Shown: positions 1-64,000 of the stretch, piece by piece | How positions within the stretch are numbered: the first letter of the stretch is position 1 | How the letters are laid out: each line of letters begins with the position of its first letter | Source of the DNA: Schmidtea polychroa | Lineage: Eukaryota | DNA length: 64,000 bases | Assembly (NCBI GenBank): GCA_044892525.1 | Contig: CM097888.1 | Location: forward strand, 56,358,001 to 56,422,000 | Direction: 5' to 3' | The notes under the pieces: generated by a model | Told to the model about the DNA's origin: nothing | Seen by the model: the letters and a program-made list of their open reading frames with translations, nothing else | Database searches by the model: none | Translations under genes and position numbers: made by a program

Positions 1-843
1 TAATCTCTGCGATACCTTGTTTCGAATTGTTACTCCTTCAAATTATTATAAATTCTGAGTTTACTGTTTCTCCAATTCTGTAGTTTGCTCCAATATTTTC
101 TTAGGTTTTTCTTCTGCCCGTCTCTATTTGTGTTTCTAATTTATAGCTTGTCATTCACAAGCACTTATAGATAATTTAATGTTGTCAACTGTCAAGATAA
201 AAAATTCCCCTTGATTCTGCCTTCATTTTTTCATCGACCTCCACTGTTTTTTATCCATTATTGCAGACTAGCTGTTGAGATATGAAAGTTGGATTTGGTT
301 TGTTTTTCCTTTTTCAATTTGTACTTGTTAATTAAGAAAGATCTTGTCGTAATTCATTGTTTAATTTAATTGATTCTTTATCATTTCCAATTTCATTTTT
401 TTTCTTCCCCTCGCTTTTGCTTCTCAGATTTATGGAGTAACATATTCTTAATTTGTACCTTGCCCCCTTTCATTTTACTCACCTTAATAATTCTTTAATT
501 TTATTATTTAGGCATTCTTAACATGTTTCTTAACCTTTTCCAACCCCGGACCTCTAAATTATCGAATTATTACACGCGAACTGATAATACACGAGTATAT
601 AAAATAACAGAAAAAACAAATAATCAAATTATAAGAAAAGAAATTAGGATGTTGTTAAAAATAAATTTCTGAATTTCTGCATTATTTTGTGAACCTTCAC
701 CAGTTCTCCCTGACCAACAGTTATGATACACCGACTTATATTTGTTACTCTTTTAAATAATGGTTTTCTAAAATTGACAAGATGGATTAATTGACCCCTA
801 TCAAATATTATTAAATCAATTTATTAAATCAACTGAAATTTTA

Positions 844-2046
844 ATGAAATCCACAGTTTGTGGAATGTGTCAAGACGGGGTAGTGACAGTTCTTCAAGAT
901 TCAATGAAGCGTATAAGAATTTTACAGAACTTATCTCCACATTATTTCTGCGACAATGGGACAATTATTAATAACACGACTTCTGTTACAGAAAATTCAG
1001 TACAAACACTCAACAAAAAAAAATCTGTCGAATTTGTGAAACCTCGATTTATTGAGAGATGCTCCACAATGTCAAGTTCAATTATTGAAAATGCAACTTA
1101 TGGAGAATGTGGCCGCTTTGAAAGAAGGATGTGCAAAATTTTGGATAGTATTGAAATTGCGAGAGCGGAAATTACTGGAGTCCAGGCTATAAAGTTACCA
1201 AGTGGTCAAATTCAGTTTGTTAATGAGCTACAAATCAGGCAAAGAAAAGTGAAAGAAGATTTACAGGTCGTCAGCAGCTGTATTGAACAGATTCTAATAG
1301 AAATGGAGGAAAAAGGAAATTTTGAGGTACTCGAAATATATGTTAATGATCAAAAGGAAGCTTTGGAGAAAATGAAGTCTCTTTCCAAATCCGACAAAGA
1401 ATCGGAAAAAATAATAAATTCAATTAAAGAAGAAATTGATAATTCTAAAATAGATTACGATGAAAAGGAAGCGGAATTTTTAAAATTAATCCGTCATTTG
1501 AAGCATCAAAAACAGGAATTAATTCAGAAAAATACTATGGAAAGTAAATTCATGATTGCCAAGACCAAATCAGACGTCCAACAATTGAAATTGCAATTGG
1601 ATTCAATAGAGAAAGATGTAAAGGATGAGATAACTCAAATAAATAACAACATCGAACGAGAAGAACTAGTGAACACCGAGATATCGATGTATTTGCGGAA
1701 CAATATTCAAAATATGGAACAAAACATTGAGTATTGGACAAGTAAACATGCTATTGAAAATCAAAATTTCCAATCTAGATTAAAAACTTTGATGAAAGAG
1801 TCTCAACAGTTGACGCACGAATTGGAAAGTTTGGTGTCAAAGTATGTTCGCTACGAAAAGGTCTGCATCGAAGATCGACAAATTAAAGTAGAGAAGGCTA
1901 AGCTAGATGCGATAGAAGCTGCTCGAAATGATAAAGCCTTCATGATTCAAAAATGGTGGCGTTTTATTTGCGTTATGTTATCAATAGGACCAAATGCGAT
2001 TAAGAAAAAAGGAAAAAAGGGAAAAGATAAAAATAAAAAAAAATAG
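844..2046 (+). CDS. IQCG: IQCG/DRC9-like dynein regulatory complex subunit (coiled coil plus C-terminal IQ motif), single exon
   Basis: 400-aa ATG-initiated ORF. A long heptad-rich coiled coil is followed by AFMIQKWWR (IQ motif) and a G-P-x-x-x-KKKGKKGK basic tail, the architecture typical of DRC9/IQCG. Recognised from memory of the family, not by search. Confidence 0.7.
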   Translation: MKSTVCGMCQDGVVTVLQDSMKRIRILQNLSPHYFCDNGTIINNTTSVTENSVQTLNKKKSVEFVKPRFIERCSTMSSSIIENATYGECGRFERRMCKILDSIEIARAEITGVQAIKLPSGQIQFVNELQIRQRKVKEDLQVVSSCIEQILIEMEEKGNFEVLEIYVNDQKEALEKMKSLSKSDKESEKIINSIKEEIDNSKIDYDEKEAEFLKLIRHLKHQKQELIQKNTMESKFMIAKTKSDVQQLKLQLDSIEKDVKDEITQINNNIEREELVNTEISMYLRNNIQNMEQNIEYWTSKHAIENQNFQSRLKTLMKESQQLTHELESLVSKYVRYEKVCIEDRQIKVEKAKLDAIEAARNDKAFMIQKWWRFICVMLSIGPNAIKKKGKKGKDKNKKK

Positions 2047-3252
2047 AAAAGTTAAATTAAAGCTAAGTAAATGAACATATTAGAATTAGAATTTGTTTCA
2101 TAAATTAGATAAAAATTGTTTATAGATATGAAACTTTCAGAAAAAAGTTATTTGCATATTGAGGAATTTTTTTATCAAAATATTTGTTTAAAATGGTTAT
2201 GTTGAATTTATGATACAGAATATCAAAAAACATCAAGAGTTCTATCAGTGTTGTTACATAGTAAGGACTGGGAAACAATATTTGGGACAAACTGTGATAA
2301 AAATATAGTTTGGAATGCTTTGAAGTACTTTATTCTTTATTATTTAGATACTTCCGAAATTTGAGGTTGTTGCCCCATTAACTGTTCCACTAAAATCAAA
2401 TTGTTTCACGAAGTCACCCAATAGACAATACATACTACATACGAAAATATGGAAAGTCGGCTAGAATTATGTTTTGTTATGTTTTTGTTAATAATAAGAT
2501 TTTTTAAAGTACACAGGGAGAAAATGATACTTTAAGTACATTAAAAAATAAAGTACGACGTTCGAAAACAAAGTACGGTATTTTGAAATAAAGTACGAAT
2601 GGTCACTGTATACACGGAATTATATTCTAATTTAAATATTTTAGAAATTACATGAAGTTTTCAGTGATAGGATTCAATTTTCTTTGGAACCGGTACGCTT
2701 TCCAAATTTTTATTGATTTGTAAAATGAAAAATCCGTACGCCATTATTGGAACTTATTAAGAATTAACTTATTACCGACTGAATTACATAATACATTTAA
2801 CATTGTATAAATCCGACTGCTGCTGTATATCTTAATTCAACTTGCGAAAAATCAAAATTTGAAAGCATGAAGATACGGAAAAAAATGAAGAATTTTTTCA
2901 GAATGAAAGATTAAATAGAAAAATAGGAAATTTTATAACGTTCAAGAATGAGATGTTTATTTTAAAATATTTTCCTGGATTCTTTTTAATGAATTAATTT
3001 TAATCACAACTCTGTTAGTTGATAAAGAAATTGTAGACGATTAAGGAAGATATAAATTTAGTATTGGAATATATCTTAATTTTATAACTTTTAGTATGTA
3101 TTGATACCTTATTTGCTTTGATGCTTTAACTAATTTATCACATTTTGAAAATAATCTATTAAAATTATTCATTGTGCACATCTAAGATCAAAAAAACAAT
3201 AATTTAAATATCAAATCAGAACTCATATGAGCACTTTAATTATTATTAACTT

Positions 3253-3708
3253 TTAGACTTTTCCTTGATTAGCAGGGACTTTTACGACATTTGCAGTGTT
3301 GGCTGGTTTAGAAGCATGAACTTGGGTTTTAACATTCACAACTACCGGTTTTGGATTCAAGACAATTGACGATTTAGCTCCCGTATTTGAGTCTTTCAAC
3401 AAAGTACCTTCGATTGGATCAACTATTTTCTCCGATAGAGTTCCATCAATCCACTTATCATTAATTGCATTCAATTCGTAAGCCTTTGAAAGGTCACGAT
3501 GGACTACAGGGACACGATGTTTGCCGTAATATCCATGATGAGGATGGTGATTATGATGATGAGGTCCGTGAGGATGATGATGAACTGGTTTTCCATAATG
3601 CATGTGATGCGGTGGCCTATGATGGGGATGTTGGTGGTAATACGGCCGGTAGTCAGCCACAGCTAATGCAACTATAGAAATTAGCAAATAGAAAAAATAT
3701 GGTTGCAT
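3253..3708 (-). CDS. Small secreted His/Pro/Tyr-rich protein (151 aa)
   Basis: The ORF track starts at a TTG; the first ATG is at 3708. A hydrophobic N-terminus (MQPYFFYLLISIVALAVA-DY) looks like a signal peptide. It is followed by a 46-aa segment with 20 His and a Val/Pro/Lys-rich C-terminus. GC content is locally elevated. Confidence 0.75.
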   Translation of the reverse strand: MQPYFFYLLISIVALAVADYRPYYHQHPHHRPPHHMHYGKPVHHHPHGPHHHNHHPHHGYYGKHRVPVVHRDLSKAYELNAINDKWIDGTLSEKIVDPIEGTLLKDSNTGAKSSIVLNPKPVVVNVKTQVHASKPANTANVVKVPANQGKV

Positions 3709-4815
3709 TTTTGACAAAAGTGATTTTAACCGATAAGATACCTATTTATTTGAATATTTTGATTTTTTTCTTAACCTTTGATAATATATTTGATAAGGAA
3801 TACTTTATCACAATCACGTACGAAGTCTAGAAATGAAACTTATAGACTAATAGACTTATTGAAATGGTCTGATAATGTTGTTAAAATAAATATATTATAC
3901 AATAAATGCGATTTTAACATTTTTTATTAAAAAATTAAAATTATGTAACAATTTTCTTATGAGTCTTCCAAGGCCATCGAAGATCCAGGCTCATGTAAGA
4001 TATAAGGCCATCAAAATTAGTAAATTATTTTGTTTTCATGGCTTCAGGCGACCTTCATATTGAAACACCAAATAATTTGAATTCCTTGCCATCGTTATGG
4101 CCACGGTCACTTTACAGTTTTGGTTATTGTAATGTGACTGAGAACTATGGACAGGTTAAATCAGTTACTAAAATATTCCCATTCAATTCTTTTTTCCGCG
4201 TTCGTAACTGCCGATAAAAAGATTCATGTTTCCGATATTATTTCCAGTTCACTAACTGGGATTTTGCTGGTCTCTCTTTTACATTATTTATATCAATTGG
4301 TGTTATTAAATGCAAGCTTATCCTGAAATATTATCAACTTTGAAATAAGATATTTCACGAGTATCATTAATAATGGTTTATTAAAATAATAATATTATAA
4401 AATCGCCCTATTTTAGTTGTCATATTCTATTTTGACGTAAAAAATTATTTAAGTATTTTAGTGACATTTTTGCGAATATATAAATTAGTTTGGGACTTAG
4501 AGATATAATGAATAATTTTAAAAAATTGACTGTATACTTTATAATTTACCTTCACACTAAAACATACTATATTAAAACGGTATCCACCAATTATGGCACG
4601 CACAAAAGAGTGCTGTCAAATACCTTTTAGGATTCATCTCTGCCCAGAGTTGAATAAAATATTTTCTATTTCATCCCAAAAATAGAATATATTGTCTTAG
4701 AAAAAGTACAAGCCGCCTATTGTGATTTAACGCCATTATTTGACCGCCCCATTTTGTGCACGTTACTATTGAGGCAAATCTATTAAAACAATTCATATTA
4801 AATTACATTAAATAC

Positions 4816-5144
4816 CAGTGACGTAGCCAAAGGGGGTAGGAGTTTAGGGGGTTAAACCCCCTCCCCTCCACACCCCCATTGGGTTTCTCAATTACAAATA
4901 TTTTTCGACGTCATGCCTAAAAGATCATCCACCTAAATAAGAAAAAAACAAAAGACACTTTTTTCCATTATTTTATTTACTGTAAATGTGATACTGTGAT
5001 ATTTGTCTGTATTCTGTAGTCTGTACTCTCAGTACATTGTGATTATTTACTTTGTTAAATTTTATTTTGATTATGACCATAATATTAATAAATATTTCTC
5101 AACTCCAACCCCCGCCCCTTCATAAATTCCTGGCTACACCACTG
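4816..5144. mobile_element. Non-autonomous hAT element (MITE)
   Basis: Termini CAGTGACGTAGCCA ... TGGCTACACCACTG are imperfect TIRs, flanked on both sides by an identical 8-bp TSD TTAAATAC (4808-4815 and 5145-5152). Confidence 0.85.
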
Positions 5145-5490
5145 TTAAATACTAAACGTAATATTATATTTATATTAAACATTGGAATTTTTATTGATAA
5201 TTGTAAGTAACAGACTATAAATAAAATATCTACTCATAATCTGAGGGACAGATGCACAAGGAACAAAATAAAACGGAAGCGTAATAAAAATCAATAGTGC
5301 AAAAAATAACAAAAGTGCAAAAATTAATTAAACATTTATAAAATGGGAAAATTATTATTGATCGGGGAAATGGGCATAGTTGATCACCAAATCAAGAGAC
5401 AAATCCAAAAAAAAATAAAAATTTAGTGAGGAGTCCCTAGAGAAAGTTATAATAAAATAACAAACTAACAAAAAAAAGTATTAATCGCTA

Positions 5491-5558
5491 ATGGAAAACC
5501 CGAGTTAATGAGAAACCCAAGTTAATAAGAAGCCCGAGTTAACGGAAAACCGGAACGA
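5491..5558 (+). repeat. 17-bp tandem repeat x4 (ATGGAAAACCCGAGTTA-like) inside an LTR-like dispersed repeat
   Basis: Four consecutive degenerate 17-mers. The same array occurs at 24251-24318, and the nearby motif CGACTAATTAGACA recurs at about 20489. Confidence 0.65.
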
Positions 5559-6404
5559 TGAGAAAAACTCGTAGCGTACTGAGACCCGACTAATTAGACA
5601 ATCATCAAAGTAAGTCAAAGTGAATTCAACTGAGCGCTGGTTAGGAGTGGGCAAGTTAAATTGGTAGGATTTCAATAATCCCCCAGAACATTGGAAATGA
5701 CGTCTACCCAGTTTGTTAGATAAATGTTGATAATCCACAAAATATGTAAAATAATGGTTACCCAATATTTGTTAAATGCATATAATCGTCAGAAGAATTA
5801 AAATAATATTTACCCAATATTAGATAAGCGCTTTTCAGAAAATTATAAAAGAAAAAGCTGAAAAGAGACGAGCACCAGGTAGTCAAAGAAAACAATATCA
5901 GAGAGCGTTTACGAAAATCCAAGAGAAACTAAAGAGAATTATAAATTATTGTACCAAAAAAGGTGATTAACCTACCCTGAGATGACAAATATCTACGAAG
6001 AAAGATGCAAATCGAGTGACTTTTTGTAACTGTGGTAAAATTTGAATAAAGCGGTTCTGTTTTGGGTTTTAGTTATTTGTTTGTAAGAGAACGCGAAAAA
6101 AACTGACTTTGATAAAATTTTAACTCAACAGAACCATATTCATTCTGTGTTAATTTTCAACTCTTCCCAAGGTCCTAGAACAATTTAGATCAGAAAATTA
6201 GGCTTAAAAATAGGATAAATTAATTTGATTTTAGCCATTTAAATATTTTCATAGGTAATTAGTATTGAAACAAAAATAAAACTATGAAAACAATTTCTAA
6301 AATTACACAATCATAGAAAATGATTTACACAGGAAATGGCGATTTATGAAAATTTATGAAAAATAAATAGAAACAGAAATGGTGTACAATATTAAGTAAA
6401 TATA

Positions 6405-6622
6405 CCGTAATTTCCCGCATATAGCCCGCATTCGCAGATAACCGTCATACTCAGATACCCCACAAGTTTTTAAGTTTTGTGTAAAAATTAAGCAATATAG
6501 TAAAATAACAAATACTTGTAAAAATGTTTGATATAACCCGCGCTCATATATACCCCGTACCCCCCCCCTGTGGGATACGTAAAATTCGGTATAACCCGCG
6601 GGTTATATGCGGGAAAATACGG
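6405..6622. mobile_element. Tc1/mariner-superfamily MITE
   Basis: TIR CCGTA(A/T)TTTCCCGCATATA(G/A)CCCGC at both ends with TA flanks on both sides. Confidence 0.8.
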
Positions 6623-7961
6623 TAGTTAAAAATGACTGATAGACACTCAAAATAACCATGTTTTTACTAAATATACATAATTTACTAAATGTTATCCAAA
6701 TAACTATGTATTTCTAACTGATACACACGAATTACATATGAATTTGTTAAACGAATCGCCAATTACGACGTATTTACTATCTTTTATACACATGATGTTC
6801 CTGTTTTGCTAAATGGTGCATGAAAATGGCCATGGTTTCACTAAGTATGATCATGATTTCAATAACCGAATATCAATGTTAAGTGTCAAAACTTGAATAC
6901 TATATTATTCAATTCTTCATTAGTTGATTTAACACTTACATTGAAATGAAGCAAACAATTTAATGCCTAATTAATTTAGACACGTATTTAAGAACTCTGA
7001 TAACCATTAAAGATGTACCGTGTCATTAAAGAGATTTCACTAAAAAGTTTCTAATTCAGCCTCAATATAATATACCGGTAATTCAGGATTATCAACCAAT
7101 ATTATTTTGAATAATTAATTTAGTTTTTACTTTTGTAATAACTTTACCATGGGATCCCACAATCAATTTATAATTATTATATTTATCTTTAACGTTTTAT
7201 TTGTTACCCATTCATACCTTAATTTTAATTAATTTTTAAATGATGAATGTGAGTATTGAAAAGGTTTAAAACTAATCTATTATTAACAATACAATGCAAA
7301 ATTTTAATAACATGACTGCTTGATAACATTAAAAATATAAACTCTTAAATTTGTTATATTAATGAAAATAACATAAATTTATGTATCAAAATAAATTTTG
7401 ATTTGAATAAAATTGTTTTTACTTAACCGGAAAATACAAAAATAAAACTACATTACAAATAGCGCGCCAAATCTCAAGGTCATATTTTATTCAGTATAAA
7501 TAAATTCTAATTGAATCTAGTTATAATTTAAGTGACAATTTATGACTAATTACTTTAATTTAAATAAACAAAATAATAATAAAATGCAATTCTCTCCAAT
7601 ACGAATGATTCTGTATTCAAAGTTTCACAAATGTAATTTAATAATTTTATATTATATTAAAAAGTTATAATGTAGGCGTGGTAATTCTTATTTCCGTATT
7701 TTCTTACCTTTCAGATCAAATACAAGAAATTGAACTACTTATGAATATTTTTTGAAGTGAAATTCAGCAGAAATGCGTACATTGCATTGTGTTAATCATC
7801 ACTTTGTACAATTTAGGTAACACGGAGTTTTAATTATCAATTTGCACATTGTTCACTACCATTCATCACTTGTGTAGTATGGCAGTGACTTGGCTGAATT
7901 TATCTTCAATATTCTTATTATTTATACATATATATATTTTCTAATCAAAAGAAATCAAAAA

Positions 7962-8032
7962 ATGACGATTAATTATTCAAGACATTTGGAAAAAGGTCGA
8001 AAAGTGGATATATTTTGTAGGCTTTTAAAATT
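7962..8032 (+). CDS. BEST: Bestrophin exon 1 (MTINYSRHLEKGRKVDIFCRLLK)
   Basis: ATG at 7962, GTAAGT donor at 8033, phase 2; resembles the bestrophin N-terminus MTVTY...F.RLL. Confidence 0.85.
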
Positions 8033-9391
8033 GTAAGTAAATTTTCAAATTTTTTAATTATTATTTTAAATTTAATTTCACGTGTTATATAAATGTTGAA
8101 GTAAGAAATAAGTTAGAAATCCGACAAGGCGCGTGATATTAAATATTAAACACTGGGATGGAAAAATAGATAAAGGGTACTAAAACAATGAAACATTTGC
8201 TATCGGTTATTTGAAAGTTTCCCAGCAGTTTGTAACGGTGTGACTAATGCGACTTTCAAAATGAACATTGCTCGTTAATATGGTGGAAAGAATAATGTTG
8301 AAACGTTAAATGACTCCAGTGACAATAATATTCCAACTATTATTACCATAACCATCGCAACAACATCTTGAAATAAATGTAAAAGACCTAAATTTCTTCA
8401 ATGCTTTCAACAAAAGATACCAAAAACCAAATTAAAAAATCTCAATAAACTCTGAACGTCTAGACTCATAATTATAAACTTTCATTTTCTATTTAATTTT
8501 CTAATACATAGTTACTACTTATTAGAAAAATGAACTGTTTAAAAGCTTTGTTGTAGGCTGATAAAACTCATGTTTCAAAGAATGTATTATATAGAAAACA
8601 TTGATCTATAGTCAAAATTTAAATAACAATAAATGTACTTCCATTTAATTGAATTTCACGAAGGACCCTTGACCATGTGTCGGCATTAAAATATCTATTA
8701 TACTAAGAAAAAACAAATACAATAATTTTTGCATTGTTTCCGGGACCCCTTCATTTCTGTCTTACTTATTACCACCCAATGGTTCAAAGTTTTAATTTAA
8801 TCTAAGATTAAAAATATTTATAAAGTGTTTTCCACTCAAAATATTTAATATTAAAATTACTCATTGTCAATTATTCTAGATAAATAAGAGGACAAATATA
8901 AATCAAAATTAAATAGAATAATTTAACTGACATCAGGTTCTGCTAATAATGAAAATTTATGAATAGACTTGTTGAGCATCAATTATTATAGAGACCGAGT
9001 ACATTCATTGGCTAAACTGAGATTTTGTGGGGTTATCTAAAATTGATGTAAAACTGATTTGACACAAGAACTAAAAAAACTAAATGGAAAATTAATTAAA
9101 AATTGATGATTTTCTGTGGGAAATGTGTGAGCAGGTAAGAAATGAAAAGATGAATACGAATAAAATAATTTTAAATTGGTTGGGGCTCCGTAGGTAATGT
9201 TATTTAACAAATATAAATTAATTAATTAACTAATAAATTTAATTAATAAACAAAATTCCCAAGCTTAACAGGCATGTTGACAATATGTTAAACTACTAAA
9301 ATATAAATAATTTAATTTCAATCTGGTTTTCGGCTTCTCGTGGATTAAATATTTAATTTGCAAATGAGTTATGAAGAGAATGCCTTATAAA

Positions 9392-9484
<93 letters not shown>

Positions 9485-12400
9485 CGAGAGGACAAAAAGC
9501 GGTGGCACTACATATTTCAATGAGATATTTAAATCTAGACTGGATATTATTAACGAACAAATCGCTTCAAGATTTCGCAACGAATATTTCAAGAAATCTA
9601 AACTGAATAACGAATTGCGAATCCGTGGCATGTTTGAGGAGATGATAAATAAATCAAACTACTTTACAATATCACTTTTCGCTACCAAACATTATGTTTT
9701 GATACGGATTATTGCCCGATATATTTTCTAATATTATTTATATTTTTTTCTTTTTAAGGAAAAATCTCATTCTTTGTCTTCAATAGTTGTAAATAATTGT
9801 CTTTAAATGTCATTTTATATTTTATATTTACACATTTTCCATGGCCTGTCATTGAGAAAATTCTTCTTACAATTCATAAATAGACAATCAAATATTTTTG
9901 CCATCTCACTTCAATATCCACTTTTATATACGAAATAACTGGCTGTCCCATTTAACCGGTGTCCCAATTAAGCAGAATCAACTGTACATCAAATTTTTTT
10001 AATATTTAAATAAAATATATTTCGATGTTGAAAATTTGATACAGATTTTTTTAGATGGAAAGGCAGTTTGTATAAGTTGATTTGGGTAGATTTGATTTGC
10101 TATCTAGTTTTGTTTTACGCAATCAATTTCACCTATCGGTTTGCACTTGACCAAAAACAACGAAAGTAAAATGGATTTCATTTAAATAATTATTTTAATT
10201 GATAATCGAAATGAACAGAATGTTTGTGAAATTGATTCAATTTGCAGATGAAATGAAGGAAAGTATTCCTTTCTATTTCATTTTAGGATTCTTTGTAGCT
10301 GGAGTCATTGGAAGGTGGTTCAGAATATTTCTATTAATACCTTGGCTTCATCGACAAGCATTTATGTTTGAAGTAAACTATATTTTTTTTATAANNNNNN
10401 NNNNNNNNNNNNNNNNNNNNNNNNNNNNNNNNNNNNNNNNNNNNNNNNNNNNNNNNNNNNNNNNNNNNNNNNNNNNNNNNNNNNNNNNNNNNNNNNNNNN
10501 NNNNNNNNNNNNNNNNNNNNNNNNNNNNNNNNNNNNNNNNNNNNNNNNNNNNNNNNNNNNNNNNNNNNNNNNNNNNNNNNNNNNNNNNNNNNNNNNNNNN
10601 NNNNNNNNNNNNNNNNNNNNNNNNNNNNNNNNNNNNNNNNNNNNNNNNNNNNNNNNNNNNNNNNNNNNNNNNNNNNNNNNNNNNNNNNNNNATGAGTCGT
10701 ATTATTAAATAGAATGACCATCAAAAATAATTTTCCGTCATACTATTCCGGTAGTTATACTATTTAGTGCTTTCAAAAAAATGTTGGGTATATTGTAGTT
10801 GGTCGGTGATTATTAACTGTCAATTACTATTCTGACTCCGATCGTGTTATTTAATAACGACAATGACAAATCACTACGATTTTATTGATTATAACGATCT
10901 CAACCATACCAATTTGCAACACAGGTCACATGTTTCAAATGTTTATTACAATCCTCCAGGAAGAATAACAATAACAATCCTCTAAGAACACGACCGCTTG
11001 ACTAGTGCCGGTAATGGGAAATTCCCAAAATTGATCTGGTTGCTTTAAACTTGATTTGAGTTTCTCAACTACCACTGATTCACTAATTCAATTCGCAAGT
11101 TTTTTCCAACTGTTTCCTGATTCTTAACACTTTATTTTACTCTCTTTTCCATCTGATGGCACTTATTCATTCTTTATTTGCACTTGTTTTATTGGCATTC
11201 CATAATCTCTGACAGCTGTCGAGATATATGTATTTTTTACAATCCAGTTTCTCGGATTTCCCATACCTTTTCCCCTTTCTATTTCAAGTAGGCCGTCGAG
11301 ATAACAAGACAATCTAAATTTTGTTTTGCTTTCTGTGTCGCTTCTTTTGTACTTGTACTTAATAATTAAGAATGACCTTCCTTTATTTAATTGTCTGTTT
11401 TTATTGATTTTCTTCTGTTCCCTTCAACATCTCTCTTCTACTCTTGTTGTACTGAGTTCCAGAAGACTGCCCCATTCATTTATCATCATTTCCCCAATCA
11501 TTTTGCGTCTTTATTATTTTTATTTTGTAATTTAGGTATCCATAACAAAAATAATAGACGAAAATCTTTTATTCATCGACCAGATCTAGAACATCAGATT
11601 TGACAATATCACTATCTTGATTAACCATTAGCTGTCCATGATTTAAACTAAGACAGTTGACACGAACTATTTCACAGTAAACATCATGCTTTGAAATAAG
11701 TCAGTCTTCAAAATTAGTCGAAAATCATGCTGTACTAATTGAATTGAGTATATTTTTGGCAAAAAGAATACTCCAGGCCTCATCAATCCAAGAACTAACA
11801 ATTGAATGGCTTGACTATTTGAGGTTACCTGCTCTTGTGAACTATACTACCAGAGTTCTTCCAAATATTCATTGCATTGCAAATTTTATCTTTAAATTTT
11901 TTATAAATTCCAATTTCTCATTTTTAAACTATTTTATTCTATAAAACAGAAAAAACACACGTTTTAGTGTCTGTCTGTCACAAGAATTCCTCTTAAACGG
12001 TGTATCGTAGCGACATGGCATTTGCACATAGCATTATGACTGCCAAATCTGTCAATTGTAATATTTTCAACTTTAATTTTTTTCTATCTCAAAGTCAATG
12101 GATCAAATTTGACAGACAGGTGCTTCTCATATGGGTTGCTTTGTGTGGTAATGTCAAGAACAAAAGATCTCTCAGCATTGTTCATCATCGTCGATAATCA
12201 ATAAGGAACTAAAAATTGTATATAGCCAAATATTAAAACAAATTTGTATAAACAATATGAATAAAATTAATTATAATGAGTAAAAAATGAGTGTCAATAT
12301 AGCCCGAGCAAAGCTGGGTAATAAAGTTACTTAATTTAAATAATTGTTCACTTAGTATGTAGTCATAACCATTTAATACCACGCCACGAAAGTTATTGAA

Positions 12401-15400
12401 GAGGAGAACTTTTCTGTTGAGTTTAGTTCCTGAACCGGTAGAATCTTAACCTTATTATTACTAGGTTTATATACTTTTGTAAAACGCCACTATGTGACTT
12501 TAATACACATATTGAAAATACATGTAGTTATATTAGTAAAATTATATTTTAATAATCCGCATAAGGAGTATTATGTTATTAGACAAAAAAATATTTTAAC
12601 GAAAATATTATATTATACAAGTATCGTCGGCACATATTTTTTTCTGGTACGGTTTTATCAACCACTAGAATATGGGAAGTATTTTCCAAAATTTCGTTCA
12701 CTGTATCAACGGTATTTTTAGGTAAATGTTTTACACTTCTACGTTTTATATTTGGTATTACTAATTCTTGCACTAAATTCTTCAAAAATAATTTTCGTCG
12801 CGAATTTATTTATAAAAATTTATATAAATTTTTCCAAATAATTTCTGCAGCTATACCACATACGTCAACAAGATTATAAAACTGTGCAATCGGCCATCTT
12901 CTGGTTTTACGTTTTATCGAAAAAGCATGCCACTTTTGGTCTAACGTATCAACCCCACCTTTTGTACTATTATAATATAAGTTTACTTCAGACTTATTTT
13001 TATTTGTGCTGTCTACTACAGAATTGTGGTGCATTGCGGATAGCAAGACAACAGCACGATTTTTTTTGGTACGTAACTGACTAGCGTCATATTTTTTGTG
13101 AAACCAAAAATGTTACTTTCAACTTCTCTTCTTCTATTTGGAAGGAAATTTGGTGGTATACATCTTTTGTTCTTTCGTAAAGTGCCTACACATGTAAGGC
13201 CCTTGGATAATAAGCAATTTGCAAGTTCGTAACTTGTAAAATAATTATCGAATGTGATATTTCTATTTGATCGCTCAAATGGTTCACACAATTGTTCAAT
13301 GACGGTTCTACCCAAATTTACTGCTCGACCAGCTTGTCCTTGGCCAAGGTATGGTATGCCAAATAAAGGATAACTAGTCTTTACATAACCACCAAATCTT
13401 CATTCGTATTTATCTGGTTTGGAGGGGATATACTGTCGGAATTGAACTCTGCGTCTAAACGGGACCAACTGCTCATCGATTGTTGAATTTTTTATTATTT
13501 TTAGATATTTTTGCGAAGAATTTATAAATGATAGAATACATTGTTATCATTTGGAAACATCAATGTATTTGTGTATAATATCTAGTAATTAAAATAAAAT
13601 GTGATTCAAAGTCACAACCTAGTGTTAATAGGATTAATATGTTGAAATTTGACAGTAACTATATCGAATTTGCTAAGAAAATTTTTTCTTTATGGGATAT
13701 TTTGTAGTAATTTTAGTAATTATTATAGTAATTTTAAGCTTTAATTTTAAATGAAAATTCATATCTCTACTTTCATGTTCACTATTTTAAAGTAAGAAAT
13801 GCAGAATCCAGGACATTCGGGAACAAAATAAGCCAATACGCAAGACTTGTTTTCAACACTGTCCTCCGAAATTGGGGACGAATGATTATCTTATTATATA
13901 TCATATTTTTATTTATTTACCATTCTTTTTTAATTGTTTCGTTGTCGTAAATAAATGTCCCAAAATATATATGTTTTATGGTTTGTGTATATTTCTGTAT
14001 TTTTGTTTATATTTAATTTAATTTTCTATTCATAAAATATTTTTTTAAAGTTTTAAAGTGTTTGTAATAAATTTCTTTTATGAATAAAAATTATTTTTAA
14101 ATCTATAAAATTATTTTTTAATTTTTATTTTATCTAAATCTGTTTTATTTTAATTAAAAAATATCTATTCAGAGTACTATAAATGGAAATGAATGGGAAA
14201 AATCTCTTCGACTACGAAGGACATTGTTGAGATATTTAAACCTAGCTTGGATACTTCATATGCGAATTATTAGCGAACAAATCGCCTCAAGATTTCGCAA
14301 CGACGATTTCAAAAAATCTAAACGGAATCATGAATTTCGAATTCGTGACATGTTTGAGGAGATGAATCAGGATCAGAGTATATAAATTCATTATTCATAA
14401 AATATTGGGATCTGTATTAGGTTAACGGGAAAGGTTTCGTCAGATATATGATAATAATTTTAAAGACATTATTCTAAAACAACAAAACATTTATTCCTAA
14501 ATGTAGTTACCATTAACATCATCACTTCTTTCATGCGTTCTGCAAACTCATTCATTCACATTAGAAGTGATTATTATCACTGAATTATGGCTTTCTCAAC
14601 AACTCTAAATGACCGAGTTTCTTGTGGAAGTGTGCTAGAAAGATTTCAACAGAGCAGGTTGAATGAAGTAATATATATATATATATATAAAGAACATATA
14701 AGAACATTCTTCAAATTTCACCACTAATTTCTTTTCAATTGACATTGTATTTATTAAAAAGATTGACTATGAATCAGTAAATATATCGATGTTTTTTGAT
14801 ATTCACAAATTTTCAGCACTGCCTTTTTAATATACATATATTACATGCAAATAAAGAAACTCCAACTTTTAAAATGGTGTATGCTTGTAATATATATCAG
14901 GCACTAAATAACTTTAATAAAAACCGATTATATATATATAAGTTTGTTAGTAACTACATACGCGCAGAATTCAATAAAATTTATTAATCTTTATAAAGTG
15001 AAATAAACACTCAAAATACACCTAGTTAATACATTTTCAATTTTGGATTTTTGGGTTGGATGATTTTCATCATCAAAGCCTCACAAGTAATAGGTTTGCA
15101 ACCGTTTTTGAAACTCTTAGATAAAATTTTAAAATTGTAATGGGTGTAATGCCACATACATTAGAGAGACTGCTCGCCATCTCTGTATACGAGTTCGAGA
15201 GAAGACATTATTGAGCCTAAGATATACAAGTTAAAATTAGACATTTCAAATAAATAAAAAAGAGTTTTGATATATCAAGAATTACATTGGCTTTTCAAGG
15301 TCGTTTATGGTTATTAGGAGGTTCATCCTGTAAAACATTAAAATCAGTTTTTGTTTCCATAAATTTTATTTCAGTAAATATCAATATCAAATTATATCTT

Positions 15401-18400
15401 CTTTAAACTTTCTTATTTAAACAAATTTTCTACGAAGATATTTTTAATTAAAATATCTTCTTATTTCTTTTTTAAAAATTAATCTAAAATTTAATTTTTA
15501 AAATTTTCAATTTAAAAATTTCTTCATCATAAAACTTCCTCATATCCCCCTTCTTAAAAAATTTTTAAGTTTATCCACATTTCTTTCGATCTTTTTTCCA
15601 TCTTCATTTCTTAAGATGTATCGTCTGTCATGCACTTTCTCTATCACTTTGTACGGACCTTCATACCTGTCCTGGCCTTTGTGGCGTGTTTCTACTTTTA
15701 ATAATACTTCTTCTCCTACATTGAATTTTCTCCTTGTTTGTTCTTCTAGTTCTACCTTTATCGGTATTTCTTTGGACCCGTACCATTTTTCCCTGCTAAT
15801 CTTTTTTCCAAAAACTATCTCTGCCGGGCTTTTCCCTGTCGTTTTTTGTTTGGTTGCATTTAAAGTGAATTCGACTTCTGGTAATATCTCTGCCCAATCC
15901 GTCTTCTTTCTATCCTGTAAAGTAGCATTTATCAAATCCCGTATTGTCCTGAATTGTCTTTCTATCTGACCGTTTGTTTGGTGATGGTATGGACTCGAAA
16001 AACATAATTTAATATCTAGCATCTTTGTGAATTCTCTCATCATTCCTGATTCAAACGCCTTTCCGCAATCAACTCTTATCTCCTTAGGGCATCCAAATCT
16101 TAAAATCCACTTTTCTAAAATCGTTTTCTTTATTGTTTCTTCGTCTTGTTTTGTTATCGCTGTCAAGACTTGATACTTACTATACTGATCTATTATGCCC
16201 AATATATACTTCTTACGTCCTTTTGTTTCTGTCAACGGTCCACATATATCCACGAATATAATTTCGAACATTTCCTTCGAATCTTGTTTTTTTACTGGTT
16301 CTTTCGTTGTTATTGTTAAAGCCTTGTTTTTTTGACAAATCTCACAACTTCGAACAATTTCCTGAATCTGACTCCACAGGTGTTTTCCAACATATCTATC
16401 TTTCATATAATCGGCTATCTTCTCGACTCCAGCATGACACAATAGTCTATGTATTTCCTTTATTGTTTCTTGTAACTCATTTTCAGGTATCATCGTTTTC
16501 TTTCGTACTTCTTCTACCATTCCATGTTGGATGTTGCTTCTTCCTTCTTCTCTGATCGAGTCTAGTAATCTGGTTTTTATCTTTCCTTTCTTAGCTTCTT
16601 CGTGGGTCATTTGAAATTGAACACACGTGTCACATTTAGTTCTCGACACCATGTCTGCATTTTGGTGATTAATACCCTTTCTGTATTCTACTCTTATATC
16701 GAAACTGCTAAAATAATTGATCCATGTTTGGAATTGTGAAGTAATCGGCTTCTTGGTTGTCATCATAAACGTGATTGCCTTGTGGTGTGTCCTGAGCGTG
16801 AATCTTCTTCCGTAGAGATAGTGCTTAAAATGAATGCAAAAATAATATACCGCCAATAGTTCCTTTCTTGTAATACAATATCCTTTCTCGTGGCTCGTCA
16901 TCGAGTGTGATCCATACGCAATTACTCTTTCCTTTCCATCTTTATCTCTTTGTGAAAGTACTGCTCCAATGATATCGAAACTAGCGTCGGTATCTAAAAT
17001 GAACTCCTTTTTCAGATCCGGAAAACATAAGATTGGTGCCGTCGTGAGTGCTAATTTCAATCCCTCAAACACGCTATTCGTTCCTTCACTCCATTCTAAT
17101 ATTTTGTTACTTGGTCCACTACATAATTGTTCTAACATCCTTGCCTTCTTTGCATAATCACCGATGAATCTTCTATAATAATTGCAAATACCTAAAAAGC
17201 TTCGGAGTTTCTTTACGCAATTAGGCTTCCCAAAATTCTGTATGGCCTGAATTTTAGATGGATCTGTCTGTACTCCTTCCTTGCTGATTATGTGTCCTAA
17301 GAATCTGATTTCTTCCTTTATTATTTGGCATTTTTCTGGATTAATCCTTAGGCCTGCTTCCTCAATCGCCTTTAACACTTCTCCGAGTATTGTATAGTGT
17401 TTCTCTTTACTGCTTGAATAAATCAAGATGTCGTCCAAATACACCATTACTCTCTTTATTTTGCCTAATACTTTTGTCATCATTTCTTGGAACGTACCTG
17501 GTGCTGCTGCAATTCCAAACGGCATTCTGTTGAAACAATATTGTCCGTTCTTTGTTGAGAAAGCTGTTTTCTCCTGTGATTCTTCTTCTAGTTCCACTTG
17601 GTAATATGCATTACCTAGATCGATTGAGCTAAAAAAGAGGGATCCTCCTAACAAATCCAACATCTCGTCTATGTTTGGCATTGGAAATGCCTGCCTCTCT
17701 GTTACCGCGTTCAGCTGTCTAAAGTCCAAGCATATTCTAATATCCTTTTTCTCTTTTTTCCATACAAATATTAGCGGTGTATTCCATGGAGAGTTATATT
17801 TCCGTATAATTCCATTTTTGTACAAATTTTGTATTGCTTCTTCAATTTTTGATTCCAATTTTAGTGGTTGGCGATATGGTTTTATGTTTATCGGCTCACC
17901 TCTTGTAACTATCTTGTGTTTTACCAAATGTGTGCGACCCACATCCCATTTATCTGCCATAAACACGTTTCCACTGTTTGTTATAATTTCCTTTAATTTG
18001 CTATCTTCATTGATCTTTAACTGTTCCAACGCTCGTATCAATCGTTCTTCATCCTTTATTTTTCTGCCAAATTTTGCTTCAATGTTACAAATATAGTTCT
18101 TGTCTTTTTCACTAGCCTCGATATCTTTAACTTTTAACAGTCTAAATCCAAATGTTTCTTGTAATTCGATTCCTCCAATCAGGTCTGGTGTTACTTTCTC
18201 CGCCACAATGAATATAACTTCATTCAAAACATTTCCAATGGTTACTTGCACCTTCGTTTTTCCTATTGTCTCGATCGTACTCTCGTTTGCGCATCGTAAC
18301 TTATCGTCACTTTTCGTGAATTGTTGTCCTCGTAGCTTGTTAAAACAGTTCACACTCATTACATTGATTCTTGCACCAGTGTCTAATAAACAGTCGAAAT

Positions 18401-21400
18401 TTTCCCCATTCATCCTTACTGTTATACTAGGCCTTCCTTGCATTCTGTTATACAAAATTTCAACAACTTGCTCCGTTTCAATGGTTCCAATTCTTTCCAC
18501 TTCCTCTTCAAACATTTCTCTCTTTAGGAACCTGTATACTTTCTCGCTTACCCTTCCAACATTCTCCCACTTTTCTGCCCCTTGAGGATATCCCATCAAA
18601 TTTTCTGTTAGAATATGGCTCCAACCAACTCCTCTACTGGTGGAGCTCTGTTGTTTGGGTACGTCTTCCTAAAATTATCTTCATTTGTCTCTACACACGA
18701 TTCCCTTTCTTCTTCTTCCTCGATACCATTTATCCGACTGTATCTGTTTCCCGTGAATCTTTGTCTCTCCGTCGCTCTCCCGTACCTCATCTTTGTATAA
18801 CACTCCTCGGATCTATGACCATTTCTGCTACATCTTTCACAACGTATTTCCTGACACAATCTTCTTATATGACCTTCTTTCCCACACCCAAAACATCTTG
18901 GAGCTTTTTTATCTGTACAGTTTCTACTTATATGTCCGCTTCTATGACATGTCCAGCATTCTATTTTACCTTCTATTGGACAATCAATTTTCGTGTGTCC
19001 TATTTTGTGGCATAACCAGCATTCTGGCATTTCTCTTCGGATACTTTCTTCTCTCTGTTCTTTCTTCTTGTATTGCACTCTTCCCTGTGGTTCCTGATAG
19101 ACCACTCTGGCGTAACTTTTCATACTGTTTATCTGATCTCTTTGCTTGTCTACTTTGTCCTTCAGAGTTAGTGTTTCCATTATTTCTTCTGTGCTTTTTA
19201 TCTTCCGTAGTATCACTTCTTTCTCAACTTCTTTATTCTCCGCGCATACTATTAACATCCTTGCTGTTAATTTCTCTTTGGTAAATTCTTTATTTTCAAA
19301 CAACCTATCAACAAGGTCCTCCACCTTTTTAAAATACGTTTCTATTTCTTCACCCTTCCGCTTGTAATTCAACAAGTTTTGTAGATCCTTTAAAACATCT
19401 CTTTTTCGCGATCGAATGCCAATCGCAACTTAGCCTGGAATCCTTCGGCTTTTTTCAGTGTTTTGGCGTATACTTCCAGGAGATCCTCATCAATCATGCA
19501 AGATGTTAATCTTTCCTGATCTTTCTTCTGCGTGATTCCCTTGGCGTCGAAATAAATTTCGCATCTTTTAATGAACTTTTCCAAGTCGTCACCTTGGCAG
19601 AATATCTTTGGTAGCAATCTTTCGGTGATTGCGTCCGTGTTTACCGCTGCCACCATATTAGGAGGTTCATCCTGTAAAACATTAAAATCAGTTTTTGTTT
19701 CCATAAATTTTATTTCAGTAAATATCAATATCAAATTATATCTTCTTTAAACTTTCTTATTTAAACAAATTTTCTACGAAGATATTTTTAATTAAAATAT
19801 CTTCTTATTTCTTTTTTAAAAATTAATCTAAAATTTAATTTTTAAAATTTTCAATTTAAAAATTTCTTCATCATAAAACTTCCTCATAATGGTCATAAAA
19901 TATTACCATTGCCTTCTATTCAATATTCTTCATACTCCAATACTGCATTTAATTGCATTAGATTTGAAGGTTCTGGATGGAATACATTCAAGTAAAGATA
20001 GGACAACAACTGCTAGAAAAGATATCAATCATAAAGACTTTGGGGAGTGAATTAGAAATTTAGAAAACCATATTTATTTAACTAAGAAATGTTACATAAT
20101 AATTGTTGAGGATACCTAAATGATAAATAGCATAATAAATAAGTAAATGACCTGGGGAAAGATCGTCATGACAAACGGGACGAAAATATGGGTAAAAGTA
20201 AAAAAAGTAAAAAAAAAGTAAAAAAATATGGGTAAAAGCCGTACCTTGACAGCTTGTCAAAGATTGCGGAATTGTTTGGAGAAGGCGGCCTAACAATAAA
20301 GGAAAAGTGAAAGTATATCTCGACATCAGTCAGAGATAAACTGGGAAAAGTCAGGAAATGCAGGAAAAAGAAAAGTGGAAAACATTTCATTATCTCTAAT
20401 GCCACAAATAAAACAAGCTATACACAGAAAAACTGGTGGACACAAAATCTAAACAAAAAGTGAGACAGAATTGAGACAAAACCGAGACGACTAATTAGAC
20501 AGAGTCGTACGAAACGTTATTGGAAAACTATTTGTGAAGAATAATTGTTGGAAAAGATTTAGAGAAAAGAATTTGTTGAAAAATTAAACGAAAAGAAGTT
20601 ATTTGACTATTTGAAAAGTTGTGAAGAAGGTCAAAGAAAACAACCAGCTCAAAGTCCCAGTTGATAAACCAATCAGTAGTTAGTCATTTTTCAATCCTGT
20701 GTTGAACACGAGTCCTATTCTTCACTAGATGGGTTCCAATAAGCATTTTTAAAGTCAACGAGCGGAGTGTTGAATTGATTGTCTGTGTAAAGTGAAAATT
20801 ATTCGTGATTATCAATAAAAATTTCTGTTGTCAAGTGTTATTTGTGAATCAATCAAAGACACGCTTGGAGTCAGAATAAGAATTTTAATTTTATCACCAA
20901 CCCAATAACCCAACATAATAATTTTCCATGTATTTCTAAATAAAAAAACGTTATAATTATTCAAAAAATGTTGAATTTGTAATTAAACTGACTTTCAAGA
21001 ACTTTATACGAACTATATGATATTGTATGACTTTTCTATTTTGAATTATACCCACAACCGTGGAGATACATTCGATGTAGCTTTTGTTAGTCAATATTTT
21101 CATTTAAATTTTGCTTAATATTTTAAAATGTTTTATTACAGTGATTCAGAAAACCTACGGTAAAATAATAACGGATGCTGAAATTCGAGTATTTGAGTCT
21201 TTTGTTGTTGGGAATTCAGAATATGTTCCAGAATATTGGATCCCTATTCAATGGGCATCAAGAGTAATTCAGAAATCATATACTAATAATTATCTTTCGG
21301 GTCCTGCATGCAAAGATGATTTAATAAAGGTGTTCAAATTTATTTTGTTATATATATTGACATTTTTTTAATTGAATGTCCAAATGTGTCTTATCAAATG

Positions 21401-22630
21401 CAATGTGATTGGTTAAGAAATTGACCAAATGCGATTGGCTAAACAATGATACAAATGTTCCTAAAATAAATGAATATTAGAAATAATATTTAATCTCTAA
21501 TACGGAGTGTTAGACGCAATTAAATTCAAATCTTCTTCAAGCATTTATTTTTTATAACAACTTCAAAATTGTCCCGTTTACTAGCGTATTTAAACACCGA
21601 GGCGTGATAATTATTAATATTAATGTAATTACTGGTCATACATTTAATTGATTTAATTTAATATAATTTAATATAATATGATATAATTTAATATAGAATT
21701 TAAATATAAAAATTTAACAGAAATAATTATTTCTACTAACTGATCTCACTTCTACCATTTAACCATAATAATTTTATATAGAGATTTACTAACTCCTTAC
21801 ACGCAGGATTGCATTACTGCTTTAATAGTTGACTCCATGTTATTTCTTCAAGATCTTTTACATAGTTTGACAATTATTTATTCTTTTCTTATCCTAGGTT
21901 ATAGAAAATCCTTTACAAATTGGGACATATTTTTATCTTATATTGGCTTTAAAGGAATTTAGAATTTATTAAAAACTGGTCAGTAGATTGATGTGAGCGC
22001 AATGGCTCAAACTGAAATAACATTTTGATGGAAGTACCTATGATTATCAATATAGATTTATTTGTACAACAGAGCGTGAATCGAACTACAAATTAACATT
22101 TTGAATGTTTTTGTGGACTGTCAATGGTCGCAACTAAACAAGGGCTCAAAGTTGTCAAAGTCATGAAAATTTCGCAAAATTTTAAAAAATTTGTCGACGA
22201 CTCCCTAAAAATTGAGTACCAAAAGTACTATGAAAAAATATGTTTAGTGATTTGGATTCTGAAAATTATNNNNNNNNNNNNNNNNNNNNNNNNNNNNNNN
22301 NNNNNNNNNNNNNNNNNNNNNNNNNNNNNNNNNNNNNNNNNNNNNNNNNNNNNNNNNNNNNNNNNNNNNNNNNNNNNNNNNNNNNNNNNNNNNNNNNNNN
22401 NNNNNNNNNAAAGCCTTGAGCTCATCGTGAAATTGGACCACTTGATTTAAAATTTGATTCTATTGACCTATCGAATTACTCTAAAACATTGCTGCATTTA
22501 GGAAACCATTCAAAATTGACAATGATTTGTAATCTTCTTAAAATATTATTCGGTGGTTTGGATAAACTTAGTTTTGAAACTTTTATTGAATTAAATTTTA
22601 ATGGTATTATTATTTTTTTTATTAGTTATG

Positions 22631-22703
<73 letters not shown>

Positions 22704-25700
22704 GCATAGTATTGATGAGTGCCAAAAGCTCGAAAATAGTCTACAAGTTAAAAATGCTAAAGGTTTACGAATGCACTTGTAAACAGTTTCTTTGTATGAC
22801 GGTGTCTCCAGAGGCGAATATGATTTTTCATACGCCATGTTTACAAGTTTGCAAATATTTTTTTCTGTGATTTAGCTAATTTGCAAGTGATGTGATTTCC
22901 AGAATAGCAGGTAAAGAATGCAATAGAGTTGAATCAGCAATATTGTATACTTACCTGGCGCGAAGAGAAATCTTCGCGTCTCCTGCATAGTACTGATGAG
23001 AGCCAAAAGCTCAAAACTAGTCCACTATTGGGATTTGCACTGGGTATCACAGTGAGCGCCGTAAATTTTATAAAAGCCATAAATTTGATAAAATTGAAAA
23101 AAAATTGAAAAATTATAAACAAAACAAAATTAAAGAAAATCGAAAAAAAAATTAGTTTAATATATAAATTAAAATTTTAAATATATGCAAAAATAATTAT
23201 TATTTTTTGACATTTTTGTTTATAAGTTATAAAACTTTAAAAAATTGAGAAGAAAATTTTATAATACATTCATACCTCGCTTTACGGCCTAGATACGTTC
23301 CAAGAAAGTTGGCCGCAAAGCGAAACGCCGCATAATGAATCAAATATTTTGATACAATTCCATATACTTTCCATATACAATTCCATATACAATTCACACT
23401 TTTTTTGGCCGTATAACGAAACATTTTAGGCCGTAAATCGAAAAAGGGCCGTAATTAAAGTAGGCCGTTATAGCGAAAAGCCGTATAAAGAGCAGCCGTA
23501 TAGCGAGGTATGAGTGTAATCTAGTTATCCACATTTACGAATTAATTTTGAAATAAAAGGTGAAAAGAATATATTTGAAAGAATATATGTTTGAAAGAAA
23601 TTTATTTTTTTCTTAAATTTTTTGTTTAAAGAAAACATTAGACTGTTGAATTTTTGTAAGCTAATGTTAATTTAATATTATTTTTTTATTGTTTTTTTTG
23701 TTCGTTTGTTATCCTAGTCATTGAAATAAAATGATGTAATATATAATATTAATATATGTATATGCAATAATGTGTAATATTATTAATAAACATAATATAT
23801 TTTTGTAAAAATTAGTTTTTTAGGGGCGCATTATAGTTTATAGCACAGGGGCGACAAATTTCTAAAGACGCCTTTATATATATGTTGAGGTCTGTAAATT
23901 AAAATTAAAAATTCAAATAAAATTTAGAATAATAATTCAAATGGAAAGTAAGCGAGGAAAAAAGGCAAATAAAAGCGGGATCGTGCACAGAATCAATAGT
24001 AAAGGAAAGTGTGATAGAAACAGTATTAGAAAATGCCAAAAGCAATTACGAAAGGCGAGAATCCGGAAATCCGAGAAAAATCAATAAAGGGAAAAATCAT
24101 CGAAATCGAATGGGAAAAACGGGACAGGTATAGATTAGCTAATGGTCAACAAGATGATGGTTAGGGATTTATCAGAAAAGGGTTAGGAAGGGTCGAAAAA
24201 CATTCAAATGTACGAAAACAGAAAACGTTAATTAATTAATTAATTGGCTAATGGAAAACCCGAGTTAATGGGAAACCCGAGCCAATGGAGAACCCGAGAG
24301 ATAAAGGAAACCCGAGCTGGGTAAACAAGAAGAAAGGCAAACAAAAGGAAGATTTGGGCCCATTAGCTTGACACAATGATTAATGGGAAAAGAGTAAGGA
24401 GAAGATAGCGCGCGTAGGAAGACCGGTAGGGCCATTAATTATCTGGATTCGTTGGACCATTATGGATGACAACCGAAGCAAACACGTAGGAGAAAATGTC
24501 AAACGAAAGATTGGCTCGACAATAACCATTTGTCATCCTGATTTCGAGGAGTATATAAGCAAAGGGAAAATCAGAGAAAATCGGCATTTTGCCTCAGGTA
24601 GGGTAAGAAGAATCGAGAATAGTCGAGAGGTAAAAAACGAATTTAGGGAAGTAGGGAAAAGAAGAAATAGAATTAAGAATACGGAAAGGCAGAAAGGGAT
24701 CAAACCAAAGAGAAACCGAGGAAAAAGAGAGTCGAGAGAACTAAAGGAACAAAAGGTGAATATTGTTTGTTGGCAAAGCATCAACGCCGAGCGGAGAATC
24801 GTATAAAACTTTGATTGGTAATTGTAGCGTGATAATAAATTGTGAACTTGTTGTTTCAATATACGTTGGGTCGCTCATTGTTTTAATTTAAAGAACACCA
24901 GGAGTCAGAGAGAACCGANNNNNNNNNNNNNNNNNNNNNNNNNNNNNNNNNNNNNNNNNNNNNNNNNNNNNNNNNNNNNNNNNNNNNNNNNNNNNNNNNN
25001 NNNNNNNNNNNNNNNNNNNNNNNNNNNNNNNNNNNNNNNNNNNNNNNNNNNNNNNNNNNNNNNNNNNNNNNNNNNNNNNNNNNNNNNNNNACAAAAATAA
25101 CAATAATAGTAATAAATTTAAATAAAGTTAATAAATAAATAAAAATATTTACATTAAAGTAGGCGTAATAAATATCTTTCTTTACATTGTTGGATAAAAT
25201 TAATAAAAATAAAAATTGGATAATTAAAAGCATTATGTATGTCAACGGCTCCTACATTGCAGGAGAATGTCATTTATCATCAGTTAAATTTCGACCATAA
25301 ATCAATGTTGCCCTATTTAACACAGATTTTTGACACTTCTTTCTTCAATGGGATTTCGACCGATTTGAATCTTGAGAGTAATTTTTTATACAATATACCC
25401 AGTTCCAAGACCATATATATTACGACACACGAAGTATATTTATATATTTCAAAGAGATTAAAAAACTGTAATGTTCGTTCTATAATTAGGAATTAGATAA
25501 AGTCCGAAACAATATGCAAGAACTACACGTGTTCAGTCAAATCACAATACCTTTAGTTTATACTCAAGTTAGTTTATGTTTATGATGAAGCTTTCTTTAG
25601 AAATAAATATTATTTTATTCTTTATAGGTTGTCATCATTGCTGTGTATAGCTTTTTCCTATGTGAATTGATGGCTGCTCAGTTAATTTCACCATCAGAAA

Positions 25701-28700
25701 AAGTAGTTGGACATGAAGTTGATACTTATTTTCCAATTTTCCCAACTATCGAATTTTTATTTTTAATGGGGTGGTTAAAGGTAATAAAAAACTTTTATAA
25801 AATTATAACTAATGTCAATTTTGTGAGTTTGTTACAAACTATTTGACTTGACTGTAGAAAGCCGAAACGTGGTGTTTTGACGCCGTCATGTGACACAGGA
25901 CATTATAGTTTTCTTAAACATAAACTCTCATTTCAATAAAAGTAAAAAAACAACTGTTTGCATAAAGTGAATATTTAAAAAAATAAAAATGCAAAAGAAA
26001 CATACTCTAATAAAAGCCTTCACTAAAAGATTTATAAAACAAAATGAGAAAAAATGTATTATATAAAAGTTATTGAAAAATGTTTAATGAAAACTTTCCA
26101 ATGGGTTACACTTTCACTATTTTAAATGGAGTCTTTCAGTTCACTGGCCCATCGAAAAATTATGCGAAAGTCTTTTGAGTTACACAAATGTGTTTCGTTT
26201 TCTGTAACTTTCAAAAATTATCCTGATCCTGATATCTGCTGTGACGTATTTTCTGCGGTTCAGGCGGCTCATCTCCACGAATGAATTGTTCATATACTAG
26301 GTCACGCCCTTATTGAACACCTCGAATTCAATCTATAAATTTCCAAATGCTAGGTGATCCATCCAAAGTTCAGCTTTCAATCCTCTGTGTGTAGCTTTAA
26401 CATAGTCTTTGGTATGATCCTCTCCATTTACTGTTCTCTCGTAGACAGACTACAAAGGAGGAGGAATCAATGCACGACGTAACGTCTGGTTATGATTTTG
26501 ACGTCATATGTAAACGTCCTGAAACCAGTTTATGCTTGGCGTGAGGTCCTCCGCAATTTCATTTTCCAGTGCCTCCAATAAACGAGAGCGTGACTATCAT
26601 TATGACGTTCAAATTGAAGTCTGGATCCGTGTTATATCTGCGAAGCAGACCTTCGTGAGGTACCTTCTTGCACATGCTCTTCGTCAAATGAAAAATGCAT
26701 CCATGGATTGTAAAATTCAAACCTCTTCAATTGCGGCCTTCTTAAAGTTGATAAAAATTGACGATGAATTGAGATGTGGCCACAATGTTTTAATAGTTTC
26801 TGTAAGTTTCTCCTTCTTTATTTGGTAGTAGAGCATACAAAACCGGTAGCACTAATCCTTCTCTGCCTGCCATGATTATGTATATCTATGGAAAAAGAGC
26901 AGGAGCTAGGCTGAATAAAAAATTCAGAAAAATTTTAAAATTGATTGAGAAATCAATCGGTGCGGCAAAATGTCCTGTACCAAAACGGCTTTGTGTCAAA
27001 TTGTCTGTCGCTAAAGCAGCTGTGCTAAAACGGCGGAACCAAAATGTCATGATTCGGTAAAAAACATTATTAATCAACATATTTGATGCATTTATAATTT
27101 AAAATAACTTCATTGAATTTATTTAACAATTTCAATAAATATATGATTTTAATAATTATAAAACCAATTGAGAGCAGATTTTAAATATCAATAAATTATT
27201 ATTATCTTATTGCTATCCTCGATTGACTTGATTTTTTTCTTTACAACTATGCCACTTTTCAAAACTTATATTCTAATCTTGGGAAACAAAGTGTTAATAG
27301 AAATATATTTTATCAATTCTTTCTTATATTTTATTACAAAAACAAATATAAAAATGAATTGAAATTTTTTATTACTGTTCGATTTTAATATTAAAATAAG
27401 ATCAAAATTCGCCACCCCGTTTTATTATTATACACGTTTGGAAAATTTATTAATTAAACACTTTATAAGTAACTATTAGTCAATAACATGTTTTTATCAT
27501 TTTTGTTAAAGTATCCCATTTTTATCATATTTCCAAATCCAAATATTTGTTGTTATCTGATAGAATAATTTCCAAAACAAATATTATTTATTATAAATAT
27601 GGCTTTATGAATTAAAACAAAAATAAATTATTTTAAACAACTTTTATATTATTAGTTAAACTGTGTTTGTGGATAAATTATCACTGAACCTACACTATTT
27701 CTAAATTCAATCTACTACAAGCAGCAAAATGTGAAAACTATACGATGAATGTAAATATGCTTATTAGTTACATACAGTCATGACAACGCGATAAATACGT
27801 CTGTATCAATTCATTCAATAAAATTAAACACATAAAACACATATTTAATACATATTTAAATACATTTAACTTTATTACGTTTTGGTGTATAAGAGTGGAG
27901 AAGAACACGAAAAAATATTTCTTGTTGAAATGGTCATAGAGAAAGATTATTTCCAAATAACGTAATTCTGACTCTGGTAAGTAGTTTATATAATCTAAGT
28001 GGTATATATAATCTAAACCACAGTGGAGTGGCGTAACTGCCATCCAGACCCGGGCTCGCCATTTCGGATCTGTAAAAAGATGTATTATAATAACCAGGTA
28101 TCTCAATATATTTAACCTTTGACCTTATATACTCTTTTCTTATCACTCTTAATTATTAAAAACAATAAATTTACCATAATTTTGCTACGAAAAACAAAAA
28201 CTTTTGTTATAATTATATAATACTAAACCTAAAACAAAGTATGTCAATCAATATGGGACCCGGTCTGTCTAAGTTACGCTACTGAATTAATATAAATAAA
28301 AATAATGTAAAAAAATATATAAGAAAATTGTAAGGAATAAGTTATGATGAGAAATTTCCAGATTCATAGTAGTTTTGTGACACCAGTCAATCCTCGTGGA
28401 TTCAGTCCTGACTACATTAAATATAATTTCCAGTATGTACACCTTAATTTATATTATTTTGCAATGAATTAAACCAAACTGATAGGTAGCCTTGTGCGTC
28501 ATGAATCCTTTCGGTGATGACGAAGAAGACTTTCAAACGTCAAACATTTTGGATTATAACCTCGATTCGACCTTTCGAACTGTATCAGCAGACCCTGACA
28601 TGTTTCCAGATAAACTGGATAAACCAAAAATGATTTATCAATTAGAAAATACATTCGATTCTGATGAACTTGAGATTTTCCTAGACAAAGTTGATTCTGA

Positions 28701-28740
28701 AATTGAAACGGCCAATACTACCAAGTCTATGAACAAGTAA
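7962..28740 (+). CDS. BEST: Bestrophin (Ca2+-activated anion channel family), 8 exons, 1215 nt, 404 aa
   Basis: Exons 7962-8032, 10055-10165, 10219-10372, 14173-14377, 21142-21329, 25490-25567, 25628-25780 and 28486-28740 all have GT-AG ends with compatible phases and splice into one open frame. Motifs: MTINYS..., LWKGSLYKL, IPFYFILGFFV..VIGRW, RLRRTLLRYLNL, EYWIPIQW, IPLVYTQVV, MGWLKVA, NPFGDDEEDF. Confidence 0.93.
9394..9481. repeat. (TA)n microsatellite
   Basis: Pure AT dinucleotide run of about 88 bp. Confidence 0.98.
9521..9645 (+). pseudogene. Degenerate partial copy of bestrophin exon 4 located in intron 1
   Basis: Aligns to 14228-14365 with a 13-nt deletion and about 14 substitutions in 125 nt (about 89% identity, hand count). 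Confidence 0.85.
10055..10165 (+). CDS. BEST: Bestrophin exon 2 (WKGSLYKLIWVDL...YRFALDQKQR)
   Basis: TTTTTAG acceptor and GT donor; encodes the W.GS.YKL motif and TM1. Confidence 0.92.
10219..10372 (+). CDS. BEST: Bestrophin exon 3 (MFVKL...IPFYFILGFFV...RW...PW)
   Basis: Follows a 53-bp intron; carries the pore neck I/F/F residues equivalent to BEST1 I76/F80/F84. Confidence 0.92.
11938..12331 (+). mobile_element. Probable non-autonomous Helitron
   Basis: 5' TC-TATAAAA start, internal TGTCTGTCTGTCAC motif, and a 3' GC hairpin CCCGAGC-AA-AGCTGGG (12303-12318) about 10 nt before a degenerate end. No clean CTRR terminus. Confidence 0.4.
12450..13633 (-). mobile_element. Internally deleted, decayed piggyBac transposon
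   Basis: TTAA at 12446-12449 and 13634-13637 with imperfect TIRs (CCTTATTATTACTAGGTT versus TCCTATTAACACTAGGTT). Frameshifted transposase pieces carry TIDEQLVPF, TFDNYFTS and GGVDTLDQ, covering the three catalytic Asp regions. Confidence 0.88.
14173..14377 (+). CDS. BEST: Bestrophin exon 4 (STINGNEWEKSLRLRRTLLRYLNL...RF...)
   Basis: TTCAG acceptor, phase 0 in and phase 1 out; R.RRTL.RY.NL motif. Missed by the ORF track. Confidence 0.9.
14690..14830 (-). repeat. Copy of dispersed hammerhead-plus-tail repeat (HHR family B), 5'-degenerate
   Basis: Reverse complement of GGCAGTGC(T)GAAAATT(T)GTGAATATCAAAAAACATCGATATATTTACTGATTCATAGTC..., ending in an (AT)n run; matches 52027-52140 and 43905-44005. 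Confidence 0.7.
15312..15544 (-). repeat. 3' LTR of Gypsy element 1
   Basis: 233-bp direct repeat of 19656-19888 with no differences seen by eye; termini TATGAGG...CCTAATA. Confidence 0.95.
15540..18659 (-). CDS. pol: Gypsy pol polyprotein (protease, RT, RNase H, integrase with GPY/F), in the -1 frame relative to gag
   Basis: 1019-aa ORF with LLDTGA, YLDD, TDAS and HHCC zinc-finger motifs, a DDE core (IFVDICGPL...RVDCG...ERQFRT) and GPYKV. The frame stays open upstream to the slippery site at 18653-18659. Confidence 0.95.
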   Translation of the reverse strand, partial: PKQQSSTSRGVGWSHILTENLMGYPQGAEKWENVGRVSEKVYRFLKREMFEEEVERIGTIETEQVVEILYNRMQGRPSITVRMNGENFDCLLDTGARINVMSVNCFNKLRGQQFTKSDDKLRCANESTIETIGKTKVQVTIGNVLNEVIFIVAEKVTPDLIGGIELQETFGFRLLKVKDIEASEKDKNYICNIEAKFGRKIKDEERLIRALEQLKINEDSKLKEIITNSGNVFMADKWDVGRTHLVKHKIVTRGEPINIKPYRQPLKLESKIEEAIQNLYKNGIIRKYNSPWNTPLIFVWKKEKKDIRICLDFRQLNAVTERQAFPMPNIDEMLDLLGGSLFFSSIDLGNAYYQVELEEESQEKTAFSTKNGQYCFNRMPFGIAAAPGTFQEMMTKVLGKIKRVMVYLDDILIYSSSKEKHYTILGEVLKAIEEAGLRINPEKCQIIKEEIRFLGHIISKEGVQTDPSKIQAIQNFGKPNCVKKLRSFLGICNYYRRFIGDYAKKARMLEQLCSGPSNKILEWSEGTNSVFEGLKLALTTAPILCFPDLKKEFILDTDASFDIIGAVLSQRDKDGKERVIAYGSHSMTSHEKGYCITRKELLAVYYFCIHFKHYLYGRRFTLRTHHKAITFMMTTKKPITSQFQTWINYFSSFDIRVEYRKGINHQNADMVSRTKCDTCVQFQMTHEEAKKGKIKTRLLDSIREEGRSNIQHGMVEEVRKKTMIPENELQETIKEIHRLLCHAGVEKIADYMKDRYVGKHLWSQIQEIVRSCEICQKNKALTITTKEPVKKQDSKEMFEIIFVDICGPLTETKGRKKYILGIIDQYSKYQVLTAITKQDEETIKKTILEKWILRFGCPKEIRVDCGKAFESGMMREFTKMLDIKLCFSSPYHHQTNGQIERQFRTIRDLINATLQDRKKTDWAEILPEVEFTLNATKQKTTGKSPAEIVFGKKISREKWYGSKEIPIKVELEEQTRRKFNVGEEVLLKVETRHKGQDRYEGPYKVIEKVHDRRYILRNEDGKKIERNVDKLKNFLRRGI
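15545..15555 (-). other. Polypurine tract (AAGAAGGGGGA)
   Basis: Purine run abutting the 3' LTR on the element sense strand. Confidence 0.85.
18608..19656 (-). CDS. gag: Gypsy gag with four CCHC zinc knuckles, split by a single frameshift at about 19402-19406
   Basis: Two ORFs (19656-19390 and 19375-18608) join into one if one A is added to an A5 run (…REKRDVLKDLQNLLNYKRK…). Four CX2CX4HX4C motifs are present. Confidence 0.88.
19643..19655 (-). other. Primer binding site TGGTGGCAGCGGT (complementary to a tRNA-Leu 3' end)
   Basis: Directly abuts the 5' LTR; complementary to ...ACCGCUGCCACCA, the 3' end typical of eukaryotic tRNA-Leu(AAG/UAG), recalled rather than searched. Confidence 0.8.
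19656..19888 (-). repeat. 5' LTR of Gypsy element 1
   Basis: Direct repeat of 15312-15544, followed by the PBS. Confidence 0.95.
20090..20915 (+). repeat. Solo-LTR-like repeat
   Basis: Starts TGTTACA...TGTTGAGG, is purine-rich, and shares CGACTAATTAGACA with about 5587 and GGAGTCAGA with about 24901. No TSD found. Confidence 0.4.
21142..21329 (+). CDS. BEST: Bestrophin exon 5 (IQKTYGKIITDAE...YWIPIQWA...)
   Basis: TTACAG acceptor; A+TG across the junction gives Met; contains the YW.P..W motif. Confidence 0.9.
22635..22698. repeat. (TA)n microsatellite
   Basis: Pure dinucleotide run immediately upstream of hammerhead copy A1. Confidence 0.98.
22702..22747 (+). ncRNA. Degenerate minimal type I hammerhead ribozyme motif (copy A1)
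   Basis: CTGCATAGTA-TTGATGA-GTGC-CAAAA-GCTC-GAAA-ATAG-TC-TACAAG. Carries C3U, a stem II mismatch, C15.2A and a damaged stem I relative to the consensus of the two copies. Confidence 0.7.
22983..23028 (+). ncRNA. Degenerate minimal type I hammerhead ribozyme motif (copy A2)
   Basis: ATAGTA-CTGATGA-GAGC-CAAAA-GCTC-AAAA-CTAG-TC-CACTAT. Intact CUGAUGA, 4-bp stem II, palindromic ACTAGT stem III and stem I ATAGT/ACTAT; carries a G12A lesion. Confidence 0.8.
23267..23516. mobile_element. Tc1/mariner-pogo type MITE with subterminal GGCCGTA repeats
   Basis: TIR CA(T/C)TCATACCTCGCT(T/A)TACGGC at both ends with TA flanks. Confidence 0.82.
23883..24918 (+). repeat. Solo-LTR-like repeat running into an assembly gap
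   Basis: Begins TGTTGAGG, is A/G-rich, contains the 17-bp tandem array (24251-24318) shared with 5491-5558, and has GGAGTCAGA near its end. Confidence 0.45.
25490..25567 (+). CDS. BEST: Bestrophin exon 6 (ELDKVRNNMQELHVFSQITIPLVYTQ)
   Basis: IPLVYTQ motif with AG/GT boundaries. Confidence 0.92.
25628..25780 (+). CDS. BEST: Bestrophin exon 7 (VVIIAVYSFF...GHEVDTYFP...MGWLK)
   Basis: Follows a 60-bp intron; VV..AVYSFF and GWLK motifs. Confidence 0.93.
26190..26990 (-). mobile_element. Decayed Mutator-like (MULE) transposase, C-terminal part
   Basis: Minus-strand fragments LVLPVLYALLPNKEGETY, INFKKAAI, GCIFHLTKS and VYERTVNG...ATHRGLK match MULE DDE-domain motifs; multiple stops and frameshifts. 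Confidence 0.75.
28486..28740 (+). CDS. BEST: Bestrophin exon 8 (VALCVMNPFGDDEEDF...stop)
   Basis: GATAG acceptor; acidic Ca2+-clasp loop NPFGDDEEDF; TAA at 28738-28740. Confidence 0.93.
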   Translation, partial: VALCVMNPFGDDEEDFQTSNILDYNLDSTFRTVSADPDMFPDKLDKPKMIYQLENTFDSDELEIFLDKVDSEIETANTTKSMNK

Positions 28741-29672
28741 ATATTTACGATTATTCAACATTAAAATATTCATAAAACAGTGAATTAGTAAAAACAGTAC
28801 ATCTAATAGAAGGTTTCAGTGAATTTAACAAAGAATAAATATAAGAATTACATTGGATCAAATAGAATAAATCAAAATTAAACTTTTGAGCTTTTTATTT
28901 TGGAAATTGGGAAAGTCTATTCGGTTACAATAAACATTTTATTTTGTCTTTACATCTTTAATAAAGATTGTGGGATGATGAATTTACATGATCTATAACT
29001 ACAAAACACACAAAAGTTGGCTGCTAGAGTTTATCAATATTTTCAAATTTATTGAAAAAGATTTTTAAATATTTTGTTAAAAGAAAAATTGTCCTGCATC
29101 ACTTTTAAAAAATGCGGCTCATTTATAAATTAATTTAAAATTATTTGTACTTTATTCTAACAATGATCTGCAAATTTACTGGGATTTGTATTTAGCGGTA
29201 AATGGTACAAACCCAATAGCTTACAAAAAAATAATTAAATTTTAATTGCATATTTAACACTAAAAACTACCAAAAAACTACTCATTTTGACTAGTGTTGG
29301 TATAAGCAGCCAAAGTAAAAAAAACTTTTCTATAATTAAACAAACACAAAATAAAATTCATTATAATAAATATATATGTTTCACTAGAAAAGTCATAACA
29401 TAATTCATAAAAAAATAAAAAATTGATGATGAATTAATGATAAAAAGTAAAACCAATCATTTTGTCACATTTATCAGTAGCACGACGTTTAATACCATAA
29501 CAGTTGGTACCAGACACTTAATCACTATGTTACTTAATATCACGCCAACTCATCCCTGAGACACACAATCCCATGCTATACTCAAATATATGTTTATATA
29601 AGTATAATATACTTAGTATATATAAGTAGCTAACAGAAGTATATATAACAAATACTCAAATATATATAGATA

Positions 29673-30170
29673 TTGACTATGTATGCAATATTCGACTGTA
29701 CTAGCAAAGGAAGAAAAACTGTTATACATTGTAATTTTGAATTTACTAAGCATCGCGACAATGTTAACGGAACGACAGCGTGGCGTTGTATCAAGTCGGT
29801 AAAGTTTCACTGCAAAGCTCGGCTGACCACACGAGGTGATCAAATAATTAACATTCAAAACCAGGAGCATACCAACCAATTCAATGAATCCACTGCACAA
29901 GCTCGTAAGGCCGTATGCAAAATGAAGTCGGTCATGGATGGCATCGGAGCTACACCATTTTCTCAAGGAATTTTATCCGTAAATCTTACGGATGATATAC
30001 TAATGACACTTCCGAAGCGGTCAACTTCTACAGGGAGCGACCGGTGTTGTTCATCCATGAAAGAAGATGTATTCGCGGCTGCATAAACGCATTGAAGAAG
30101 TCGTTGCAGCATACGGTCGAAATGAAATCCTGGTGTTCCATCGTGCAATGTCGCATCTGTCTCACTCACA
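29673..30170 (+). mobile_element. Decayed MULE transposase, N-terminal FLYWCH zinc-finger part
   Basis: SKGRKTVIHCNFEFTKHR...TAWRCIKSVKFHCKARLTT...EHTN is a FLYWCH-type W-R-C...C-K-A-R...H pattern; the frame degenerates downstream. Confidence 0.7.
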
Positions 30171-30345
30171 ATTTGAGAATCACTGTCTTAAATAAACTTT
30201 AAAATGATTAAATGAATTTTATGACTGTGAACGTAAATGTCGCGGTATCCAACAACAATAAATTTATTAATTCAGTTTTTTTTGAAAATTATTCCACTAG
30301 TGATTAAAATTTGCATTAAAACATTACCATCATAATTGCCATGAC

Positions 30346-30954
30346 CAGGGCTGGGGAACCTTTTCATTTCAAAAGGCCACATTCACTTATTTGATTTAAC
30401 ATAAGGCCGCAGTAAATAAAACGTTAACCCCCCTATAAACTATTTATTTTAATTCACATTATAAATTAGCCAAAACGCAATTTAAAATAATCTTTTATGA
30501 AAAAAATATATATTTACAAATCTAATTTATTATATTGTATATTGTTAAAAAAAATGTTATACGTACATAAAACATAATACATATATACATTGTACATCAT
30601 TAAAAATATTTGTTAATGTTTCATTTTATCAACTTTTAATGGCCTATTTGCTTCTGCTTTTTGTTAGAAAGCATTTGAATATTCGGTTCAAGCATAGACG
30701 TTCGCAGTATTAGTTGGTCTTCTAAATGTTGATCAGTTATTTGAGTTCGTAATTTGGACTTTATTTGCGTTAAATAAGAAAATGATGATTCACAGCAGTA
30801 AGTTGTTGAGAAGCAAGAAAGCATTTTTCTGGCATGTTGTCGAAGACGTGGATATTCTAAAGCAGTTTTCCGAATTTCAATTGGGTCTTTTTAAAAATTA
30901 CAAAAAAATAAAAAAATCGCTATTACTCAAAAGGCCGCAGGTTCCCCACCTCTG
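30346..30954 (-). mobile_element. Non-autonomous hAT (Buster/SPIN/Charlie-like) element retaining the transposase C-terminus
   Basis: TIR CAG(G/A)G(C/G)TGGGGAACCT and identical 8-bp TSD GCCATGAC (30338-30345 and 30955-30962). The ORF at 30636-30824 gives FSTTYCCESSFSYLTQIKSKLRTQITD, a hAT dimerisation-domain motif. Confidence 0.9.
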
Positions 30955-32639
30955 GCCATGACCAAGAAAATTCCTATAATTAATCTCCAATTTCTTGAAT
31001 ACCAGAAGAAGGCACATTTCATCAAATTTAGAATTAGAAAATATTCTCAGTAAAAACAATCTGTAATTCAGGCACATCTCAAAAACTAGCTCAAAAAACC
31101 TTAAACAGAGAAATTATGTAATTTCTTCATATTTCTATCCCAAAAAAAAAATTAATTCATCTATTTTTAATTTTTATTAGATTAATTTTTGTTTGATTAT
31201 TTAGTAAAAATTAATTTTTTAATTAAAATCAAAAGTTAATGTTTATTATTTCATTTATTATTTTCATTATTATTTCCATTAACAACACGGAATAATTTTA
31301 TTATTAATAAATTTAAAATTAAAATAAATATAATTTGCCAAATAAAAAATCAGTTAAAACTTTTTTCTTCACACTTTATCTTTTTCTATTTCACTTCTCT
31401 TCATTTTTTATGCAGCTATCTATCATTATTAGGTTTACTTTTACATCAAATACAGAAATTTCAAAATTTGGTTTGAACTTGATTTTAGTTCAGAAAATAT
31501 TTTGTTTTAATAATAATTAAACTCTTAATATTTTAATTTTTATTGAATCGTGACAAAAACGAAATTAATTGTAAAACTTTTTAACGTTTTTATCTTTTCA
31601 AAAATTGAGTTAAATATAAAGTTAAAAGGCACAAGTGTAAATTTTAAACATCGTCAAAAATCATAAATGTGTTCATAAAAACAGGAAACAATAACTTAGT
31701 CCTCCTAATGATTCAAATTAATAAGTTAATTAAAATATTTTTGGACGCTTATAAAATAAATAATTTTTGGAAACTTGTTATTCTTTTTACACTATAGTCA
31801 GGGTTATTCAATTAGCGGCCCGCGAAGGCCTAGTAACTGGCCTGTGAACCATTGCCAAAATTTTAAGTATTTTTTTAAATTCATGTTTGTGAATTATTAG
31901 AATTATAAATATTTGAATTTTATATTCTATAGTTTAAATTGTAAATTTTTAATTCACTTTTAAACGCTTCTAAAATTCACCATTGCTCATGTATCATTTA
32001 ACAAAAATTATTGGATGTGCTCATCAGTCCACCTCCCCAAACTCCTCCTCCGAGCATCTGGGCCATCACCATCTCCAGATTTCTCTAGTATGGACCTTGA
32101 CTAAATCTAATTGAATAGCCCAGGAGTGTCAAAGGCCTGGCCCATGGGCCAAATCTGGCCATCCGACTTGTCTTTTTTGGCCCGCCTCCCTGTACGGAAA
32201 TTGTAAAAAAATTTAACATTAATTACGACTATTACGTTCAGAAATGGAGCAGCCGCAACGGCAAACATTTGACACTAAACTTCAAAATTTGGTCAATGCA
32301 AAATCCCTTCAAGTATTTTACTGTACACATAAAGGTGAGGCTAAAGACAAAATATCAATTACAAAATTTTTAATTTTGCAAATTTGAAAATAAATAAGGA
32401 ATTTAATTTTATTAGGTAAATATTTGCATGATCAATTTGCATGTAATCTTTCAATACTTTCTAATTCGTTATGTGAACCGATAATATTGTGATGTTGCAA
32501 CAGGAACCGAAGCTCGGACCTTGCATATGATCTATCAAAATGAGCCCAGGACCAAAATATGTGACATAATGATGTATTAGTCAAATTAATGAGTTTAAAG
32601 AGAAAATACTGTGATCATAAAAATTATAAAAATCTGCAA

Positions 32640-33570
32640 ATTACAAGTCAGCCACTGGACAATATAATGCTACATAAAGACCCTCAATATCAAGCACAAA
32701 AACATTCAATACTTTCATCCAAGCCGTCACTTTATGGATAGTATAGAGAAGTGACAGGTTTCTCATTATATTACAGTACCGATAACACATGAGTCTGATG
32801 GATGGGACAGGGAATTATCAACAATTAATAGGGCTTTTTTACTTTTGGTATGAACTCAAAAATAAACCATTCTCAAAACAAATCACAATTCATTCATGAT
32901 GAATTTTGAGAACGAAAATAAACTGGAAGACTTTTCACATAAAAGATTTTGAAACCTCGTGGTTTTTCTGACGACAAACGATGCAGTTTATGTTTTCAAG
33001 ACCCATTCGAATATAAACTTACGGGTATTCTTTCTTTATTTACTTGATATCCGGAAGGCTTACGTTTTGAGGTTGGTACTAGCGTATAATTTGGCAGCAT
33101 TTTAGAATGAATTCCAACTTCATCGATAATATATATGACTCAGTATATTTATCCCTTTCAACAGCTTCTTTAAACTCATTAACAAATCAACTTGCTGAAT
33201 TTTAATTAGCAGAAAGTTTCCACCTAAAATGCGTTCATTATTGACACCATGCCTTTCTTCCATCTATCAAACTACCACTTACAAAAATTTACTTTCTATT
33301 AATAATTCTTTGTGGAATTTTGTTCCTTCAAAAGTACACCATTGATTGGAAATCCAACGACCTATCTGCATATATATAAAACAATATCTAGTTCAGAATA
33401 TCTTGGCTTTCTTGTTGTGAATCTGTTAACTAGCGCTGGTTTAGAATCTGTCATTTTAAGAAAATCTTCAACTTTCGCAAATGGTATATCTTCCTACACC
33501 ATACTCTTGGCACAAAATGTTCATCGACTCCTTATTCTACATGTAATTTTTCTTCAATTGTAATAAGTGT
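32640..33570 (-). mobile_element. Decayed pogo/Tigger transposase
   Basis: Minus-strand fragments ERHGV (CENP-B-type HTH end), IDEVGIHSKMLPNYTL, NKERIPV...KPRGFK and KALLIVDNS correspond to pogo DDE_1 motifs, with stops and frameshifts. Confidence 0.72.
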
Positions 33571-33899
33571 TTTTTTTCTTTTTTTGATTTAAAAGAGTAA
33601 ACCTAAAGAAAATTTTAAATGGTCAAGAGATATTACTTTTTTAATCAATCTTGATGAATTTATTTTATTGATATAAATCAATCAATAAATAGTTGATATA
33701 AACAACTGTACTTTGTACAAAAGTATATTATATATTTAATCTTATAGTTTTGGAAAATACATTTTTAGGGGGCTGAGTTCAAATGTAAGTTTAAAAATTT
33801 AGATTTTTTCCGATAAACAGAAGTTCGGTTAGTAAAAATCCGGATAAACGGGACATTATTGTATATAATTAAAAAATAATCAATAATTTTAAGTATATA

Positions 33900-34079
33900 C
33901 TCCCTCCTTTCCAAAAAAAATTAAAACCATCGTAAAATCGCCCTTCAAATATTCTATCATCGTATCATTATATGGTATATGGTATATGGTATACCTAATA
34001 TAGATTATCCTTTGAAATCGGACAGTTTTTTCATCCATCTTTTTGCAAAATCGGACAGTTTTTGTTGGAACGGAAGGAG
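33900..34079. mobile_element. Stowaway-like mariner MITE
   Basis: Termini CTCCCTCCTTTCCAA ... TTGGAACGGAAGGAG with TA on both sides. Confidence 0.75.
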
Positions 34080-35049
34080 TATTTAATTCTTTTTTGCCGT
34101 TCTTAAATAGATCCTTTATCTATTCAGATTATCTGATATGACTCAGTAACTGTTCTACTCTGTGATAGTTCTTAATCCTTCCATTTAAATAATTGGCATA
34201 CTGACACTTTTTACATGACTGAATTATTGTATTTATTATTTTACTCATACATGACCGGTAATATTTATATAATAATTAAATATATTAAGAAATATTTAGT
34301 TTATGAAAAATCAAATCTATATTACTTACAAATTTAATGATTTGGTCTGGCTAGTGAAAATGCAGGACACCCTCATGTTTTACTCATTATTGGCATGTTA
34401 ATAATATTTTTAACTAAGAGGCAATTTCGAATTTCGTCCCATAATGTTCCTCTTAAAATAAAGTCCTTCAAAAGTCTCGATTTATTTTAAATGAACTTTT
34501 GACAGATTTGTTTTAATATTTAAGCTTATGTATATTAACTGCAAAGATTTATCAACTCCCGATTTTCAAGTCATTTACCATAATTTATTTATCATTTATT
34601 TAGTTTAGTTCATCTTGAAATGAAACCTTCAATGTCCAGTAATATACTCGAATGCTTGCAATTAAAGAAAGGTAAAAGAAAAAAGAAAAGAAAAAGTAAT
34701 TTTATTACTATAAATATTTATTGTTGTTTTATTGCTGCTCGAAAGAGATTAACGAAATCCTTAAAGTTCCGTAAGAATTCACTAAGCTGCAATGATATAT
34801 AAATGTTTATGGTAAATGTGATTAATCTTAGTGAAATCAAATTTAATTCTGATAAAATTTTTACTTTGACATTTGAACCAAAACTTGGTAAAAAACCTCT
34901 TATTGATGACCCACGTTTTTGAGCCTATATGGAGGCAAACCTTTGATTATTATTCAATTTTTCATTTAGGAAATTATTAATAAAGACAGGTTTAAACAAG
35001 TTTTACACTTAAATTTCTGTTGAATATCTTATTAAAAATAATATACAAA

Positions 35050-35430
35050 GGTAAAAAAAATTCGTTAAGGTATGATAACTTGATAAAGGTAATTGGTCTT
35101 GTAAAGGTGAATGGAGTTGTTTTGCTTTAATACACTGTACCAGATATTATGAATGCGGTGATTCTTTTGCGTTTATTGATTTTATAACTAAATGCAAAAT
35201 ATCATTTTTATTTATTTTTAATGATAATTGGTACCAAAGATAGATCTGCTATAGGGAGATCTCTATTAGCTTTGAAATTAGATGTTGATATTTAAAAATG
35301 ATTGAAATTATTTCTTTGAAAACTTTATTCAACATAATGGAAAAAGAAATGATTTCTCTTCTTACATTTTTGGATTTGTTGATAGAAAGAAATTTGTAGG
35401 GTTCTGAAATGGAAATATATGGGCTTGTAC
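35050..35430 (+). mobile_element. Highly decayed Penelope-like reverse transcriptase fragment
   Basis: Frameshifted pieces FNDNWYQ..GSAIGRSL (compare Y.Q..G.AMGSP) and LTFLDLLI (compare LPFLDV.I). Confidence 0.5.
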
Positions 35431-36704
35431 ACTCCTCACAACAGGTTCTGTGATTTTTATTATAATAGAAATATGACTAAGGGTTCGATATTTTGATCAT
35501 GGACATTAACTTAAACCTTTGAAAAAGTAATAAACATTTATCGAAGTTCGTTTCCCTTTTGAATCAAAATTCGTGTCCGAAATTTTTTTGAGAGATTATT
35601 TTAAAAAATCTGAAGCTTAAAGAAATATTTAATAATTTACAATTAAAAATTTATTAATTGCTTTATAATAGTCAAACTTCATTTTGTATATTTTATTGTA
35701 TTTTTTTTATTCAGAATTTAATTGCCACCAAGAAGAATTATTAATATTATAGAAGTTATCCAAACAATTCTTATTCTCAATTATTTGTCATTGTATGTAA
35801 ATAGAAAATGAAATTTATTTTTGATTTTTTAGCTAATGAATTAAAACAAAATAAAGTTTAGAACATTTCAAAGAGAAAAAAGAATTATTGTGATTATTTA
35901 ATTATTATATGTTTATTGTAATTTTTTATATACAATTCTTTAAACCAAAATTGTTTCTCTTCGAAATTATTTTGAAGAACTTTATTGGTTTAACTCTACT
36001 GCTTCACTTGACAGGCTGAAATTGAACAAAATCAAAGTGATTCTAAACGAAGTATTGTCGTTACCGAAAATATAGATACTTTCATTTTCATATTTCTTGA
36101 TTCTTTCTTATTTCTAACTCTAAATGAAAGGAATCACTTCATGGGTAAATACTTAATTTTATTTTTCACAATCAGTTATTCCTGGAGTACTGTGTCATCG
36201 AAAAAATTGCCAATTAAAAACCCTTCTACTGAATTTTTTAACTGTTGAAGCTGATATCCGTAAATTTTCTTCTATTGGGCAAATGATGTTTAAGTCTTNN
36301 NNNNNNNNNNNNNNNNNNNNNNNNNNNNNNNNNNNNNNNNNNNNNNNNNNNNNNNNNNNNNNNNNNNNNNNNNNNNNNNNNNNNNNNNNNNNNNNNNNNN
36401 NNNNNNNNNNNNNNNNNNNNNNNNNNNNNNNNNNNNNNNNNNNNNNNNNNNNNNNNNNNNNNNNNNNNNNNNNNNNNNNNNNNNNNNNNNNNNNNNNTTT
36501 ATTCGAGCAACACGAAACAGATTATAAAACAAAAGAACATGTATTATTTTTTGTTAATCAAAATGAATAATTTAAGAAAATAATAAATATTATCATTTGT
36601 TTGAACGATTTAGAATGATAAAATCTTAGACTATCAATATCAGAAAAAATTTCAATAATTTCCAATTTACTTCAGAGTCACGCGAGATGTAAATTATAAA
36701 GAAA

Positions 36705-37535
36705 TCACGAAATCGGACACGAAACCGGGGAATTTTTCAAAGATTTTGAGCTCTTATTTTTTTCAATGCCTGAACTTATATTGTTTTCCACAACAGAATC
36801 AGTAGACTTACTTAACGATAACTGCAACCAAGCCACGCCCAATGTGGATAAATCGCTGTCTTTTGTTGAGCTTACTCTTAACGATTCTGAAACTCGATTT
36901 CGCTCAATTTTCACCGACGGAATGATAATGGCATCGCTACAACGACGCAAAGATTGTGCCAAAGTGAAATAGTCATGTTTCGGAGACAATTCTCTATTCA
37001 TACTATGTCTATATTTTTGATACCAGAGGCTTTTGAATATGTTTTCGATTCCGATGTTGTCTTTTGCTGATGTATTGATGAACTTTTCTTCATTGATATT
37101 TCGATAATGAAGCCATTTATCAATTGTCTCCTGTGAAATTTTTCTTTGATCCAAGCAATCTATTTTATTAGCAACAACCATTAGTGGGCTGTAGATATGG
37201 AAATCCTTTCCCCTTTCGCTTGCAATTTGTGTAAAAACATTGTCTAAATAATTTAAAGAATTATTATCGGTCACTGACATTACAAGAATGAAAGCTTGGG
37301 CTTTATGGATGTAAATGTTCCACATGGCAGGAAATTCATAAAGGCTTCCTGTGTCAATGAATTGCACATGGTATTCAATACCATTGGTGATAAATTGACG
37401 GTTAGTCACGTCTTCAATTGTAGGATTGTAGGATGTTGGAAACGACTGCCAAAGGAAGCTACTAAGGATAGAAGTTTTTCCAGACTTTCCACTTCCAAAT
37501 ATAACAACAGTTATCACATCTTTATGTGTCGACAT
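36705..37535 (-). CDS. Atypical Ras-family small GTPase, DIRAS/Rhes(RASD)-like, single exon, CAAX-terminated (276 aa)
   Basis: First ATG at 37535 (the track uses an upstream TTG). Motifs: G1 GSGKSGKT, G2 YNPTIED, G3 region DTGSLYEFPAM (the FPAM signature of DIRAS/RASD), G4 NKID, G5 TSAK, C-terminal CPIS. Confidence 0.88.
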   Translation of the reverse strand: MSTHKDVITVVIFGSGKSGKTSILSSFLWQSFPTSYNPTIEDVTNRQFITNGIEYHVQFIDTGSLYEFPAMWNIYIHKAQAFILVMSVTDNNSLNYLDNVFTQIASERGKDFHIYSPLMVVANKIDCLDQRKISQETIDKWLHYRNINEEKFINTSAKDNIGIENIFKSLWYQKYRHSMNRELSPKHDYFTLAQSLRRCSDAIIIPSVKIERNRVSESLRVSSTKDSDLSTLGVAWLQLSLSKSTDSVVENNISSGIEKNKSSKSLKNSPVSCPIS

Positions 37536-39829
37536 GAATGTCTGTCTGAAATACAATACTAGTAAGGTTACAAAAAATTATTTGTAGAAGATTAAACACA
37601 GAAAAAATATATAATTAAATAAAGACATTAAAATGTTGTTATGATCATAAATCAGTAAAATTTGGTAAACTAAAATGGCAACTGGAATAAATCATTAGAA
37701 CTTCAAATGCTGATAATTCAAAGATAGATTTGTGTATAAAGGTTATTTTCAGGTTTCGAAAAATCAAAGTTATATATTCAGAAGCGATTTAGTGGAGCAA
37801 GGTGACAATTAAAATTAATTACAAGTTATTATTCGGATATATTGTAACTATTGTAACTACTCATTTAATGTATATTATCNNNNNNNNNNNNNNNNNNNNN
37901 NNNNNNNNNNNNNNNNNNNNNNNNNNNNNNNNNNNNNNNNNNNNNNNNNNNNNNNNNNNNNNNNNNNNNNNNNNNNNNNNNNNNNNNNNNNNNNNNNNNN
38001 NNNNNNNNNNNNNNNNNNNNNNNNNNNNNNNNNNNNNNNNNNNNNNNNNNNNAAAACCTATGAGTGACATACTGTATGATGCAGTGTACGTCATAAAATA
38101 TTTAAAATAATTACTAAATAGGTTGTAGAAATAAAATTAAAAAGTTATATTTCCGAAAACTGTATGCGCGTATGTTTTAAGAATTTTAACCAATCAAAAT
38201 AAGAGAAGAATAAACCTTTAACATTTCTGTAAAAATGTTAACCATCCAGTGCCTAATTAATTTTCTTTATCCAATAAATTTGAGGACAAGCCGATGTCTA
38301 AGTAGATATAAGTAGACTTAAATGGTATAATTGTTCCTTATATAGTCACCCGAGACGAGCAGAGATATTGCATTTTTAAGAAAATATATACGGCTCGCCT
38401 CAACATGATATTGGAAACTACAGGGTTAAGTTAATATGGTATATTGGTTCACGAATAAAAGGTATTATCCCAAAAAGACTAAAACAAAAAGGCTCAATAA
38501 AAATAAAAATCTATTTTTAATTTCTACCTTTTCTTCTATTTTATTTTTATTGAACTCTTGATTTTGCCCTTTTTTCAATCATACTTTTCTCTGTCTAAAA
38601 ATGATATAATTCTGAGATTTGTATTAATACATAATAAAAATAAATAATTGTCTTTTCTGTGACATCCTTTATTATTTATTGTTACTGTAAACTATAAACA
38701 TGCTTATATATTCAAATGAATTACAACGTAATTATACTATTTTTATGATTACATTAAAGAATAAATTTTCTCATTTGCCCCATTTATCCGAATGGGAAAT
38801 TTTAATTTAACGTACATTTAAAATATAAGTGAACTAGATTAGAATAAATTATCGCTTTCTAATTTCAACTAGAAAGAATAGAAAATTAGAGTTTCCCAAA
38901 TTTTGTTAGATAGTAATTTCCTAATTCATTGAGAGCTCGCATTGAGAAAATATCAATTAAGAAGGCAGAAAGAATATGAAAATAGAGGAGAATACAGATT
39001 TATTTTAATTTTTTTATAACCTTATTAAAACAATTTTTCAATAATTATTAATTATTATTCATTGATATTATTTTCTTTGAAGAATAAATAAATTTAATAT
39101 TTGATAAATATAGAGTCAAGTTTCGTCAAGGAGTTATCGGAAAAAGGGATTCAATAGGATCGTTGACTAGCCCTTTTAGGATATATTTCAAACGGGGTTC
39201 TGTGGAACTCTGGGGTACTTTGAAAAATAATAATGAGTAACAATGAAAAATAAATGAACTTGAAAAAAAAGACAAAAATAGAAAAATGGTTTCTGAAATA
39301 AATAAATAACATAAAAATGCAACACTTGATGTTATAGCATTAAATGTCGTACCAGTGCCATGTTAATGAATCGAATAATATATTTTATATATGGCATATA
39401 TATTTTATGTCATTTTACAGTTTTGGGCATTTAGTTTCTGACAATATGCAAAACTCTCCTGCTCAGTATCTATGCATGGAAATTTAATAAAATTCAGTTT
39501 GGATAATATTTAGTAGTTTTGGATACATTTACGCAATAAAAATTACACTGATTCTTTATAAAAGCATCCATAAAATAGAATTAAATTAAAAATCAAAAGT
39601 TTGACATCTTGTTTAAAAGTGTTATATTGTTTTTATAAATTGTTTACGTGCAATTAAATTTATTAACAATGGATTTCACTCGTGTATCATTAATTATCTA
39701 TTACTACTAGAAAAAAAGGTTTGACAAATGAAATATCCACAACAAAAATAAACATGACTCTTATTAAAAAGAATGTTAGTCTGAGAACTTGTACTCATTT
39801 GGTCTATAAGCTAAATTTGGGAAACTTTA

Positions 39830-40200
39830 ACGTGACAGATGGAAAACGGAGTGGAAGAGAATATGAAGGCAATCCTAGATGACAATCACCGTAAAACTAG
39901 CAGATAAATCGCTGAGGAGGTTGCGAAGGAAAGGAAGCTGTAAGAAAAAAATTACCTCATATGGGAAAAGGCTACGTTCCCATTGTCTGGATTCCTCATG
40001 ATTTAACAGTTGCAGACTTTTATCTATTTCGCCAATGTAAATGGCATTGTGTGGTAAGAATTTCATCTCTGCTGCTTAAGTACAAAGAGAATTTCAAGTG
40101 TAAATTATTTCAAAACCACTAAAATTCTCCGTAGATGGAATCAACAAGTTTGCACAAAAATGGGAACGTTGTAATGAACATTGCGGTAATTACTTTGAGG
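39830..40200 (+). mobile_element. Mariner transposase remnants
   Basis: KAILDDNHRKTSR*IAEEV (HTH-like) and DGINKFAQKWERCNEHCGNYFE (typical mariner C-terminus). Confidence 0.6.
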
Positions 40201-41280
40201 GATTAGATGTCGATTAAATCTTTGTTGTTGTTTATGGCAGAAACTGTATTTTGATTTATTTTGTTTCGTAAGTAATAAGTTATTTATTGGATTTATTATT
40301 TGTTTTCTTTATGATCTTCAAATTCCGAAATAATAATGAAAGATACTAATAGTGATATATAATAATTAGTATTATTTTAATATTATTTTAATATTATTTT
40401 AAGGGTTCCTTAAGGGCAAAAAGAACGAGAGATCTTGTCTACACTAAGAGATTCTGTGAGTAATTTCCGTGCAAAGATGTTACGAAAAAGTTATGCTTTC
40501 TCATTCATTATTGTTAGTGCTTACTGCTATGCTTACATTTTTATAAAAAAAATTTCTAATTGCAAAAATGTTATTATTTGTTTTAATCAGATCTCTAATA
40601 ATTACACACAAAAACTTTTAAATCAATAATAATCATCGATTTAATTTTATTGATTTAAAATAATTTTATATGTGTGTGTGTCTGATATCTCATTGCATAT
40701 TAAAATTAAAAAAAAACAAATTTAAGTGCAAAAATTAATTTGAAAAATCGGATAATTAATATATCTCGTGGATAAAGGTATGAGAAGCTAACGAAAATTG
40801 ACAAGTTATTACAAATATATACAAACTAATATATTAAATTTTGTTGATGACATTAATAGTTTTAGTAAGAAAACAAAATTGCCAAGCTTGACATGAATAA
40901 CAGCTGGCATTAAAGAGGTGAAAAAATAGTGTTAGATTGTTAAGATGAAAGATTTTTAAAATAATGATTTGCCCTGTAGATGTCGTAATTACTCTTAAAA
41001 GGCAATGGCAACCGATTCCGAGAAAGACTGACAGTGAATATCTTAAAATAAAGTGACTACATTACTGTATCCCATAGTACAAAGCATTTCAAATAGGAAA
41101 ATTTGGTTCAAAATTTCATTGTCAATTTGAATCTTGGGTTTATTTTTATTTAAGCTCATAATAATGAAAATTTGCTGACAAATAAAGATGCTACTAAGAA
41201 TATCTGTATAACGGAGTGCATTATTAAAACAATTGGGAAATTATTCCTTTGATAAACCTTTATAAAATGATATGAAATCA

Positions 41281-41475
41281 TCAATTAGCATTCTGGATAT
41301 CTATTTGCGTCAACGCCATAAACGGATTAACTTTATTCACATCGGTCAAGAAAGGATTAGAACACATAATAATGTCTCCGAGTTCTTCATAAAAATGTTG
41401 GAATCTTCGTGAAAATTCTTCAATAAGTTTGTCCGTTTCATTTACGTGGATGGGCGAAATAATTTTGTTTTTCAA
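41281..41475 (-). mobile_element. hAT (Buster/SPIN-like) transposase fragment
   Basis: KLIEEFSRRFQHF...CSNPF matches the L..EF..RF.DF...NPF motif of this group. Confidence 0.55.
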
Positions 41476-43863
41476 TCATTTCTGGAAAAATGTGGAAAAT
41501 GAAAATAGCTATTAAAATGTATTATATTTATTTTATTATTATATTATATTTTGATAATGCAACAATTAATGTTCAGATTATATTCATTTTGGTTGTAAAA
41601 CGTTTATTGTCTGCCTCTATGACATTTTCAAACGTATTACATTTCTGGTCTTCACTGGAAAAATAAAATTCTTTTTAGGGATCTAGTAAACTATTTTGTC
41701 ACATTAATATCTGCTTAAATAATCAGATTTTTTCAGTTGACTTCATCAAATAATTGGTTTTCTAAAGCCAATGTTGAAATAGTTATTAGTAAAACTATCA
41801 TCTATTTTCTATTTTTTTGGATTACACTGTAATAACCTTATTAGAAGGCACCATATATAATTTTGAAATGGACTCACTTTGGATACTCCTAAAACATTTC
41901 AAGTCCCAAAAAATATTCATGCACCTCTTTCAGTTAAGGCCAATCTCATTTTCCCCTTTCTAGATCTCTGAGTATCGAAATGAATTTCGTTTGACAACNN
42001 NNNNNNNNNNNNNNNNNNNNNNNNNNNNNNNNNNNNNNNNNNNNNNNNNNNNNNNNNNNNNNNNNNNNNNNNNNNNNNNNNNNNNNNNNNNNNNNNNNNN
42101 NNNNNNNNNNNNNNNNNNNNNNNNNNNNNNNNAATAAATAGGGAAAAAATGAAATTGAAAAATTAGAATGAAGTAAGAATTTATTTTAAAAATATATTTA
42201 ATAAAATTTCCCTATCAAACGATCATAAAACAGTCGATTAATGTTTTTCAATGTTTGCTTGGCTTTCCTATTGGAAATACGCATCTTTAATAATAAATGA
42301 AATTACTTTGTCGAATACATTTCTACATCTCATCAAATGAATCAGTAATATCAAACATTTCCCATTGAATGAGATGCGATAAAATAGATAGGGAAAATTG
42401 TAATGCTCCATTATCTCTCTATGGCATAACTTGCAATGATAAATATGATTTAGCAACAGCAAATAATTTGAAATATGATATGATAAATAATTTTTATTTA
42501 TTTTCATCGAGAATATAAATGTCAATTNNNNNNNNNNNNNNNNNNNNNNNNNNNNNNNNNNNNNNNNNNNNNNNNNNNNNNNNNNNNNNNNNNNNNNNNN
42601 NNNNNNNNNNNNNNNNNNNNNNNNNNNNNNNNNNNNNNNNNNNNNNNNNNNNNNNNNNNNNNNNNNNNNNNNNNNNNNNNNNNNNNNNNNNNNNNNNNNN
42701 NNNNNNNNNNNNNNNNNNNNNNNNNNNNNNNNNNNNNNNNNNNNNNNNNNNNNNNNNAGCAGCATTAATTAAATTTAAAACAATTAAATGATAATAAAAG
42801 CCTTGTTCGGTTTCCATTTGTTGTGGTGATAACAATGGAACCTAAAAAATTAATTTAATGATGACTGTTATATTTTATTTTTTGTCAAAAATTTAATGAA
42901 TTTGGAAAATAATTTAATGAATTTGTTAAAAATTTGAGGAATTTATTTGATTAAATATTTCTTGTTTGAATATTGAAGATTTCAGTGAAAGAACTTTAAT
43001 TGTATTTTAAAAAATTTAATTTAGTGTTGAATATAGATTATTTGTTTTTTCAAAAATTACTTGAATTATTTTTATATGAATTCAAATTGAAGTAATTCAA
43101 TGATGATTATTGGTAAAAGAAGTTCTGGGAAAACTCTTTTAATTAAAAGTTTGTTAAAAGATTTGAATAATGATGAAAAATTTCGTCTATCAAGTTAATT
43201 TAAATGGACTTTCACAAATGGAAGATAAATGCACTCTTAAATCCATTGAACCACTCAAAAGTATCTACTCTATCTCTCAATGCTTCATGTTCGATTGACA
43301 GTTTCTCATAAGATTTAACTAAATTACTGACGATTTATAATCCCGCTGGATATTTCAAATATTCACTGATTGGCTATTTCGTTATGTTATCTCCACAGTA
43401 CTCTATGGATAAACATTGTTCAAACGTCATATCTACAAATTCTCTTGAAGTTGAATGGAATTATAATCTATTAACAATCGCCGATAATAATGACAAACAA
43501 AGATTCCTAATAATGCAAAGAGTCTTAATAAACCCACGGATTAGATTACTTCTGAAAAGAAGATCAAAACGTTACAGACAAAGATAATCTAGTAAACGAA
43601 AGAACATTTATGGTTGTATTTCTGACAACAACCTGTTTGTAATCAGTTTGACTACTGAACAGAAAGGAATAAATGAAATTCTTAGATTAACCGATGTTGA
43701 AATTCCAAAAGTACTTGAACCAAAAGGAACATTTGAAATCCAAAACCCCTTTAGCTCAATTCCAATGGAACGACATCCAAACGAAGCCTTTTGCTGCGAA
43801 TATATTTAATACAAATGAAAATATTTTCGACAAAAGGCTCAAATCATTATTTAATTGTTTAAA

Positions 43864-43866
<3 letters not shown>

Positions 43867-43902
<36 letters not shown>
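43867..43902. repeat. (AAT)n microsatellite
   Basis: About 12 AAT units abutting the tail of the family-B repeat. Confidence 0.97.
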
Positions 43903-43903
<1 letters not shown>

Positions 43904-44040
43904 TTATAAGAACTTTTTTTTCAAATTTCACCACTGATTTCTTTTTCATTAACATTGTATTTATTAAAAACTTTGACTATGAATCAGTAAATATAGATGT
44001 TTTTAATTTATCGGTATCCCTTTTAAAATTATTTCATCAA

Positions 44041-44077
44041 ATTCACTTGAAAAAGGCAGTGCCGAAAATTCGTGAAT
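44041..44077 (+). ncRNA. Minimal type I hammerhead ribozyme motif with U3-A8 variant core (family B, best copy)
   Basis: ATTCAC-TTGAAAA-A-GGC-AGT-GCC-GAAA-AT-TC-GTGAAT: perfect 6-bp stem I, 3-bp stem II, GAAA, palindromic AATT stem III and a UC cleavage site. Confidence 0.65.
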
Positions 44078-44439
44078 CACTCCATAAAATTAATATATTA
44101 TACCCTATCACTTTCAATTGATAATAAAGCCATATCAGAAACCATTGGTAGGATTTTTGTAAAAAAAACTATTACATAAACACACAACCACACAGATAAT
44201 AACAAATAAAAGTATAAAATTTCACAAGAATAATTTTTTCCTTACAACGAGTATGTAAACAACGTCTTCTATTTCATGAAAACACGTAATTTTAGACGTT
44301 TTCACATTATTCCGGAATTTGCTCCAAGCTGCTGTTAATCTTGAATTTATATAAGCATCAGATGATGGGTATGATGGTACCATGTGCTACTACTATATTA
44401 TAGATTCGCTTGTTCACTGCAAACACCAAACACCGCTGA

Positions 44440-45520
44440 GATACATTCTCTATAGTGGTGGTTGGCGTGTAGAACAATTTCTCTCACCAATTTACTGTAT
44501 TAATCATCTTCATCAATTTACATTTATCATTTACTGAATTGCTTACAATAATGAATGTTTTTTGAAAATTTATTTTAGCCATTTTAGAAATGGCTTTCAT
44601 GTAAGATATGAGATCATTATTCAAGTTCTTAAATTTTACTTTTAGTCAACATTATAATTATAAATTATTTTTAATTAATTTTCAGGGATTTTTGATATTT
44701 TATGACAAGTATTTTCGAATATTTTCGAAAAAATGTGAGTTAGATATGTTTTTAATTATAATTAAATAAATGAATTACCAAAAATATGTACTTTTCTAAA
44801 ACATTTTGGGAAAAATCCCCGAATAATAAAAATAAAATAATTTTTGTGATTTTGTTTTCTGAGCTCAATATGAGGAGCTTCTTTCAGGAAAGCAAAGGAG
44901 ACATTGAACAAAATTCATCTGCTCTTGAAATTTCATTAAAAATATATTTTTAAAAATTTTCAGCGATCTTTTTTTATCCAAAAATTGTCTAAAATAGAAT
45001 TATTATAGAAATGTATCTCAGCGGTGCATTTCGATGAATCAAAAGTTTGTATGTGTTTTTTAGTATGTCTTGTGTTTGTGTTTGTGTGCAGTTTTTAATT
45101 TTTCTTCCACTTTTCAGATTTCTATAGTATAAGATGTATCTGATTGCACTCTAAATGAGAACATCAACGTGAAATCAGAGTAAGTATGTAATGTTTCCAT
45201 AATGTAAGATTATTGATTTTTTTGTTATATTATAGGAAACGGTTCTCAGTGGTGTTTGGTGTACATTTTCTATAGTGGTGGTTAGTGTGTACATCATTAA
45301 ATTGACTCACCAATTTAATAAATTTCATTTCTTGAAATTTATTTTAGCGAATTTTGAAATGGCTTTCAGGTAAGATACTTAATTTTAAGTAAATTTTAAG
45401 ACTTGAATTTTGATCCAAATAGATATGAAATCATTATTCAAGTTCTTAAATATTACTTTTATTCGACATTTGTGTTATAAATTATTTTAAACTAATTTTC
45501 AGGTTTTTAGGAATTTTATT
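44440..45520 (+). repeat. Dispersed or partly tandem repeat family studded with GT-AG intron-like segments
   Basis: Segment 44440-44690 recurs about 830-850 bp downstream (about 45270-45520). Segment 44860-45120 matches 58215-58475, and 45135-45262 matches 59590-59860. Confidence 0.75.
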
Positions 45521-47279
45521 GGTTATGGATTAAGCTGACAAATTTACATTTTGTTGTCACACGATGCGGCTCAGCTCAGCATACCATTTGCGATGTTACT
45601 TGCGATCATACATATAGAATCCATAGCTGTTGTCACAACACATAAGTGAATCGGTATCCTTGTTTGGTGCCCGGGTGTACCCAGTTTCCCTCTAACGCAT
45701 GACACTCAATGGGCTTGTTCATTTATATAAATATTGAATAGCTACTAAATTTTGTGGAGTATTCTATCAAAAGCAAAAGACTTTCATATTAAAGAAATGA
45801 AATAAACATAAAAATTTTGGTTTCAATTTTGAAATGAATTTTTGATATTTTTAGAAAATAAAATCATTCTAATTAAATATTATTATACAAACTTTATCGA
45901 ACAATAAAAATTCAAAACAAACAAATAACAAATAAACAACAAATAATTAAATTAATTGAAAATAATTTAATGCCTCATTTATTAAGTCATTAAAAATATT
46001 AAAAATATTCTATTTTAAATTGAGAAATTCCCAAAGATCTAATTTGATATTATAATTCGATAACTTGATAATTTATAAGAATTTTTTTTCTCTTTTTTCG
46101 ATTTGAAAATTTCTGAAAGCTTCATGAATTATTTAAAATATTTTTTTCAAATATTTTATCATTTACGTATTCATTTCGTATAGTTGGACGTGGAATATAA
46201 TTCCCTGATGTTTTATGAATGAAATAAAACTAAATTAATCTCTGGATTTTAAACTAATGGCGCGTTAAAGAATTTTAAAATATATATACTTTTGTCTAGG
46301 AGATTCAAATTATTTTATTTTGTTTTTGAAATTACCTGTCCATTTTTAGAAAACATTTCGTAAGCCCTCCATTCTTGCAAGAAACCTGTTGATTTAATTT
46401 TACTAAACTGTAGAAAAGAGCTTTAAATTCAAATCATAGTACTTTTGATCAGAATTCAATTTTTTAAAATTATTTATTTGGTTTTTACAAATTTATATTT
46501 TTTATTTAATTATTTGATTTATTACATTTATTAATTAATTATTTTATTTAATTAATTAAGTAAATTTATTTATTTCTTCATTTATTATAATTGTAGTAAT
46601 CAATAATATTACTATTATTAAAATTTTATTTATTTATTTTTTTATTTATTTTTAATAAGTTAAAACAATGTTGTAAACTTTACACTGTTAAGTATAAGAA
46701 ATTTTTAATTTAAACAAAAGTTGAATTAGTAACTAGTTTTAACAGAAAATAAAGCTAAGTTACCTTCAGATCTAAAGAATATATGAGTATGGATAATAGA
46801 ATGCTTACTAAAATCTAATTATTTAAGTTTGTTTTAATGCAAATATTTACAATAAAAAAAATTAGCTCCACAAATTAATTATTAATTCACATTTTTAAAT
46901 AAATAATTCACAATAAAAAAGCTCGTTTTTCTGACTTTAAACTATAAAACTGATGGGTGGAACTTTTTATTCTCATTTGTGGGATACTCACTGTTCCACC
47001 ATCGGTATACACTTTTTTGTAGACTTTATGAATGATATCAGAATTTATTAGACATTCCTTTTGATATTATAGTACTTTTATGACCTTGGAGTGAGTAGCA
47101 CTTTTATCGAAAGAACATTCATCTTTATATCGTCTTAACTTATTCTCATTCTGCAACTTTTCCGATTACTAAACATATTTTATCTGAGAATAATAAATCG
47201 TTCGCCGGATTATTTGAGATATCCAGGAGTCCATCACCAATTATTCTTGGGGAAAAGTGTGAGGGCACTTTTTTATCAA

Positions 47280-47316
47280 ATTCACTGGGAAAAGGCAGTG
47301 CCGAAAATTCGTGAAT
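47280..47316 (+). ncRNA. Degenerate copy of family-B hammerhead motif
   Basis: ATTCAC-TGGGAAA-A-GGC-AGT-GCC-GAAA-AT-TC-GTGAAT: stems intact, U3 and A8 retained, U4G and A6G lesions. Confidence 0.6.
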
Positions 47317-50300
47317 ATCAAAAGCATCTTTTTAATAATCGATTTCAAATACTTTTCCTCTTCATCAACCTGTTCAGTCATCATTGATCTGTTTTATCTC
47401 TTTTATTCCAGATATACAGTTTCAGGTGCAATTTCTTCAGGTTTTACTGGGCTATTGCTTGAAATATCATCATTAGTTTGAATTTCATCGTCTTTGCTAT
47501 CTTGGTATTCAATTCAACCTTTCATGTCAATATTTATTTGATCATTATCGTTTTCCAATTCTAATTGTTGTGATTCTTCAGATTTTACAATTAAATCTCG
47601 TAAATAAGCTTCATATTTGATCATAAAATCATTATATTCTGCAAGAAATTTCTTTATAACTAATTCCATTAAACAATTTGCGATGTAATCGAATAAATAA
47701 TTCCAACGAATAAAAACTTTTTTTATTTACTGCAATTTGAATTTACAACAAAATCACTTTAAACAAAAATTCCTGAACACCAAATAATTAAAAAATAGAT
47801 AATTCCAGAAATCTCAAATTAATTTCGAGAACCTCACGTTTATGTGCGCACACATCACCCCAAAAAAACTCAGCGACGCAGACACGACAACAACTAACAG
47901 AACTAAAAAATTGGTTATAGAATGAAGTGTTTGATATTTTCTTGCTTAAGATATTGATGGTATAAAATAATCCTCTTGTTTGAATATTGAAATTTTAGTT
48001 GTAAATTTTATGGATACAATCAACATACGGTCCACTCAATCTAGCACTAAGCATAATTGCAATTAAAATATCCGTAATCTTGGTGCTACGACGAAACATA
48101 GATTTGCTGCAGAAAGTTATCAGATTTTTTCTATTGTTGTCTAACTTCAATTTCAAAAATTTCTTCAAATTTTCAACGGTTTTTGGTTTATATTTAAGTA
48201 TTTAATGTATGATTGTGTTGTGTATAGGAAAATTGAAGAGCCCAGCCGAGTCACCAGTAAATAAACTGTCTCGGGACAGCTGGGGTGAATGTATGTAAAT
48301 AACAGGAAGTTATAATAATCAAATGAGTGGAAACGATAATAATATAAAATTACAACTTGTATTTAAAAGACAATAAAAATGATACGCAATTTAAGTTGTG
48401 GGGGGGGAAGATTGATGTTCTCAATGTTTCGAATCTCTTTGACTTCTTTATTTCTGTTTTCTTTTATTTCTAAATTTATTTGTTTGGCAATATTTTGAAT
48501 CACTTTGGCTTGTTTTCTCTTGTCACTAAGTTTATTCTTTGGATAATATCTTGACAATGATTTGAGTCAATTTGATTTATATTTACTTTTATTTCTACGT
48601 TTATTTTTCACGATTATCTTTTGCTTCTGCGTTTTGGAGTTATAGATTTTTTTAAGTTTTTTCAATTTATTATTTTATTTGTGATTTTACTATAGCGATA
48701 ATTTACCATTGTAAATTATCGCTATATAGTTTTTAATCTAATTTCCCAAACTCTACGGGAACGCTTATGTTCGAAAAAGAAAACTAAGCCTAATTGGGTT
48801 ATAGTAAAAAATAAATCATCTAATTTATCTTGATTAATATCAAAAATGACGATGTCAACATTCAAAACCTAACTGCGATGTCCATCAAATTCCTCTCCAC
48901 TCACACACACTTTAACAAAATTATCCATTTCAGAATGATCTCTAACAATCTGAATTCATCAACAAGAAGTTTCTGAGATAGAGTAACATTTTTGTATACC
49001 ATATTAGCTTGTTAATTTGCCTCAACATTATGCTTATCTTGACATATGATGTTGTAACAAATTTATAAATTATAGCATCTTCATGACTTCCGACTGCGTT
49101 AAATTTATATGAATTGCATCGGTTCACTAAATTAAATTATTAAATACAATAAATAATAATAATAAAATATTTACTTTTGATAATAATTTGTTAGCTTCAT
49201 AATTTATAATGATCAAATGAAAGCATTTTGTTTATATACCAAGTGATTACACACATCAAATTCCCAACCAATCACAATTGAGTAAGGAGTAGAAAATTAT
49301 TATTATTATTTTACTTTGCATTACATTTATTATCTAAAAATCCTTACATATATATCATGTATGAGGACAAAGAACAACTACTATCTAAGAGTTGTATATT
49401 GTGTAATTATTATATTATTTAATCATTGCCTAAAGATTAAATCAATGTTTTCCAGCTCTGGAGGCGTTGTAACATTTGAAATTTTCAATTTACATATAAA
49501 AAAGAATAAAAAATTGAATAAAAGGAGACGTGATGCCAAAGAATTTGCAAACCACTGGATTAAATAATAATATGAAGTTATACAATGACACAATTATTCT
49601 GTATTAATAGTAAGTAAAACTGTATATCTCTGCATATTATGTTTGTATTTTACTATGCTATTTTCACTATGCTATTAATTAATTAGTATTGTTTAAATAA
49701 CGTTGCTCAGGAAACTCATGTAAATTTAAAACTATTATATCCCAAGTCAACTGTAATTTTTGCAACATCCTAATACTTGTTATACCTGAAAAATATTAAT
49801 TTTAAATTTTTATATATTTTTAAATAATTTTGCTCTTCAAATACTTCTTCAGTATTTTTATTACATTTAACTTTTTATGTTATACACAATTTTTGTATAC
49901 CTAATTTTTATTTGCAACAACCCAGTTAAAAATGATAAATTGAAAATTTGATATTAATAAATCACATTTTAAATTAAATCATTCTTTTCTAAAATAATTT
50001 GATAAATTACTATTATTATAATTATTATTATAAAAATCATTGACGTAAAGGGTTTGCCTAAGGTGATGAGACTAATATTTCCACATCCGTCTCATTACAA
50101 GTAAGCAGTATATTTGTAATTTGGGTTTTTTTCATCAAAATATCCACAACGAAAAGGAATTTACATACAGATAAATGTGAACCTGGAAACGCATTTAAGA
50201 ACTTTTCACAGCGGGCCATAATTTTAAAGTATCTTCAAATAATTTTCCACACAAAATATGGGCAACCCCGGGTCCATACAATATAATCTTTACAATAAAA

Positions 50301-50525
50301 TTTACTTAATGTAGACTGAGAATTTTTATGTGAAATATTCTTGAAATTCTTTGGATATCCTAACGAAAATCGGGAATTTTATTTTTTTAGAAAATGCTTT
50401 TAATTGTTTTGTACGAATTTTAATTACAAATGAAGACAAATACACCGAAAAATATATAATTTGTTTTATTGAATTTCATTTTCAATTATTGACTCAAGCA
50501 CTTGAAATAATATATTTTTAATTAA

Positions 50526-50664
50526 CACTTTCAGTGCCATGCTAGTCATTTTTGACTGACAGTGCTTTGCCTCTCGCATCACAACAATTTTTTTAAAATA
50601 AACTTGTCAGGTCAATGTGTCTGACAATAAAAAAAAGGCCTGTTTTTTTCTGTGGCAGTAAGTG
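50526..50664. mobile_element. piggyBac-type MITE
   Basis: TTAA on both sides; imperfect TIR CACTTTCAGTGCC / GGCAGTAAGTG. Confidence 0.6.
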
Positions 50665-50708
50665 TTAAATTTATGCAGTTTATTTATAAAAATTTGAGAG
50701 TACTTATT

Positions 50709-50992
50709 TGTGGCGTAGACAATGGAACGGGATTTGGAGGGTAAAAATCCCATTCCATTCAATTCATATTGCGTTTTGTTTGAACTGTTTGCTAGCTTGT
50801 CTAAATCGTTTATCAGACATGTAGAACAGTGGTCGTCAACATGAGTTACTCGGAACCCTGTACAGAATATTACTAAAACTGTGTCAAATAATAAATTAAT
50901 TTAAATAAATCAGGAATTATCAAACTTTATTTATCATTAATAAAGGTAAATATATTTGTGAACCTCCCCGTGGAAAATCCTGTCTACGCCAT
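50709..50992. mobile_element. hAT-type MITE remnant
   Basis: Inverted termini GTGGCGTAGACA ... TGTCTACGCCAT; no TSD confirmed. Confidence 0.5.
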
Positions 50993-52026
50993 TTTCAATC
51001 GAATACATTTTTAAGCGGATATTTATTTATACTCATATGTTTTCATTAATTTTCTTCTTTTAATTTAAGTTAAAATTTAATAGTTATTTTCACCACATTA
51101 TTTTAATATCCTGGTATTTATCTATTATACTTTTAAAAATTGAAAATAATTTTTACGATTTTTTGTCTTCATTTTCACCAAACCAAAATAAAGAGTATTG
51201 GAAATATATGCCTCAGAAGTCATTCGACTAATGTTATTATTTTTTTAAGTCGTAGTACAAACAGTTACCTGACTAGTAATTATTTACTTTTAATTAATTA
51301 ATTAAAATTAATTAATTGTTCTATTTTTTATTCTAAGTATCAAAACAGATGAAATTTAATGAAAATAATTCTGATTATAAAGAATTTATTCAATAATAAA
51401 CATAGGAACCAAATTTTAATTGAAAAATAAGTTTGTAACTAGACAAAGCACATAAATAATATTTTAATGGTATAAAAATATTTTCATTTTTACACAAAAT
51501 CTGTTTAAAAAAATCACATAAGATAAGAATTTTTCTAAATTTTAATCCTGAAAACATGAAAAACTGACAGGATTCTATTTTTTCTAATTAATTTAATTTT
51601 AATTAATTTGAAAACGAACTAGTTAAATTAATTAATTTTTTTGACAAATCATAATAAAAGAAAATAAAAAATGTATTTTTACACATGAATCATTTGCTTG
51701 AAAATAAAAAGGTATGAAAATAAAATTATTACATAGATAATTTTTATAATTTAAACAATTTATTTCTAATTAAAGTACAAATGGTTTTCTCGTTAATTTT
51801 TTTCATTTTATGGAAATTTCATTAATTTTATTTGAAAAATATTATAAATTTATGTAAAAGAAATATGGAATAATTGAATAAAATATTTTTATTTAAATAC
51901 ATTGATACTTTTATAATTTTAATATTGATAATTATAAATTATAATTATAAATTATTTGAACTCCTTGGGAAATGAAACCAGAATATATAATTTCCAATTT
52001 CTGATTTTGTAATTTATATGAATTTC

Positions 52027-52140
52027 TTAAAAGGCAGTGCCGAAAATTCGTGAGTATCAAAAACATCGATATATTACTGATTTATAGTCTTCAAGCTCTC
52101 TATTTAATAAATTCAATGGAAAAAAAAGTTCTTATAATAC
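52027..52140 (+). repeat. Family-B hammerhead-plus-tail repeat copy, 5'-truncated
   Basis: AAAAGGCAGTGCCGAAAATTCGTGAGTATCAAAAACATCGATATATTACTGATTTATAGTC...GTTCTTATAAT. Confidence 0.7.
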
Positions 52141-52479
52141 AATAAATACATAATTATTAAAGTAATTAATTGCCTGATTTATGTATGAATATGTGTGTTG
52201 TTACATGTATGAACGTTTGATGATGTCAAGTCTCATGTTTCATAATCACAATTACATTACAGTCTCTAATATATTAGTTTTTATTACTTGTGATTATGGT
52301 ATAATAGAATAGAATTTAATGACTTAGTTTTCATCTTATATATCATAAACAAAATCAACGCACTTGCATTAATAAAGAACAATATACAGTATATGGTACC
52401 AAAAAACTTTCTTATAGAGTATATCAAAAATGAAAAGTTTACTTTATATCGTTTAATTTGTGTGGCAAAATTTCAGAAT

Positions 52480-52660
52480 CCTTAGGAAGAGTTTTGTGGC
52501 AAGATGAAGGAGACATCTTACATAAAATGAAATCATTTCTACCCTTTTTTAGATAACTAAGAAACATTCAAAGAAAATTTAATTTTTTTTAGAGTTGTAA
52601 TGTATATTTGTACGCCAGGAAAAATGTTACAGTCAATGAGCAGTAAGTTCATGAAAAATT
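52480..52660 (+). mobile_element. piggyBac transposase remnant
   Basis: CTPG(K)NVTVNEQ resembles the YTPG..VTVDEQL catalytic-Asp motif; heavily decayed. Confidence 0.35.
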
Positions 52661-52943
52661 CACCACGTGCGTGCTATCTTAGAAGTTGGATATTACAAAT
52701 GATCAAGAGAAGTTGATCTGGAGAAGTTGACAAAATAACATTAGAATATTAAGTATCTCCAAATAAATTTTGAACCAATGAATATTATGAAATTTGACAT
52801 TTGGAAGTTGATAAAGGTATTAAAACTAGCAGCGAAAGTAATATTAGGATGTGTTGGTGCGAAATACAAATAAATCCTAGTGTTATATAATGATTATATA
52901 AGAATGACCTCTGATCATTGGCATCTTGGACATATATACTAAC

Positions 52944-55900
52944 TATAATGTATTGTTTAATTTTATTTTTTTTATGTTGGTCACGTCTGTTGGCGAAAGT
53001 TTTTATTTTTAAAAAAATAAAAGATTAAAAAAACTATATAGAGATAATTTACCATAGTAAATTATCGCTATACAAAATTCAAAAAATCCATATACGAAAT
53101 ATAGGAAATATTAAAGGACGACAACTCTTTCGAAAACTTATACAATACTTCAATAAATCGGAACTACTCGAATCCTGTTTGAAAGATATCCAATTGGGTA
53201 ATGACAAACCGTCTGAATTTCTGCGAAATTTAAAAGCAAAACTCGAATACTTGCAACCAAAAATAACAAGCACCGGGTCAAAAGAGTTCATCAAAGACCT
53301 ATTCATGCGCGCTGTGCCACCTGAAATACGCCGGATTCTAGCTGTTAGTAACTGCACAGACCTCGAAACCTTAGCAAACATAGCAGACAAAATCTACAAC
53401 GAAATATACCCGACAATATGTAGAACCTACCAAAACAAAAATTATTTCAAAAACAACGAAAACATACCCGTACACAATAGCTCAGAAACTACAGAAACGA
53501 ACAAACTCCTCTCAACTCTGGTAAAATAAATTTGACGAAATAATTATCGAAAACAAAAATCTAAGAAAAGACAACCGAATTACAAAGAAGAGAATCCAGG
53601 AGAACGCAATATTATGAAAAAGGCAAAATTATCCCAGACAAAATACAAGATCTGGCAGCCGCAGCAGCTTTGACAGAAACAAAACATGGAACAACACTAA
53701 TAAATGCACAAACCAAAACGATTGTTACTACCACAATAAATTTGGGAATAAAGCATATAAATGCAACAAACTTTGCTCCTTCAACATAGAAGAGTCGGGA
53801 AACATATAAAGTCACCAATGATAGCACCAACAATTGGTGACAGCCAAACATTCACGGTGCATAGCAATGGCCTTAATTTTCTTGTTGATTCAGGTTCAAT
53901 AATTTCATTGCTACCGAATTGCCTATATAAAAACACAAAAACTGAAACCGCGAATTTGTGCGCAGCAGACGGCCAATAGTGCTAGTTTATAGCGTATACT
54001 AGCGGCCATTATAGTGTTAATATTTCAAGGTAGTGTTAATAACTGTTTAATTAATTAAAACGTTCGGAAAACAAAACATCAACATCACCATCAACAACAC
54101 ACAATACAATTGGCAATTCACTATCGGTGAAGTCAAACAAGCCATTTTAGGAGCAGATTTCCTCTCAATCTTCAATCTACTAGTCGACTGTAAGAATGGA
54201 AAAGTCATACCAAACAATTTAAACAACATATACAACAAAAATAAACAATCCAAGAAACAAATCAATTGTGACATCGGAGTAATAACAGCCCAACACGGTG
54301 AAACAAAAACAAATAAAACAGAAACAAACTGGCATATACCTAATGAAATCGCAAAACTGATACAAAATGTACCAAATATAACAAATAAACTAGAGGCAAG
54401 CAATAACACAAAATGCATAACCGAACACATAATAATTAGCAACGGAAACCCCGTCCATGCAAAAGTCAGACAATTAAACAAAAATAAACTCGAAATAACT
54501 AAGAAAATATTCGACGAACTACTAGAATACCAAATCGTCAAACACTCAAACACAAACTGGTCATCAACTCTCATGCTTAAAAAAAAGCAAACGGTGAATG
54601 GCGAGCCTGTGGAGACTACAGAGCATTAAACAATATCACACAGCCGACAAATACCCCATTCCAATAATAAACGACATCATTAACAGATTTAACAAACCCA
54701 AAATTTTCAGCAAAATAGACTTAGGAAATCTCTATCATCAAATTCTGTCAGAACGGAAGACATAAAGAAAACTGCAATCATCACACCCATAGGACTTTTC
54801 GAATATAACAAAATGCCTTTTGGATTAAAAAACGCAGCAGCCACTTTCCAACGCTTTATGGACCAAATATTTCGAAATCAACAAAACACAGTCGCATACC
54901 TAGACGACATCTTGATAGCATCAGCAAACAAAACAGAACATATACAAAACATTAAAAACGTGTTCGAAATATTAAACAAACATGAACTAAAAATTAATAT
55001 TAAAAATGTGAATTTTTGAAAACAGAAATAAAATTTTTGGGGTATCTGTTAAACGAAAACGGAACAAAACCATTAGACGACAAAATCAAAGCAATCAAAA
55101 ACTATCCGTTACCCAAAACAACAAAAGATCTAAGACGTTTCCTTGGCATGATCATTTCTATCACAAATACATACCAAAATGTAACGAAATGCTAGCCCCT
55201 CTCAACGAACTGAACAAAATAAAGAGAAACATCAAAATAAATTGGAACGAAAAACTAATAACAGCTTTTGAACAGGCAAAAGAAAACCTGAAAAACGCAA
55301 GCATCCTAAGCTATCCCAACCAAGAATTACTATACATAGTCAACACAGACTGTTCGGGATTAGCAATGGGCGGAACGATATTCCAATAAGAAAACAACGA
55401 TAAAAGACCAATAGCCTTCTTCTCAAAGAAACTTAAAACTCACCAAATGAGATACTCCACTTTCGACAGGGAGTTATTAGCGTTACATGACACAATCAGA
55501 CACTTCCAATACCTATTAGAAGGAAGAGAATTCGCAGTGTATACTAATCATAAACCTTTAATAAACGCAATGAACATGAAAAACCCTTCACCGAGACAAA
55601 TAAGACAATTAAACTATATCTCACAATTTAATTGTAAAATAAAATATATAGCAGGTTCAGCTAACATAAGTGCAGATGCATTATCAAGAATAGAAACCGA
55701 TATCAATGCACTTAACATACCACCTATCATAGAGTTAGAAAATTTAAAAAACAAACAAAATCAAATAATAGCCGAGATTCCAAGGTTGAACTCACTCCAA
55801 TGGGAAGAAATAGACGGCATATGGTACGACACTTAAAACAAAAGGATCATAGTACCACCGGAAATCCGTGATCAATACTTCCAGAAATATCACAACATAT

Positions 55901-57346
55901 ACCACCCGGGAAACAAGGCCACATACGAACTTCTACATACCAAAGTCGTCTGTCCTTATATGAGAACGGTCGTAAAAACGTTCGTAAAAAACTGACCACA
56001 GTAGTATCAAAAGAACAAAATAACAACAAAACAATTCAAAACAACAGTAGTAGAATTTCCAAGTTCTGAACCATTCGAAACGATACATATTGACATAGTC
56101 AGACCTCTACCCCCAAATAATAAACACAAGTATTTATTAACAATAATAGACCGAAAAACAAATTGGTTCAAAGCCATACCCATAAAAAAAATATCAGCAG
56201 CAAAAATATGCAGTAAATTAGAACTAAACTGATTCGCACGGTATGGCTGCCCAAAAACAATAATCAGCGATCAGGGTAGACAGTTCGAATCCGACATTTT
56301 CAAAGGACTTTGCAACAAATATAACATCAACAAAATCAGAACAACGGCATACAACCCACAATCAAATGGAAAAGTGGAGAGACTACACCTATCAATAAAA
56401 CAAGCAATCAGAACAAAAACGAATAATAACCACAACTGGTTAGAAAAATTATCAGAAATACTAATAGGATTACGAAACAATCCTTCAAGCTTAAACAATA
56501 AAAGTCCTAGCCAATCAGTTTTTGGACACAATACAAACCTACCAAACTTAAAGGATGAAAACGAAAACAAGATAAAAACAATCGATAAAGAATCACAAAT
56601 ACCCAAAGAAAAAAAGCATTCTAAAAAACAAAACACTCAACAAACTCAAAACCAAACAGAACTAATAATAGACATGGTCTTAGTAAAGAAACTAGCGGAT
56701 TTAAATCAAAGTACGGAAGCCCATACAGACTGTTAAATATGTACAAAAACGTCGGCACAATTTTAAAAGACAATAAACAAATCAAAATAAACATACGCAG
56801 ATTAAAACCATATCACAAAAACAAAGCACCCACATTCAACGATCACCACAACCAAAACCCTCAAAACAACCACCCAAAATACAAAACACAAGAACAAACA
56901 GAAACACAGAAAAATCAGAAACACATCAGATTCAGCGAAAAAGACTCAACAAAATTCTTCGACAATAACACAACAATCACATCAGAATACAAAAAGCGCT
57001 ATAGTGATTACCTCAAATAAAAAACACATGTACCTACAAGGTTTAGTTGTACAATTTTTATGATTTTTTTGTTGTAAAACACAAAACAAAAACACAACTA
57101 AGCCAACAGATGTCATAACAACATATCTTTTTCATTTGTAAATATGTAAATTCGTTAAAATGTTAATCTCCGGTTTTAAAGGGGGAAGTTTTATAATGTA
57201 TTGTTAAATTATATTTTTTTTATATTGGTCACGTCTGTTGGCGCAAGTTTTTATTTTAAAAAAAATAAAAGATAAAAAAACTATATAAGGATAACTTACC
57301 TTAGTAAATTATCGCTATACAAAATTCAAAAAATCCATATACGAAA
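52944..57346 (+). mobile_element. Decayed Ty3/Gypsy LTR retrotransposon (element 2)
   Basis: Direct repeats 52944-53099 and 57192-57346 (about 93% identical by hand) and PPT AAAGGGGGAAG at 57178-57188. Gag fragment IQLGNDKPSEFLR; protease FLVDSGS; RT PFGLKNAAATFQR and YLDD; RNase H YSTFDRELLAL; integrase IHIDIV and SDQGRQFES. Many stops and frameshifts; the PBS and gag start are deleted. Confidence 0.92.
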
Positions 57347-58214
57347 ATTAATTAAAATATTCAAAAATATTAAAAAACTTATACCAATTTGCTTTGCTTA
57401 AAATTTGAAAGATTGTAAAATATTTTTTGGGAATAATTGTTTGGAATATCAAAACAAGCTCCACGAGAATTTCCCGAACTTTCTATATAAAGTGAAAAGT
57501 AATCATTCCACGAAAAGTGATCATTTTCTCGATAAAGTGCGTTTTATTATTACATTTCATGATAATAAAACTTGTTACTTAAATTAACCGTTATTTTTGG
57601 TATTATATCCATCGCACTACATACACGCACCCCGATTGTCCCACAACATATTTTTATAGGTGACTATATTGGGTTCTACTACTCTTTTTATTATACATAC
57701 ACAACATATACATATATATTTGGTTATAATTGGTTATAATTTGATAACAACCTATAACACTAACTATTAATGTTCTCTCTAAGAAAAGAGGGTCGCTGTG
57801 TGGAAATTCAAAAGGCTGAGCCGGCCAAATCACCAAATGTGCAAGTGCAACATCACTTTTACACTAATACAAAATTGATGACTTAACATTCGTTATCGAC
57901 ATTATTTTTGAATTTCATTTCTGTTATTATTTTAACAAATTTAAATTAAATTCAAATAGTAAATATATTTTTGGTCTGATGATTGTGATAACTGTACACG
58001 TACACAATTACAAATTAAACAGTTATTAACACTACCTTGAAATATTAACACTATAATGGCCGCTAGTATACGCTATAAACTTGCACTATTGGCCGGCGTT
58101 TTTTACTCTTTCGAAAAATCGTCATAACTATTGTAATAATCGTTTTAAAATAAAGATTTTTTTTGCATTCTACGTAAAATGAAACAAAAAGTACGAATTA
58201 TATATTAAGTAGAT

Positions 58215-58870
58215 GTTCTTTTCTGAGCTCAATATGAGAGGATTCTTTCAGGAAATCAAATCTGGATTGAAGACCTTGAACCAAATTCATCTGCTCTTAA
58301 TATTTTCATTAAAAATATATTTTTAAAAATTTTCAGTGATCTTTTTTTTCTAAAAATTATCTAAAATAAAGTTAATATAGAAACGTATCTCAGTGATGCA
58401 TTTCTACGAATCAAAGGTTTGTATGTGTTGCGCTTGTGTGCAGTTTTTAATTTTTTTCCACTTTTCAGATTTCTATAATACACCAAATCCCGAAAGTTAA
58501 AAGTCTTTATAATATACGTTGGTGTGTTCATCAGTTGATGACTCACCATTTATGAGAATGTGAAGTTATTTACTTCATTTCATTTATTCAATTTGACAAG
58601 TTTTTTTTAATTTAAGTAACTTTTAAGGTTTGAATTTTGATTTTATATAATTATGAGATCATTATTCAAGCTCTTAAATGTTACTTGTAGTCAACATTTT
58701 GATTATAAATTAATTTTAATTAATTTTCAGGGTTTTTTAGGATTTTTATAACATTTTTTATGAATTTATTTGGAATTATTTCGATAAAATGTAAGTTAGA
58801 TATATTTTTAACTTAAAATAAATAAAGAAATCACCAAACACATTTATTTTTTAAGACAAAAAACTATGAC
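58215..58870 (+). repeat. Second copy of the intron-studded repeat family
   Basis: Co-linear similarity to 44860-45120 and 45290-45520 (for example TTCTGAGCTCAATATGAG, AATTCATCTGCTCTT, GATCATTATTCAAG). Confidence 0.75.
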
Positions 58871-59589
58871 GCTTCTTTCTTAATTAAGTTTTTGTAATCT
58901 TCTTTCCCCAGCTCATTTATATGGCGAATTTTGTCATTTTATGTAATTCTATGAAATTTTTTTTTATACAACTTATTAATATTTACGATTTTCGAATTTT
59001 TTTCTGTAAATCCAAAGATGTCGATGGACATTGTTGAAAATTAGAAATGCTACCTTCACACAAAGTCGTTTGACAAGAAATATCTGATATACCGTAAAAT
59101 ATTTTAATTATTTGTAATTAAATGAAAATATTCTTACATTGTCAATTCTTTACCTTCGCAAAAAGGTAGCGTTTCCAGAGAAATATCTAAAAATCTAAAG
59201 AAATTTTAACTTCAAAAATATTTTATAAATAGTTCTTACGATGTTTTGCCGTCCTTTTCTCGAAAGTTCAAAGTAGAGTTGCCCGATTCAAAATCTAAAA
59301 TTTTTTCCCCCATGAATTTTTAATATATTAAAAATAATGATATGTTAACAATATGTTAATTACTTTTAGCTTTCGGAATAAAAAAAGCTATAATAAATTT
59401 GCGTGTATTTTATATTATGTGTGCTGTGTTTGTATGTAAAATTATTTTTCTGTCACTTTCTCAATTCCTATAATAAAACTTTTAACTTTCGGAACATGAA
59501 ATTTTTGCACACAGGTAAGTTTGTGTGTTACTGTAGTATAATTTTATCGATTTTTTTAGATTATAGAAACTTTTATATTTCGGATTTAG

Positions 59590-59860
59590 GTGTATAAAAT
59601 GTATCTCACTGAACTATAAATGAGAACATCAGCGTAAAATCAAAGTAAGTATGTATGTTTCCATAATGTAAGATTATTGATTTTTTTGTTATATTATAGG
59701 AAACGGTTCTCAGTGGTGTTTGGTGTATAGTGTAAAATGTATCTCATTGCACTATAAATGAGAACAGCGTGAAATCAAAGTAAGTATGTATGCTTCTATA
59801 ATGAAAGATTATTGATATTTTTATATTATAGGAAACGTATCTCAGTGGTGTTTGGTGTAG
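59590..59860 (+). repeat. Tandem duplication (x2, about 135 bp) of an exon-intron-exon-like unit of the same family
   Basis: AAATGTATCTCA...AATCAAA|GTAAGTATG...TATTATAG|GAAACG...CTCAGTGGTGTTTGGTGTA occurs twice. Confidence 0.8.
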
Positions 59861-62800
59861 CGTTAATGTAAAAATATAAAAGAGGTAGGGAAATCAATTT
59901 GGCTAAAAAATATAGACAATTATATGTTTAAACAATGGTTAAATCTCGAAACAAGATGAAAAGATATTATACAATGTAATTGGAAACAATGATTTCATCG
60001 GTCTTTTGAATTCCTTATATCAAGTCGTCACATTTCTATGAAATACAGAAATTAACTTCGACTATATATCAGTTTATGCTAATAATATTACTGATTTCCT
60101 TTAATTCTATGTTAATTGCTGTGCATGTCGACTGCCATTTGTACCAAATGTTGATATAACTAGCATTCATGCTGTTTAATATTTGTGAAGTTGGCAGTTC
60201 TATCAACAAATTATATACATATTGTATAGCGCCTGATTTACTAATAAAATAATATTCCAACTCGCCTCGAATTGTGTTTAGACAAAATTTCGTCAAGTGC
60301 GCATTTTAATTAAAAAATAGTACGTTATAAAATCATTAATATAAATATCTGCAAAAATGTAAATCTAGAAAATAGTTACTCACTGGCAGATTTAATTTAA
60401 ACACTTATTGTTAATCCATTTAAATCCAAATTTATTTCTATTGAAATTTGTTCATTATTACAGCAGCACTGGACGGGCACAATAAATAAATGACGAGCTG
60501 ATATTTTTCTTATTGGATAGCAAGTTTGTTTAAAAATGCGTGTTTAAGAAAACTTAAGTCTAGACTAAACATAAAGAAATAAAAATTTAAAGTATATCCA
60601 AAACAATCAAACAAAAATCAAATAGTTTAATTTAAATAAGAAATTGAAATAAATATCATATAAAAATAAAATCGATTATTGTCTAAAAATAAATGTAAAA
60701 TTGTCTGTTAATTTTTTTATCACAAGAATCAATAAAATTGTTTTAAAAATATTATTTTAAAAAATCTTACGTAAAAAAAATTTACCTTAATTATATTCAG
60801 CTTGAATATTCGATTCGCATAAATCGTAGAATAATAATACTATTTTCATATAATAAATGTTGTTTCACATTCACTGGCAGCGAATGATTTGTCTATGATT
60901 GAATGCGATTGGTTGGAAATTGTTCACTTGAGAAAATTTCTAGACATCATGTATTCCTTTTCCATTACAGATTACGGGTCAATTTACATATTTCTTTTGA
61001 AATTTGTTATTGTGCAATCTCCTAATGAAACTTTTCCCGTTCCTAACTCGAGTCATCTTGATGATTTTCACAAACTAAGTGGTCTCAAATTGATTTCGTA
61101 GAAATGCAGTATTTATTTTGTCTTCATGTTTCCTTATTGTCACTTATTTGAGGGATTTTCAAAATTGTTGCCAGAGATTGAATAAGAATTTGATTAATCA
61201 TAATTATAAATCCTCACTTCTTTAATAAATGTTTAAAATTAGATATAACTTGTAGAAATGAGCAAAATAAATTTTTGAATTCAGCATAGGAAAGTGACAA
61301 AAACACGATTGAGATTGTTTTGATTTCATGAACAAACACTGAAATACAGTTAAGTGTTTATAAAGATGGTTTCGAAAGAATAAATTTGCCGGAAAACACT
61401 GAAAACGAGACATGGTCAAAATTAATGCATAATTAATGTCTCAACTATACCTTTTTCTTAGAATAAGTTAAGAAATAAATAATAAAACTCCATCACAAAA
61501 TATTTATTATATGACAATTAATATACACATTTGTATAATTTTCCTTTTTATTCAAACTCTTGGCAAGTTTGATGATGAGAATAAAATTCATTTATATAAG
61601 AAATGTGTGTTTCTGCCTTTATGGTGATAAAAAAAGAAACAAGTCTAATGGCATAACATTGAAGGATGTCGATTTAAAACATCAATCACAATAATTCGGC
61701 GATTTCAGTAACACAAACTTGAATACAGGTAAAAACCATCAATTATTTATAGTTAAAAATATTTAAGTATTCATAACAAATAATGATGACCAGTTGCATG
61801 GGGTAGATAAAAATGAAGGTTTAATCTATGGCCATTGTAAAGTGTGTAACATGATTCGGATAATTTCACGTTGGGTTATAACTAAATATATGCATCCACA
61901 TTTCCCGGATGAAGATTGGTTGAAATAAAATTTATTGTATAATTTTTTTTGATGTTTCTTTTAAAAATTTACCTTTTTACTTGTTTAATTGACATTTTTC
62001 TGTGAAGTGATTTTTGTACTATATCATTTAAGGTTTTCAATGAGTTTATAACCATTTTTATTAAGAGTTAACACAATTATTATTAATTTTATGATTATTA
62101 TTATTAGTGTATAATAATAATAATTATTATTATTATTACTTTGATTACACTATTCCCAAAATGAATCTGCAATAGGCCAAACATTGTGACAGTGCTTGAT
62201 TTATACATACGCATTTGAGGCATGCAGTCAAAACCACTTGGATAATTAAACACGCTCTTCATCTCTCCTTTAATTTATTTACAACATTCTTATCTAAACT
62301 ATGTCACGCGGATGTGATCCATTTTTTATCTGTTTATAGCAGATTTAATTTGGAAATGGTGTTTAAATTTTTACAGTCCATTTACAACCTATATATTATT
62401 ACATAGAGAAAGCTCTCCTTTATTTTGGTATTTAAAGTCTTTGAATTAGCAATGATTTTTAAAAAGTCGAATCGTATTAACGAGAAATTAAACAGAAAAT
62501 AGTTAAGGATCTAAGAAAAGTTTTGAATGATGACGGAGTTAGAATTAATGAAAATATTCTTGTATATAAAATACAATTCTCAGAGCAAAACAGAATTTAT
62601 TGCAGGTCTACAGAATTTAGAAATACGGATTTCCTTTAAAGATTTCATTAAAAAGTAAATAATTAATTTTTCATATATTATAGAATAGTGATAAAAAATC
62701 TTAATAACTTTAAAAAATATATTTGCATTTCATAAATACCAAACAATATAATATTAACAAAAGAAAATAATATTACATATTTATAATTTATGATATGACT

Positions 62801-64000
62801 TTCATTAGTAACATTATAAATGATTATAACTAATAAAGGAATGATTGTAGTATAAACTGATAAATATAAATAAATTGGTCTTAAATAATTTATTTAAATA
62901 TTTATCATTTTATATTTTTCAAAGTTATGGGTTGTTTTTATTCTGGGAAATTGTTTCTGGTCTTTTATCGAAATGGAGACTTGTGAAACTGGTCTGAGAT
63001 TGCTGTGCAGACGGATTCGAATCATTGAATTTATTTTTCTAAATAATTCATTCATAAAATATTATTATTTAAAAATTATCCTATATAGATTTGTNNNNNN
63101 NNNNNNNNNNNNNNNNNNNNNNNNNNNNNNNNNNNNNNNNNNNNNNNNNNNNNNNNNNNNNNNNNNNNNNNNNNNNNNNNNNNNNNNNNNNNNNNNNNNN
63201 NNNNNNNNNNNNNNNNNNNNNNNNATTCGAATGACAAATTTTTTAAATAAATTCAAAACCAAAGAATTTTAATATATATTTTTATTATAAAAGTGAGGAG
63301 TAGCTAAACATGCAATGATAGAAAAATACTTTCATGAATTTGCGCAAAATAATTAAAACGTTTGATTAAATTGAGTTTATACAAACAAAGCTTTGAAGTA
63401 TAGTTTAGTAAAACAGAGAAATTATCTTTACTTTGAAGTTTTAAATTACGTAATAACTAAATACTCTTCTACAGGTTTAGAATAATAATGATTATTATAT
63501 AGTTTTCTTATGCCTAGGGCATTATTAATATTTATAATAATAAGCTAGATATCTAGGTCAAAGAAATTTCATAGGTACAGCAGTAAAGTTTCCATATGCT
63601 TTGTGAAGAAAAATTGCATGTTTAAATTTCGGCCAAAATTATGTAGATGTGAGACTTTAAACAAAATATAAATCTTACAGAAATCTAATATCATACGCAA
63701 TTTTATAACGCAGCGAATACATTGTTATACATATATTGGTTAANNNNNNNNNNNNNNNNNNNNNNNNNNNNNNNNNNNNNNNNNNNNNNNNNNNNNNNNN
63801 NNNNNNNNNNNNNNNNNNNNNNNNNNNNNNNNNNNNNNNNNNNNNNNNNNNNNNNNNNNNNNNNNNNNNNNNNNNNNNNNNNNNNNNTATCTTCTTCAAT
63901 TGATAATAAATCTAAAATAAATTACATTATAAAATACAAAATGTCACATAAATATTATATAAAAACATTTTTTTATTTATTTCAGTAATAGCTCCACATT

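What the first reader, a model, noticed from the sequence alone, without database searches (positions are those of the whole stretch)
22702..23028. Tandem pair of hammerhead ribozymes 281 nt apart bracketing a hairpin-rich spacer: a retrozyme-like or circRNA-generating unit in a bestrophin intron
Seen: two copies of a 46-nt motif carry different lesions, so their consensus is a complete type I hammerhead: ATAGTA-CTGATGA-GAGC-CAAAA-GCTC-GAAA-CTAG-TC-TACTAT. Predicted cleavage sites at 22741 and 23022 delimit a 281-nt unit. The spacer folds by eye into successive hairpins (TACAAGT/ACTTGTA; GGCG-ATATGA/TCATA-CGCC; TTGCAAAT/ATTTGCAA; CAGGTAA...TTACCTG; CGCGAAGA-GAAA-TCTTCGCG). Known: Penelope-like elements and small non-autonomous animal retrozymes carry minimal type I hammerheads whose palindromic stem III (here ACTAGT) forms only between two tandem copies, releasing monomers that circularise. 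Inference: this is a decayed member of a possibly uncatalogued family; it lies on the host sense strand, so active copies could cut pre-mRNA.
Basis: partly seen in the sequence, partly recalled or inferred. Interest (0 to 1): 0.8.

Follow-up and report, generated by a model that had tools for sequence, protein, structure and literature searches.

The report
Dead hammerhead-ribozyme retroelement copy in intron
Two broken copies of a self-cleaving hammerhead ribozyme motif sit 281 bases apart inside an intron of a bestrophin gene; they are a decayed, fragmentary insertion of a very abundant small retroelement whose other copies mostly keep an intact ribozyme, which is a known kind of element and not a new one.

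Summary
A 43-nt motif occurs twice on the + strand (22702-22744, 22983-25), 88% alike, 281 nt apart, and none is expected by chance. Each copy has core lesions. Copy 1 has U at C3, a stem II mismatch and A at 15.2. Copy 2 has A at G12 and C at 1.1. Public-run contigs laid on the stretch show that 22745-23051 belongs to a highly abundant repeat family, with summed depth 10^4-10^5 times that of the unique flank. Its architecture is the canonical metazoan type I form that needs a dimer. The spacer folds well on the + strand only (z -3.5 against -1.7). The unit lies in a bestrophin intron on the sense strand. Corrections: only 43 nt are duplicated, and the family's edges here (22745, 23051) are not the cleavage sites. 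The locus therefore reads as a 5'-truncated unit joined to the last 43 nt of another, next to a (TA)32 tract, as in Penelope-type partial tandems. No cleavage or circle is expected here. The scan has flagged this family repeatedly on other DNA of this genome. It is a new member of a known kind.

The parts
22635..22698 (.). (TA)32 microsatellite directly 5' of the insertion; likely target tract
   Evidence: PLEs show an insertion bias to microsatellites, including (TA)n (PMC8557442).
22702..22744 (+). Hammerhead copy 1: a 43-nt piece equal to the 3' part of the unit. Stem I 5' strand 22706-22711, core 22712-22718, stem II/loop 22719-22731, GAAA 22732-22735, predicted cleavage after 22741. Lesions at 22712, 22720 and 22736.
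   Evidence: The duplication ends 3 nt past the predicted cleavage site.
22745..22907 (+). Body of the 5'-truncated unit. It is abundant in organism A and nearly absent from the organism B run.
   Evidence: summed depth is 3.0e5-4.1e5 in X2 against about 10 in the unique flank, and 4-6.5 in X12. Loose ends before 22745 carry a shared, different sequence.
22908..22957 (+). Hairpin whose 3' arm (22947-22959, ATACTTACCTGGC) equals, from memory, the first 13 nt of U1 snRNA. Its 5' arm (CAGGTAAAGAAT) is 5'-splice-site-like.
   Evidence: The family majority letter at 22917 is T. The Rfam U1 model is silent at E<=10.
22959..22978 (+). 8-bp hairpin capped by a GAAA tetraloop
22978..23034 (+). Hammerhead copy 2 with extended stem I. 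Outer helix 22978-22982/23030-23034, inner helix 22987-22992/23023-23028, core 22993-22999, stem II 23000-23012, predicted cleavage after 23022. Lesions at 23013 and 23023.
   Evidence: (HH9 alignment). In one search the majority letters G at 23013 and T at 23023 hold 85-99.8% of depth in four runs.
23035..23051 (+). Last letters shared with the family. Other copies continue differently behind 23051.
   Evidence: 84 (X2) and 122 (X1) contigs have loose ends behind 23051, with a shared consensus (agreement 0.66-0.68).
21108..21368 (+). Reading frame holding the upstream bestrophin exon (context)
   Evidence: Pfam PF01062, profile 146-212, E 2.4e-4.
25490..25582 (+). Reading frame holding the downstream bestrophin exon (context)
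   Evidence: PF01062, profile 213-239, E 3.1e-4. This is contiguous with the previous exon in the profile.

Best explanation
This is a dead, fragmentary insertion of an abundant, gene-less, hammerhead-bearing retroelement family, of the non-LTR retrozyme / Penelope-like pLTR-derived kind. A 5'-truncated unit (22745 to about 23025-23051) is joined head-to-tail to the last 43 nt of another unit (22702-22744). The join lies within 3 nt of the ribozyme's cleavage site, and the insertion abuts a (TA)32 tract. Inferred mechanism for the family: multimeric transcripts are cut by two neighbouring hammerheads that pair through the palindromic ACUAGU to form helix III. The unit-length RNA, linear or ligated into a circle, is copied by a Penelope-type reverse transcriptase, giving 5'-truncated and partial-tandem copies. 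At this locus both ribozymes carry core lesions, so the copy is expected to be an inert passenger of the bestrophin intron.
For: Shown: the duplicated 43-nt motif and its lesions. Family abundance: summed contig depth is 3e5-9.6e5 over 22746-23081 against about 10 in the unique flank in DNA run X2, and more than 100 distinct contigs cover the ribozyme in each of X2 and X1. The family majority restores both core lesions of copy 2: G at 23013 holds 96/85/99.8/96% and T at 23023 holds 99.9/98/99.5/96% of depth in X2/X1/X7/X12. No other majority difference is listed inside the ribozyme. The 22914-23051 module is also abundant in a run of a second species; a 222-nt X12 contig matches 22867-23051 with 9 differences. 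Folding is strand-specific. GC is 37%. The only ORFs of 90 aa or more between 19734 and 26532 are masked or low-complexity frames, and the one tested has no Pfam hit. From the literature: canonical metazoan type I architecture and dimer dependence (PMC4209133, PMC7229834); PLE 5' truncation, partial tandems, 30-40-bp tails and microsatellite targets (PMC8557442); retrozymes as pLTR derivatives (bioRxiv 10.64898/2026.07.22.740005). Weak: the RNA-to-DNA depth ratio of the unit (X7/X2 about 0.013) is roughly ten times that of neighbouring repeats at 23166-23249 and 23418-23501 (about 0.0013), which hints at transcription of the family.
Against: No full-length family member could be read. The family's unit length, its true ends and any link to a Penelope RT ORF therefore remain inferred. 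No target-site duplication is visible, and the 3' flank is other repeated DNA, not (TA)n. The family edge at 23051 is not at the cleavage site, so the 3' side needs a later break or a third truncated unit. Contig depth is not a copy number. DNA carry-over in the RNA libraries cannot be excluded. Cleavage has not been shown for any copy.
Confidence: 0.75

Rival explanations
1. A genuine dimeric retrozyme locus. On this reading the 281-nt cleavage-to-cleavage stretch was itself a complete short-variant monomer, once transcribed with the host pre-mRNA, cut at both hammerheads and circularised, and since decayed.
For: The spacing of 281 nt lies within the 170-400 nt range of animal retrozyme RNAs (PMC7229834). 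The + strand folds compactly. Both hammerheads are similarly diverged from the family majority (3 and 2 of 43), as expected for one insertion event.
Against: The sequence after HHR2 does not restart the unit (p 0.5-0.8). Other copies have a different shared sequence in front of 22745. No back-join is among the joints listed (15 of 112 shown, and contigs would hardly show one).
Confidence: 0.15
2. A host-exapted intronic ribozyme or RNA module that regulates bestrophin pre-mRNA, by analogy with the conserved intronic HH9 hammerheads of amniotes.
For: The unit is in sense orientation in an intron. Copy 2 has a weak HH9-like alignment including the stem I internal loop.
Against: Both cores carry lesions at catalytic positions (C3, G12). 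The sequence belongs to a highly abundant dispersed family. There is no sign of locus-specific conservation.
Confidence: 0.03
3. A chance resemblance or a local duplication with no relation to ribozymes.
For: Rfam gathering thresholds report nothing.
Against: Shuffles gave zero expected matches. The family majority is an exact hammerhead core with all conserved positions, in two species.
Confidence: 0.02

Closest known systems
Non-LTR retrozymes of animals (Cervera and de la Pena 2020, PMC7229834)
   Same: Type I hammerhead with a very short helix III and palindromic loop. Gene-less, with low GC. The 281-nt spacing falls within the reported 150-450 bp repeat size. Predicted highly self-paired RNA. 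Very high copy number. Family contigs are present in RNA libraries.
   Different: There is no clean tandem array here: only 43 nt are repeated. The family's unit length is unknown, and circles were not shown. The unit carries a 13-nt U1-5'-end-like stretch in a hairpin next to the ribozyme, which neither of the two hammerhead papers read (PMC4209133 in the parts read, PMC7229834) mentions and a paper search did not turn up.
Hammerheads in the pseudo-LTRs of Penelope-like elements (Cervera and de la Pena 2014, PMC4209133; Craig et al. 2021, PMC8557442)
   Same: 5' truncation. A head-to-tail partial copy of 43 nt, comparable to a minimal pLTR or the 30-40-bp tail. Position next to a (TA)n tract. 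Dimer-type helix III.
   Different: No RT/GIY-YIG ORF was seen nearby: the ORF list for the 64-kb window shows none by eye, and only a few ORFs were scanned against Pfam. Helix sizes (I 6 bp, II 4 bp) are those of canonical metazoan hammerheads, not of the min-HHRs described for many PLEs (helix II 7-8 bp, helix I 4-5 bp).
Amphibian satellite / axolotl HHR_Amex1 repeats (PMC7229834)
   Same: Helix III is a single pair capped by a palindromic tetraloop, so efficient cleavage needs two neighbouring copies.
   Different: Unrelated sequence and a different host group. Those repeats form long tandem arrays of 330-350 bp.
Rfam Hammerhead_HH9 (RF02275)
   Same: Best Rfam alignment. It shares the core, a 4-bp stem II with an A-rich loop, and a stem I with an internal loop.
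   Different: The score of 17.6 bits is far below the gathering score of 52. HH9 has a proper helix III hairpin and is a conserved single-copy intronic motif.

Membership tests
Hammerhead ribozyme, type I | Conserved core C3-U4-G5-A6-N7-G8-A9, G12-A13-A14, A15.1-U16.1, H17 | tested here: not met
   Not met by either window copy: copy 1 has U3 and A15.2, and copy 2 has A12. It is met by the family majority: 23013 G and 23023 T, with no other majority difference listed in the motif.
Hammerhead ribozyme, type I | Three helices around the core, with helix I open-ended | tested here: met
   Read from the sequence and the HH9 alignment. Helix I is ATAGTA/(T)ACTAT plus an outer 5-bp helix. Helix II is GAGC/GCTC with loop CAAAA. 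Helix III forms only as A-CUAG-U.
Hammerhead ribozyme, type I | Reaches the Rfam gathering score | tested here: not met
   No hit at gathering. HH9 scores 17.6 bits against 52. This is expected for dimer-type motifs that lack a helix III hairpin and carry lesions.
Hammerhead ribozyme, type I | Self-cleavage | not testable with these tools
   This needs transcription assays of natural intact copies.
Non-LTR retrozyme | Short head-to-tail tandem repeats (150-450 bp), each with a type I hammerhead | tested here: inconclusive
   Two hammerheads lie 281 nt apart, but only 43 nt are repeated and the downstream sequence does not restart the unit. The family's arrangement elsewhere could not be read.
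Non-LTR retrozyme | No coding capacity, and GC below 50% | tested here: met
   GC is 37%. The only ORF of 90 aa or more overlapping the unit (22489-22782) runs through the (TA)n tract, and no protein family is evident within 2 kb. LTR, PBS and PPT were not searched for specifically.
Non-LTR retrozyme | Expressed as linear and circular RNA of unit length | tested here: inconclusive
   Family contigs occur in RNA-labelled runs X7 and X12, with an RNA/DNA depth ratio about ten times that of neighbouring repeats. Contigs cannot show circles, and DNA carry-over is not excluded.
Non-LTR retrozyme | Predicted stable, highly self-paired RNA | tested here: met
   z -3.46 on the + strand, with 0 of 200 shuffles as stable, against z -1.71 on the - strand.
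Penelope-like element (insertion footprint) | RT plus GIY-YIG ORF between pLTRs | tested here: not met
   By eye the ORF list shows no Penelope-type ORF near the unit or elsewhere in the window. Only two transposon-like ORFs were scanned against Pfam, giving a piggyBac-type transposase fragment and no match. The long pol ORF looks Ty3/gypsy-like by its motifs and was not scanned. The locus is therefore at most a non-autonomous or truncated derivative.
Penelope-like element (insertion footprint) | 5' truncation, partial tandem or tail, microsatellite target | tested here: met
   Loose ends before 22745 share another sequence, which implies truncation here. A 43-nt head-to-tail piece is present. 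A (TA)32 tract abuts the 5' end. These features are as described in PMC8557442.

The most novel reading that the evidence does not exclude
The 138-nt module conserved in two species (22914-23051) comprises a hairpin carrying an exact 13-nt copy of the U1 snRNA 5' end, a GAAA-capped hairpin and a dimer-type hammerhead. It may be the working core of an active, highly expressed circRNA-producing retrozyme family. The U1-like arm would then have a function of its own, for example masking a splice-donor-like stretch of the element or engaging the splicing machinery. That would be a feature not found in the hammerhead retroelement papers read here.
Probability: 0.1. Interest if true: 0.65.

Novelty: new member of a known kind. 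Interest (0 to 1): 0.3.

Why it matters
The locus itself matters little: it is a fossil copy in an intron. The family behind it is very abundant, keeps an intact hammerhead in most copies, is shared with a sister species and is represented in RNA libraries. That makes this genome a good place to test the proposed retrozyme life cycle of cleavage, circularisation and Penelope-type reverse transcription. The head-to-tail join within 3 nt of the predicted cleavage site is a small piece of genomic evidence consistent with ribozyme-defined RNA ends serving as templates. The decay of a sense-strand intronic copy fits the reported depletion of retrozymes from introns. That depletion was shown in Xenopus only (bioRxiv 10.64898/2026.07.22.740005), and a single locus proves nothing.

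Tried and rejected
- Rfam at gathering thresholds over the whole window found nothing.
- The weak E-value hits to miRNA models lie in the (TA)n tract, and the weak U4 hit lies on the minus strand. I treat all of these as chance.
- A sensitive blastn of 22702-23051 against the 64-kb window found no further copy.
- A relaxed core scan found no other credible hammerhead.
- Exact-pattern scans found no match, so no outside copy could be fetched. These were the consensus core in metagenome contigs, the U1-like/GAAA hairpin in metagenome contigs and the core in bacterial/archaeal genomes.
- Two intronless ORFs of the window were looked up to identify the source organism.
- I tested whether the sequence after HHR1 is a diverged copy of the sequence after HHR2 plus the loose-end consensus. 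It is not significant, so I dropped the plain-tandem reading.
- The loose-end consensus behind 23051 does not recur downstream in the window. A simple interruption of the unit by a later insertion is therefore not supported.
- A paper search for a U1-like stretch linked to hammerhead retroelements found nothing relevant.

Full report
**Observation.** The + strand carries the same 43-nt motif at 22702-22744 and 22983-23025. The copies are 38/43 identical and 281 nt apart.
It matched nowhere in 100 dinucleotide shuffles of the window.
- By standard hammerhead numbering, copy 1 has U at C3 (22712), a broken pair in stem II (22720) and A at 15.2 (22736). After the cleavage site it reads TACAAG.
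- Copy 2 has A at G12 (23013) and C at 1.1 (23023).
- Rfam reports nothing at gathering thresholds. In E-value mode copy 2 aligns end to end with Hammerhead_HH9 at 17.6 bits, E 0.54. The alignment includes an outer stem I helix (22978-22982 with 23030-23034) beyond a small internal loop.

**The spacer.**
- The 281-nt stretch 22742-23022 folds at -75.7 kcal/mol on the + strand, z -3.46, with none of 200 shuffles as stable. The complementary strand gives z -1.71.
- The strongest part is 22900-22982 (z -7.17). It holds a bulged hairpin followed by an 8-bp stem with a GAAA loop.
TTGCAAAT/ATTTGCAA does not.

**Family evidence.** I laid Logan contigs of four public runs on 22410-24918 at 85% likeness. 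The runs were X2 (DNA), X1 (kind unknown), X7 (RNA) and X12 (RNA, second species).
- The unique intron flank 22410-22577 has depth about 10 in X2. The bins over 22746-23081 sum to 3.0e5-9.6e5.
- More than 100 distinct contigs cover the ribozyme in each of X2 and X1. The tool warns that summed depth is not a copy number, but the contrast shows a very abundant repeat.
- At 23013, G holds 96, 85, 99.8 and 96% of depth in the four runs. At 23023, T holds 99.9, 98, 99.5 and 96%.
- No other majority difference is listed inside the motif.
- In X12 only 22914-23081 is abundant (about 2,000 against 4-6.5 upstream). One 222-nt contig matches 22867-23051 with 9 differences. The hairpins-plus-hammerhead module is thus shared with a related species, while the body is not.

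**Edges.**
- Contigs break off before 22745. Their loose ends share a different sequence (agreement 0.68-0.74; in X7 they run a median of 161 nt).
- Contigs also break off behind 23051: 84 in X2 and 122 in X1, with a shared consensus at agreement 0.66-0.68.
- Other copies therefore continue differently on both sides, and the window copy is a fragment of a longer unit.
- The sequence after HHR1 is not homologous to the sequence after HHR2 joined to that loose-end consensus (p 0.5-0.8).
- The loose-end consensus does not recur in the window.
- The locus is therefore not one and a bit clean monomers. It is the last 43 nt of one unit joined, 3 nt past the cleavage site, to a 5'-truncated unit that carries its own hammerhead.
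- A (TA)32 tract abuts the 5' end (22635-22698). No target-site duplication is visible.

**Reading.**
- These features match published descriptions of Penelope-like insertions: strong 5' truncation, partial head-to-tail tandems forming pseudo-LTRs, 30-40-bp tails, microsatellite targets and hammerheads near the 3' end (PMC8557442, PMC4209133).
[quoted passage not shown] A 2026 preprint derives retrozymes from PLE pseudo-LTRs (10.64898/2026.07.22.740005).
- The helix sizes (I 6 bp, II 4 bp, III one or two pairs with a palindromic CUAG loop) are those called canonical for metazoan type I hammerheads. Such motifs cleave efficiently only as dimers (PMC4209133, PMC7229834).
- GC of the unit is 37%.
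- The ORF list shows no Penelope-type ORF near the unit or elsewhere in the window. Only a few ORFs were scanned against Pfam.
- The mechanism of dimer cleavage of multimeric RNA, ligation and reverse transcription by a Penelope-type enzyme is inferred from that literature. Nothing here shows cleavage.
- A weak hint of transcription: the X7/X2 depth ratio is about 0.013 for the unit and about 0.0013 for the repeats at 23166-23249 and 23418-23501.

**Gene context.** Frames at 10199-10393, 21108-21368 and 25490-25582 on the + strand match Pfam Bestrophin at profile positions 58-111, 146-212 and 213-239. The unit therefore lies in the intron between the last two, in sense orientation. With both cores damaged, no cutting of the pre-mRNA is expected at this locus.

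**U1-like stretch.**
- 22947-22959 reads ATACTTACCTGGC. From memory, this is identical to the first 13 nt of U1 snRNA.
- It pairs with CAGGTAAAGAAT at 22908-22919. The family majority has T at 22917, which gives an 11-bp stem with one bulged A.
- The partner arm is only an imperfect splice-donor consensus.
- Nothing else is U1-like: the Rfam U1 model is silent at E<=10.
- Earlier scan notes describe the same module at many loci of this genome. One follow-up concluded that it is a retroelement fragment. I agree for this locus and keep a functional role of the arm as the low-probability novel case.

**Verdict.** This is a decayed member of a known kind of element, and the scan has found the same family before on other DNA of this genome.

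Noticed in passing
window 23838-24918: A second, even more abundant repeat. Summed depth reaches 1.1e6 in X2 and 3.9e6 in X1. It is strongly represented in the organism B RNA run, with poly(A) loose ends at 24088, 24482, 24563 and 24726. It contains three 17-nt tandem units at 24249-24299. Its 114-aa ORF has no Pfam match. It is possibly a polyadenylated SINE/LINE-type family.
   Followed up: partly
window 23265-23520: A MITE-like element about 256 bp long. Its terminal inverted repeats (23260-23288 / 23495-23523) are 86% complementary over 29 nt, and its DNA fold has z -3.76. Both arms are abundant in the DNA runs. GCCGTA(A/T)A motifs repeat inside it and upstream of it.
   Followed up: partly
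window 22696-22704: ATAGTACTG, just before copy 1, repeats the first 9 nt of the hammerhead (stem I 5' strand plus CTG) seen at 22987-22995. It may be a microhomology footprint of a template jump, or (TA)n-derived chance.
   Followed up: no
window 15540-19734 (-): A retrotransposon that looks Ty3/gypsy-like by its motifs, with an uninterrupted 1019-aa pol ORF and gag-like ORFs. It lies in the preceding bestrophin intron, antisense to the gene. It was not scanned against Pfam.
   Followed up: no
window 13016-13315 (-): A piggyBac-type transposase fragment (Pfam DDE_Tnp_1_7, E 1.2e-15).
   Followed up: partly
window 22979: In the organism B run nearly all depth reads C instead of T (2652 of 2682). 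The position lies in the outer stem I helix, opposite A23033. I did not examine whether a compensating change exists.
   Followed up: no
window 44041-44077: Another scan note on this window (s1-225466) reports an ultra-minimal hammerhead candidate with a U3-A8 core. The sequence read is unrelated to the family studied here.
   Followed up: no

Follow-up and report, generated by a model that had tools for sequence, protein, structure and literature searches.

A short dispersed repeat of Schmidtea polychroa, headed by a minimal U3-A8 hammerhead motif and bearing insertion hallmarks of Penelope-type elements

Introduction

According to the available parts of Cervera and de la Pena 2014 (PMC4209133), minimal hammerheads sit in the pseudo-LTRs of Penelope-type elements (PLEs), where H after A9, the G10.1-C11.1 pair and a palindromic 15.2-16.2 are conserved, and where monomers are inactive and dimers weakly active. 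A U3-A8 descriptor yielded about 1,300 matches in S. mansoni, mostly single motifs, and opposite-strand hammerhead pairs 100-700 bp apart are also described (PMC4209133). In the accompanying 56-row alignment (PMC4209133 Fig. S3), two rows have U3-A8, the core of the PLE-linked S. mansoni(4) motif reads UUGAAAAA, stem III of Crassostrea is AAUU, and the C. briggsae row has a 3-bp GGC/GCC helix. Natural U3-A8 cores had already been reported by Perreault 2011 (PMC3088659), and two-pair stems II are described there as common among microbial hammerheads.

As for the mobility of PLEs, inverted 5'-truncated neighbours and a bias towards microsatellites are given as traits of these elements (PMC8557442). 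In Poseidon of Anolis carolinensis (PAc; Frangieh 2024, PMC11167929), reverse transcription starts 111-118 nt into the ORF, the hammerhead cut lies at +26, the endonuclease prefers ATT and hammerhead cleavage is assisted by protein; as far as the available text of that paper goes, hammerhead mutants leave insertion unaffected and no RNA ends fall at the cut site.

Here, a 37-nt motif of Schmidtea polychroa is described in its surroundings of 64,000 nucleotides (hereafter the window). The motif forms the 5' end of a dispersed repeat of about 146 nt, and this repeat is read, with a probability of about 0.78, as a non-coding, non-autonomous planarian derivative of a PLE, corresponding roughly to a solo pseudo-LTR end with a minimal type I U3-A8 hammerhead at its 5' side.

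Results and Discussion

Anatomy of the hammerhead motif

Re-reading of the window showed that the letters at 44041-44077 (+, 37 nt) match exactly the motif quoted in the preceding sequence-only reading, which had proposed a minimal hammerhead of the Penelope type, having a U3-A8 core, an extra nucleotide and a 4-nt palindromic stem III. The sequence agrees with this proposal. Within 44047-44067 the Watson-Crick 3-8 pair and the invariant U4, G5, A6 and A9 as well as G12, A13, A14 and A15.1 are all present, and the complete motif additionally has the extra nucleotide between 9 and 10.1, the G10.1-C11.1 pair, AAUU in the place of helix III, UUC as the NUH triplet and an open 6-bp stem I, flanked by a U-rich sequence on the 5' side and an AU-rich one on the 3' side. 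Judged by its letters, the motif thus carries every feature of the PLE minimal-hammerhead consensus contained in the available parts of PMC4209133. The coordinates of the individual elements and of the related copies are collected in Table 1.

Table 1. Elements of the motif and segments of the repeat unit in the window.
Feature	Position	Strand	Basis or remark
(TAA)n microsatellite adjoining the 3' end of the inverted copy	43866..43903	.	
5' part of the unit with the window's sole intact minimal hammerhead	44036..44077	+	copy ends directly after stem I
Stem I, 5' arm, pairs with 44072-44077	44041..44046	+	fold and descriptor
Core U3 U4 G5 A6 A7 A8 A9 and one extra A	44047..44054	+	descriptor, alignment of copies
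Helix II, 3 bp including G10.1-C11.1, 3-nt loop	44055..44063	+	fold and descriptor
G12 A13 A14, palindromic AAUU (15.1-16.1), C17 at 44071 (predicted cleavage nucleotide)	44064..44071	+	descriptor, alignment of copies
Stem I, 3' arm	44072..44077	+	fold and descriptor
Copy with both stem I arms and a broken core	47271..47328	+	ends 12 nt past stem I
Copy devoid of left arm and core; tail shortened by an internal deletion	52029..52136	+	
Copy lacking left arm and core, full tail	14697..14828	-	3' end 8 nt from (TA)n 14671-14688
Unit copy in inverted, head-to-head orientation to the motif	43905..44035	-	self-comparison

The position of C17 as the cleavage nucleotide is predicted from hammerhead numbering, and the AAUU palindrome is modelled as pairing only in a dimer. 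The monomer folds as drawn, its stability being unexceptional (z -1.7).

A minimal-hammerhead descriptor was composed after the motif had been seen; it asked for C3-G8 or U3-A8, a 3-8 bp helix II, a palindrome as stem III and H17, and it tolerated an extra nucleotide. This descriptor matched the window once, at 44047. Among 100 dinucleotide shuffles, none matched with stem I of at least 6 and one matched with stem I of at least 4. No hammerhead family was among the seven matches to the covariance models of Rfam 15 at E<=5; the Rfam hammerhead models may not cover the minimal PLE forms.

Comparison with described hammerheads

The motif resembles those of the Cercyon PLEs of S. mansoni (Sm3, Sm4; PMC4209133) in its flatworm host, the U3-A8 pair, the core octamer at 44047-44054, which is identical to the PLE-linked S. 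mansoni(4) motif, the extra nucleotide after A9, the G10.1-C11.1 pair, the 4-nt palindromic stem III, and the occurrence of dispersed motifs that are mostly single, with some opposite-strand pairs. It departs from them in helix II, which together with its loop occupies 9 nt here as against 12 and 21 nt in the Sm3 and Sm4 rows, in its 6-bp stem I, and in that no linked PLE ORF was found for the planarian unit in the window. In all 56 rows of Fig. S3 of PMC4209133, compared by eye, the helix II hairpin takes at least 11 nt, so that the 9-nt hairpin of the planarian motif is the shortest among the published examples compared. The suggestion that the motif combines its deviations in a novel way is not supported: each of them has been published, including the core octamer in a PLE (PMC4209133; PMC3088659).

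A PLE hammerhead of Schmidtea mediterranea shares the planarian host, the minimal type I organization and a stem III palindrome consisting of A and U only (PMC4209133 Table S1, Fig. S3), but belongs to a different family, which has C3-G8 in its core and a helix II of 5 bp with another sequence. PAc is similar in that the 3' end of its insertions lies ~90-110 nt past the hammerhead cut, in its preference for ATT-rich targets and in its use of an uncleaved RNA template (PMC11167929); it is autonomous, with an ORF that starts inside the hammerhead, whereas no PLE ORF accompanies the planarian unit in the window. Short, non-coding, high-copy elements with PLE-related ends are also represented by the non-LTR retrozymes (PMC7229834; bioRxiv 10.64898/2026.07.22.740005) and by the MRC1-type elements of Chlamys (PMC8557442). 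The planarian unit differs from the retrozymes in that its hammerhead is minimal, not canonical, and that tandem arrays were not seen, while the Chlamys elements, according to the available part of their description, mostly lack hammerheads. A literature search with three 13-nt pieces of the unit found no report of the planarian family, which Lunse et al. 2017 may list. The novelty lies in the planarian family as such, in the marked shortness of its helix II and, as discussed below, in its fixed 5' boundary.

Copies of the motif within the window

A 25-nt piece of the motif matches the window four times (44051+, 47290+, 52029+, 14803-) and has no match in 100 shuffles, in agreement with the motif and its three relatives listed by the sequence-only reading. 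Altogether, the window contains five segments of the unit at four loci, and only one of the five has an intact core. The eight nucleotides 5' of helix II read TTGAAAAA in the 44k copy, TGGGAAAA in the 47k copy, TCTTAAAA in the 52k copy and ATTAAAAA in the 14.8k copy. A8 is common to all four well-preserved copies and is, for this reason, not a private mutation; U3 occurs in both arm-bearing copies (44k and 47k). Hence the statement that the arm-bearing copies have T at position 3 and A at position 8 is correct for both of them, but the core of the 47280 copy is broken, with G at both U4 and A6. Because of these two substitutions, the 47k copy is predicted to be incapable of acting as a hammerhead.

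The 52k and 14.8k copies retain neither the left arm nor the core UGA; the 14.8k copy sits between bestrophin-like exons, on the opposite strand. In the inverted copy, the 3' tail occupies 43905-44004 and matches the 14.8k copy at 88%. Next to it, at 44005-44025 (-), lies a decayed hammerhead with a score that was reached by 13 of 5000 random 36-mers of the window. Three segments drop homology at one common point within the core, which may reflect either a core-less subfamily or chance. The points at which homology is lost lie at 52008-52032, 14829-14845 and 44026-44035, and the AT-rich sequences upstream of the 52k and 14.8k copies are weakly alike. At 14803-14827 (-), the two differences from the other three copies are both CpG to TpG changes.

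Most copies within the window are dead, and the intact 44k copy has no intact partner there; an HMM search of the window revealed no further copy below E 0.47. The U3-A8 core had also been called naturally covarying. This is true with respect to the canonical consensus, but not within the family, as none of the five segments is a C3-G8 copy. Covariation in stems I and II was likewise absent among the window copies: there is no double-sided change, and the sole change in stem II (C to U) gives a G-U pair.

The repeat unit and its ends

The motif is not free-standing, but forms the 5' end of a dispersed repeat with the insertion hallmarks of PLEs, which the sequence-only reading had missed. Self-comparison showed that the 14.8k and 52k copies run on into a common tail closing with a 9-nt motif, and the length of the unit, ~146 nt, is the sum of 19 nt before helix II and 127 nt to the shared 3' end. 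All three matches to the 9-nt motif in the window are ends of the unit; since three matches were reached in 8 of 100 shuffles, it is their placement and not their count that is informative. C17 is separated from the 3' end of the unit by 110 nt. An ATG in the tail opens ~17 codons in two of the copies.

The reported locus is a head-to-head pair made up of the motif and the inverted copy. The truncated inverted copy that adjoins the 5' end is one hallmark of PLEs; another is insertion into microsatellite or AT-rich DNA with no clear TSD. Two of the three 3' ends of the unit have a microsatellite within 15 nt, namely the (TAA)n tract that starts at 43866 and the (TA)n tract that starts at 14671, compared with 0.34% of window positions, and the (TAA)n tract next to the inverted copy is likely to have been the insertion target. 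At the boundaries of the unit the only candidate TSDs are AT-rich matches of 5-8 nt, none of them convincing. Nor were TIRs found, the best end-to-end match being 10/11 nt and internal. TG...CA termini are absent from the unit, and neither of the two LTR pairs in the window includes it.

Abundance and boundaries in public contigs

Contigs from four of 19 public runs were aligned to 43906-44140 at 80% likeness; one of these runs (X13) bears a different organism label and another (X1) may be the source sample. The numbers of aligned contigs (6096, 11879, 652 and 203 in the four runs) bear out the earlier expectation of a high copy number, and the family is abundant. The unit had no match among metagenome contigs, viral contigs and prokaryote genomes, and no blastn match among phages.

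In all four runs, the loose letters behind 44077 give the consensus of the tail. On the opposite side, loose ends occur before 44036 and 44039 in 108 and 131 contigs of X1 and in 191 and 220 contigs of X5, respectively, and it is from the loose ends of these overlaid contigs that the left boundary of the motif copy (44036-44039) was taken. These ends are long and mutually unrelated (agreement 0.43-0.47, from 24 of 444 rows); therefore many loci start 2-5 nt upstream of stem I. Such a fixed 5' boundary is atypical of randomly truncated PLE copies and counts against the PLE reading.

Of 81 joints in all, 15 were listed, five of which represent the normal continuation of the motif into the tail. 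In the other ten listed, an inverted tail whose cut falls within 43939-43995 meets a forward copy that starts within 44028-44047, which corresponds to the inverted 5'-truncated neighbour described for PLEs (PMC8557442); the sides of the joints are only 20-30 nt long, and some joints may be spurious. Substitution rows cover 43940-43972 only and none falls within 44036-44077, but since every row has a run with at least 31 letters to the end, their absence over the motif is probably an effect of a filter near alignment ends and not a sign of conservation. The ratio of motif depth to tail depth is higher in X13 than in the other runs, although contig depth cannot rank the parts of the stretch.

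These data bear on whether the unit represents a non-LTR retrozyme monomer that is also present in head-to-tail arrays and gives a ~150-nt circular RNA, the window holding its dispersed offspring. The size of the unit is just below the 170-400 nt of metazoan retrozymes (PMC7229834), and families of this kind can consist mostly of monomers and derive from the ends of PLEs (bioRxiv 10.64898/2026.07.22.740005). However, the window contains no tandem array of the unit, a joint of the tail end to the start is absent from the 15 joints listed (81 in all), the left flanks are mutually unrelated, and the retrozymes in the available part of PMC7229834 bear canonical, not minimal, hammerheads. An origin of this sort is extremely unlikely.

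Search for a PLE coding partner

No domain of a PLE reverse transcriptase or GIY-YIG endonuclease was detected among 75 and 60 window frames sent to Pfam (at least 50 aa around the copies and at least 65 aa elsewhere, with some frames of the two Gypsy regions left out), and a motif scan of the window gave no YIG signature. The RT matches in the window belong to two Gypsy-type elements. The 3.2-kb spacing between the 44k and 47k copies was considered as a full PLE and rejected: the interval is occupied by a mir-753-like precursor and has no Pfam match. The PLE assignment is suggested by architecture, with no ORF in the window.

The missing ORF, together with the fixed 5' boundary, would also be compatible with an unrelated short element, such as a SINE of another retrotransposon, a MITE, a Helitron or an LTR fragment, in which case the fit to a hammerhead would have arisen by chance in AT-rich DNA. 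The descriptor was post hoc and very many windows were scanned, which leaves some room for such a coincidence, yet an equal descriptor match appeared in none of the 100 shuffles. The lack of TIRs and TSDs, the ends other than TG...CA and the location outside both LTR pairs do not suit these element types, and two features that do not depend on the motif, the inverted truncated partners and the 3' ends next to microsatellites, are typical of PLEs. An unrelated element with a chance fit is considered very unlikely.

Possible mobilisation and activity

If the unit is indeed a PLE derivative, an RNA starting a few nucleotides upstream of stem I (~44036) would bind, in trans, the RT/GIY-YIG protein of a PLE, and this protein would nick AT-rich or microsatellite DNA. 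Reverse transcription would then begin ~110 nt downstream of C17, giving rise to the common 3' end, while incomplete synthesis and strand switching would lead to truncated and inverted copies. Because the first nucleotides of the copies lie before the hammerhead instead of at its cut site, the template would be the uncleaved RNA. The hammerhead itself would cut after C17 only as a dimer formed via AAUU, probably slowly and with the help of protein.

In a toy duplex, the AAUU helix is weak, with -0.6 kcal/mol compared with -3.1 for ACGU and -3.9 for AGCU. In a nearest-neighbour model that covers secondary structure only, the dimer folds with -10.6 kcal/mol and two monomers with -15.0 kcal/mol, which makes the dimer the less stable state. 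Given the weak AAUU helix and a dimer that is disfavoured against two monomers, cleavage is predicted to be about an even bet and its extent probably low; the chance that a dimer would cleave measurably is put slightly below even.

With such modest prospects of cleavage, it has to be considered that the unit is PLE-derived but its hammerhead is a dead relic, carried along since the surrounding region is the protein-binding and promoter part of the template. A working core is missing in four of the five window segments, the starts of the copies precede the cut site, dimer formation is energetically unfavourable, and insertion of the anole PLE is independent of the hammerhead, with no RNA ends at the cut in the available text (PMC11167929). 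Nevertheless, the intact copy retains every invariant core base along with the compensatory pair, and contigs that lack one nucleotide of the A-run are rare (1.3% of the depth in X1, 0.7% in X5, depth being a rough weight only). In addition, PMC4209133 accepts as members motifs whose AAUU or AUAU stems are just as weak, and natural U3-A8 cores were reported active (PMC3088659, citing another paper). On balance, a dead relic seems unlikely.

A more far-reaching version of the PLE reading would make the unit a discrete PLE-mobilised SINE of ~146 nt with a fixed start, in which U3-A8 is both fixed and active and which bears the most compact of the listed PLE-type hammerheads (25 nt between the stem I arms). 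This version is distinctly unlikely. If it were true, dispersed monomers would pair via AAUU between neighbours in one pre-mRNA or in trans, and host transcripts of this model organism for regeneration would be cut at numerous places.

As a PLE derivative, the repeat extends the known PLE minimal hammerheads by a very abundant planarian family that seems not to have been listed so far. Its many copies in the full assembly would amount to a natural mutational scan of the U3-A8 core, and the unit would offer a compact template for examining the role of PLE hammerheads, since insertion in vitro does not need them. The family would gain greater weight only if cleavage of host transcripts were demonstrated.

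Genomic context

The window is AT-rich animal DNA with a GC content of 0.20-0.36 per 2 kb. It contains two mir-753-like precursors with scores of 60.4 and 51.5 bits, both of them below the Rfam gathering score of 62; mir-753 is a planarian family. These mir-753/bantam-like precursors (45392-45452 and 58619-58680, +) lie within a duplicated and rearranged region (44.6-45.5 kb versus 58.3-59.9 kb), which includes a 135-nt tandem pair.

Close to the motif, at 43312-43806 (+), there is a decayed frame similar to ribosomal protein S6e (Pfam E 4.9e-5, below the curated cut-off), which has an in-frame stop, is intronless over the stretch and ends ~60 nt before the (TAA)n tract at the inverted copy; it is possibly a processed pseudogene.

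Two Gypsy-type elements were recognised. The first (15312-19888, -) is a young LTR retrotransposon located between bestrophin-like exons; its 233-nt LTRs are identical, and its pol frame spans 1042 aa. The second (52944-57346, +) is older and frameshifted, its LTR segments being 89-93% alike, and a 36-nt palindrome from its LTR recurs on its own at 48691-48726. An 83-nt sequence is present in two inverted copies (53970-54052 and 58013-58095, 99% complementary), one of which interrupts a Gypsy-type pol region while the other lies outside the element, and this pair looks like a recent small insertion element.

The bestrophin-like exons are found at 9546-9645, 10199-10390, 14158-14382 and 21108-28737 (+), and one exon-sized segment of 100 nt occurs twice in this region (89%). 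Further frames comprise the remnant of a DDE_Tnp_1_7 transposase (12813-13399), a FLYWCH domain (29670-30083), a hAT remnant (30639-30890) and an intronless frame of the Ras family (36708-37577). Finally, one 17-nt minisatellite is present at two distant places, 5487-5555 and 24230-24318.
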